A stretch of 64,000 nt of DNA. It comes from Balanoglossus misakiensis (taxonomy: Eukaryota; Animalia; Hemichordata). Position numbers and translations under genes: made by a program. The notes under the pieces were generated by a model. It was not told the DNA's origin. It saw only the letters and a list, made by a program, of their open reading frames with translations, and ran no database searches. The stretch covers positions 6,060,303-6,124,302 of the forward strand of contig CM082582.2 of assembly GCA_040954595.2 (NCBI GenBank). Direction: 5' to 3'. Shown piece by piece: positions 1 through 64,000 of the stretch; position 1 is the first letter of the stretch, and each line of letters begins with the position of its first letter.

Positions 1-181
1 AGTTGGTTAATGCAAACATTCCTTGATTCCCTTACAACATATTTTGTATTTGATCTCTCTACAGTCACAACCTCTTTGACGTCATAAGTGAAACAAAAAG
101 TGAGAGTCACTTGTCTTGTAAAATAAAAGTAAACAATACTAAGCTATACCCTGGTTATCCTTTTCACTATCAACAACAGTT

Positions 182-1855
182 CTATGTACAACTGACAACA
201 ATGTTAGTTACAATAAAATCCTCATAAAATGTAGAAAGTTTAGCTTCAGTTGTTTTCCCAAACAATTCATCGAAATATATCCTCTCTATTGAAATGGCTT
301 TTCTTGTGAATAACACAAAATCACACCATTGCAGTTTACAAGTAGCAAGTTGCATTTGTATTTGGGTATACCATTTTGATGTCCTCCTCAAACACACTTT
401 GCCATCTACATCCAAAAATACATGGTATTTGGGAACTCTAGGCTTGATATATCACATGGGAATATATTGCGGTGTTTGCTGGAACATTTGATTTCACACA
501 TTTAAAGCTGGCAATGATAGTGATTTTACTAGCTATATTGGAGAATCTGTATCAGAAGCTGATATTGATTTTATGTCATCACTGACAGCTGATCAAAGAG
601 ATTATGAGGATTGGTATTTGTATAGACAAGGGAGCGTTACTGCCAGTATTGCACATGATATCCTTCACATGAAAGAAACTCGGGATTTGAATGACTACAT
701 AGTCCAAAAAATTATGTCTGGCAGTCACAGGACAATACCTTCAACCCACATTGATTGTGGTATTAAACATGAACCTGTTGCTAAGCATTTATATCATGAG
801 CAATACAAAAAGTTGCACCGGAAAGTGAAATTTCAAGATGTTGGCTTAGTCATCAGTTCTGACAAGCCATATCTTAGTTCAAGTCCTGATGGGAGGGTAT
901 CATGGGAGGACATCAAATGGCACCTGGATAATAGTTGGACACAGTTGGTCTTGGTGTGTCAGGCTCAGACTTATCCTTTCTAATGTCAAGCTCATCTATT
1001 TCCATAGGAGTGGACTCTCTGCGGGGTTTATCCCACTTACAGGAACATCAGTACCAACTTGAATATTTCTGTCTTTGTGGCGTCTATCGAAGTCGTTGAT
1101 GCTAAACAACAATGCAACACAATGTTTGCATGTTCCATGCTCACTGTAAAAAAAATTCAGATACATGGTAAATGTTAACGCATGATTGCAGCTTTTTTGT
1201 TTATGCCTCTCTGCAGTGACTGTCAAATGAAAACTGAGGTATTCAAACCTAAAACGTCAATGCATCAAATGGAGAATGAAATCATATTAACTATTTTCAA
1301 ATATTATCTAATTTTGCAAATCCTGATTTACAGTCCTCAACAGCACTTTAAATTAGTCAACAGATACTGTTGGAAAAACATAGACAATTCTGTCAGACTC
1401 TACTGACAGTTTTCTCATCCAAACACACAGATAAAGCAAACCGAACTAAAAAACAAATGTCAAAATACATGTATAACCATGGTTATTTCAACCCACCATT
1501 TCTATGTACCTAGTCACACTGGTAGAACTAAAAGCCACGGTGGATTAAAATGATAAAATTTATATAAAAAAATACTTACGCAACACAATTACAGCCTCAG
1601 AAGAGAATGGAGGTCGCTGACCCACTCGGTGATCGTCGCCGGATCAGGCAAAGTGATGTTTTGGCTGGGTCGCGATTGTCTGCTACCGTCCGCCTTTTTT
1701 TGCTCGAAATTTCCTGGTCACCAGGCTCTAGTGGCCGAACGTCCAGTTCTATAGCTAACTCCACTACCTGAATTAGTCTATCTTTCCAGGTATTACAACA
1801 AGTTATACCTCTTTCCGACATAAACTTTCTCAGGTCAGGAACTTATGTAAACATG
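182..1855 (-). pseudogene. Decayed SAP-like/SWIM zinc finger + YqaJ (lambda exonuclease-like) gene, probably transposon-derived (KolobokP-like architecture), with its middle segment inverted
   Basis: Minus strand: VPDLRKFMSERGITC exon (about 1580-1855, in-frame stop near the start, donor GTAAGT); SWIM-like GTCKHCVALLF (about 1105-1140); EIKC (about 485-497); WYTQIQMQLATCKLQWCDFV (ORF 182-415). Plus strand about 501-904: WYLYRQGSVTAS...GIKHEPVA...GLVISSDKPYLSSSPDG, which are YqaJ motifs. Frameshifts and stops are present. Confidence 0.75.
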
Positions 1856-2023
1856 ACCTCATTCAGGACCGGAAGTGCAGTGATCCCAACTCGCACGCCC
1901 TCAGGCGACAAGAGTCTATGAACTTTCTACTTTATTGAGAACTCGGAACCCGCGAATTGATATGGCATTCCTCACACGCACAAGCCCCCGTGTTCACACT
2001 AATAGCTCCCGTTTGCACACATG

Positions 2024-2347
2024 TACATACGTACGTACGTACATACATACATACATACATACATACATACATACATACATACATACATACATACATACAT
2101 ACATACATACATACATACATACATACATACATACATACATACATACATACATACATACATACATACATACATACATACATACATACATACATGCATGCAT
2201 GCATGCATGCATGCATGCATGCATGCATGCATGCATGCATGCATGCATGCATGCATGCATACATACATACATACATACATACATACATACATACCTACCT
2301 ACATACATACATACATACATACATACATACATACATACCTACATACA

Positions 2348-2379
<32 letters not shown>

Positions 2380-2546
2380 CATACATACATACATACATAC
2401 ATACATACATACATACATACATACATACATACATACATACATACATACATACATACATACATACATACATACATACATACATACATACATACATACATAC
2501 ATACATACATACATACATACATACATACATACATACATACATACAT
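2024..2546. repeat. Compound tetranucleotide microsatellite (TACA)n with an internal (TGCA)n block and short (TACG)n
   Basis: Directly visible; (ATGC)n block at about 2191-2260. Confidence 0.99.
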
Positions 2547-2673
2547 AGTCGACTTGAAACAATTGATGCAAGATCATAAATATATTTTATTGCTAACTGA
2601 AATCTTCTGTCAACAGATCAATCACCATAAGGTGACAAGTCGTCTACGCGTCACATTTTTTCCAGTTGTACAT

Positions 2674-5600
2674 TTATTCACACGCGTAGACTTCAACTCG
2701 CATGGAAATATGACCGTGCCATGTCCTCGGGTAAAATCTAACGTACTGGGCGATGAAGGCGTTGTTGAAGAAATCGTGGTAGACAATCCTGTTCCTGTTA
2801 TAGTTCCCAGAAAACAACTGTAATGAAGAATATAATGTTCAATTACGATTGGGTGAATTGCTGCAGGATGATCAGAAATTAAACACATGCTTTCCATAAT
2901 ATCTTTCAGCATAAAACGAAATTGTGCTAAATTTGACGTATTCATAAAACATCCTATTCCATTTTGAACAGATGTCTGCTGGGTGAAAAATATTTACTGG
3001 GCCAGCTGGCAATTGCTCATACTAGTAACATGATGCCAGATCGTGATTTTGTCTGTTTCGAAAACCCCTGGAAGAAACAACGATTAAACAAAGACTATTG
3101 CACACGTATAAGAACACATTGACATGCATGTTATGTGCAAAACTGGGCAATGCTACTGGACGATCGTGATACAACATCCGTGAATTTGCATCTTTATTTA
3201 AATACGCGTTGATATTCATGTGGCCTGTACTATATAACCTTAATCGTCCCAATGCGCGAAAGATCGGCAATATGTCGCCGTAAATAAAATATATGGTTTC
3301 TTATTTGTACCATACCTTTATGTTTCCTGTAGAATCCCTCACATATTTCCAAGTAGAGTCGTCGATGTATCGTAACCTGTACGATTTCACCCATTGATCA
3401 GCATCACCACGTCCCTGAGAATTTTTAGAACACGTGATCTTTACAGGAATATCGTTAGCAATTTTTTGTCGAAATTGCTTGAGTTTTGGAGACGTGACAA
3501 ATACTCCAATGGCAAATGCAGCAAGGCATATTATACAAGCTGTTAACTTAGAGCTAATTACACTTGACGTAATTACTCAATCACATAAAAATGTTCGACG
3601 TGGGCTCCGAAAAAAGGGAAAAGAAAAAGAAACGGCACAGAAGATTCATTACCTGCGTTGCCACTTTGACAACTTTCCTGGTACGGCCGAGGTCTATTTG
3701 TAACCATTGTCCGAGTGTGTTATATCTGGATGCCCAAGACTCATAAGCACGATCGGCTCGGTGAAAATTTAGTCTTCCCCTGGAAGGCATGTATACTACG
3801 CTGAAATAGCTACTCGCAGTCATCTGTGCGTTTGGAATGGCGCCACTCTCAACACCGACGTCAGTAACTTTACAAACTGCACAGAAAAGTAGAAACCAGC
3901 TTAATTCGAGGTGTGGGTTCGAGTCTCTTACGGGTCGTTTTGCCTACCCTAAAAAATCATGGCTTCCCAAAGAGTACATTGGTACTTTTTTCAAAGTCAT
4001 CCTGCATAATGTCGAGAGTTCCGATCATGGTCAAGCAGACGGTCTAGATCAAGCTAGCTAGTCTTCTGTTTTGGCATCAGACCATTAATTAATAGTCAAC
4101 GGCAACATACTATCCGGACATTTCCCACCCCAATTATCACAGTTGTCGTACAAGAGATAGGTTGGTTATGAATCATAGGTTGGCTAGGAATCCGGGATGT
4201 GGGCTTCTATACAAGCGGCAACTTCCCTAAATTAGCTTTCACGTCGCTACAAAGCCTCACTGGGTCCAACCAGTTTCACGAATGACACGATCAGAAAGCC
4301 CCATTCAAAGCTCGTACTTACTTGTATCCTTTTCACAAATGAATCCCAGCTGAGTTGTGCAAGGACCGTCGTTCCATTTTGCATTCGAACTTTTGCGCAA
4401 ATGGGCACAGTGTTCGTTTTTTTCGCTATTATCAGGTTGCCCGGAACTCCAAGAAGAGTATGTTACCTGTTTGGGAAAAGTCTGCAATATCAGGAATGAC
4501 ATTCATCTCACCCAAACGCTGTTTCAACATTGTAAAATACTTCACTGTTTTCTCAAAATGCAGTCGCGCCTGTTTTCATTAAGCTTCCAGGATAAGAAAT
4601 TTACTCTTTGAAATAAACATTTCTCTGGTAAGTATTGACTTCAAAATCCCTAAAGCTTACATTAAATTGTATAGGGGAACATTTTGGCCTGTGTCACCTA
4701 TGTCCGTACCTATAGCCCCATCACTCGGCTGTATACGGATCGTCGAGTTTATTGCCAGCGTCGGTTCTATCTATAAAAAACACTTAATTATAACATTTGT
4801 GAATGGTTTAAGTACATTTTCGTCAAAATCAGTCATGCTAGTTCAAATAATGTAAAAACTTACAAGTGTTCCATCTTCCCACTTCCACGTTCCTTCATTT
4901 TCAAGGTCGGTTGCTCCAATCCACAGATTCCTGTGCAGTTTCGTGTAGCCTGGAAAAAAAACATTCGAAGGGCATCTCAAATCAGTCGTCGCTTTAATCT
5001 TCATCCTTCCTTTATTCATTCAATGACGGCAACTTTGTGAAGGTACGTGGTGGAGAAACATACATACCAGGCAGGAAAATATTCAAAAAACGCATTTTTA
5101 AAGCTTCATGAGCTTTGTAAAACTACACGTATATACGAGTCGACAAAGCCACTTTGATGAGACGCAAATATAATCCAGACGATTTGTTGTAAAAAATTTC
5201 CTACCTTTCAAATACACTTGCTCTTGGTCGTTGTTTATTTTCGCCAACATTCCACCAAGACCCACGCAAAACGTTCTCGCTTCTTGGTAAGTGTAAATTT
5301 CGTCTCCGTACACGTAGTAGCACTTGCCTTTATATTCGTCCCATCCATCTTTACAAACTGTAAAGTTAAACATAAAAGAGATTGTTTCATTTAGTCACAA
5401 TCGCCGACCCAGATCTCACGAAGAAAAACGCATAGTGAGATAAAGAGATATGCAACTTAATGTGCAACAGGACATTCAATTCGATTATTGAGAAATCATG
5501 ATATGACAGTGTTACGTTCGATAACATATGCTTACTCGTAGACAAATGCAGAACACGAGTAAAAAAAAATTCTCAGTCTAAATACTTACGTTGCTGCTGC

Positions 5601-5683
5601 TGTACGTGACCGTCACATTTTGAAAAGTTTAACAAGGAATGCACAGAAAGGAGAATTACAACGATCAATTTTCTTTGGAGCAT
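2674..5683 (-). CDS. Secreted protein: signal peptide + C-type lectin domain + F5/8 type C (discoidin) domain; 7 coding exons
   Basis: Exons 5683-5590 (MLQRKLIVVILLSVHSLLNFSKC signal-like), 5357-5205 (CKDGWDEYKGKCYY), 4949-4864 (LWIGATDLENEGTWKWEDG), 4466-4322 (WSSGQPDN...HCAH...WNDGPC...FICEK), 3876-3653 (GVESGAIPNAQMTASS...WLQIDLG), 3414-3316 (GRGDADQWVKSY), 2817-2674 (YVRFYPRTWHGHISMRVEVYACE*). All introns GT-AG and phase-compatible. Confidence 0.9.
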
Positions 5684-7516
5684 TTCCGACACTGTGATCG
5701 TACGCAAAACGTAACCACTCTTGCGGACCGCCTGGCTTTCAAACGGCTTTAAGGCCAACTCGCCAGTCAGGTGTGTCTTTTATAAGACTTCAATCGACGG
5801 CGTTTTAATGACAAAACACAGCGAGACAATTTTAATAATAACTTGGCAAGTTAATATTTCGCTATTTAATGTGTACTTTTTATATTTAATTTCATGTTAT
5901 ATGGTGGAAAAGAAAACGCCGCCCCGTGGCCAAGCTGTTTGTGCTTCACCGTTTTCCGAAATTCACTAAATTTTGTTCGCTCCATGACCACGGAATTATT
6001 AGCTTTCTACCTTTGACTCCAAATTTTATCACCGCTCGTCTGGAATGACTCACCTGACAACGATGGACTGTCAAAGGTCCCATGTGTGCACAAGCAGCAT
6101 TATTATTGTTCGAAACTTTATTCAAAAACCGGACTTGAGTGCCTTTGACTACAACAGAACCGTACACATATTAAGAATGACTTATTGACTGTCAGTGGTA
6201 ACTCCATGAGTATAATAAAGTAGTTGTAAATGTTGCACGCCCTCAATGATACAACTGAGAGAGCCTGGATAGTACTCGTACAATCATACTTTGGAACAAA
6301 CTGATTAAAATCAGATTGACTTTGGAAGTACAGGTATGATTAGTGGAGATTTTTTATTTAGTTGCAGCTGGGCTCATGGGGCTTTAACAAGTGAGCATCT
6401 GGAGAACTGGAACGTCACCCTCTATAGAGATGTTCAGTCTCAGAACAAAAGGCTAGGCCGAGAATCCGAAGCCCATGCGTTTGCAATTAAGTCACACAGA
6501 AGTAAAATACACAAGTGCTCCCAGTTGTGTTCTTGAACATGAACTTGAAGTCTCCTTCGTCACTCGACGCAGATCTTTCCATTCCTAAAACTGGACGACA
6601 TAACACATAACTTTCATTACTGAGTCAGTGCAGAAAATAAAATTATTTGCTAACTCATTACTCAATACGCTTGAATGAATAAGGCTCAAACACAATTAAC
6701 AGTATTGTTGGTTTTTATCAACGTAAATTATCACCATACTTAGCGGCCTTTTGTGAACCTGTTTGTACGTACTCCTATTTATAGCTCATCTAAGATAAAA
6801 GGAAAACAAACATATATAGTATATATGGATAGTAGTGTGTAGTTCACTCTCATTTACAACAGACTTGAAAAATGATTACAATTAAATGGATAGTTGACGT
6901 GTTTTTCATGTAAACGGTAATTGCTCACACATAGTGATGGTTCAAACAAAGGGATTCTTTTGTTCAACTATAAAAAAGGCAATTAGCGCAGAAATCGGTG
7001 CATTCTGTTGTTCGTAACCACGGTTACCCCACGCATCTGACAGTACCGTGTTATTTGTCAGTCACGGTGCAACAACTCCACTCTTGTGAGACACAATTTT
7101 TTGACAGTGACAGAAAGACTAAAACACATTTGGTAGATAATGGGATGTCTGATAAACTTATAAATGATGTTACTTGACAACACCGATATTTTGTAAAAGT
7201 TAAAAATTAGAAAACGCACTTACCACTTGCACACTAAAATTACTACAAATATAATCAATGCGCATAGCTTTATTGCTCGAAGCAAGTCGCATGTTTTTTT
7301 AAACTTTTTTTTCCGGTATCACACGAAGACCACACCGTTTTCAATACTCTAACTTGTGCTCTCCGCTTATCATGTAAACTCCCTCCCGGCCCGAGCTGCT
7401 GCATGCAACGGGTAAAAAGCTTGGCGTTAATCCCTTTGCGATTCCTACTTCAATGTACCTTGGTGTATCATATCACACTCTCTGTGTGCGTCAAGTACAA
7501 TATACAAGATTTGTTG

Positions 7517-7576
7517 CATTGTATTGTATTGTATTGTATTGTATTGTATTGTATAGTATTATATTGTATTGTATTG
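7517..7576. repeat. (TATTG)n pentanucleotide microsatellite
   Basis: Directly visible. Confidence 0.95.
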
Positions 7577-7826
7577 CTCAATAATGCCATAAGCTTATAG
7601 GCATATATACTTGGCAACTACTCTAAATAATAATATAATGTCCCCCTTTTACCAGATGTCCATTCTCACCACTGCCACCAGTCTAAATACATCGCTGGTC
7701 CCGGCTTAATTTTCCCCCTTTTGAGCCTGTTTCAAACTGATAAAAGTCACCGAGGTTTGAAGTAGTGTGAACAACTGACAACCACCACTTTATCCACTTA
7801 AGAAAAGCCTATAATAGAATCATTAA

Positions 7827-9744
7827 AGAGCATATCTTGCCTTTTTAAATCTTATCAGAAGGTTAAAAAATGTTCAAAAGAAATGTACTATTTTCCAAAA
7901 GTGACAATATTTTTCGGGTATCGATTTCTATTATATTTGTTTTGTTCTCATAAAATGCTTCAAAATCCACCCCGTCCTGAAAAGTCCGAGTTCAGATTTG
8001 CTGCATTTTGGTCACGTGACGTGACGTCACAAGAGGAACCGGTCAGGTAGACCAGCTTTAGCGATGCTCACAGGTGTCATACGGTGTTTTCGTGCTTTTC
8101 TGTGTAATACCACAATGGGAAAGGGAGTTGTTTGCCGTGGTTACAGCAACACATTACCTAGACGGGAGTCACCCGTGTGAGTTCCACAAAAACGAATGAA
8201 AGTCTATGCCACGATCATCAACATCGTACGGTGGATATGAAGCCGGCGCGGCGCCGGTGACGGCCGCGGCCGTAACTGTCAATGCATGACCGTTGAACGA
8301 TAATCGACCAGGTTCGAATCACGAGAAGACAATCCCCACCCATACAGGAAAATAGAAGCCTGTCAGCAGGAGAGGTCGACCAACAGATCGTTTATACCCG
8401 GTATTGGTGTTCATACAATGTTCCAGCGACCGCGATTTACACAGTACTGTAGACAAGTAGTAGTAGGTGAACTGGCAGGATGCGTAAACACAATTTTGCG
8501 TTGGCCGACATCATGTTGAGATTGTTTATTATTATTCACGCTTCCGTCTGGCTAACCGGTACCCAGTGACCAAACTACGATAATTAAGGTTGACAGCAAT
8601 CGTTGTAAAAACTTGAACGTTCAAAATATTACCGTTACTATTTCACGTTTTTTTCCCAGTCGTATCTTTGTATGGCTTCGGCTGAATGGTCGCCATCTTT
8701 CTTTTCTAATTTCTTTGTTTACAAGTTTTACGTCGCGCTATGTCCGACTCATCGACTTCAAAACACACTGTACAAATTTTGAAACAAAATGTGTTGAATA
8801 AATTTTGCCTCGTGTGAGTGAAAACCGTTTCCAAACTAAGATATTCGTGTGTATCAATGAAAATGTTTCATGCTTTGTGAGCGTGAGTGGGTCGGCCTGG
8901 CATGATCGCCTGTTGCTGTTGGCTGTATGGTTTCATTTTGTTATAATGCAGTATGAAGCATGTCAAGGAACTTCCATGATTACAGCGACAAGTCATAAAT
9001 GTTTCTGTTTGTCATCACCAAAAAGGCATAGCTTACATGTAATTCAAAAGACAGAATTTTAGTGCTGGTAGTAAATATACATCGCGGCGCGATATGTGTC
9101 ATCGCTGCCGATCGGCGCTGATGGAGTTCCCTTGACCTTGTACAATAACACACGCGTATTTTGTCTGTTGAGGCAGTCATTGAAAATCGCCAAAAAGACC
9201 ACAATCAGTTATCAATAAGTTGACATTGTCCAAGATAAGTAGATTTAGTCCCAACAATCTAGACCTAAACCTCTGGGCAATATTCGACAGTTTAATCGAG
9301 GCAGCAATCATTGTATGTGTAAGGTGCCTATACACATCCGCTGCCATTGCATGTTGTGTACTAACCGGGCCGAGTTTTTTTTTTCATAATCGCATCTCCC
9401 CTAGATGATATGGTAGACATATGTACGTTTATTTTGAAGGGTACGGGGGATACAGAGTTGTACCCAGGCTGACACAGCAAAGCCGTTTAGATCACAGGCA
9501 TGTATGGTTGCTATTCAACCACTGCAATGTACAGTGCTAAGTCTGTTGCAAACGTAAATGGGTTCCTCTTGTGACGTCACGGAAATGGGCGTGGCCAAAA
9601 CAGAACTTTTTTCTCAGGTCCTAAACATTTTTAAATTTAACATTTATTTATCCATATGAAATAAGTAAAAGGACACCAGCATTTAACACACAAGCCCAAT
9701 TATTATTTATCCTCAAAAGTGTGTTTCAATGTAAGATAGGCTCT
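7827..9744 (+). mobile_element. Non-autonomous Kolobok-like DNA transposon, about 1.9 kb
   Basis: TTAA flanks at 7823-7826 and 9745-9748. Termini AGAGCATATCTTGC / GTAAGATAGGCTCT (14-bp TIR, 2 mismatches, AG...CT). Perfect subterminal inverted repeat GTGACGTCACAAGAGGAACC (8021-8040) / GGTTCCTCTTGTGACGTCAC (9561-9580). Decayed THAP-like start MGKGVVCRGYSNT at about 8115. Confidence 0.8.
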
Positions 9745-10245
9745 TTAATTTCGTAACCTTCATTGTAAGCCGTGATGACGTTTGACCCTCGGGTTCGACG
9801 ACTGTCACTTGAAGAGTGACCGCCGCGCACTGCCAAAAATGCTGGGTCCTTCGCGCACACATTATACGTTTATAATTCAACGTGACGTTTATGTCTGAAA
9901 AAGCCGTTCCTTCTGTTGCACTGTTTGGTGCTGAAAAAGGTCGAAACGTTCTGGTATATCTATAACGGTCCACCGGTATATCCCAGCATGGGGTCACTTT
10001 CTACAAGAAGGCGTGAATCGAACCCACCCTTTACCATAATGGTAGAATCAAAGACCCCATGAAAAGTCTGTGACGTCACAGGTTTGTGTGTTGCTAGGAG
10101 TTCATAACATACCGCTGCTTCATGAATATCTAATTACGTACACCTTGTTGCACGAATGTCCCGTCTTCGATCCTTTACACAATTCCTGTAAAGTTTACCA
10201 CATTTCCCCCCGTATTTGACTAGACTGTAGTATACAACCGGTACA

Positions 10246-13200
10246 ATGGCGGATGCCGGAGAATCGTAAGTAGTCATGAATGTGGCGTGTTTTGATGTTG
10301 TCGGTATCAAGCAGACGATTTCACGAAGATGGTAAACTAATTATCTGTACTAATGTTTCTTCTTTCAGGGTAAAAGTGGCGGTGAGGGTCCGTCCTTTCA
10401 ACCAAAGGTACGTTGATATTTCTGTATTTGATTTTCGAAGACCGTAGGCGTGTTGCTTTGTGTTGACAAATTGTTACAGGAATCTTCAGCTGAAATATCT
10501 TCTTCTGATTTTTTGTCCAGAGAGAAAGATAGGAACGCCAAGTGTATTATCGATATGAACGGAGCCCAAACCCGGATACAGAATCCAGACGCCCCAAGTA
10601 AGTCTACATTGCACTGTACACACCACGCAGCTTTTAAAACTGTATTGTACAATGCACTTTATAGTGCACTGTCACGGTAAACAACAATGCATAGTACATG
10701 TACACTACTACACTCACTACAACCAGTAATATTGAAGTAAACTTTGTGTGGAGGGGACTGTGTCAACAATCCCCTTTGCACAATTCAATTAAAATAATGT
10801 AATGTACAAATGCTACTTGAGATTGATCAAAGTCAATGGAAAAAAAATAACTGAGAGCTGTAGATTCCCAGTATAGATTGAAGATGGGGTCGCTATGGTT
10901 ACCAGTGAAAATTGTGTATGACTACACACCCATTAAATACTGCTCCCTGTCTACAACTACATGTACAGAACTACAACATCAACTTCGCCTGAGGTAGATC
11001 ACACCACTGCACCGTCATTGTTGAAACACTGTATGTCGTCATATCGACTATCGTGCAGTTATATAATCACTGCTCAATTATTTGACAACTGTGCGTTATT
11101 CAGGCCTTTGCACTGTTGTGGTTAAACTTGGGTGTTGGTCACTCTGGAACAGAGTAAAGTTTTCTTCGAGTTTTTGACGCACTGGGTGACGCACTGTGCG
11201 ACCTTGTGCTTGTTGTACTGTCGAATTTGGCGAAGGTCATTGACCCATGATCAGTTGGCTTACAACCATGAACCGATTAGCTCATTATACTGTAGAATTC
11301 ATATAGCCCTAGGCGATCAAGTTCCAAGATGACGATAAAAGTTTTGGAACTTCAAAATTATTTCTTGATTGTTTGTGATCTGATGAGTTTTAACCGCTTT
11401 GACTGATTTGGAAAATTGTCAACAAAAACAACCAAGTTAGTTGTCAAGGTTCTCTGCCACACCTAAGGGACCACAGATAATTGAAACGTGCACATGACAA
11501 TAAAACTAGTTGAGTTTGACCTCAAACACCCCACCACTCACCGAAAGTTAAGGGGGGGTGGAGTGCAAGAGGAGGGACATTATGTCTTCTTTGATGTCAC
11601 ACAAGCCATCAATATTAAAATATGCTGAAGAATTTAAGCTTTGAACTTTTACATACTATATAAAAATATAACACACCTGTAAAGGGCTTACAGACTTACC
11701 CAATACACCTGTTTCAGCGCAAGTAAAGAAATAACAGAAAAAGAGCAATGTGACATTATGTAAGTGTGCTGCAATCCCGCACTGAAACACAGCAACAATC
11801 ACCATGACTGACAACAACCATTGATTGCTAGTATGCATTTCGTCAGTAAATAATTCCCTCAAAAGTCAACATCAAAGAAGACATGTGGTGTCTTAATTAG
11901 AAAAGAATCTCTTTACCCACAGTTCCAGCTGTGTTCCAGTTTTCCTGTCCCACCACTGAGTCTATAAAAGACAATTACGTGAAATAAGACTACATGAAAA
12001 ACTCATCATCGAATAAAAAGTCAAAGGGAGGTTCTATTTACAGTTAGCTTTGCAGCTATAGCTACCACGAAGACATTGGCACACCTGCAAAGTGGGAGGG
12101 CACACTTGAAAAATAACGCTGATAATAAAAGCTTGACCTTTGCATGTCTGTGCCAAACCAAACTAACCTTTAGCAAGTGACCCATCAGTCTATAGTGTAC
12201 TTATAGCTAATGTGAAATGAACCAAAGTTCATAAAGTGATCAGTAATTTGTTAAACCAGTTCCTCTTTTATGTGGGTAGTGTTTTCGGCTGATCTTTTTA
12301 GCAATTTAGTGCTGAGTCTTTGCTCTTTAGGCTTTAAGCATTCGTTATGTAGGCATTGGGATGTTTTCTTGATGAGGCTGTTGTTTCTATCTAAGCGGTA
12401 AAGATCGCTCAAAAGTGTCCCAAATGCCCTAATGATGAATTTATTCTGCTGTTAAATCTCAAACATATACTGTTTTGTAAAGCTTTTCAATGAAGCAAAT
12501 AACAAGTCTAGACTGTAGATACAACAGAAAGTAAATAGCAAAGACCTGTTGCTGTGTAAAGGTCATACTGAAACTATAACACTAAGCCAAGACTTCCCGT
12601 TTCACAGTGGAGTTACAGAGACCAAGTGTTAGTGCCAATTGTGACACCTTTCAACACATAGGCCCAATAGAATTTATTAAATGTGAAAAAATTGAGATAG
12701 TCAAATAAAGACTCTGTATAGACCGGTGAATCCTAGTACTGATGGATAATTGGAATACAGTGTAATTAGACCTCAAAACTTGGATTCGAGGAAATTTCCT
12801 TGAGCAGTCCTGAACAATGAAACCGTTTAATGTGTCGTGAAGCACCATTTTGTCTTTTGGGACAAATTAAATGGCTGGCTTGATCATTTGTTTGATGTCA
12901 GGTATGTGCCACCGCGGTTGCTACAGCAACAGCAGTGACACAGATAGACTGAGTCAACTAATAGACTGGATGTGGGACAATAAATGCTATGTCAACATAC
13001 CATTCCATTTAACTGTTTCGAAGACAATAATTCATCTGGAGAGAGTCAAATATCAAGGCGCAGTGTAACTGTAGCAAAGCCATAGCAGGCAGCAATATGC
13101 TGAAATTGAAGCCATTAAAATAAAAAGCTCGCTTGAATCCAGGAAGCCAATACAGTTGAATGTGCGACAGGAGTTTTTATTTTCGCATTTTTTTGGCTCT

Positions 13201-16200
13201 CGTGCAGTTGGCGAAAAATAATTTGTTGTTGGCAAAAATTTCCCGTTTTACAGTATGTAAAACTGAATATGCATATCTCTGATGTCACATCTTTTTTTAA
13301 CCTATAATCTTGCATGCATGAGTGTACATTATGCCAATATCAAACAATGCACCATTTTAGATTGATATCAAATAGTTTTTGTTTATAGCACAGAACATAT
13401 CAACTGTAGTTTGGTATATGACAGCAATAAATTATCTACTTTACTATTTATCTGTCTGGCTGTGTGTCAAAACCTGCATGTTGCCAAGAAATGTATGACT
13501 ATCGCACAATATTGATTCATGAAAAATACCGAAAAATGATATGTTTGACTTTAAATATCCCTGGAACATCACCGTATAAACTGGAAAGTTCCAGACTTGA
13601 AAGACCGTGAGCATGTGAACCCTGTAAATAATATATCACTTGTTCGAACATCAAATGAACCAAAAGCAATATATCATAATTTTTTCGCTATTTTTTATCA
13701 TACTGAGTCAACCTGAAGAGATTAAAATGACATACGATATATTTTTCTGACCTTTATGTGATAAATCATGTTTTGAAAAAAAAAAATTCGCGTTTTTATT
13801 TACTTTTATTTCTTCTTTTTTTCTATTGCAGAGGATGAACCAAAAATGGTAGGTATTATCAAATGGTGATGTTTTCTGAAAGACAGATGTAAAGTATTAT
13901 GTCCTGAAGTTATAAATAATTTATTATCTAAAATGGCATTTTACTAGTGTTTTCTTTCATGTTTGGGTATGAAAATAATGCCCTCAGGGTAGGCTAGGTA
14001 TATAGTGTGTGATGGAAAATGTGCTGTCATGTAGTTTTAGTGTGCTGCTATGTAAGTGTAGTGTGCTGCCATAAAGCCCTGAAGAAGTGCATTGTTATCA
14101 CATTCCAAAGCCATATGTGTTGAATTTTGAGAAAATGTGACCAAATGCATTTTATTATTTGAAATCAAAGAGCCCTGGCCTCTTTAATCTTTCCAGTTTC
14201 TATAACTCTGGTTAAATGTTAAGTTGTTGATAAATATCTTAATTCTCTATATAATTTTTCCCAATCCATGAATACAAGCTTCGATGTCACAAAGATTGGA
14301 AGATTAAGGAACTTTCCTTCGCCAATAATCTTCGCCTTAGGTGCAGTTTGTATGCACTAAACTTTTGATTAACATGGAAATTAGTTTATTCATGAGTGCA
14401 ATAATGGGTTACAACCACAAAGAGCTGTACTTTCGCCTGTGGGTTTCCTGAAAGCAACTCGAGATTAAGACCAGTGAATTTACGTGCAGTGTTATGAGAG
14501 GTCAGAAATTGGCAAAGTGTGCAGTGCATGTTTCCGATTTTGGCTTACTACAGTTTAGAACTGGAGCAATTTCAACTTTACAAGACAGTGACAGACATGA
14601 TCAGAAATGGGTGTACTGTTATGGTTTTTGGCAGTGATAAATTCGGAGCTTGAAAATATTAGCTGTTGTTTCACATACATTCTTGGAATCGCGCAGCATG
14701 ACTGCGCAGTTAGCAGGTGCAATATAATGGCACCGGCTGGCACTGCACATTGAAAAAAAATCCCTGCGCACTTAGGGGAGCACACTTTGCCTATTTCTTA
14801 CTGCTCACTTACCTGCTGTTAAAAATAGTGACAAACCGATGATGTCATACTAATGCAGGTGGAAGAAGTGATATTCACAATGATTCAACAACTCCTTCGA
14901 ATCTGTTCTGAACTGATTAAAATTTCATTGTGTGATACGTAACACACCTGCCTGAAAGTGTAACCCATACAATAGCATGGATTATGTGTCTGCCCTTCAT
15001 GATATACATAAAAGCGGTTTTAAAAATAGCAAGTTTGTATTTCTGTACAGTTTCTGTAGATATAAAAATGGTAGATTATAAAGATATGTAAACAATTTGA
15101 TCACAGTGGCAGCAAAAATATCACTAAAAACCAATATTAGTTCACTGACAACTACAAAGAAGTATTTTCAGTGTTTGAAAGCATAGAATATAGATAGCAA
15201 AACATCGTTTTTAGATTTGGGCAGTTGAAAAATCTTGAGCACTGATATCTAATCTGCTAAAATACATGTAAATCCTTCGGTATCACTCAGACTAATCCAA
15301 AGATAACCAGATGAGTAAGGTAGAATAGAATAAATACTTTGTGCAGATAAAGATGAACCATTTATCTCCAATACAAGCCATGATAAATTTCTGTATTAAA
15401 GGGATGCCCCAGTTGGTTCATACTCATAGAGAATGGGATGATATATGTTTTTTTCTTCGAGTAGTTTTTACATTGAAGTAATACAGCTAGTAATGACATA
15501 AAACAGCTTACAATTAATATAATGCATTAAATATGAATAATCGCTTCTATTTTTCATTCTGTTTCCCCTATCTACATCATACCTGGATCACTTTGGCTGT
15601 TCGACAATTCAATGATAAAAAAATAGTTTGCCTTCGACTATTCATACTGGTAAGTATACCTAGTACATGTATCATGATCTTGGTGAGAACTTGTTGCTTG
15701 AAGTCATGACTTTAATGTCGTGACCTAATAAAAAACAAGATTGTTAATTTTCATACATGATAAACATGCATGATTAGGTAATCATGTTTAAGTGTATTAT
15801 TAATCATGCATTCCTGGGCATTGTAAATGTAGACACCATTATGTTTTCATTCTTGTGAAAATGATCAGCTAAGTGGTGTACACATGACTGGTGGTCCGTT
15901 AGAAATGCGAACTTCAACACACACAATGGTGTCACCGTGTTAACGTTTTCAGTTCATTTGATACTAATTACTATTATACCACTTCATTAAGTCCCTGTCA
16001 GAACATATTGCACAATTTGACCTTAAAAAGGCGACGGTCATTATCAGCTGTATGGTATTGTACGGTGGGTGGAAACAGAGAATTTACTTACTTTGGCCTT
16101 ATTTATGATTTCTTACTGAAAAGGATATGAAGTGGTTCATCTATTTCTGCTTTTTCGTTTCTGACAGGTCTCATGACGGATATGTAGAGCAGCCTAATGG

Positions 16201-19200
16201 AATCCTGGAGGCGAAACCGGGAAGCAAATATGCATCACAACAGAGGGTGTTTGATGATCTGGGAAAGGGTGTTTTAGACAATGCCTTCAAAGGTGTGTTT
16301 CATTTATCATATATGCTTTAAGCTTTGAGCAATGCTTTCCACTGATGCATTGTGTAGAATGTATAACCCACAATATGCAAAGATATTAATAACACAGTTT
16401 TATGAACTTATCGAAAGTGATGTTTCTTGAAAAAAAAAAGGTATTTCATTTATAACCCCATTGAAGTCCCCTGAAAGCTGATGTATTACGCAGTCGTATT
16501 TTCAGTTAGTATGAAAATATCATAAATTGAGTGATTTTACAAGTGCAGCCTTACACGATGACAGCCCCCAAGAGATTATGATGAATGATGAATTCAAATA
16601 GTGCATTAATGTTTGACACGTAAACATCAACAGGTCTACTCCGGAATAAAATGTCACTCGTAACCTACTGCAGAGCTCTATGTAAAATATATATGGCTCT
16701 GAAATCATATTGTGTATATTTATTTCAGGTTTTAATTGTTCCCTGTTTGCCTACGGACAGACTGGTTCTGGCAAATCCTATTCTATGGTGGGGTATGGAG
16801 AAAATAAGTAAGTAAAGTGGTCACAAACATGTCTATGTGAGATATGAGATAAGCTGTACATTATTTGTACGTATGTATTTTTGTGCATGTCTGAGTGTGA
16901 CTGCATATAGTCTTCACTTACTTGTTTCAAATGTTAACGAATGAAATCTTTCTTGCAGGGGTATTGTACCAATTACATGTGATGAACTTTTCAAGACAAT
17001 GGCTGCAGGCAGTGCTGATGTTGTACGTATATCACTCAATATCCTGTTTCATTTAAATTGTTGAGTCCACAAATCATCGAAACCTGTTGAGGGATTCGTT
17101 GTGATTGTGTGGAAGGAAGTGAATTGAGCACTTTAATTTAAACCATGAACATGATGAACAAAATATTGATTATTATTTCGAGAATTTCCAAGGCAGTATC
17201 ATAGATTTTCTATGCTTTGTACATGTAGATCTGTATTGTGGCATTGATTCATGTTAAAGCAAGTTGAATGCTATTCTATATGTGTCAGTTTCTTTGGTGT
17301 GACTAAATGTAGCAGATAATTTTACAGAAGTGAACCCTGCAGTACTTCTTTATTTGTAAAGTTCTATAAACTTCCATTGTCAAATGTCAAATTTTAGTGC
17401 TGAAATTGATACTTGGAATTTAGCAGTACAGCCGGCTAATATTTTTCTATGTTGCTGTTTTCTCCCAGAAATATCAAATCACATTTTCCATGTTGGAAAT
17501 TTACAATGAACAAGTGAGGGACTTACTGCAAAAGACCAACCCCAAGGGAGGCTTACAAGTGAGACAGAATCCCAAACTGGGTCTCTTCTACGTGCAAGAT
17601 CTGAAAAAGGTGGCCGTGGCAAGTTACAAGGAAATAGAGAAGAGAATTGCTGAAGGTAGGATATTGAATCAGTCCCGTTTGTCCCAGGTGATGCATTGGG
17701 TTTCACCCCCATTACCTAGATATTTGACAACAAGTCGACTATGTATTAAGTTTCCCTCTAGCATGGTGGTGAAGGAGGCAAACTTTAGTTATCATGAAGC
17801 TTGCTTTTAAACCTTTCACCCCTGTCTCCCTCTTAAGAGGTCCAACTTTACCATTGGAAACAATGTCTTTGGACTAAACCATTGTGGTGAACTGAAAGGG
17901 TAAAAGCAGAAACATGGAGGATTAAAGCTTGGTGCTCATTACATGTTTGGAGCTCTAGTGGGAACTGCACATGTACAACTCATGTAGACATGTAATTTCT
18001 GAATTAATGGGAAACAAACACTGAAACAGCTTTGTGTATTTAACTATGAATGTATTTGAAAGAGATTCTTTTGTTTTTCCCCCAAACAAATGTGGACATT
18101 TTTTCTGAAAAGTGTGGGCTGCATGGGCTTGTGTGTGTGACATTTAATATATACAAAATCTGGTCGATCCCATTGACCATTTAAACATTAAAGTGTTAAA
18201 ATACAATAAATATTTGATGACTATTAGATTACACCATTGATCAAGCACAGCAAGGCGAGATACCAAGAAATATTGATGAATTTTCCTACATGCTCATTTT
18301 AGGCACAGCAAACCGTACGGTAGCATCCACCAACATGAATGCAACGAGCAGTCGAGCGCACACAGTGGTTACTATAGTATTTGAACAGATCAGCAAGAAT
18401 GAAGCTGGCCAAGAAACCAAGAAAAGTAGTACCATCAACTTAGTAGATTTAGCAGGTATGTTTTTTCCTTACAGTAATCGAAGCAGTCATACACCTCCCG
18501 GACAGATTTTCAGAAAAAATGATAGTCCTCCAAATCTTGCAATTCTTTGCTATATTTAAGTGTGTGAAGATTTCTCCTGAAAACAGAGAAGCAAACAAGG
18601 TGTTCGCCAACTGGTTTTCACAAAAAATCACTACACTGAGATTGGCGGCCATTTTGAATTTCAAATTTGAAACACTTGCTCCCTCATTCAAAATTTTGCA
18701 GTGACCTGTCAACTTCTCATGTGCTCTGTTGGTCCATCTTCCGCAGAACTAATTTTGAGCAATGATTCAGAAACATGGAATTATGTTGACCATAATTACT
18801 ACACAGTTAGTTTGACCATGTAAGTAATCTAGAAATGTATTGTGGTATTGATTGACTTTTACAGGTAGTGAACGTGCTGACAGTACCGGTGCAACAGGTG
18901 ACAGATTGAAAGAAGGAGCAAATATCAACAAATCTCTCTCAGCATTGGGAAATGTCATATCGGTAAGTACCGGTTTATGTACTTTATTGTCATCAGGCAC
19001 CATTTTGTGAACTGTTGCCTGTACAGGCAATAGACTTGTAGCTGGATGCTTTTATATATATGCAGGTTAAAATTGGCATTTGTATATTATGTACTAAGTG
19101 AAAACAAGTGTCTGCATAGATAACATGCTCCAGTTCTCTCCAAACACCCCATTCATACTGCAAAACAGAACTTCTGTGGGTTTAGCCTCCCAAGGGACAA

Positions 19201-22200
19201 CAAAGAAAACACCAAGGTCTTCGTAGTGTAAACATTTTGCAAACATCTTTGTTGCTATAGCAACATCACACTATTACAAAGAAATAAAAGAAAAATTGTA
19301 TCCAGTGGGTCATTTTATTGTTTGCTAATTAATTGGTATATGAAAAAGCTATGGATAGCTCGTAGCTTGTACGTATGTAAATGTGCATGCAAGCTGTGTT
19401 AAAAAAAACAGGCTGACAGGCTTTTAGTGGTAGTAGAAAGCTTGTCTCTTGAGACTGTCATGAGTTGATGCGTCAGATAATCAGCTTTGGAATTCACTAT
19501 ATTTTTTGCCTTAAGACAATAATTAGGCAGATTTAGAGGTATCATAATTCAAATCCAAACTCTTTTTTTTTTTTTTGCTGTAGGCTCTGGCTGATTTGTC
19601 AATGGGAAAGAAGAAAATAATGGTACCTTACAGAGACTCAGTTTTGACAAAACTTCTTCAGAATGCTTTGGGAGGCAACAGGTGAGAAGACAATGTGATA
19701 GGATTGTTTGGGAAGAAGGGACAAGTGCTCTAGTTTGGTTCATCCATGTTTCCTATATGTTCATGATGCATGCCTTTTATGAAAATAATCAAGAAGGCTA
19801 ACATTTGTCAGAGGTGGATTTACTGTGTGAAAAGTTCTTTATATGACTAAAATATGCCTGGTCGTATTTTTCCAAATACATGCTACATGTATTTTTTCAA
19901 GTTCATATGGACTTGGAAAAATAGCCATTTTTGTCAGAGGTTCTGTTTACTATGTGAATAGTTCTGTATAGGATTAAAATATGCCATGTCATAATTTTCC
20001 AACACTGGAATTTTCCAAATAATGTAATTGGCCTGTATGAACTTGGAAAAATAGCCATTTTTTGTGCATTTACTTTATTTTGAATGGGCCATAATGCAAG
20101 ATATATCAAATAAATGAATTCAGGAATTAGGTGCATTCATGATGAATCTTTGAATTTCAGCAAAACTGTGATGATCGCCGCGTTATCGCCGGCCGACATC
20201 AACTACGACGAGACCCTGAGTACCCTGCGGTACGCCGACCGTGCCAAGAAGATCAAAAACAAAGCCGTGGTCAACGAGAACCCTCTGGACAAAATGATCC
20301 GTGAACTCCGGGAGGAGAATGAGAAACTGAAGAAAGCGCTGTCCGGCGGCGGAGTTGTCACCATGGAAGGGAGCAGTGGGATGACCCCTGAAGGTACAGT
20401 ACCCAGCAAATTCCTGAGAGTGCAGTGACTAATTTGCATTACAATTCAAGCAATTGTTATGATGTAGTCTTACTGTTAAAGTTAATCTGTGTTTTTGCTA
20501 TAGCGTTTGGGAAGATTGGTAAATGACTTGGGAACTGTGGTAAAATTTCTGCTACCTGTTAATATGACTGCACAGATATACCAAGGGATCGAACCCCAGT
20601 AACATTTACCTGGGTTCCTCGATCCCTTAACAAAAATTCTGTTAACGGTGTACCAGGGTAGTTTGTGCTGACTTCTGTAATATATATAAGCTTTCAGTAT
20701 ATAATTTCATTTTTGAGATAACTCTAATATTAGTGTTTTATTTTGTTTAATTGATTCAGAGCGCGAAAAAATGAGGCGGGAAATGGAGGAGGAGATTCGA
20801 GCACAGCTGATGGCCAATCAGGAAGCCTTAGGTGACATGGGAACTGGATGGGAGGAAAAGGTAATGTACGCAGATGAAAATGGGTTGTGGATGTTGTGAT
20901 ATATGGGCAAAGACAATGGGAAAAAATTAGTGTCTTGTAGGGTGAATGAGAAAAAAAACAAACATGGAAAACATGCAGTTATTTGCTGGTGCTTTGCATT
21001 CGAGATGGTGCAAGTGTTCCCCTTAGTTTATATTTACCATTCATCTTCTGTCTACAGAGACACAGACAGACAAGATACACACATACATTCACATGCACGC
21101 ACATACACACAGACACGAACATGAGTGTACACACATGCATGCACATAGCAGCACATAGCACACACGCACATACAGACATAGGCAGACTCACACTCACACA
21201 GACACACACACCTGTCTTGCTCCAAGACACGTACACAGTCATACGGACTGTACAGCACATAGCATGTAGAGGGATTATCGACAGACATAGTGCCTGTGCT
21301 GGAGTCTGACACACACCACGCACAAATACAATTTCAGCTATATATAACTAGCGATGTCTTGTATTCTGTTTCACATTGACGGTTTCTGGGTTTTTCTCAC
21401 AGGTGAAGAGAGACCAGGCTGAATACGAAACGGAGAACAAAGACAAAGCCATGGCGGAATCCAGGAAGAACAAAGAACCGCACTTCATGAACTTGAACGA
21501 GGATCCCCTGTTGAGTGGCATGGTCGTACACTTTATGGCGGGCAGCAAGACAACGATTGGTCGCAAAGATGCAGATCCTGCCCCAACCATAACCCTGAGT
21601 GGTTTGAGGTGTGTATAGTTTACGGTCATTATAATAAACGGGTGTGGCACCCATTTATTATTTTACTTGTTCACCTTTAAACACACAGCCACAATTGGAG
21701 ATTGATAATATGTTCGTGTGTACCCATCAGTAAGCTTATTTAGATGGACCAATCGAAGTTTGAAAGTAAAACCATGACAGAATGCGGACATTGGCTGTTA
21801 TTGGAGCTTTAACAGGAAAATTTGGCTAATTATATGTCCCCTGTTATAATGTAATATCTTGCTGTATGACTTCCATTGACAGTATACAGAAGAACCATGC
21901 TGTGATTACCAATGAAGGTGGTGAGCTGACTTTACAGCCAGGTGGACCAGGTGCGAAAATCAAAATTAACGGAGTACCTCTTACGGGACCAAGAGCCTTA
22001 GAGCACTTGGACAGAGTTCTCTTTGGTAAGTATAGACATCAGATTAGAAAGGGACTGACTGTAACTTTGGATGAGTTGGCTATGACAGGCCAGAACTTAG
22101 TATGGGCATGGAGGTACTAGAGAGAAGGAGCGAGGACGGATTTAAGCGGATTAAATCCCTTTCTTCTGAAGTGTGATAAGCTTCTTAAGTCTTTGTGTTT

Positions 22201-25200
22201 CTGTGTCGATAGCGTCATTTGAACCCACTGTGTGTTGCCGCCGATTTTACAGTTAGGTTTGCAAGATCTACGGGGTAAAATTTCTATGATATTAAAAACA
22301 CTATGCGCACATCGCGGACGAGCGTACTACATATGCGTGGTGACTTTTATTTACATCTAGAGGTCAAGTTTACGCATCACCACTACCGGAAACGTGTCAG
22401 GCGGACGTCTTGGAAGACTTGTAGCGTTATTTCTCTTGTTTGTACAACCAAAAAGTATGATTTTGAAATGAATATTTTGAGTTTGTAGCAATTTTCAGCA
22501 AAAAACAACAAGTTCATAGGTTTTATTTGAAAACCAATCTTCCCGATGCAAGCTGTTTTGTTAGTGTGGGATGGTGTGGGATGCCCGATATTCACCATTG
22601 TAATTGCCAGTGCAGAGACGTTCGGCACAGCAGTTTGGTCCGGTTGTTTATGCTTTGTAAATCATGTAGACGCGATGCCAGCTGTAATTTGTTTATCTAC
22701 GCAAGCGCACAGCTCTTATGAACGCCTATCAGGTGATAAAAGGTTGAGAGCCTAATGTTATCTGCGAACAGATTAAGACGCACATGGGGTTCATAGGAAA
22801 CAATAGCGTCCTCGCTCCTTCTCTCTAGTACCTCCATGGTATAGGTGGAAAATTACAAAATTAAAATGGATGTAAAAACCCAGCAATAATACTGTTCAGT
22901 ATGATGAAAACATTAAAAATTATATATTTCTTTCCGATAAAAGTGTTAAACATGGAGTTTGGAGCAAAGCCATGCCAATCTAGGCCTGCACAAACGTAGG
23001 TTCAAGTCCCACATAATCAATCAAACAGTAGTAAAAAAACATTGTTTGCTGGATTATAACCAAAGGTGTGAACATCATGGTCAACACACTGAACGAATTT
23101 GTATAGAGTGATGTGGGTTGTTTATTGGAAGGCAAATATCAGTCACACTTTGCCATTGTTATGTTAATCGCTGTCTAACAACAGAGTTTGTGTAGAGGGT
23201 TTTCCTCATGACACTTTGAATCTTTGTGAAATAATCTACTAGGAGTCTAAAGGTTTGCATGATTTCTGATCCCAGGTCTTCCTTGAAAATCTACTCACAT
23301 TAATCTGTATTTAAAGTTCGATTGGGCAATGTGGGAATTATGACAAGTTGAAGATTTTTTATTTCCCATTTCTTGTTCAACTCACCCAGGATCTAGTCAC
23401 ATGTACGTCTTCAAGAACCCACTGAAACCCAAGAAAGGCGAGGGAACCCCGGACAATGTTGATTGGGAGTTTGCGCAGAAGGAAATCGCCCAGGCCAAGG
23501 GTTTTGCAACGGGAGCGATGGCTGGACTTACCAAAGGTATACACGAACACAACTTTGTGATTCCATTCTGCTACATGTAATTATCAACGTGATTACTCTG
23601 TTGGAAATGATTATTGGATCAAACCTCTAAGATTGTTAAAATGTTTATACAGTATGTTGTTTGCCATTTGGAATGGGTAGCATGTTGTTTTTACTTATAG
23701 AATATGCCACATAATGCTTATAAGTAAATGCATATTATGTATTAAATCCAGAAACAAGAAAATTGTGTTGCACTCTCTGCATTGGTTGGATGACATGATA
23801 GAACTTTATATTATTTGAAATCACCACCAAATTTTGTGTTTTATACATGTCTGTGTGTGTGTGTGCATACATGTGCATGTGTGCATAACTGTTTCTCAAA
23901 AATACCAAGCTTGTACACCAAAGTTATATGCAAATATCATACTAAACAACTCATATTATTATTTCAGACCAGCAAAGAGCCCAGGAACAGGTTTTAGAAA
24001 TCCTTCCAATGGTGACTGAAGCCAATGCCATCAGTGAAGAATTGAACAAACACAAGAGTTTCGAAGTGGTTCTGATCAGTGGCGCTGCTCAGGAAGGAAC
24101 TGGCAAAGAAACAAAGTGAGCAAGTGATATTATCTGTAAACATACCAGTATTCTCATATAATTTAAAATAATTGTCAAACACCAAACTTTATGCTTATGG
24201 CATATAGTATTTATTCAAAAACTGAACATGTTTCCCTCTCTGACAGAGTTATGGTGAAAATGAAGAATCTGATGAACGGTAACACGTGGCTTTGGGAAAG
24301 AGGCAAATTCATGAACAGAAGATATTTAATGCAGGTAAGATAACTTGGTTACTTTCTTGGCTAAGGCGTTTTGTCCTGTGACCGGCTATTATCGACATCA
24401 CTGTAACTTTGCTACTCTTCGTCTGTCTGTAACTTTTTTTTCACAAGTGCCATTTTTCTCCCACAATGTCATAGGACATGTACCAGAGATGGCTAGATGG
24501 TGACGAAGACGTATTGAAGATTCCCAAGGAGGAAGATCCGTTCTGGGAACCGACAGAAGATGTGCTCATCGGCAGCTGCAACGCGTTTCTGCAGAGTTTA
24601 GGATATGCCCTGGACTTCGATGATGTTCTGGCTGTCACTGATTATAAGGTGGGTACATATCACTGGTTTCTTGAAATTACATTTAAGAGCACAAAAACCA
24701 CACAATATTCAATACATACAGAATTGTAAAACTCTAGCAAAAAAGTACTTAATGCGGTGAAAAAAAACGGAGGTGCTGATAATTATTTGATGGGTACATT
24801 TTAATCCTGATTTCATTGGTAAGTGTACATCACGATTTAATCACACGCAATTTTTTTCTTTGACTTCAGGGAACTGAAGAAGGCCAGATGTCTATTGTCC
24901 TGACCCCGTGCACTCAAGCAGGAAAACCAATTGATGAAGAGATGTTCGTTGACGATCCTCAAGAACTCTTGGGAAAACCTTTCTACTTTAAGGCAAGTTT
25001 ACTCAGTTTCAGATGTACGATAGAAAACTTCTTTGGTAAAAAACTAATGCCATAGACTGCAATGACACAAGATAAAATAAGTTGATATGATAAAATAATA
25101 TTTCCATAATTTCTGTGATAATAATTATTATACATTTTTGTATATCTAGTTATATATCTAATTTACATAAAATTTGCATAACATTTAAATATTATTTGCA

Positions 25201-28200
25201 TGTGGCCAATAATGACAATACATATACAGGGTATGATTACAAGAATCATCTGTTTTGTTTCGAACAAGAAATTGCATTGGTACACAGAAAAAAACTACTG
25301 AAAATAAAATCAAAATTTATAGTGTACGTCCCTTTAACATACCAGCTGCACAGATCATATTTCTCTTCACTGACATCTTTTATTTCTGCTTATTACAGGT
25401 CACCGTTCGAAACTGTGACGTGAACAAGGCTCGTTTTTCCAAGGGTTTGTTTGTCAAGTACAGAGTGTACAAAGAGGATAAGTACACTCAGACACCAACC
25501 CTGAAAGGAAGTTTGTCGCCAGAATGGAATCACTCACGCGTCGTGGCCTTTCCGAGTATGACTCAAGAGACCCTCGACTTCTTCGACACGGGCTGCATAA
25601 CGTTCCTCCTCTACGGTGTACAAGAAGATATTCTTGCCGATTCCAAACTTTCTAAAATGACGACCAAAGTAAGATTTTCGTGCGTTAACCCTTTTCACCC
25701 CCAGTTCCCTCTGCAGAGGTCCAACTTTACTGTAGGAAACTGGGTTTGGACTGAACCATGGTGGTGAAATGGTTAAAATAATAAAATGATGAACTATAAG
25801 TGGTCTGTGGACACTTTATCTAAAACCGTTGACATGGGCAGTATGTATAAGGTTAAATGATTACCAGCCACAGAGAATGTGTGAAAATGAACTATGCAAT
25901 GAAAAACCTCATTCCTCAACTGCCCAACTGCATCGGTCCCTTGTGTAAATCTTTTGGCTGTATACATCCATGAAGTGCCCAGCCTTCATGCCTTTATTTC
26001 CCCTGCCTATCTGCTACACACTCTGTCCATTTTCCACATCACACGTGAAATTCTCATTTGTAAAGCATCAACCAAATCAAACCCATTATTTCATTTGTGT
26101 GTGTGCCTGCTAGGAATTGCGGGAGATGGAGTCGATACAGCAGAGGCCTGCCCTGTCTCACCGAAGGTCCACCATCGTGCCGGACTCCGGCGACGGACAA
26201 CTGAAAGCAGAGTATGTGCTGCTGCAGAGGAAATTTGAGAGGCTGGAGAAAAAGGAAAGAAGACTACAGGTGATCACGATTTCAAGTTGCATTCTGTTGT
26301 TTTGGGGTAAAAGTAAAACACATCATACCAACCACACAAAGTGTTTTATTATATAAAGTTTGATTGCTTTTGTTTGGGACCCTATGGTTGAACATATGGA
26401 GGTAGAGAAAAACCTGTCTAAACCCAACCCTGTCTAAAATGGAAACCTGTATATACCGAACATCTTCGCCTGTCACTTTGGCATAGAACCATGTTTTAAA
26501 GGCTTAAAAGGACATGAATTATGGGAGTGATCTCCTGGCAATATGCTTCTTGGAAACCCCAAACAGTTTCAACGTTTAGTTGGGACACACTGTGTGACCC
26601 CCCGTTCATTCCTCGTTGAATTCCAGGAGATATGCAGGGAATGGGAAGCCAAACCACCAGAACAGCAGCAGTACGAGCCGTTTTTCCGTGCAGTGTCTGC
26701 CGTGGCCTATAGTACTGGAACCAAGCTGAAGACGAGGGTGCATCTATTGAACCAGGTATGGCACTCCGTTATTGCTTTTTGGAGCTGACAATGAGCTGGT
26801 CTGATTTTGACCAAGTTATCCATCAAACATCTGGTGGTTTTGCATTCGTCTTCAGACCTCACTGCCAGTTTAACAAGTTTCTTTCAGGATCACGGCTGAA
26901 AAGTCACTGTCTTTTGTAACTGGTTCTGTGTATTACAGTCCAGTTATGGATGTGTTGACTTAGAATAAGACAATTATAAACATTCCAAAACAAATTGGTA
27001 CTTTTGTGTATTATACTTTGAGCACACTTATGAAGTCAGGGGATGTGTACATGTATAAATGACATTAGTACATTGTAGATGATATGAAGTGTGTGTGTGC
27101 GTGTGTATGTGTGTGTGTGTGTCAACACATCCAGAAGCTTATCCAAGGGGTAGACGAAGACTAGAAAATGTGTTATCAAATGATTGCACACTTTGCAAGC
27201 ATTGCTTATGCAGATATGTGGGCAAGGCTCTTTGAGTAATTTGAGTATAATATGCCAACACCTGTTGTTTTTTCAAAATGTCACTATCACTTGGCTTTCC
27301 TTGGTTTTGTTATATGAGCAGGACAGATTCCCCCATGCACATGTATGCCATAAGTCCAAATTGAAACGCATCATCTATACATGTGTTCTGAGACCTCACA
27401 GCACTTGAAACTATGCACACATTACAGCCACTGTGAGATCACACACCAGCTGTATCACACGGTCAACACAATTTGGTACCTTCCATCCAATCACATAGCC
27501 GGTACTATGTATCATATGGATGCTGTATTTTTTATGAACCAAAATTAATTCACTCATTCGTTCAATTGAGATACCAAATTTTTCCATACATGTACACATG
27601 TATAGCAAGCTGTTTGTGAAGGCCACTGTTCAGCAGTCTTCCCTTTAACAAAATCATTTTCAATCTTTTTATCACCATCATCCAAAAATATTCAATAACG
27701 TCCGTGTCTCTAATTGCTGCCTTTGTTTCTTTTTTCCCGTTGTCCACTTATTAATGAATCATGAGGAATATTTCGTGTTTACACACAGTTCATCTATTAC
27801 AATCTATTGTCTATACTCACACAATACAACTTTATCTGTAGAACTCAAATGTGTCGACTGTTTACTCAAAGTAACCCTCACAGCTTCTCAGATGTTCTCC
27901 ACACACAAAATCTAAAAGAAAACACCCTTGAAAAAATTAATTATCATTTTTATCCTAAATGTCTGATATTGAATAAGGTTTGATAAATGAATAAGCTGTT
28001 AATGCAATTGAAGTAGGTTTATTGATTTGCTGATTATAAATTCAGGGACTTATAATAGGAATATTATAACATACCAATGAAAGTTTGGCTTTATTGTCCC
28101 CTTGCGGAACGCTCGTGTAGAAACTGTGAGGGTATTTCTTTTCTTTCTATTTTCTTGTGTCTTCAATAACCTGTTGATGCATCCATTCTTTCTTCAGATT

Positions 28201-31200
28201 TTACGAGGTCATCAAAATGCTAAGGAGAGGTTGGGTGCCGATGGCAATGTAAGAGTTGACATGTGCACGGAATTATTAACCATTCTCTGTTTCTCTCTCC
28301 TGCACCATTTTAAGAGCATTCCTTGTTTTGTGGTCGCTTCGGTGTAATAAAGTGAACAAAATGGCCGACTCTAAGGTTTGGTCAAATCCTTTTGTTGTCA
28401 GTGGTACAGAAGAGGGAGGGGCATGGTTTAGCATGAGAAATTCATTATCCTCATCATCTGTTCGATTTGAATGTCACACTGCCTTGTCGTGTTTAATGGT
28501 CCAAGCCGAACTGGTTTTTATTTCTGCTTGGACACCTCGCGACCACAAAACAGAGATTGGACTAAAATGTGATATGTATTATTAACCAGATACGAAGCGA
28601 GCCTGTCCAGGTAATACTAAAACACAGAGTGCACAGAGCGTGTTGTTTGGTCTGTAACCCTAACCGATATTTAACAAATCTGTCATGTTTTGTTTGTCTT
28701 TCCTCTACGTCCACTCAGGATGACAGCGTCAGTCTTGTTAGTTTTTGTTTTAATGAGCCGCCCGAGGATAGCCAGGAAGTAAGCCGTGGTGTTGTGTGTG
28801 AAACGTTTTTTTGCACCCCACCCCCCTCGGCTGCTGGAGACCTTACGTCAAGCACTGTTTCACACCCACCCACTTGAGATAATCTGCTTGCTTGATATAC
28901 CGGTGTGGAATTTTGGTGTGCCGCCATCCCGAATGTTACTGCGTTTTTATCAAATTGCTTGGGTTTGACAAAAAAAGCACTGCAGCATGTGATATCGATG
29001 ACAGAAATAGATGTCTCAGAATGTGAAGCGTTGGATAAATATGACTATGGCATCGACAAGATCTTCGCGTGATCTGTTCATTTTCTTCATTATCCAGAAT
29101 GTATAGTTACATGTATTTGGTGGGTGGTAAAAGTTGACAATTTAGTATTGTAACATGAAAGTGAAGCATCTCTTGAGAGAAAAGGGATTGGTCATTCATT
29201 AGTTTTCATCTCAAAGACCATTGCTGTGAGATAGTTCAGAGGGAAATATATGATACACTGCAAGTATATAGGGAACATCAACAAGAATAAACTGTGAATC
29301 AAGACTTTGACATCCTAATGGGATACATTTAAAACTACTGTCATAGCTGCTTGCTACATGGTGCTTAACAGGCAATAGGCCATCGTCATGATATCCCTTG
29401 CCATACAGATGGTGCTCTTGACCTCCTGTCCGGACAGTATCAAAATAGTTGTCATGGATTTCTATTTTCACTGCCCATGTCAAGTTAATTACTACATCCC
29501 TGTTATATTGATGACATGTGATGAGGTGGTGATTTTTAGGTCCTCAAATGACCTACAGTATTCAAATGGTGTTCCTATGTTAGTCATTTCCCTGATGGTG
29601 GTATGCAAATCTGCAGACCCATCTGCTGTGTGTTCAGGTGGTACTATGTATTTGGGAGGGGGGGGGGGGGGTTACAAAATAATCATACACAGCAGATGAC
29701 AGAGCAAAATTGCTAGACAGTGATGACGGCAGACATAATTTGGAGCTATTTTGTCAGTTAGAGTACTGGAGATTGCTAAGGACAGGTTTAGCTAGGATTC
29801 TAATCCACCAACAGACATGCAGTGGTAGAGTTCAGATGGTTTAAGGCAGATAACAGGGTTGAAGTATACATGTATGTCAGATGTAAATTATGATCATCGA
29901 ATAAGAATGATGGGCCCAAGATTTCCTTCAAGAACGTGTACACTTTGTATGGATGTTGTTGTTGCTGTGTTTAGGATAGTGTTCTTTGTGTGAAGGTGAT
30001 AGATGATAGCTATAGTTACTCCAACTCTAAACTTTTACTGTTTACTGGAAATATCTCTCCCTTCAGTGTGTGGTATACTTAATCCTCATTATGTAAGAAA
30101 TACTTAATTATAATGAGGTTCACATGTATATCTGTGTAATTTGAGAATATAGAAACCATAGCAACTCTAGAGTAGACATAGCAAGTAGAGTACTACATGT
30201 AGTATGTGGTGATACGTGTATTGTGATTCTGGTGGTAGGCAATGATATTAAAGATTCCAAAAAACCTCTAGGGGGACAGAACGTGTGTTATTTATCAACA
30301 TAGTTCAGTAAATGTTATTTTTTATAACTCCTTTTTTTTCTTAATAGTCACCTATTTTGTTAGCTTTTATTTTTGTGTAAACATTGGGAAATGTTAAAAT
30401 GATGTGCTGTTAACATCGCACTCACTAAGGACAACGTACAGTCATTATCAGGTTTTTGTGAGTGAGTTCAAACTAACCCCTTAATATCGAAACTGTGTAT
30501 TATTTTGTTTTTAGATGCAAGAGTTGCAAAAGAAATCGACAGGACAAAAATCCACCACCTGCACAATCCTGTGAACTAAACGATTTGCATTTCTTCATTG
30601 TTACCATGGTAATTCCCGCCCATCTTTTAATTCATGTTGCAGTCATTTGTGGTAAAGTTCAAAGTTCGGTATCCGTCACAATCATTTTTTGCAGACAAAT
30701 GTAATCGTCTGTTCTTTGTTATCATTTTGTCGTAAATGGAGCATCCTTGTCTATATGACGGTTGCTCATTCTAGACAAACGTCTACATCTAGTTGTTGTA
30801 GCCTATCCTTAAGACGTTAAGTATCTGCTTCTCTGTAGTAATCATCTGTTGTAAGGAAGTCATCACTAAATGTTAAATTTCTCATTAGTCACCTTTGTTG
30901 AATCCCTGTAACTCTAAATCACGTCTAAACTAACCATCTAAGTATTTATTCGACTTCTTTTCCGGGTGGGGGCAGAAAGGAGAAAAATATGTGACATATG
31001 GTACTTGCTGACCCTAATGGTGTATATCGTATGCATTATCATCGTATTGGAGTTAACCAAAGGCCATATCAATCTCGTAAGCCTCATTAGAGTTCCTGCA
31101 TGGTGGAAAATACATGAAATGTGAAAATTTTAGATGTACACATAGCTGCTTTTGCATCTTCAGTCAGTTACTGTAGTAGTGTTTGTTGGAAATATTCTTA

Positions 31201-33429
31201 GTATCATATGTTTCTGAGGAATGACCCCTCCCTTAGTCTAATGTATCCAAGAGAAATTTAAAGTATCGTTGTTTTAAAATGAATCACAATTTTTATAACC
31301 AAATTCCATGGTCTAAAAACTGATCACTGTCGCTTTAATAACACTTATGGTCAAGATATTGCTTCAGTCGTAACTTTTTCCGTAAACCATTTGGCGGAAC
31401 AACTGATATTCAGCTTTGTCACAATTTGAAGAAAAAAGAAAAAAATAAGTCTCTGTCAACCAACCCGTCTGTGTACTCTGTGACTTGGTATAACCTTGAC
31501 TGATTTCGTTTTTTCGTTTCACTGTGTTCACATCCTGTGTGTGAGTTTGTATTTCAGTACGTCATCTTTGTTCACTTGTAGTGGTCCGGGCGCAGGTGCC
31601 AACAAAAACATCTCTTCATTCATGCACATTCACGTGTTATAATAATAATGATAAAATATTAACCCTAAGTGTTCAGCCATATACAGTCACACATTGTAAT
31701 TTGTAAGTTTTGTCCCTGAATTCCCTGCACAAGTAGACATATCGATATATCACCATTTGATGTGTTTTTTCATGTTTACGCACAGTAGAGCATGTATATT
31801 TTCATATCGTAATGAAGTACATGTGTAATGATAGTTTTAGAAATGCTCAAACTTAAGAAAAGAATGTGTATACACCGATTTTGTTTAGAGTCACCTATTT
31901 AAGTATAATATCCGTCACAAGAAACTAACAATTTATGAAAATATAACAGACATAAAGGGAGTAAAACTATTCTGATTCCCAGTATGATAATATCACTTGG
32001 TATCCATTTTAAGTAAAAAATGTAATGTATTAAGATTTTGGAAAATTTCACTATTTAAAGTTCACAGCATGACTCAGTACTTTTCATGTAGTGTAACGAT
32101 ATACCTTGTACAGATAATGATCACATAGACAATTGTTAAAATGATTTTTATAACTGATAAATTTATTTTTCACCTAGGATGTGTTCATAACCCTCGCTTA
32201 ATGCATGCAGTGTGGGTTTGCACTGACACAGTACTATTCTCGAAAAGGGCTGCAGTCATTTTTTCTGCTTGTGTGGGGTCGGTCCATGCTGACAAAATGA
32301 TATTAGATTCTAGTCCCAAATCTGTGATGGTGTGTGTTATTTTTGAATGAAAAAACATGTCAGCTTAATATCCATCTACAGGTGGATGCATGAGCAATTT
32401 TGGTGACTGTAGCCCTTTTATGGTCCATGTCATGTTTTGGTGTTTGCTAGTCTACTATCACATTCCATGTGAAACATCAAATTGTCTATCCTCGTGACTA
32501 CCAATGTACATTTCAATACTCCTGGTGTCTGTCCAATTCAGTCCATCTTCTCTGTTGTCTGTCACCACGGTGATACCCCGTTGCATGTTCATGTTTGCAG
32601 TGTGAGTTTTGCATGGATACTCATGCTTTAACTCTAACACAACTACATCATTGACAACAACAAAAAAATGGTGCCGGTTTGTACATTGGTAGAGTATTGA
32701 CACTGCTGACGGACACTGAAATGCTGTGATAAAATGCAGAAATGTTCAATGCACACGTCACTTCAACAATGAGTTAGTTGATCCAAATCAAAAATCCAGT
32801 TCTGTGTGCCTGCAGTTTAAAATTTGGAACCGCTTATTGTTAGAGGAAAATAATAAATTACACTGATGAAATTCCTACTCTAGTTTCGTGACACTCATCA
32901 CCAATGTATGGCAATTAAATGTTAAAAATAGATATTTTTATTACCGATAGTCAACTTACCTTGTCATCAATCATTAGTGCAAAGAAAAAAAATCCAGAAC
33001 TCAAAGTTGTACATTTAGATAAGAGTTCTATATACCAAATTGTCCCCAATGAAATCAGTTTACTTTGCCTCCATCCGTAAAAATCCATATACACTTGTAA
33101 TACAATGATTTGGATTTTGGAAATTCTCTAGGTACTCTGTTATTTGAAAACAAAAATAAAATATACATTTCTGATTCTATCACATTGCATTTCAGTTTTT
33201 TTATGATGATGACTGACTGACTGACAAGTTTGATTTTAAGATTGTGCCAAGTATATTCCTGTCACTGTGTGCTGATCGTTTCTCCTTCATTTTAATTTTG
33301 AAACAGGTGATCAAGAAAGGAGCTGCCGCTAAAAATGGCCAACAAGTCAAGTCAAGAGGCCACACCAAAACACAGAAATCCGACGGCAACACAGCGGAGA
33401 ATCAAAGCAAAGCGTGTATCGTTATGTAA
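10246..33429 (+). CDS. KIF28: Kinesin-3 family motor, KIF28/KLP-6-like (motor, neck coil, FHA, stalk, C2-like region), with alternative 3' ends
   Basis: Exons 10246-10265, 10369-10407 ([11 protein letters not shown]), 10521-10597, 13832-13848, 15627-15649 (FAFDYSYW), 16168-16292, 16729-16807 (P-loop GQTGSGKS), 16959-17022, 17469-17655, 18303-18455 ([14 protein letters not shown]), 18865-18962, 19584-19681 (VPYRDSVLT), 20161-20393 (ETLSTLRYA), 20760-20860, 21403-21608 ([12 protein letters not shown]), 21883-22025, 23390-23536, 23968-24115, 24247-24334, 24475-24648 (EEDPFWEP), 24870-24992, 25399-25668, 26114-26269, 26627-26755, then alternative phase-0 exons. Kinesin-3 identity is secure; KIF28 orthology is from recalled similarity. 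Confidence 0.88.
13149..13255. mobile_element. Short TACAGT...TACAGTA-type MITE fragment
   Basis: Right end reads TACTGTAAAACGGGAAATTTTTGCC on the minus strand, a typical invertebrate TA-MITE terminus; the left end is degenerate. Confidence 0.4.
17807..17904. mobile_element. About 95-bp TTAA mini inverted-repeat element (piggyBac-like MITE), copy 1
   Basis: TTAAACCTTTCACCC...GAGGTCCAACTTTAC...TGGACTAAACCAT...GAAAGGG; matches the copies at 25685, 33954 and 38791. Confidence 0.65.
19800..20066. repeat. Degenerate tandem duplication, unit about 130 bp
   Basis: TTTGTCAGAGGT...TAAAATATGCC...TTTTCCAA occurs twice; ACTTGGAAAAATAGCCATTTTT occurs at about 19911 and 20041. Confidence 0.6.
21055..21325. 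repeat. Degenerate CA-rich low-complexity repeat
   Basis: Interrupted ACAC/ACAT/ACAG runs. Confidence 0.75.
22107..22838. mobile_element. 732-bp MITE with perfect 32-bp TIRs, P-element superfamily-like
   Basis: CATGGAGGTACTAGAGAGAAGGAGCGAGGACG (22107-22138) and its exact reverse complement (22807-22838); CAT...ATG termini; flanks GTATGGG / GTATAGG (7-bp TSD, 1 mismatch). Confidence 0.88.
25685..25776. mobile_element. TTAA mini-element, copy 2
   Basis: TTAACCCTTTTCACCC...GGTGGTGAAATGGTTAA, with TTAA at both ends. Confidence 0.7.
28198..28248 (+). CDS. Candidate alternative kinesin cassette exon [17 protein letters not shown]
   Basis: Pyrimidine-rich TTCTTTCTTCAG acceptor, GTAAGA donor, 51 nt, phase 0/0, open frame. 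Confidence 0.65.
28590..28610 (+). CDS. Candidate 21-nt kinesin microexon IRSEPVQ
   Basis: TTAACCAG acceptor, CAG|GTAATA donor, phase 0/0. Confidence 0.45.
28719..29072 (+). CDS. Candidate kinesin exon [20 protein letters not shown] (28719-28778) and possible terminal exon [28 protein letters not shown] (28986-29072)
   Basis: Pyrimidine-rich acceptor ending CACTCAG and donor GAA|GTAAGC. The second acceptor (CACTGCAG) is weak. Both pieces are phase 0. Confidence 0.4.
30515..30574 (+). CDS. Alternative terminal kinesin exon A: [19 protein letters not shown] (CaaX = CTIL)
   Basis: TTTTGTTTTTAG acceptor; phase 0 matches the upstream donors; ends TGC ACA ATC CTG TGA. Confidence 0.7.
   Translation: MQELQKKSTGQKSTTCTIL
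33307..33429 (+). CDS. Alternative terminal kinesin exon B: [40 protein letters not shown] (CaaX = CIVM)
   Basis: TTTTAATTTTGAAACAG acceptor, phase 0, ends TGT ATC GTT ATG TAA; AATAAA at about 34541-34546 downstream. Confidence 0.8.
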   Translation: MIKKGAAAKNGQQVKSRGHTKTQKSDGNTAENQSKACIVM

Positions 33430-33550
33430 AGTTATATATATAGATATCTTTTTTGCACACGTTTTTTAGACTTTTACTACCAGAAAGTAGTTAGTTATGA
33501 AAACTAGTGTATACTGGTATATATTTGAATACCAATTTTGTAAATACATG

Positions 33551-33700
33551 TACAGTGGACCCTCGCTAAAGTTGCACCTCGTCTTGGATTGCGATATGAC
33601 TGCCATTTCAGGCAAACTGTGAAGACTCCCGCTCATTGGCATTGTCTTTCGTCGATGGACCCCAACAATTCAGTGCGAAGTTAGCGAATGGTCCACTGTA
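33551..33700. mobile_element. Tc1/mariner (pogo/Tigger-like) MITE in the kinesin 3' UTR region
   Basis: TA-CAGTGGACCCTCGCTAA ... TTAGCGAATGGTCCACTG-TA imperfect TIR with TA duplication. Confidence 0.75.
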
Positions 33701-33953
33701 TTCTCTTGTATACTGGTACACGCGTATACTATACTTGTGTATACCCGTGTATACGATGAATCCTGGTGTATATACTGTTCTGTCCCGTTTACGTAAGAAT
33801 GCACGGATCAGATCGTTAACAATTGCGGCCTTCGCTTTAAGTTTTCCTTCCTTATGTCTCCTGAGCAACTTCATTTGGACCTGTTCCATTTTGACGCTCT
33901 TCCCAAGTAAACAGTTTGTTTCGTTTCACCTCACCCCTTACTTAAGTTACTAA

Positions 33954-34057
33954 TTAACCCTTTCACCCCTCTCCGTCCCTATTTCCCAGTACGTAGGTGC
34001 AACCACACCATTGCAAACCATGGGATTGAACCAAATTCGAGGGGTGGAAAGGGTTAA
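33954..34057. mobile_element. TTAA mini-element, copy 3
   Basis: TTAA-CCCTTTC...GAAAGGG-TTAA. Confidence 0.75.
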
Positions 34058-37000
34058 GAGGCTGTAGGACGAATGACGGAATTGGATGTATGTTACGAAA
34101 ATTAAAAAAACCCACAAGCTTTATATAGAGTTAAAATATACCTGTTCGATTGAGCCTGATAATTCCGACCTTCTGTTTGTCTAGTTGTTGTCACTCTCAA
34201 TGTTGACAGAGATGAACATTTACATCCTTGCATATCATTTTTGACATGGCATTCAATTGTCAAAAAAAAAATTGCTTCAAAAGAGCACATGTACAGGGCC
34301 AAGAGGCTAAAACATTCCTTTTTACTGTCAAACTTTTCCACAAGTTCCAAACTCCAGGGTTTTTATTGAAATCTCTTGTTTGTAAGATACCATTTACATT
34401 TAATCAGAATTGGAATTAAAATGATGTGTATATCTATAATGATTTATTAAAACTCACATGTAGTCAAGTAGCGTTCACATAAATTTTTGTAGACTTTTAA
34501 TCTAACTTTTAACGCGTGTAGACTAATTTGTAAAAAAATAAATAAAAGATATACCTGTATGTCTGGGTGAATTTTAAATGTGTTTTCCTATTCATGTTTC
34601 ACTTTGATGAATTTCTGTACAATATTTTCTGTGCTTCCTATACTCAGTACATATGTTGGCATTAAACATTTTCAGAACCTTAGCTTTTCTGTATTTGCAT
34701 ACTGGCAAGTTGGGTACTGTTAGTACAGTAAAACCAAGGTCTAAACCGTTCCCTTCTATCGAGTAAACACACGTGCCTTGATGACATATCTTGCAATATT
34801 TCTTAAGGTATGAAGACAGAGGTTTTCAGGAGAGAGTTGACGGGATGGTAACTTTAGAATGTCATGTAGTAGAATCAGTTCAGTGTTAGCGTCCAGATAC
34901 GAAATTATTCAAAATGTGTAAATGTTACAAGCAATACAAATAAATGACCAGGGGAATGAATGAATGAGAAAGTTGCAGTCAACAAGACTTTATTCAGGGT
35001 GTACAATATATGGGGGAATTTTCTTGTGAATATACGAAAGAAGGGTCTTTGATATTTAAACCATGTGTACTAGAAACAAAAGCCTTTATGTTCTCCATCA
35101 CATTTTCCAGCCCACCGCAGCCTTAAATTGCGCTCACCCACAACAATCTGTACTTCATTTGTTTTCCATGCTGAAAGTTTGAGTGAACACTCGGTGATGT
35201 ATGCTATTGTTCCCACCATTGCCATTATTTCTTTGCCGGACTTTAAAAGAAAACTAAATGCTTTAAAAGATTAAATCGAGCATGTCTTGGTGTGCGTTTA
35301 CAAGACTTAGTGCAATATACTTCCACAGCATTTTTAAATTGATTTATAGGTTTGCCACTCCTCTGAAATTTAAATTCTAAGAGTAAATCTCCACACTTGT
35401 GAAATCTGGCTACCACCCCATGTGATAAACGAAATTTGAATTTTGTTTGTAGTGCACCTGTTTTACCTATCCATGACCCATTGTAAATGAATATGAAAAT
35501 GCATTAAGTAATAGAAAACCGGAAACCACAACACATTTTTCATGTGGGAGATAATTCATGTTATTATCCATGAACAATTCTCGTCGAAGATTAATAATCA
35601 GTAATTCATATGCTGAGTTCGATAGAATGAAAAAAAAAAATATTGGCAGGGGTTTTTGAGGTATGAAATTATATAAACAGAGTTGATGTATGTATATAAA
35701 ATGGATTGATAACCATTGAAAAAATCTGCAATATTTTAACCTTGCACATATGTGATCCTTAAAGATTGTTTTGCCTTGTAATTTTTGACAAAGGGTCACA
35801 TGATTTCAGTTGGCAGTATATCCTGGAAAATTTTAAGTGTTGATTGCTGTCCAATTTACTAGTAAATGAAGCATGTTTAGCAGATCATATATTCAAGCAT
35901 TGTAGTTTGATAACACAAATGATTATTTTTGACTCTTCAGATGTGATAGGTATTTGATCAAGCTTTTTATTCCACCTATTGTTGTCAATGAAGCCGTCCA
36001 TAAACAAAAAAGCAAGAATTTATTTTAAGCATAGGATTATGCTGACCATCCACCTGTATCTAAAGTAGAGAATGCATTCATTGTCTTGCATTGACAAATA
36101 GAGAACTATGAAGAATGAAGGTTTCCGTTGAAATTTCATGTGTGCTGGGGTAAACTTAAACATGTAAAATTTAGTTTCAATAAAATAGTTTTTTTTATAG
36201 TTTTGACCTAATTTTGCATGTTTATTGACATAAAAATAAGGGTGGTGCAATTCGGCTGGCCTGTCTTTCTCTCCATCTCTCTTTCCGTCCGTGTGATTAC
36301 ATGAGTTTATCACACTCTTTCACATTTCATTAAGCAATAAGAAAAGTTCAAATGAGCCAAGTCAAGGCGATATTTGGAAAATCCATGAAGGAGAAAGTGG
36401 TTGATGAAAGCACTATATAGTTAAGTTTCTTCTCAGTACATTTTGCAAAAATAGAGTTGTCCGTCTTCTGAAATTAAAATTCTTTCTGACCCACCACAAT
36501 GTTACATTTTCAAGTCCTTGTATAAGATAATACAGATAGGTTTTACGAAGAAGGTATGCGTGAATGACTGACTCTTTCTGTACATACTTCTTTCACCTCA
36601 CTGAAATTTGTAAAGTAATGACATATCTGTTTCATTTACACAATTTGGGAGTGGAATATGTGTATTGTTAATTAATCCGGATTAAACGTTGGCATTTTGC
36701 CTGTGTTTTCTTGTTACTGAATAAATGTAGTTTTTAGAAAATTTATCATGAAAAACGTTTGGAAGTGTGTCTGTTTATGGTACTGTGTAGTGTGTGAGTA
36801 CATGTATTGTGTGGTGCTTGTGTGTGTAGTGAGATATGCTGGAGTCCAGCTGGCAGAGACCATGGTCACTTCAGGGACAATGGCTGTTTTGGCTGGACTG
36901 ATGGAGACAAAGGGCTTTACCTAGAATTAGAATGTATAGCAGTACCAATTAAAGTCCCAGAGTTGAACTTGTATCAAGTATAGTTTGTCTTAACAACCAC

Positions 37001-37461
37001 AGAAAAATCTTGATTTTGACGAAGTTCATTTATCTGCATGGGTGATTATGCACGTAGTGATGATGTACTGTATGTATATAAGAAGTTACCACAAAAACAA
37101 TTTATGCAACTTATTAGAAAAACTGCTTTTAGTGCGTTTTATTTCTCTATGTCATCCCACACAGTACAATGGACGGTTGTGTGTTTATACTTTCTCATTT
37201 GGAAAAATCTCATATAAAAAACAACAACACAGAAACATAAATACATAAAAAAAGATGACCACCGAAATATAGGACAGGAGAGGTATCAAATTACATAGTT
37301 ACAAGTAAATTCATACTTCTGTACATTTTACATAGTGAGTGTATTTATATTTACAGATTAAAGATACAATAACCTGACAACAGGCTAATCTTAAGAAAGG
37401 TCCATGAAAGTCTGAATGCATCTGAAAAACACAGCACTTTCAAATGTACGATTGAAAGCAT

Positions 37462-40400
37462 TTAAATTTCAGGTTCGTCATCAGTTATTGCCGTTATAGT
37501 GCTTAGAGGGCGCCCTTTATCCAATCGACAGAACACACAAATTTTCAACTCGCTCGGGTCTTCCAGTTGGGAAATAGAAAATGGCTTCCCGCAATGGTTG
37601 CACTGTTGGAAGAAGAAGACAGTAAATTAATTCATACAATTATTTTTTCTCCAGAAGACAAAATGCAAAATCAACAGGTGGTTTTCATTCAAATATTGGA
37701 TCATAACCCAGCGAAAAACAACAGAACATTTTCAAAAACCTGCAAGATCTCACGTGCTATGATAAATAACCAAGCCTCGTACTGACAGCAAATTAAATAA
37801 TACCAAGTCATTCATATGGAATCATTTCACAGACCATTGACACAGACCCAAAAAGAAATTTATCTGAAAATAAGATTTTCTGACCTTGATGATTTTCAAG
37901 CCCATTGTTTTCTTGTTTTCCATGACAACCGGTATGTTATCGCTGTCCTCAATGTTCCACAATCGGATGGTCTTATCCCGGGATCCGGACAAGATCCATT
38001 TGGTGTCTTCACTGATGTCTACTCCACACACCCAGTCAGTGTGACCCTGTCAAGAAAAAAAGATCCCCTCGCATCAAACGCTGATAGTTTAAGGCATACA
38101 GTCACCTATGGAAAAATAGCTATAGTAACCATGGCGAATTGAGATCCAGCCAATCACAGATTTTCAGTGGGTGGCACACGTGAAAAAAAGGGTGCCACCA
38201 TATGTTCTTTAGAACGCTCATATATGCCATTTCAGCCAAATATGGGCGTGTATGTAAATCAGAGGTGACTGTATACCTGTAACATTGTCACTGAACGAAA
38301 ACACCACCTTTCTGTTTGGCTCAAGACTCAAAAGTTTTCTAGATAAACTGTGTACACTGAGATCTTGACCCACACGTTAAAAATAAATTACGTTCTGAAG
38401 TCAACCAATTTTATGACGGAACTATTTCCCTTGTACCTGAAAATTAAAAAAAAACCTTGACAACTTACCTTTAATGTAAGTTTCTGCACACAATTGTCTG
38501 AATCCCATACGACTACTGTTTGATCGTAAGAACCTGACACCAGCATGGATCCTGGTAAAAATAATTAAAACATCGTGTTGAACTCATTTGCTTATACTTT
38601 ATCTAACCTTATTGCAGCGATGTCCAGCATTTTTACAATTAGTAAAAGCTACCGTACATGTAATATATGCCCAGAATTTAACATAATTTACTTAGCAATA
38701 TGTTCCAAACCAGCAACCTTTTACAACATTGCCTGTTGTTTTAGCTGACTGTCACGTGTTTTGTACATGACTATTAGATATAAAGCAATGTTAACCCCCT
38801 TCACCACCATGGTATGGTCCAAATCTGTTGTTTTGTATGGTAGAGTTGGACCTCTACACAGGGAAATCGGGGTGGAAGGGGTGCAAACTGACCATCATTG
38901 CTGAAACTGCAGGAACTGACGGATCCCTCATGGCCTTTGCTCAACGTGACAGGTCCCTCCGATCGGAACATGCCTGTGGATATGTCCCACACCTGCAGCT
39001 GCTTGTCCCATGATGCAGTGCAGAGACGCCGCTCGTCGTGGGAGAAACAGCACGCAGAGATGACGTTGATGTGCCCCCTAAGTGTGTGGAGAAAAATATT
39101 AATGTGCATGTGAAATAACTTGGTGTGCATGAGTGTGAAATTCACAGGCAAATTAAATGAACAAAACATGACTGTTTTATGCAAACCAGTGTTGTACGAT
39201 CGACACACATAAAAATGGATTCAAATGAGCCAAAAGTGACAGATGACAATTTTTTGGGGGGTTGCAACATTGTTCTGAGCTGAGACAATAAAAGTATCAG
39301 CCCTGTTTACTTCTGAACTGGTGACTATACTAGTATTTCACTTACTTGATGGTAACTGTGACATTGCGACTGATGACATCCCATATCTTTGTCGTTTTAT
39401 CCGTTGATGTGGTGCAGATCCTTTCGTCATTCGGAGAGAATGCACAACTGGTGATTGTGCTCTTGTGGTGGTCTGTGTGATCAGGTCAGATAAGACTTAT
39501 TATTTTATCTGTGATGCATTAAATTGATCATATCCATCTTGCTGAAGACCTGATATTCGTTATTCAGGAAGTGAATTGGTAAAGTCTATGATAACCACTA
39601 CGGAATGTGGACATGAGTAGAGTTTGTTTTGTCATCAGTTTGTGTGTTGATTTGAGAAAAGAATGTACGACAGTTGATGCATCATAAAATGACATTTGTG
39701 ATAAAGATGAGTTGCTTACTTTTTCTGCGATGGAGTAGAGTCCCATCCTTGGCACTCCACAGATTCAAAGCATTATCTAAATCTGACCCTGATGCGATGA
39801 ATTTGCCGTTGTGAGAAAAACGACAACACGTCACAACACCATCATGGTTACCTTGCCACTAAGAGAGAAAAAAATACAGGTACACTGACTGTTACAAACA
39901 AACATGAATATGATGTATGTATGTCAGTAGAAACAGCATCCTGGTATAAGCATTACATACCAGTCTCTTGCCGGGGTATTCAACCAGCCAAATGGTCTCG
40001 GTTTATGATTATCAATGGGGGAGTCACTTACATGTAGTAGGACAGCAAAAATGTGGTTTCTACAATATGATAATTGCTAACCTGCATTGCATTAGACACT
40101 GGCAGTAGTATAATCTCCCAAACAAACAAAAACAACAGCTTCAGTGGCCATGACTTTTTATGATAACATTTTTCGGGTACACAACTGCCATGTAAATCAA
40201 TATGTGAACAAATCACTCCACTCATATTTTTACCTTTACATTGCATTAGTGTATTTTATCTCATTCAGTGACTGTTGTAGGCTAATTGGTGAAATGTGAT
40301 GTCAACCAAATCACACATGTTCTGCTTACCAGGATCTCTCCACTTTCAACATCCCACACAGTCACAGTTTTATCCCAAGATGACGAAACAAACTTTGTGT

Positions 40401-41315
40401 TGTCGGGACTCATATGGCATGACGTTATAGATCTTGTGTGACCTTCATAGGTGCGCAATGGCTCGCCACTATCTAAGTCCTGTCAAAAAGGTACATAGAC
40501 ATAAAATTAATACACTCTGCAATAAAAATCTTAATTTTCCCCCCAGGGACTGTGGATCAATTAATGCTGCAAACACAAGGAAAAATGTTTTCAAGTGTAT
40601 TACAAATGTACACCAAAAAGCCATAGATTTCAAATCCATGTTATTCCAAATTCCTTGAGAGGGTGCAAATTTAGGGGGTGCAACAACGACCCCCCCCCCC
40701 CACCTTACGATTTTGATTGACTTACCCAAATGATGCATGTTTTGTCATTGGATGAAGAAAGAGCTCTGTTGTCGTCGCAACAGAACTGACAAGCTGTTAT
40801 CCCATCCTTGTGACCTCGTATAACTTTTATTTTCACCTGTTGGAGGAAAATTGAAAATGAAGACAAACATCAGTGTCAACCACTTGACTGGATGGTATTA
40901 GCACACTGAAACAAGCTGCATAATCAATGTTCCATTCAGGATATGTTTTTATGCCAGAATATTTTTGGGATTCAACTCTGGCAAGGGGACTCTAAAAAGT
41001 GGCGCTCTCGCACCTGTTGCTATGGAGACTGTGTCAGGCGTCTGTGGATGAAATGTACAATAGTTACAAACACCAAACAAACAAGGGAAACGTAACTTTT
41101 GTGTAGATGTACAATCATTACAAATCCAAAAGGTGTCAACGAGGTAGTGTTCGGTTTCAGATGTACGCAAGTAACGGACGTTGACAGATCTTTGCACGTA
41201 CCTGAGCTAAGTCTTCGTGTTCCCACGTTCCTGACTTGTCCTTATTCACGACATTCAGTTCACCCGTCACATCTAGAGCTAAAGGATCGACATCCATATC
41301 GACTTGTTCTGTCAT
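37462..41315 (-). CDS. WDR88: WD repeat-containing protein 88-like; 9 coding exons
   Basis: Exons 41315-41202 (MTEQVDMDVDPLALD...WEHEDLAQ), 40836-40726 (GHKDGITACQFCCDD), 40479-40330, 39858-39720, 39472-39346, 39077-38893 (GMFRSEGPVTLSKGHEGSVSSC), 38551-38469, 38046-37885 (GHTDWVCGVDISED...LWNIE), 37602-37462 (CNHCGKPF...CVFCRLD, stop). GH...WD repeats plus a C-terminal CxxC...CxxC, as I recall for WDR88. Confidence 0.9.
38791..38882. mobile_element. TTAA mini-element, copy 4 (reverse orientation)
   Basis: TTAACCCCCTTCACCACCATGG...GTTGGACCTCT...GGGGTGGAAGGGG resembles the reverse complement of copy 2. Confidence 0.65.
41016..41029. promoter_or_regulatory. RFX X-box motif in WDR88 intron 1
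   Basis: GTTGCTATGGAGAC fits the X-box consensus and lies about 290 bp from the WDR88 ATG. Confidence 0.55.
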
Positions 41316-41700
41316 GTCAAATATTGTTCTACTGTCTTGTTAGTCAGGAAGAGAACAAACGCTAACTTGCAGAAGGAACGAAGCCCAGCGTTGCACATTT
41401 TACGATCACAACAACACAAGTAAAAGCTCAGTTGCTGTACTGTCGTAAAATAAGGAGCTTTACGTCAAATGGTTTCTTTTGAATGTAATTCAAACCAACC
41501 CCCAAAATATTTTTGTATACAGCAAAAACGACGAGTGTTTTTAAAAGTCCCCAAAGAGTCTATTTGGTTAAAACTGCTGCAGGAAAGTCAACAGTTGAGT
41601 AGTTTCAGTGTTTCCCTGGGTTAAATTTACCCATTTACGTTAGCCTCTTTAACGGCACCTCTTCAGGGATATCCCAGAAGACACCACGGCATCTATCAAC
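41316..41700. promoter_or_regulatory. Probable bidirectional promoter between WDR88 and MARCHF6
   Basis: The divergent start codons are only 385 bp apart. Confidence 0.65.
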
Positions 41701-44700
41701 ATGATCATGGAGGAAGGTACGTATTTTTACATGCTACGAAAATCTGAGAATTTGTGTCGTCAGCATTGCCGATTCGATGTATTTTGGCACTGTTTGGCCT
41801 TGGCATTTACAGTTTTCGTGTCGTCGCCAGTGCAAACTGGTGTTCTGGGGTTTATTTGCTTTTAAGCCAACCAGACAGTGGGTCTTTCTTTACGATGATG
41901 TGTGTTGCCCGCAGTTGTAGGTCACATACTGGGATGGGGGGATATGGGCATATGTGGAAACGGTTGATGGACATGTATGCTTATTACGCCGTCTCCTCGT
42001 CCCCCGCATGCTTGACAAGCCGCATATGTTAACAGTAGTGATTCTCTGACTGTTTCTGGTCGTCACGATATATACGATCTGTACGTTTACTTCTTTGGCT
42101 TCCGTCACTGACACTCGTTTACATTTGATATGTCGATTACAGTCACTCTGTGGAAGCGCATCTCATAAAACATAAGGATGTCAGTCAATATGGCATGGAG
42201 ACGTATATATGATAGCTGGATACAAATCCATTCAGTAGAATATAAGATATGTGTGCAACCTGATTAAAATCTGATGTGGAGATGGGTGGGTCTTTACTCT
42301 CAAATTGTAAATCACCCATTTCTACATCAGATTTTAATCAGACTGATGTACGTATGATGTACCGATTTTGTAATGTAGAGAAGTTGTCAATGTCTGTTAT
42401 TGTAGCTGCAGCTAGAAATGTGATGCGGTTCAACAGCCAAAATGGCACTTAAAAACACATTATTATTATTATCTGCAGTGATTTGTGTTCCGAGTGATTG
42501 AACAACAATCTTGATTGACAGGTGTTGGGCTGTCTGCGTCATTATATTGTGTATTTTTGAGAGTTCATTAAACTGACCCATATCATTCACCTTCATGAAG
42601 TCATACTAGCCTTGACAGTATTGTACAAACCTTGGTGTGATAAGAAAATGGACCAATTCTTATACAAAACTGGGTGTTTAAGCATGCTTTGGGAAGTAGA
42701 ACTATAAATAAGTGGAGGTGCAAAGAAAAACAAGATACATTAAGAAAAATATTCTGAATGATGGTCACATCATAGAATTTCTGTAAATTTGTATTGAGGA
42801 CTTAACTGAAAAGCCCATCCTCTTGTGGGTTTCACATAGAACAAGTCAGTTAATTTGAATTCTGGATGTGGGTACAGGTACCGGTGTTGTGCTTCTGTGG
42901 AATGTGGAAAGGAGCTTTTGTTTCTGCCATGCATTTCAGAGATGCATTTCCACAAGAGTGATCAAAAAATGCCCTTCACAAAAACAACTTTATACACATA
43001 CCTGATTACCAAGCAGAACTATTTTATGCAAGTCATAACCACCAAGACTGCACAGATTGAGTTTATTGAATCAGCGTAGATTCTGATCGTGTTTTGATCT
43101 TTCCATTGCAGGGGATATATGCAGGGTTTGTCGGTCTGAAGGCAGTTCGGACCGACCGCTGTTCCACCCCTGTATCTGTACTGGTAGTATCAAGTTTATT
43201 CATCAAGATTGGTGAGTATCGCTTCGTTTTGATCCATTTTGTGTGTGTGTGTATGTGATGTCATTATTCACAGATATGTAATTTTGTTGTGCAAAAAATG
43301 CTCACGTGAGACAGGTCTGCACAACAATCTCAAGGGGGTGTTTATCTTCCTGTTTTGTTTATTTACACTCATAAATCTTCCTACAATACTACGCTGTGAT
43401 CTAATACTTGACAAACTTGAAAAGAACACATTTTGATTACTGTAAATTGCATCAATAGAGTTTGATTTTTTTTTAATAATAAGAACACAGGTTCATGTAC
43501 AATATATGCACCAACCTTGTTGACTTTTATGAATGTTTTTGTCAACAAGATAGATAACATTTTTCGTAAGGAATGGCAGTAGTACCACATTGAGCCACTT
43601 GGCTTGTCGTCTTATCTGAACTGGATGTTGAACTGACTGTTTGACATGGAGTACGTGCCACATAATTATTGTTGAAATAAATTTGTTGATATGCATTTGT
43701 TTAAAATAAATTATTACGGCATAGATACTGTTAAGCATGCTTGAGGCTGAGCAAATCTAACTAATATTTCAGTTGGTCGATGACACACAGGGCCTGATAG
43801 TCTCAGAAGCATATCAATTATCAAAGAGAGCAAAACATCCCCTGTATGGTACAGTGTACAATCATGATGTCCACACACTTCCCTGGGAAAAAATAAGTGT
43901 GCACTACATGACTAATTTTCCTAATTTTCATTTCAACAACAGCCTTTTACAATGGTTGAAACACAGCAAGAAAGAGTATTGCGAACTCTGCAAACACAAA
44001 TTTTCATTTACTCCAAGTAAGTAGCACTCTATCCATGAACATATTTTCGTTAAAATGTTGCCATTGAAAATTTCCTCAAAGCATTCACTTTGGATTTTCA
44101 CTATATCAGAGACAAGCCCAGAAAAAATGTATGACTGGTTGAACTTGTATACACTTCTATGGGGTTGTATTTGTTATGTAGTACACAGTAAACGAACTAC
44201 AATTTTTACAATAAAATCCAATAATTGTATAGTGATTGGAATCTGCTATAACAAAATCATTGTGTTATGAGTATTTTTAATGCAGATGAATAATTTTGCA
44301 TCATCACTTTTTATTCACAGTTTACTCACCGGACATGCCCTCCCGGCTTCCCATCAAAGACATAGTCAGTGGACTTGCCAGGAATATGGCCACAGCCGTC
44401 AAGTACTGGTTTCATTACACACTGGTGACATTTGCGTGGCTTGGTGTGGTACCCCTAACTGCTTGTAAGTATCACACGTACATCTACCTGTGTAGATTAC
44501 TTGACTCTTATTGGAGTAACTGAGTCTCTACTATACTAAGTTTTATAACACTTCATTCAGTTTAGACTTTGATTTTGTTCTTTTCAGGTCGAATCTACAG
44601 GTGTTTGTTCACTGGTTCTTTGAGTTCTCTGCTAACATTACCGATTGACATGCTATCAACGTAAGTAAACTTATCCTGGATTTAACTTGGAAAAGTTCTG

Positions 44701-46030
44701 TTGATGCTTTTGTTTCTCACCATTCTATTAGGACCAATGCTACTGGGTGTCATACTTGTTTAGTCCCTTAAAATACGCATGTGCCATGTTTCTTCTTAAA
44801 CGTATTTTGACTGTCTTGGCATGGCTCTCATACGTACATAGACACACTTGGCAGTTTGAACCCCCTGTGAAATGTACCAAATCGTACTGGATTGGTTCGA
44901 GGATCTTGTATACATGTACATGTAGGCTCTACTGAGTAACACGCACTTGGCAGTCTAACAGGCCTGGGTGCCAGGATTCTAGGCACCCAGGAAATCAAAC
45001 CAGTTTCAACCGACTTGGCAGCGTTAGGGTTAAACTGTAAAAAAAATGTTTTTGTTTCATTTCAGGGAAAACCTGTTGTCCGATTGTTTCCAAGGATGCT
45101 TCGTGGTGACGTGCACGCTGTGTGCGTTTATCAGTTTGGTTTGGTTGAGGGAACAGATCCTGCACGGTGGAGGGCCTGATTGGTTGGACGAACAGGAAGA
45201 ACATCTTGATGATGTTGTTGCCGAGGTCGCTGCTGAGGATGGTGCGGTTGAGGATGGTGCGGCTGCTCAGAATGCTGCGAATGAACAGCATCAAGAACTG
45301 GCAGTGGAAGAGGTGAGGAGCTTGTCTGTGGTTTGTGAATGCAAGCAAAGGATTGCAGCTTACAAAAAAAAGATTTCTCACATAGAGTTCTGGGCGATTG
45401 TGTATAAGAAATGTAGTATTAGTTGTACCAGTTGATTTTTGACTGAGTGAACACCCTGTATTTTCTGGGTAGATGCTAGTCATTGCCTGTATTTGGAGTT
45501 GGAAATAGATGTTGGCTGATTTTAACATGTGATGGTGCTTTTGCTGTTAAAGTCTTTCGACCATTTCAATCTTTTGATACTAGCGGTAGCAGAATGTCGT
45601 GCTCTTTTTTAAGGGCTATTGTTTTGGAACACTTTTGGAATTTTTAATTTTAATCCCCGATCTTATGTACAACAGCAGAATAACTTTTGTGCATATAATT
45701 AACCGTGAACAGCATAGTGGTGCATAGTTGAGGAATGAAAACCACCATTGACACGTAATTTTCAACCCTTGCCTACCATGTACAGCCTGTGTTGAATGAA
45801 GGCGGCAACCAGCTGGCAGCCGATGCTGCAGTACAAGTTGGTGAAGGTAACATCAACGCTGCTGACAACCAAGACGCAGTCGCCGCTGATGGTGGTGCTG
45901 AAGCACAGAATAATGCACAAGCTGCAGATGCCAATAATGGGGCGCAAGGTATGTTGAAGCATAGGCAGTATTTCCCCCTGTCTATGGTTGAAGACAGTCA
46001 TCGAAATTAATTTTGTCCCTTAGCTAATAC

Positions 46031-46062
<32 letters not shown>

Positions 46063-46811
46063 GGGGGGGGGGAAGATTGGAGAATTGGAGAGGGTAGGTC
46101 AGTGATAGGTGGAGGTACATGTAGGTCAGAAGTGATAATAAGAAAGTTTATGGGTTGGAGATATCAATGCATGTAGCTACAGTTAAGCAACGAGACTGTG
46201 TATACATTCCAATGATTCCCTTGTTTATTTGGTTGTTTTAATTAATGTGTTACTGTTGTACTTGTGCCCACAGAAGATGTGAACTGGAATGCCCTTGAGT
46301 GGGACCGTGCCGCGGAAGAACTCACATGGGAAAGAATGCTAGGATTGGACGGGTCGTTAGTGTTCCTGGAACATGTCTTTTGGGTCGTTTCACTGAACAC
46401 ACTTTTTATCCTCATATTTGGTAAGTAACTAATCAGATGCACCAGAATCTACCCACATGCCCACATGAGGCATACTGTAGCTCGCATTGTCCTCTTGTGT
46501 ATGTAAACACTGGATTGGTACACTCCTAGAAAGATGGTGATGTGAACATCTAAACCTTGTATTCTCGACTCGCCTGGGATGATTTCCTTGGCTACAGTGT
46601 ATTGTATGAACAGTATTAGTATCGTATTGATCATTGTGTGAAATATCTTTCAAATTAAATTTCACATACACACACAGCAATGTTCTAAGAATGGGACATA
46701 CATATAGTAGAGACACTTTGTTACAGATATATGAACACTTCAAAGATAAATGTGCATATAGATTGTGATATTAATGTCCTTAAAATTTCTGTTAACAATG
46801 CTATTTTCCTG

Positions 46812-46842
<31 letters not shown>

Positions 46843-49800
46843 GTCTGTCGTGTGCAGCCTTTTGCCCGTATCACATCGGTAAATTTGCCATAGTCGTGAT
46901 GGGAATGGAGGACTACCTGCAACTGACGCAGTTTGAAGGTTTGCTGACGGCAATGTGTGGCTATGTCATGTTAGCCATGACGCTAGTCATGTTTCACGTA
47001 TCCTTATCCAAACATTCTCCTGAAATAGTTCATATTGCATTGAAGATCAGCTCAGATACATGTACACTATTATTTTAAAATAGAACAAGACAAGTTCATT
47101 ATTTCTGTGATTCTATGTAAAAGATTGAGGAAACTGGCCATCTTTTTACCAATGTCATCTTGAAAGAGTATTGGAAGGGATAAAAGGAAAATTTCATGAA
47201 AATGGCCAGCAAGACATGAATTCCAAACATATGAGTAACTAACATCTTTTATTGTGTGAGTGCTTAGATAACATGAAATTTAACTTACAAGTTCCATGTA
47301 TCTGATATACATTTATTCCTTAATTTGATTGCTACAGTTGATGTCAGCCATGTCTAAATTCAAGAGATGTAAAAGAATCCTAGGGCTGTGCTATGTTGTT
47401 ATAAAAGTTTTTCTTCTAGTAGTGGTAGAAATCGGTATATTTCCGCTGATATGCGGTTGGTGGCTGGATGTCTGCTCATTGGTAAGTAAGATCGCACAAA
47501 TCACATTCTTTATATTTTGCAGTGTACGTTGTGTGGCAGTAATATATGATCAGAGCATGAGTTTAAATTAATGCATTAAGATGAAATACATAATGACACA
47601 CGTGTGCATGAGCAAACTGCAAATAATTTGAAATTTTCTAGCAAACAATCATCAACAGGAAGTTCAGATTTTTGATATGATGATAATCAGTGGTTACCCA
47701 TTATTTGTCATATCAGTAATGGTTCAAAAACGTAAGATTGTGACTGGATATTGGTGAACCATGGACAGTAGAAGGGGGATATCTATGGGTGACAACTGAT
47801 ACATTGTACGTCTAATATGAACTTGCATAGGAATTAACCCAGCAAGTTTGTTGCCATCACAAAACATTTCCGAGCTGATGTCATCAGACTGCTGACTAGA
47901 TGTTGGCACTCATAAGAACTGAGTCTTGATTTTATTTAGCCTTCATTCGTCAAATATCTTTGTTTGCATTTTAGTCCATGTTCGATGCCACGATACAAGA
48001 CCGAGAGGCCAGTTTCAAGTCGGCACCGGGTACAGCCATGTTCTTGCACTGGTTGGTGGGCATGGTCTACGTCTTTTACTTCGCTTCGTTCATCTTGCTA
48101 CTCAGAGAGGTGAGTTGTGTTTTTGGATGCGTCTGAAAACGACCTTGACATTTCATATTCTACTCTGTTGGTTTATCTTCCATTCAAGGTCAGTGTGAAG
48201 ATCATGACACTTGCAGAACTATTGATATTTTTAGAAATACTCACGTCACTCATCTAAACACTTGGCATTTTGGATACTATCAAGGGAGAACAAGAAAATG
48301 TTGTTTGTACACAAAACAAAAATAATGAAAAATAGCCAGAAGATATAATATGTAGTTGCCCTTTAATGTGATATACATGTATACTGCAAGTGCTCATTTG
48401 AATACATTCTCTCACCCTACCAGGTGCTAAGACCAGGTGTGCTGTGGTTTCTGCGTAACCTGAACGATCCCGACTTCAACCCCGTGCAAGAGATGATACA
48501 CCTGCCCGTCTACAGACATGTCAGACGCTTCATATGGTCCATTGTGGTCTTTGGCAGTACTGTCTTGCTCATGCTGTGGATGCCTATACAAGTCATTAAA
48601 AAGGTTTTGCCAGTGTTCCTGCCATACAATGTACTGCTCTCCAGGTGAGTCAAGTATTCCAAATAATGTTTTCTTTTTTACTATCCTCCTATTTTAGTCA
48701 GACCTTTATCTAACTGTACAAATTCTGATGTACAACACTGGGCATTTCTGGCAACTAATTTAGCATGTCAAACATTGGCCAGCAATTGCAGTTCTTCCAT
48801 ACCAAGGAATCAGAGAAAACTGAATTTTGAGACTTTTTCAGACTGCGTGGGTTTCAGTCATAAAGGAGTGTGCCCTCTGTGTCAGTATCTGCATAATGTG
48901 CGCCCTCTGTGTCAATGTGGTTGCAATGACATATGGGGCACTGTCTTGACAAAGGAAAATGTTCCTTTGTATATGTTGTCATAATTTGTTAATTTAAAGA
49001 TTTCTCCAAATTTCAAATTGACTGAAACCTTAGAAACCTTACCTATCAGTGTGCAAGTGAATAGTCGATCCAGTTCAACATACAATCATGTATATATAGT
49101 TCATAGAAAGTGAATTAACTAAACCTCCTTTTTGTGTCATTTTCTGTGTTGACAGCGATGCCCCTGTGAGTGAGTTATCCCTGGAACTTCTCCTGCTTCA
49201 AGTTGTATTGCCAGCTCTGTTAGAACAGGGTCACACGAGAACATGGCTGAAAAACCTGGTCCGAGCATGGACTGTGTTTGCAGCTTACATTCTGTAAGTT
49301 ACTAACGTTCAAATTGTGTGGTAGTAATTTTTTGTGCTGCTCACATTTGTGTGGTCAGCTGCACAATTTGATGTAGCAGAAAATATTTTGGAAAAGGAAT
49401 TTTCACAGTTTTTTCATCCTCTTATGCTTTATTTGGAATAAGAGTTAGCAGTTTCAAGCAGAAAAACTTCCAAACTAACATCCAAGGGATTTGCTAGTAC
49501 AGTGAAACTCGGAAAGGACTGTGTCTTCCACTGACACGTTTGCCTATTTGCTCCCACAACATGAGAGCAAAATGAGTTGAAAGATCACAAAATATAATTA
49601 CAGTCAATACTCATGAGGAAATGATATTTTTATCTTTGCAGGAATTTGAGATCGTACTTACTTGGGGACGTAGCCCTGGAGACCATCGACGGAGTCTACA
49701 TCGATGAAAACGAGGGACAGAACGTCGAGAGGAACGAGCACCACGAAGATGTGGCCGCCGACAACATCGTCAACGACATCATCATGGGGGAGGAGGAGGA

Positions 49801-52800
49801 TCAGGAGGAGGAGGTGGCGGACAACAACTCGGACGAAGACGAAGATGAGTCGAGCGACGATGATGTGGAGATGGCCGACATGGATGATGAGGGGATTGTC
49901 GTAGCCGAAGAGGATCCGGTGGTTTTGCCGCAGCCAGCCGCGCCAATGCCGTTGATCCACAACCAGGCTCTACACGCCGCCCACGAAGCCTTGTTGAACC
50001 AAGGAGGGCCTACTGGATTCCAGCCGTATAAGAGACCCTCTTTGTTCCATTTCAGGGTAAGGCAGAGTTGTATTGACTTCATTATCACTATAAGAGCATT
50101 TTATTTTTTTATTCTTATTAAATATAAGAGAAGGCAGAGGAATATTTGTTAGGATTCCATAAGTAACTAAAGGTAGCATGAAATTGATGTGTTGTGTTCA
50201 ATTTACCTTGCCTCCAAAGTGAAATCATTTGCTATCACTTTTGTAAAATAATAATAATTTGCAATAGAATTGTACATCTAACATGACGGTGAATGAAAAT
50301 TAATTTTAGAAAATTGTTCAACTAGTAACACCAGTGAAAGTGTCAAATTGATGTGAAATGTAGTTCTGAAATTCAGATAATCTCAATATTTGCAAATTAA
50401 AACCTAACGAAGCTTAAATTTTAGCTGCAGTGAAATAAGGGATATACTAAATGAAAATCTGCTCCTTACAAAATTATATCTTTTTTTTTTGTCTTTTTCA
50501 GTTGTTTCTGTTAATCAGCCTGATGTGCGTCACTCTGTTAGTAGCTAGTTTCATCTGCTTGACTGTGCCCGTCACCATCGGACGAGCCATCATGTCGCTG
50601 TGGATGGGCGACGCCAAAGTTCACGAACTCTACACGGCGGCGTGCGGTCTGTACGTCTGCTGGGTGACCCTGCGCGCGGGCACTGTCTTTCTGACGTGGT
50701 TGCCCCACGGCTGGATCAATGTGGCCCAGAGAGTCAAGGAGTACATTGTATTGGTGAGTGTTTTTTGGTGTAGGGGTATAAGCAAGAAAGTGGGGTATCT
50801 TTATATGGTGTGTGTTTGGCTAGACAAGGTGTAAATAATGAGTAACATCTAGAGTAAATTGTACAGTACAGATATCAGAAAACCACAGGAAATGGTGGCA
50901 GTGTGTCAGCATAAATTTGGTATACTGCTTTTGCTTGCGTGAATTTGGCACGTCTTATTCGCTGTTCATATTGTTCTTTTTTTATTTCACTGACGCAGGC
51001 CGTGAAAGCATTGGTGGTGGCGGCCATTTTGATTGGTTTTGTGCCCTTGCTGTTGGGTCTGCTGTTTGAACTGGTCATTGTAGCCCCACTGCGAGTGCCC
51101 CTTGATCAGTCGCCTGTCTTCTTCCCGTGGCAGGTAAGACCATTCCTTGTTTCCGCTTCCTATCACCAACAAGAATTCACTGTTATTCATGATCTGAGTT
51201 ACCGACCAGACTGCTAATGATCAGATCCGAGTTTCAGACTTTTTGTGGTAAATGGTATGGGTGTATGAACTGTACCAGATCTAAAATCCCTAACCCTAAC
51301 CACACTGTCTGATGTGTTTTTATGTCTGCAGGACTGGGCTCTGGGTGTTCTGCATACCAAAATCATTTGTGCAATAACTATGATGGGACCGAGCTGGTGG
51401 CTGAAACGAGCAATGGAACAGGTGTGTGTGTGTGTGTGAGGTGATGTGGTCAGAACTGAGCTGTAGTCTGTGTATACAAGTTGCATCCGTATACTTTTCC
51501 TGCTATATATTATATCTACCGACAATAACATACAAATTGTAGTAGTAGTTACTGTTCTTTACTGGAATGTCTAACATTTACAATTCCATTGTTGTAGTGT
51601 GGTCAATCAGCAAGTCCTATTTCAAAAACCTGTATTGTTTTTTTCATCTCTGTTTGCAGGTTTATCAAGATGGCTTCAGAAACTTGAATTTGAAATTCAT
51701 CTTCCGACACCTGGCGTTGCCCGTGGTAACGAGCCTGCTCTTCGGTTTGTCTGTGCCCTATTTCTGTGCTGCTGGTATTTTCCCATTATTTGGTACGTAA
51801 CAGTCATTCAGTTAGCTTTGTACTTTCCCTTTGCACCACTGTAGTTAGCCCCGATCCCATTATTTGCTGTAGGAAATTCAGACTTTTGCACTAGTAATGG
51901 GTGTGAAAGGGGTTCATCTGAGGGGCAAGGCTAAATGCAGACTTGAAAAAATATGACAATGATTCTTCCCACCTGCTGTTCATTGTGTTCATTTTCAATA
52001 GCTGCTTTCCCTTGACCTCCAGATGAACATAGCCTTTTAAAGTTGCCCGATCTCTGAAGAAAATGAATCCATGCATCAATAAATAAAACTATATCATACA
52101 AATGTCAAAGAATTGAATATTTTTTTAATATATTATTAAATTACAGTGAAATAATGGAATGTGAAGATTTTACTTATAGTGAACTCTAACCTATGATCTC
52201 ACATATCAAATAGGTCAACCTGCATGAAAAGGTCACTCTAGTGTTTGTGTGTGTGACTTTATCGTTTTGTTTTGCTTTGTTTTGTTTAGGTTTTGGTGAG
52301 GAGATAGATCACTTTGTGGTGAGGAGGATTTATCCCGTCTTGCTCATCCTTGTCTCTGTGGTGGCCATCGTTGGTTTCCAAGCAAGACAGTTTAAAAAGT
52401 TATACGAGCACATCAAAAATGAACGGTGAGTCCTGAAATTGATCGTAGGATTCCAGGGTTCTATTCAGAAAAAAATTGAAGGGATCCCAGCTTTTCGTTG
52501 TGAAAATTCTGAACTGAACTGAACTGAAAATTCTAAGCAATCCAAGATAGTCTTGTAAAAGCTGTGTGTCACCGCGCATACACCCTTTTCAAAAGTCTAG
52601 CGCCCTCATGCAGCCATCATGAATTTGAACTCTAAGCGAGATCAGTGGGGAAGTGCCCTTGATGTGTTTGGACAACTTTCACCACTGACCTCACTTTGAG
52701 TTCAAATTCATGATAGTTGCAGATGGCACTGGAGTAACAAAAATGGTGTATTGAGTCTGCATTCTTAATCAGTTTGACCTAACTGCATCTTTTTTAGGTC

Positions 52801-53174
52801 CCATTTGGTTTATATGTATACATATATACCATGGGACCTTATGGGATCGGTTGCGTCTGTCTGTCTGTCTGTATGTATGTATGTATGTATGTATGTACGT
52901 ACGTATGTATGTATGTATGTATGTATGTATGTATGTATGTATGTATGTATGTATGTCTATCTGTCTGTATGTATGTATGTATGTACGTACGTACGTACGA
53001 GTAAGACGTACGTATGTACGTACGTATGAACGTACGTCCGTCCGTCCACAACAAAAACTTGAAAAACGCTGTGTGCATCACCTTGATATTTTTGTTTTGT
53101 TTGTCATTCACAGATATCTGGTTGGACAGAGGCTCGTCAACTACGAGAGGCGCCATCGTACCACCACTTCATAA
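41701..53174 (+). CDS. MARCHF6: E3 ubiquitin ligase MARCHF6 (Doa10/TEB4); RING-CH + multipass membrane region; 20 coding exons
   Basis: Exons 41701-41716, 43112-43211 ([10 protein letters not shown]...[16 protein letters not shown]), 43943-44016 ([16 protein letters not shown]), 44321-44464, 44588-44660, 45066-45312, 45786-45948, 46274-46420 ([24 protein letters not shown]), 46858-46997, 47338-47481, 47975-48109, 48424-48644, 49156-49293, 49642-50056, 50502-50753, 50999-51133, 51332-51421, 51660-51792, 52290-52425, 53114-53174 ([11 protein letters not shown]...*). Start may be 41701 or 41707. Confidence 0.96.
42260..42341 (+). repeat. 29-bp-arm inverted repeat (hairpin) in MARCHF6 intron 1
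   Basis: CTGATTAAAATCTGATGTGGAGATGGGTG / CACCCATTTCTACATCAGATTTTAATCAG with a 24-nt loop. Confidence 0.85.
46998..47337 (+). other. U12-type (minor spliceosome) GT-AG intron in MARCHF6
   Basis: 5' splice site GTATCCTT at 46998; branch site TTCCTTAAT at 47316-47324, ending 13 nt before the end of the intron; no polypyrimidine tract. Confidence 0.88.
52609..52721. repeat. Imperfect foldback (about 45-bp arms), MITE-like, in the last MARCHF6 intron
   Basis: TGCAGCCATCATGAATTTGAACTC...TCAGTGG / CCACTGA...GAGTTCAAATTCATGATAGTTGCA. Confidence 0.75.
52855..53045. repeat. Compound (TATG)n/(TCTG)n/(TACG)n microsatellite
   Basis: Directly visible. Confidence 0.97.
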
Positions 53175-56100
53175 ATAATCCAGCTGCAGTATTGCCCGTT
53201 GCCATGACGTCATCTGAGATGTACATACTCATTTTTAACCAATTGATTTTCTTTTCCTTCAGGCAATGGCAGTGCTGTCATGTCGTTATTTAATTACTGC
53301 GCGAAACAATGGGATGGGGGGATGATTTCATGGATGGAGAATAAAACAACAACTTGTTTTGGGTCTCTGTCATATCACCTTATTCACGGAAATGATTATT
53401 ACATGGAAACCAAGATTCAGTGACTATTTTTTCAAAATGGGACGAAAGATTCACACACACAGAGTGTTTTATTTTGGTGGACTAGTACAAGTAGAGGAGA
53501 AGAATGATCTGTGTTGAAACTCATTTAGGCATAGTGGATAGGAAACTTAACATTAATCAAAGAGAAATGACTTGTATGTGACCTGATCTCACGATTTTTG
53601 TAGTTGGTACTGGGTCATTGGACAGTACATGTATTTGATTCTTGCCTGTGGTTTTATCCCTCACAATGGATATATGAGTGTGCACATGTTTTTTTTTCTT
53701 TGAAAAAAAACCAAAAAAAAACATGATCATTTTCTTCACTGATCTAGCAGATGAAATCGGTATCTCAAGTGAAGAGAACTAGTTGTGGTTCACAGGTTAA
53801 TATAGGAGCAATGAATGGGATACTCGTTTTGATTTTTAAAAATTTCTTACTTTGAGCCATTGTAGTATGCCCACAGCGATGCGGGTGTCATAATTTGTGT
53901 CGTGGCCCACTTTTGTGTTTACTGCCAGTATTAGAAGTCAGTCACATTGTACTTGTACAGAAGTGCTGAGTGCAATACAGGATGACATCCTGATGAATTC
54001 CTGAAGGTACACAATTTAGAATCGAGGTCATGTCGTGAAATCCAACATTCTAGCGTGAAATTCCTCGTTTAAGCTCCATTCAAAACTAATGGCTGCATGT
54101 CTGCATGTAACAGCCAGACGTGACAAAATAATCAAAGTCTGATTCTTAACACATCATATCCAGTCGATTACGCTACCTCAGAATTCTGAATCCATTTTTG
54201 TTACTCACACATAGTATACGTCCGCAGAGAAAACCCACACATTGACTTCAGGGAATGTGGACAGAGTGAGAGTGCCCCTCACAATAAAATTTTCCTAAAA
54301 TAGCCTTCGGCTTCTAACAGCAACATTACTGCACACACCATTTCCAACAGGTTGGGGGTTTCGTTCTTACAAATTCCAGCACTACTGTTTGTATTGAATC
54401 AACTCACTTTTGCCTACACTGGTAATTTTTCTGTGCTCATGCACTACACGCCATTCCCAAGAAAGCTTTCTACTTCTGATTTTTCTGAGTTTTTGATACT
54501 CTTGTGCAATTATAGTCGGTCTAAACTGTGAATGAAATTTGTTAGAGACAAAAGGTTTTCTCAGTTGCTGATTATAATGTGAACTTTCCAACCAATATTC
54601 TTTATATACTAAAGTATTTTAGCTGTTCGTTGATCTAAGAGCTCTATTCTCGCATCACTTGCCCATAATTTTTGATCACCGTGAGAATTCAGCACTATCT
54701 GAAGAACAGTTAAACAAACGCTATAATTCCTTGAGACCTCTGTGACCTTTTAGACAATAAAGTTCATTTCCTTCTCCGTAGAACATTAAATTCTAATGTG
54801 ATGGCATCTTTGCAATCATCCCGACCAAAAACAAATCACGGTTTACGTGTTCAACTCAAAAGTGAGTATCCTTTTCCTCTCAATGAAAATGTTTTCACAG
54901 AACGATGCTCAGAAAATTTGCTTTTACTGTTTATGTATCATATATGATTGAGTACTCTGTAACTTGAAAAAATTATAATTATATTTGCTTGAAAAGTATG
55001 TTTTGCATGTAATATTATGTGAAAGGTTCTTGATGGTTGCCATGCTCAAATTTACAATAAAGATCGAAATGGCACATTGGATCAGTATGAAGTTGTTTTT
55101 ATTTAACCCATGTCCTTTAATCAGCTCATGAAGCTATTTTGATACCGTTCCATGATTATGGCCTTCAGAGATTGTTAAGTTCTGTTGACTGCCTTTCAGA
55201 AGTGGTTACATGGAAAGCCTAGTAACTATCTACCTTTTGATGGGATTGTCTGAGTTTAACGGTTTTGTCTTCTAAATAGCGTATCCCACAAACGGAAGAT
55301 CCGATCCGTGTTCACAAATGGGTGATCCTATAATGTGAAGTAAATAAACAAATATTGAATATTCAGTTCTTACTGTGAAAATCTTATCAACTGAATCAAG
55401 GTTCAAACACGATTTGCACGCGCCTGATCTGAGTGATGTAAATGCACATTCAAGTGTTTAAAAACATCTCTCGTGTGTACACAGTATACATTAAACTTGG
55501 TAGAATCCGCGGTTACTAGGTCATATATCAACAAATATGAGAAGTGATCTACTGGATGATCTTGTAACCAAGTGCGTTGATTCCGATTACAGAAAACGCT
55601 TTTTGTCATGACGACTGCAAATAACAAACGTCACAGACAGGTACCTGAAGTGCAAACGTTTCTGAGAGGATAATTGCACCTATTCGGCCGAAAATATTGA
55701 CCAGCTTCAATCATATACTTGCGAACACTTGTATTTGACATTAAAACATTTCCATATTGACAGCGTATGTGTTTATAGTCACAGTTCTTTATGAGCTAGG
55801 GATCGTGTTGAAAGATATACAAACTACTTCGCGCTTCTAATACTACTGCCATTTCTCATTTTCGTTTGGCCACCTGTTAAGCTGCAAGAACTGATTCATG
55901 TCCACGCGTGTTTTTTTTCAAGCTTAAGACTGAAAAGACTTAAAACCCAGTTACGCCGGATTGCAGAATGAAACAAGCAGCATGGGATAAAGTGCTGTCA
56001 AGCGTTGAGTCTTAATCTGCCTATTGAGAAAATAATATTGTAGCCCGGCTTGCGTGACAAGTCCGTGCGTGGACAAAGGGTGATGGGCGCTGAACAAGGG

Positions 56101-56527
56101 ATGTGCTGTTAAAAATATGCCTTATCGCCGTGTGGGGGGTAATCCTGCTTTGGATATACAGGTATCTCAAATGGCGGGTGACTTTGAATGGAGTCAAAGA
56201 CGCCTTTTGGCAAAATGAACGGATTTGTCATCGTTTTTTTGTACATTGTCCGAGACTTTTGTTTGATCCGTCATGCCTCAGGCTGAACTGACCATGTTGG
56301 GAGACTAACACCGACAACGCCTTGGTCTAGTAGAGGGGTTATTAACAAAAGGAACGTACACCGTACAACAACTACTAGTATATGTGCTGACCACTAATAT
56401 CTTGTGAGTCAATGCAGGATTTTATATCGCTAGTGGACACGCCTGTGTAAAATGTTGTACTTGAAAGTTTAACTGTGGACATAAAATGGAAAATTGGTTC
56501 CTCTATAGATGTAGAGTGAGTAAGTGA

Positions 56528-56561
56528 GTTGTTGTTGTTGCTGTTGTTGCTGTTGTTGTTG
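56528..56561. repeat. (GTT)n trinucleotide repeat
   Basis: Directly visible, with GCT interruptions. Confidence 0.9.
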
Positions 56562-58764
56562 ACGATTTGAATATAACTGTTTCATTAACACGGTAACCAG
56601 TTCAGCTATGACGTCCCATTATTTATAAAGTAGAATACGGACACGGGCAAAAGCAGTTGATATTAACCCGGGTATACTAACTAGAAATATTATTAGGCGA
56701 CAACAATTAATAACCCAAGTCAGCTGCAGTCCATATGAAAGAAGTTAAAATACACCGACAGAAGTCGTGACTTTTATGTGCAACCTGTGAAACACGGCAG
56801 CAATGCGGTATGCCTACATTCCGCGGTGTGCGAGTATTCAGAGTTAGTCACAGAAAACACCACACCACTCGTCATATTCGTGAAAAGAGACGCCGGTACT
56901 GAGACTCTGGATAAGAAATACATTGCTTTTCAGAAAGAAATCAATATTTAGCATCTAGTGAAAATCGATGTTGTCTAATGAATTTGTCTGATTAACAATT
57001 ATGTTAAAATTATCGAAATAATATTTGATTGTTCGTATTTATATGATATGAGCATTTGAGATATGGATCGATGATAGTGTTATGTACGTGCCGTTTTTCT
57101 TATGCCGGCGTGGTTAGATGCGGCTCGAAAATACTCAGTGTTCGAGCGAGGGTATAGGCCCAAGTTTCCGTGAGATGGGCGTCCCCATAGCCCTCCTCAA
57201 AATTTACCACCATTTGTAGTCAAACAGAGTCAAATATTGTCTCACAATTACCATTATCCTCCTTATCCTCCTCGAGTAGGTCCATTTTAGAACTGTCAAA
57301 AGACAACTTCCATTGCAAGAATTTTTATAGCGCACTCATAGTACCTATGAGTTTAGTATGCGCTGCACGGCCCAGGGCAACCTTTGATACAAACCACCAG
57401 TTGCACACACTTCATTTTATTCGAAAGCCAGCCCCTTAATTTTCTTCGACCGAGTCGCTGGGAATTTCCTAGGAAAAAAACGACGTGTTACCGGTTAGAT
57501 TCAAGGATTGGACGCCAATACTTGAACGGCATCGCATCGGCCGGGCCGGGGACAGTCATCACCAACTTCAAGTTGGTATACTGTTGTCATGGTTTCATTG
57601 TAATTATTGTTCAGAATGCAACTTGGTTCAGTTACAAACAAATTTTCTAGCATGCTAATGGACCAAACAGTTAATTTAATCGATTTCCATAATGGCCGTG
57701 TAAATTACACCCCGGTTTTTTGCCATCCCCTGATTTTGTGCGCGTCTACCACATGCACCGCTAACGCGCCCTGTTGCCTTGGCGCTGGACCATACCATTT
57801 GCACAGTTGGGGCTGGGAAAAGTGAATAGGGGGGGGGGGATTACGAGATTCGGACTTGTTTTTGCCAAGCTACGCAAAAACTTAGAGTGAAAAGAGAGCA
57901 AAATAAAATTAACCACTTAACAGGGAGTGGGCAATCTAGCTTATTACTTCCAACCTCACCATGAAAAGACGAGAGCTCGCATCCCAAATCCGCCGGACTC
58001 CCCTTTTATTCTCGGTGCGTGTACACGACACAAATTAAGTGTTCCCCCATTATGTCAGCGTTATTTGTTATTTAAATCACATTCACGGGCCACGAACCGA
58101 AGTAATCACGGATAGAGTCGTATCTCGTATTTTTAGCTCTGGATGTGAATACACCACATATTCATCAAAACATTTGGTTCCACGCTCCAATAACTTATCT
58201 GAAACTGGTTTGTTTGTGTCTTACACCGGAAGGACCGAACGCGCCCCTATAAACACCCCCAGTCTGGTCGTCAAGGTAGGGAACTCAGACCGCAGCTATG
58301 TCGACAGTGTTGACAGACGTGAATTTCGAGATTGAAACTCGCATTTTAAACACTCGCCGTCGGTGAAATACGTCGCCGTAAACTCAACCACGGCAGTTGC
58401 GGGGCCACGCTGGCATTTGCAAATTGGGCGATATTGGAGAATGCTGGACTGCGTGTGTCGTGTCCACGCGGAGAGATAAACGCAAAGCCCCGGCCGAACA
58501 AGCAACAGGTGTTTGCTGCACGAAGGGCACTCTGTATACTCAGGACGTCTGACAGGTATATATCGACCGGAACATGCGAGTTGGCACCGAACGTCGTTTG
58601 AAGTTGGCCACGCCGTCCAAGAGATCGCTTTTGCGACACCTGTTGACGTATACAGATTGCCTAACAATCTACATTTCTTGTTAAAACATGGTTGTGTCAA
58701 TCTGCGTGTTATTTTATTCGCGTGTAAGCGAGACCATCCGAATCGACTAGGGCCACGGACAACC

Positions 58765-59186
58765 ATGGACGTCGGTGTGCGAGACAATAGCGGTAAGTTT
58801 ACCGAGTCATTCGAGATCTTCGCCAAACTACCGGCGGGGACTTTGACTTCAGTCATAGTGCAGTTCGAGACGACGGTGAAGGAACTGAAATCGATAATCG
58901 AGTTTACAAGCGGCATTCCGTCCAACCTTCAGCAACTGTCGTACAAGAGCCACTACGACCTGGAAGACAGAGACACGCTCAGGTCGCTGTGCATAATACC
59001 CGGTGTGCAGATCCCCGTCTCCTTCATTCACGGGTACGAGGACTTGGTCGAGTCGGCGCTGGCCGGGAACACCAAAGGCGTTCTCGGCGACCTGAAGAAG
59101 CGGTTCGACGACGCGAACATACAGACGAGACGACACGCCGCCCTGTTCGTCGCTTCACAGCGTGGCTACCACTTTCTTGTCGAGAG
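58765..59186 (+). CDS. First coding exon of a ubiquitin-like + ankyrin protein (ANKRD60/ANKUB1-like); the rest of the gene was not found in the window
   Basis: ACCATGG Kozak context; TTVKELKSIIEFTSGIPSNLQQLSY...LEDRDTL (Ubl), then GYEDLVESALAGN...AALFVASQRGY (ankyrin start); donor AG|GTGAGA; GC-rich codon usage. Confidence 0.75.
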
Positions 59187-62100
59187 GTGAGAGACGATAT
59201 TTCTAATCTTTGCAATACATGTACATGTACAGGCCTATACACCATACTTCACACGTACACGTACGACCACACCTAAGTCGCAATCAAGTTGTCTGCGCGA
59301 ATAGGGCCTACATGCGTCCGGGCTGTGGTTAGTGACCGATACAAAAGAGAGGTACACACCAAAAGATTGACACGGTCGTGACAGGACATGACAAAAACAG
59401 CCAACGCTTTGTGCAAACGCCTTATTAACAAGGTGGCTCTTGACACAGAGTATGTCCGCAACTACAAAACACTGAACCCGCACATTGTGCCCGGTGATAA
59501 AAACGACGGCGATGTTGCAACGCTGTAAAGGCATATAGAAATAGTAAAATTGGCCTAGCAAAAATTCACGCATGGTCTTTGTAAACGCCCCACCGTCGAC
59601 TATTCAGCAGTGACACCCGCGTGGAATTTCAACGCAACTCGATTGCTCCGGTTTCCAGGCGATGTCTGAGATTAACAACGACGTACTTGCGAAATGCTCC
59701 GGTAATTAAACTTTGATGCTCAGCAAAAACAATCTACATCAAATAATTCACAAACATTTTCATTTGACGCGTTGACATATTTCAAAAGTCTATAAATGTT
59801 AGTAAAGCTGAGTAGTTTTCAATGCAAAAGTTTATGCTTGTATGCAGTCATCCAAGATTTGATAAACGTCCATTTTAGTGGTAGACGCCATAGCGTAATT
59901 GCGTGTTATAGTAACAAGTCCCAGACGCGGAAATTGTGAAAAAAAACGCTGTGCCTGTTTACGCCGTTACCCGTGGAAACGCTTAAGTCACAGTCTGGCG
60001 CGGACAGGAAACCTTTTTGAAAGGGATTGTGATTTTATTTTCTTGTAAATACAATCGACAAGTTGCCGCTTCACCGATCTCGCTCCCCCTCCTCGGCACA
60101 GCGCTTAATAAAGGCCACACAACAATGGTCGACATGCGGTACGCACTCAAATGGAAGAGAGGACTTTGATACAGTACTTAAAATACACGGCGTAACTTTG
60201 TAATTGCCGTACAACCATGGGCGTTTACCACTTCGATGTGTCGGCGGAGAGAGTGGGGCCCTATTCGCTTTGTATTTGACGTGAAAAGAGCCCTGTGTAT
60301 TAGCGCACGGTCAATAGTGTTGCCAGTCCGCGGGGAGACATTTACGCGGACTCAAAGAGCCCATACTTGAAGGCAGTAATATAATTCATTACACGCTAGT
60401 AACGGCTCGTTGCAACTTCCACTTATATGCACAATTATCGCTGAGTGACAAGTATATTGGCAAAACCCGCGGTTCCAGACAAGCATAACCGCGATCGGAA
60501 ATCACGTCGTGATGAATAAATCAACAAGATCGTCGAGGTCGCATAAAATGTTATACAGCAGAGCCTGAATGTGTCGTGACTGAGTAAACATTTCTCAAAT
60601 GTATCTCCAGCAAAACGTTACCTTTATTACAAGTACGTGTACATGTATCGATTATGTAAGGCCTAAATCATGTACTATTTGCGACTACAAAATAACTATT
60701 TTGCGGTATTGCAAAATGAAGATTCTGCGATCGTGCGCTCTCTTTCTGTCCGTTTCAAGCGGGGAAACGATAATCAAAAAGTTGAAGAGTTAATTGCAGA
60801 TCGTTCACCGCCACCTGTTTACCTTTTGTCTGCAGAGGTCACAATTTTTAGCATACTAGCCAAAATATCGATTGCCTCAGTCTAGCAAGGCCGTTCGATC
60901 GGTTAACAAACCTCGCATTTTCATTTTTGTCCATGCGCTGCATATTAACGATTCTCAGTGTTGGTAGATTATGTACATCATTTGAAGGCACAGGTGTGCC
61001 TAGAATTTTAATTAAATTCAAGGCGCTGTTAACCTATTGAGAAGGCATCCGCGATCTGCAGTACAATCAGGAGGAATCAGCGTCTTGGGGCTGATGCATG
61101 ACTACATTGGAGGGGGCTCATATCAAGACTTTTAATGAAACGCGATTAACATAACAGCGTTATCAGGGATATGTGGCCGAGGACGTGTTTTAATTTAACA
61201 CGAGATACGTTTATCGCCTCTGAAGAGCCCTTAGCGACGATGGCTTCACAAAACCAAAATCACAGGCATATAAAACGCCCGGTTTCGCTGCACTATCCAT
61301 GTTAGATAAATGACCACCAGACATAAAATATTAGAACCTCTAGATCTGTAGACAGTTATACTGCCATTTTGCAATGGAGGCTCCGTCTTCGATGAAAAAA
61401 AGAGGCATGTCATCACGTTTATAGTCTCCGTTACATACTCGGGCAAGACGTCTATTACGGCAGGCCGGTATTAAATGCGTGCCGGTATTATTCTAAGCTC
61501 AGGGCATCTAGATGGGGAGCTATCGACACGGACAGAGAACAATGCCAAGACCACTGGCAATCGAGTCGTGTGAAAAGACCAGCACTTAAAAGAGCTGGCA
61601 AACGCCACGAGGGGTACTTAAAAACTTGTTCCCCTCGAAGATGGGATGAATCGCCAAGCTACCGGTTCTAAGTCGAGGCGTCTACTAACATATAAGTGCA
61701 TCATTTAACAAAGGCTTTGTTTGGCATCCGGGGTAATTCACGTATTATCACCGAAGCTTTCATCGGCAAAATTCCACTCCTTCGACATGAAAACATTGCA
61801 AAGAGACATTTGAAACCGAGAAATCGTCAACACTTATGCGGACACTCAACTTAGAACCTGTGCTTTTCAAAGTATAATGCGCTGAATATTTGTGAACACA
61901 CGCGAATTCCATCAAGCACAAATAATTCCACCACCAGACTTCGTTTCAGGTTTCCAACCGCTCTAATTGAACGGCGGGGAAAAACGAAAATGAAGCGAAC
62001 ATTTCTGATTGCGCAATTTCAGGATTGATGGACTCCGACTAATCGACGCGAATGCGGTTGTCATAGGAACGCGCGTGCAATCGCCGTGGCAACGGGCAAA

Positions 62101-62189
62101 ACCGTGAAGCTGTGTCTGGATACCAGTTTCCTTCGATATCCCCATAATTAATGGTAGAGTAATGTGATGATTTCTCTAACGTGTGTGCG

Positions 62190-62509
<320 letters not shown>

Positions 62510-64000
62510 CACACTCAATAGTCAGAGAATGTCAGAGAAAAAAAACTTACGTTTATACCAGGCAACAATACATCCTGAATTCTAAGTTATTGTTTGAGAA
62601 ACGGAAGTCTGTTTTATTTGGTCATAGACTCTTTTCCCCGCCACGTATTACCGATCGAGGAACGTTTCAAGGTAAATCTGACAGCCATGTGTGTAGCTAC
62701 TGTTAGTGTGAAACCAACCGACGCTATATTTGATAACTCCGCGTGAACGCATTACTGTAGGCAAATCTGCATACAAATTAGTCAAGTGAGTTCACTGTAC
62801 GCAACGAACTCTTATACACCTGTCGTTTCTTATTCGACCTTTATTTCAGTTGCAATGTCGGTAACCATGGAGACTGTCTGAGTTAAACGAATTAGAAGCC
62901 AATTGCTGAATATGGAGTTTTATTTTGCATGTAAGCGAATACAGAGAAACCGCTGTCGATATTTTGAAATGCGCGTCACCAGAAAGGCAACCCAAGTAAC
63001 TTCATAGGTGTCGACCTTTGCAGTTGACGTGTCGAACTGAAAATATTTTTTTCGAGCGTCCTGGAGGGTGCAATTTGTCCACTTGTGCAGTGAAATTCCC
63101 TAAGCTGAGAATTCGTCGCATGACATAGTTTTTGCAATGACCTTTTTAGTTTTAAATTAACGCATAGGAGTGATGGTTATAGGGCGTTTCACGCAAAGAC
63201 ACCAAGTGTACAGTAAACAAGGAAGGTGTTAATTGGAAACGTGCCAAAACAGCCACATCAACTCGTCGGTATTTCGAAGATCCCCAAACATTTAATTTCC
63301 GCCGCCAGTGCGTGTGTATTTGTCCAGTAATCTCAGTGAGTGCCATATGCTACACACTCATGACAGTCAATATAAATATAAAATATTGTATCTTTCATCT
63401 ATCCGATTTTGCATGCCGCATATGTTGTTATATAATTCAAGGATCCGTGACCAAATATGAAATCGCATGCGGAGAGCGATTCGATTAAAAACACAATGGT
63501 GGGACTGGGAACATCACACTATTGACACGTTGAAGTGGGCTCTCCAGTTAATGAATGTAAATATCTCAAGATACTCACAGATAATGTGATTTATCGTACG
63601 CAAACACAGATTTGAGTACTTACCTATCAATATTCAAAATAAGTTCTATTAATAGAAGGACTCCTAATTATAACAAGTATTGGAAGATGTGTTGACTCAA
63701 GAAGAACAACATGCAAAAAGGGGGTACATTCCTTGATGGAGGGTTGGATTATTGTACAGTCCGTGTCAATGTAAAAATTCCCCCTAAAATGAATCGTACT
63801 TTATATGAGAAACTATTACTGAGAAACTACATGGCTTTGTAGGGCATCGACGCCAACTTCTCCCAATCTCGTGACTTTTGCCATAATGTCACCCTTGGTC
63901 AGAGTAAATCTTCATTTTCGTTAAAGCATTTAAGTCGCATACATTGAACACACAAGTTTGTCCATGGATAGTGCCTTGCCCAAGAAAGGCAAGAACGCTA

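Follow-up and report, generated by a model that had tools for sequence, protein, structure and literature searches.

A KIF28-type kinesin-3 gene in the window

The analysed window, a 64,000-nucleotide stretch of Balanoglossus misakiensis DNA, contains a kinesin-3 gene on the forward strand. Its shared coding part comprises the following features:

10246..26755 (+): shared KIF28 coding exons (24 exons, 966 codons), with an open joined frame and AG/GT(GC) boundaries
10246..26755 (+): layout of the shared part, consisting of motor, FHA, MBS, MATH-like beta-sandwich and C-terminal helices
26627..26755 (+): last shared exon, with a phase-0 donor; the intron position also occurs in the cnidarian-like contig L007

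No stop interrupts the 966 codons of the 24 joined exons, the last of which has a phase-0 GT donor. The nearest relative is KIF28 of Ptychodera flava, which has the identical residue at 874 of 966 positions of the shared part; identity amounts to 89-91% for each full P. flava KIF28 isoform and to 84% for Glandiceps. Named database matches of the window kinesin were KIF28-like or unannotated, and ESM Atlas matches were all under 0.9. Pfam searches detected KIF1B (E 4e-7) and, weakly, Kinesin_assoc on the window exons, and Kinesin, FHA and KIF1B on the P. flava isoforms. By sequence comparison, this is the KIF28 (kinesin-3) of a hemichordate, and it agrees with that of P. flava at about 90% of residues.

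The window gene shares its motor-FHA-MBS-MATH layout with the KIF28/KLP-6 proteins of P. flava and C. elegans (KLP-6, 7WRG; PMC9314371). A predicted model of the C-terminal half of a cnidarian-like homologue matched the C. elegans KLP-6 structure 7WRG with a Z of 20.2, and the last 27 residues of this homologue are predicted to be disordered (pLDDT under 50). The initial annotation had placed the gene in the KIF28/KLP-6 family and had seen neither a PH nor a PX domain in it. The KIF28 matches and the KLP-6-like tail fold support the placement, and the absence of PH and PX extends to the relatives scanned: none was found at E up to 0.1 in five proteins, nor among the precomputed domains of the matched relatives. 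The beta-sandwich (24870-25668 in the window) is called MATH in KLP-6; it has weak Pfam C2 matches, and in the homologue model it scored Z 7.4 against MATH versus Z 7.3 against C2. With these near-equal scores, the domain might be a lipid-binding C2 rather than MATH, and might form a second membrane contact.

Exon 24870-24992 ends in a GC donor (GC-AG intron, 24992-24994), and the frame is open only through this donor. Two microexons, 13832-13848 (17 nt) and 15627-15649 (23 nt), lie in the N-terminal part of the motor; both match the P. flava protein, and the acceptor of the second is A-rich and lacks a pyrimidine tract. A C-type lectin plus F5/8 gene lies upstream of the kinesin (2622-5394, -), and a WD40 gene converges on its 3' end (37822-39220, -). 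Further neighbours, at 43761-53174 (+) and 58480-59190 (+), are a ubiquitin-like ORF and a gene that we take to resemble the E3 ligase MARCH6, two exons of which gave no Pfam match.

Two alternative tail exons with CaaX motifs

Beyond the last shared exon, the gene offers two ends:

30515..30574 (+): coding part of the short tail exon, 19 residues ending S-T-T-CTIL-stop; 18/19 identical to P. flava isoforms X3/X4
33307..33429 (+): long tail exon, 40 residues ending S-K-A-CIVM-stop; matches P. flava isoforms X1/X2

Both exons start after AG in phase 0. The region 26800-37000 contains 523 AG dinucleotides, 10 of which open a phase-0 frame ending in C-x-[VILM]-[SMAQCL]-stop, and all 10 lie within the two tail frames. 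As a background, a strict CaaX precedes 14 of the 2692 plus-strand stops in the window, and in a decoy control none of 55 good acceptors in the other introns of KIF28 led to such a motif. Profiles built without hemichordates placed both tail frames at the top of 3740 six-frame peptides (E values 0.01 for the short and 7e-4 for the long tail), and in an anchored test the frame at 30515 scored 28.3, with the next of 162 scoring 7.3. Tails arising by chance are unlikely, because CaaX is rare before stops, the decoys yielded none and both frames took top profile ranks.

The tail exons have counterparts in annotated relatives. P. flava KIF28 (XP_070576239-42) has four isoforms, X1-X4, in which either tail is combined with a 17-residue cassette or lacks it. 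The long tails of the window and P. flava are identical at about 26 of 40 residues (~65%), including all of the last 11. Both tails are also annotated in seven echinoderms (Acanthaster, Patiria, two Asterias species, Apostichopus, Lytechinus pictus and Strongylocentrotus), so that two exclusive CaaX tail exons are annotated in eight species in addition to the window, the RefSeq isoforms being automated models. One Logan contig, 3592 nt long, codes for a 955-residue sequence that closes with the urchin short tail, and therefore derives from a spliced template.

These relatives bear on whether the short exon could be a chance intronic sequence or splicing noise. Its acceptor is middling: the initial annotation had called both acceptors good, but with scores of 5.2 (short) and 7.1 (long) they rank 29 and 15 of 461, against a median of 8.1 for KIF28's own exons. 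Nevertheless, the near-identity with a P. flava isoform, the homologues in seven echinoderms and the first place in tests for which echinoderms alone served as training set make noise a very improbable explanation. The central proposal of that annotation, two alternative phase-0 tail exons with CaaX ends, is borne out by coordinates, frames and relatives, and the two exons are almost certainly real and used. Splicing into both exons in B. misakiensis itself is suggested by its relatives.

Both window tails conform to the CaaX rule, with Cys at -4, an aliphatic a2, an accepted X and a free C-terminus. In CaaX substrates, the motif has to follow a linker of about 11 residues that is flexible and hydrophilic (PMC1175975). 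Both window linkers consist of small or polar residues, which, together with the predicted disorder of the homologue tail, fits this requirement. Upstream lysines had been mentioned as a feature of both tails; we found 3 (short) and 2 (long) K/R within 15 residues before the Cys, with net charges of +2 and 0. A polybasic second signal was rejected, both tail types having 2-4 K/R, and neither type has a second, palmitoyl-type Cys upstream within its last 15 residues. From their sequences, both window tails are very probably prenylated.

Distribution of tails and cassettes

Long-type tails are found in animals ranging from placozoans and cnidarians to chordates. In the cnidarian-like contig L007, the intron lies at the same position and is followed by a single CaaX exon. 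No short tail was found among the models listed for Glandiceps (2), Saccoglossus (2), five echinoderms (1-2 each), amphioxus (18), Clavelina (9), Lingula (6), two nemerteans (7), four mollusc groups (41) and corals (9). Among short proteins that cross the junction, only six mollusc-type fragments turned up, all with long tails, and a metagenome scan of eight loci, among which the tail exon was reached only in L007, had no echinoderm- or hemichordate-type tail in view. The annotations are most simply read as an ancestral long tail and a short exon gained in the common ancestor of hemichordates and echinoderms. An origin of the two tails as duplicates of one another is not supported, since they align poorly.

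Cassettes between the shared part and the tails add to this diversity:

28198..28248 (+): in-frame 17-codon cassette exon; 14/17 identical to the P. flava X1/X3 cassette
28719..28778 (+): likely in-frame acidic cassette exon, with an inferred end position; anchored score rank 1 of 182 (24.8 vs 8.0)

The first cassette ranked 1 of 182 against non-Ptychodera references. The second has its homologue in a D/E-D-S-V-S-V-F-S-F cassette that echinoderms and amphioxus carry; it was missed by the unanchored HMM and does not occur in the four P. flava isoforms. A candidate microexon at 28590-28610 was rejected: its acceptor is weak, at rank 256 of 461, and no homologue supports it. Some isoform differences lie within the motif itself. 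The Lytechinus pictus short tail (P0158, P0162) ends in CVCM, with a second Cys in the motif that is reminiscent of the CCAX form of CDC42, and two Lineus isoforms (P0193 and P0038) differ only in their last residue, CSII versus CSIM, which could alter the choice of prenyl group. Oyster CVLQ and CVVQ were rejected as exon alternatives, as the tail is the same and the difference is one of species or assembly.

Cassettes occur at the same place in the window gene, echinoderms, amphioxus and molluscs, and tails range from 19 to over 150 residues. Splicing might accordingly serve as a spacer control, which sets tether length and charge and so affects autoinhibition or cargo clustering, with no difference in carrier. 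However, charge differences between the tails are small and inconsistent, and a second CaaX exon is not needed for length, because the cassettes alone already vary it. We regard this explanation as quite unlikely.

The region downstream of the short stop

Two further features concern the 3' ends of the tail exons:

30575..30610 (+): a stretch of 34 nt that follows the short stop, then a putative 5' splice site (exon end at 30608)
34537..34546 (+): two overlapping AATAAA hexamers, a possible polyA signal for the long exon, identified from sequence only

The candidate donor at 30608 scores 6.9, second of the 215 GT sites between the tails and within the gene's own range; donor decoys of this strength occur at 0.03 per 50 nt of intron. 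No AATAAA or ATTAAA is present in 30575-32851, where 3.8 would be expected (zero in 1.6% of 2000 shuffles), and the first canonical hexamer after the short stop, at 32852, is 2.3 kb downstream. Other polyA hexamers 3' of the long exon lie within 34101-34939. The short exon could thus be a stop-carrying cassette that is spliced on to the (then untranslated) long exon, or it could have a long private UTR; from the sequence, the two options are about evenly balanced, so that the separate polyA sites envisaged by the initial annotation are no more than a possibility. A stop close to the last junction escapes nonsense-mediated decay under the 50-nt rule. With the short stop only 34 nt before the candidate donor, the transcript would escape such decay.

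Several short motifs that may be involved in splicing control are found in this region. TGCATG, presumably an Rbfox-type element, occurs five times between the tail exons (31097-32615), four of them within 410 nt; ACTAAC is present at 30472, 30929 and 31924; and three of the five GTCACCT copies in the window fall within 30347-31896.

The short exon might act at the RNA level, altering the 3' UTR and hence mRNA location or stability, with protein tails that act alike. The missing hexamer and the candidate donor are in line with this, and so are the transcript records: several transcript accessions exist for 8 of 16 short-tail proteins versus 2 of 27 long-tail proteins, as would be expected if transcripts vary downstream of the short stop, although these counts lack independence. 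The two tails of CDC42 also come with different UTRs (bioRxiv 10.1101/366369). Against an effect on RNA alone, the residues of the short tail are more conserved with P. flava (18/19) than those of the long tail (~65%), and the residue directly before the Cys differs between short and long tails in 8/8 species. On balance, we consider the RNA-level explanation unlikely.

A family-wide S-x-x-CaaX signature

CaaX ends are not confined to the species with two tails. Cys at -4 is present in 113 of 120 animal matches listed, whereas absence of CaaX conservation in orthologues had been named by the initial annotation as grounds for dropping its proposal. Among distant representatives, it occurs in 42 of 146, and in 38 of the 79 that cover MBS-MATH with a tail. 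In a midpoint-rooted FastTree tree, which supports no order of events, the CaaX-bearing distant relatives are spread over many branches. One branch of 11 KIF28-like relatives lacks CaaX (FastTree support 0.995; P0343, P0354, P0355, P0373, P0375, P0376, P0394, P0396, P0401, P0410 and P0434).

A Ser three residues before the Cys, referred to here as Ser(-3), accompanies the motif in all 57 distinct animal long-type tails, in 38 of 40 distant tails (40 of the 42, two short fragments ending inside the domain being left out) and in all eight short tails. Neighbouring positions carry Ser in only 9% and 13%; as these counts come from related sequences, binomial P values overstate the evidence. Both window tails have Ser(-3). 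The initial annotation had noticed the exon pair, and overlooked the family-wide CaaX and its invariant Ser. As judged by sequence comparison, the conserved feature is the family-wide S-x-x-C-a-a-X, rather than a switch between farnesyl and geranylgeranyl.

The residue at -1, immediately before the Cys, differs between the tails. In the eight species with both, the long tail always carries Ala at this position, and the short tail carries Val (6), Met (1) or Thr (1); all seven echinoderm short tails have Val or Met, and the window has Thr (short) and Ala (long). Thr at -1 is also found in 8 of the 57 long-type tails.

The X residue and the type of lipid

The initial annotation had proposed that splicing selects a C20 or a C15 anchor, so that the exon pair would be a switch between geranylgeranyl (short) and farnesyl (long) that sends the motor to different membranes. 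In the window and in P. flava, the short tail ends in CTIL, a sequence that receives geranylgeranyl in human OAS1 p46 (PMC8357416) and that human GGTase-I modified fully when tested with a yeast reporter (PMC11152559). Since CTIL is geranylgeranylated elsewhere, the lipids on the two tails may differ in B. misakiensis. Leu at X is unusual: the 113 animal representative tails among the matches listed, many of which are mollusc isoforms, have Gln (78), Met (33), Ile (1) or Thr (1), and none has Leu, yet it is common to two species about 10% apart.

The echinoderms argue against the lipid as the reason for the pair. All seven of their short tails have Met as the last residue, as do most long tails (short-tail motifs: CSVM twice, CSLM twice, CVVM, CVCM and CAVM), and the long tails of these echinoderms have either Met or Gln there; the exon pair thus persists without a C15/C20 contrast. 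Moreover, several Met-ending motifs are modified by both prenyltransferases in yeast, CIVM itself not being among those tested (PMC11152559). The X of 40 distant single-tail relatives varies (Met 15, Gln 13, Leu 8), which indicates that X is permissive in the KIF28 family. A lipid switch to different membranes is distinctly unlikely as the function of the pair. From the sequences compared, a C15/C20 difference would be at most a lineage-specific addition, and would not be why the pair has lasted.

A proposed PDE6D carrier model

Ser at -3 is known from cargoes of the prenyl-binding carrier PDE6D. Tails with Ser(-3) and Ile or Met at -1 bind PDE6D at 4-12 nM and undergo ciliary sorting, compared with 445-6573 nM for Lys(-3), and swapping the -3 and -1 residues reverses affinity (PMC5512577). 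Ser(-3) is required for PDE6D binding of geranylgeranylated RPGR, although PDE6D binding alone is insufficient for ciliary entry of the RPGR tail (PMC5051646). Among KLP-6 proteins, that of C. elegans works and moves in cilia (PMC12646758), and a link with mitochondria is described for rat KLP6 (PMC8077471).

These reports suggest the following mechanism for KIF28. The gene offers two phase-0 tail exons and upstream cassettes, as seen in the window and in relatives, and according to established CaaX rules a prenyltransferase would add a lipid to the Cys that ends the flexible tail. The invariant Ser(-3) would fit the PDE6D pocket, making the KIF28 motor a PDE6D cargo. The short tail, with Val, Met or Thr at -1 and a spacer of 15-17 residues, would be a tighter, cilium-biased address, and the long tail, with Ala at -1 and a spacer of 22-36 residues, a weaker one. 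In Ptychodera and the window, the short tail would in addition have gained Leu, and probably takes geranylgeranyl.

By analogy with the known cargoes, Ser(-3) rather probably serves PDE6D. That the tail swap retunes PDE6D affinity and tether length, rather than mainly the type of lipid, is plausible though a little short of probable on sequence and analogy, and its tuning of PDE6D sorting may be slightly more doubtful. The weakest link of the model is the -1 contrast in the window, which is only Thr versus Ala; neither residue is among those at -1 in the peptides described in the available part of PMC5512577. Tentatively, and with less confidence, KIF28 could be an ancient lipid-anchored kinesin-3 that PDE6D carries into cilia in the manner of INPP5E or GRK1. 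A second tail exon, evolved in acorn worms and echinoderms, would then switch the motor from a form bound for the cilium to one of the cell body or back, and Ptychodera-like worms would have added a geranylgeranyl upgrade.

Relation to known systems

As one gene with two long-kept alternative CaaX tails, KIF28 resembles KRAS (4A/4B) and CDC42; tails of this type have been kept over hundreds of millions of years, and KRAS and CDC42 are given as the only two of 167 RAS-family genes with the two-tail design (PMC9882654). Unlike these small GTPases, KIF28 is a motor, and its tails lack a polybasic patch or a second Cys (except for the Lytechinus CVCM). Farnesylated kinesins with a C-terminal CaaX are known in CENP-E and the Trypanosoma KinesinCaaX; in contrast to KIF28, they belong to other families (kinesin-7 and a kinetoplastid-specific one) and have roles in division, with no alternative tails described in the available part of the source (PMC3206815).

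INPP5E, GRK1 and RPGR share with the KIF28 tails a Ser at -3 before the prenyl Cys (PMC5512577, PMC5051646), and the urchin short tail (S-G-V-C) and GRK1 (S-G-M-C) both have a hydrophobic -1. None of the three is a motor, and the KIF28 long tails differ from them by Ala at -1. RPGR is also described with an isoform without CaaX. The p46 form of OAS1 has a splice-made tail with the same CTIL as the window short tail and is geranylgeranylated, but it is an unrelated protein whose alternative isoform, unlike that of KIF28, lacks CaaX (PMC8357416).

The initial annotation knew of no such description for KIF28/KLP-6, and our search of titles and abstract openings likewise found none of KIF28/KLP-6 prenylation. 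A word search for CaaX or prenylation found no mention in PMC9314371, PMC10945585, bioRxiv 2024.08.06.606760 or PMC13440232, and klp-6 was not found in six supplements of PMC11248228. The main texts of the PrePS and PRENbase papers name no kinesin; the PRENbase tables, the UniProt feature lines or the supplementary alignments of the KLP-6 paper may have the motif listed. The KLP-6 crystal construct carried a C-terminal tag, with residues 842-928 unresolved (PMC9314371), and five alignments to C. elegans KLP-6 PDB sequences end at or before residue 883 of 928.

Significance

Automated annotations already contain the two exons; what is new is their reading as a variant of the known anchor-swap design. 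Kinesin-3 motors are thought to reach their cargo via PH, PX or adaptor-binding domains. For KIF28/KLP-6, which lacks PH and PX, the predicted covalent lipid anchor with its PDE6D-type signature is a candidate cargo link, and the S-x-x-CaaX signature spans animals and many distant eukaryote relatives. C-terminal GFP fusions would block such an anchor in KIF28; if the reading is true, earlier studies with C-terminal tags would have hidden it in those members that keep the motif. The exon pair would then add a motor protein to the few genes that swap membrane anchors by splicing.
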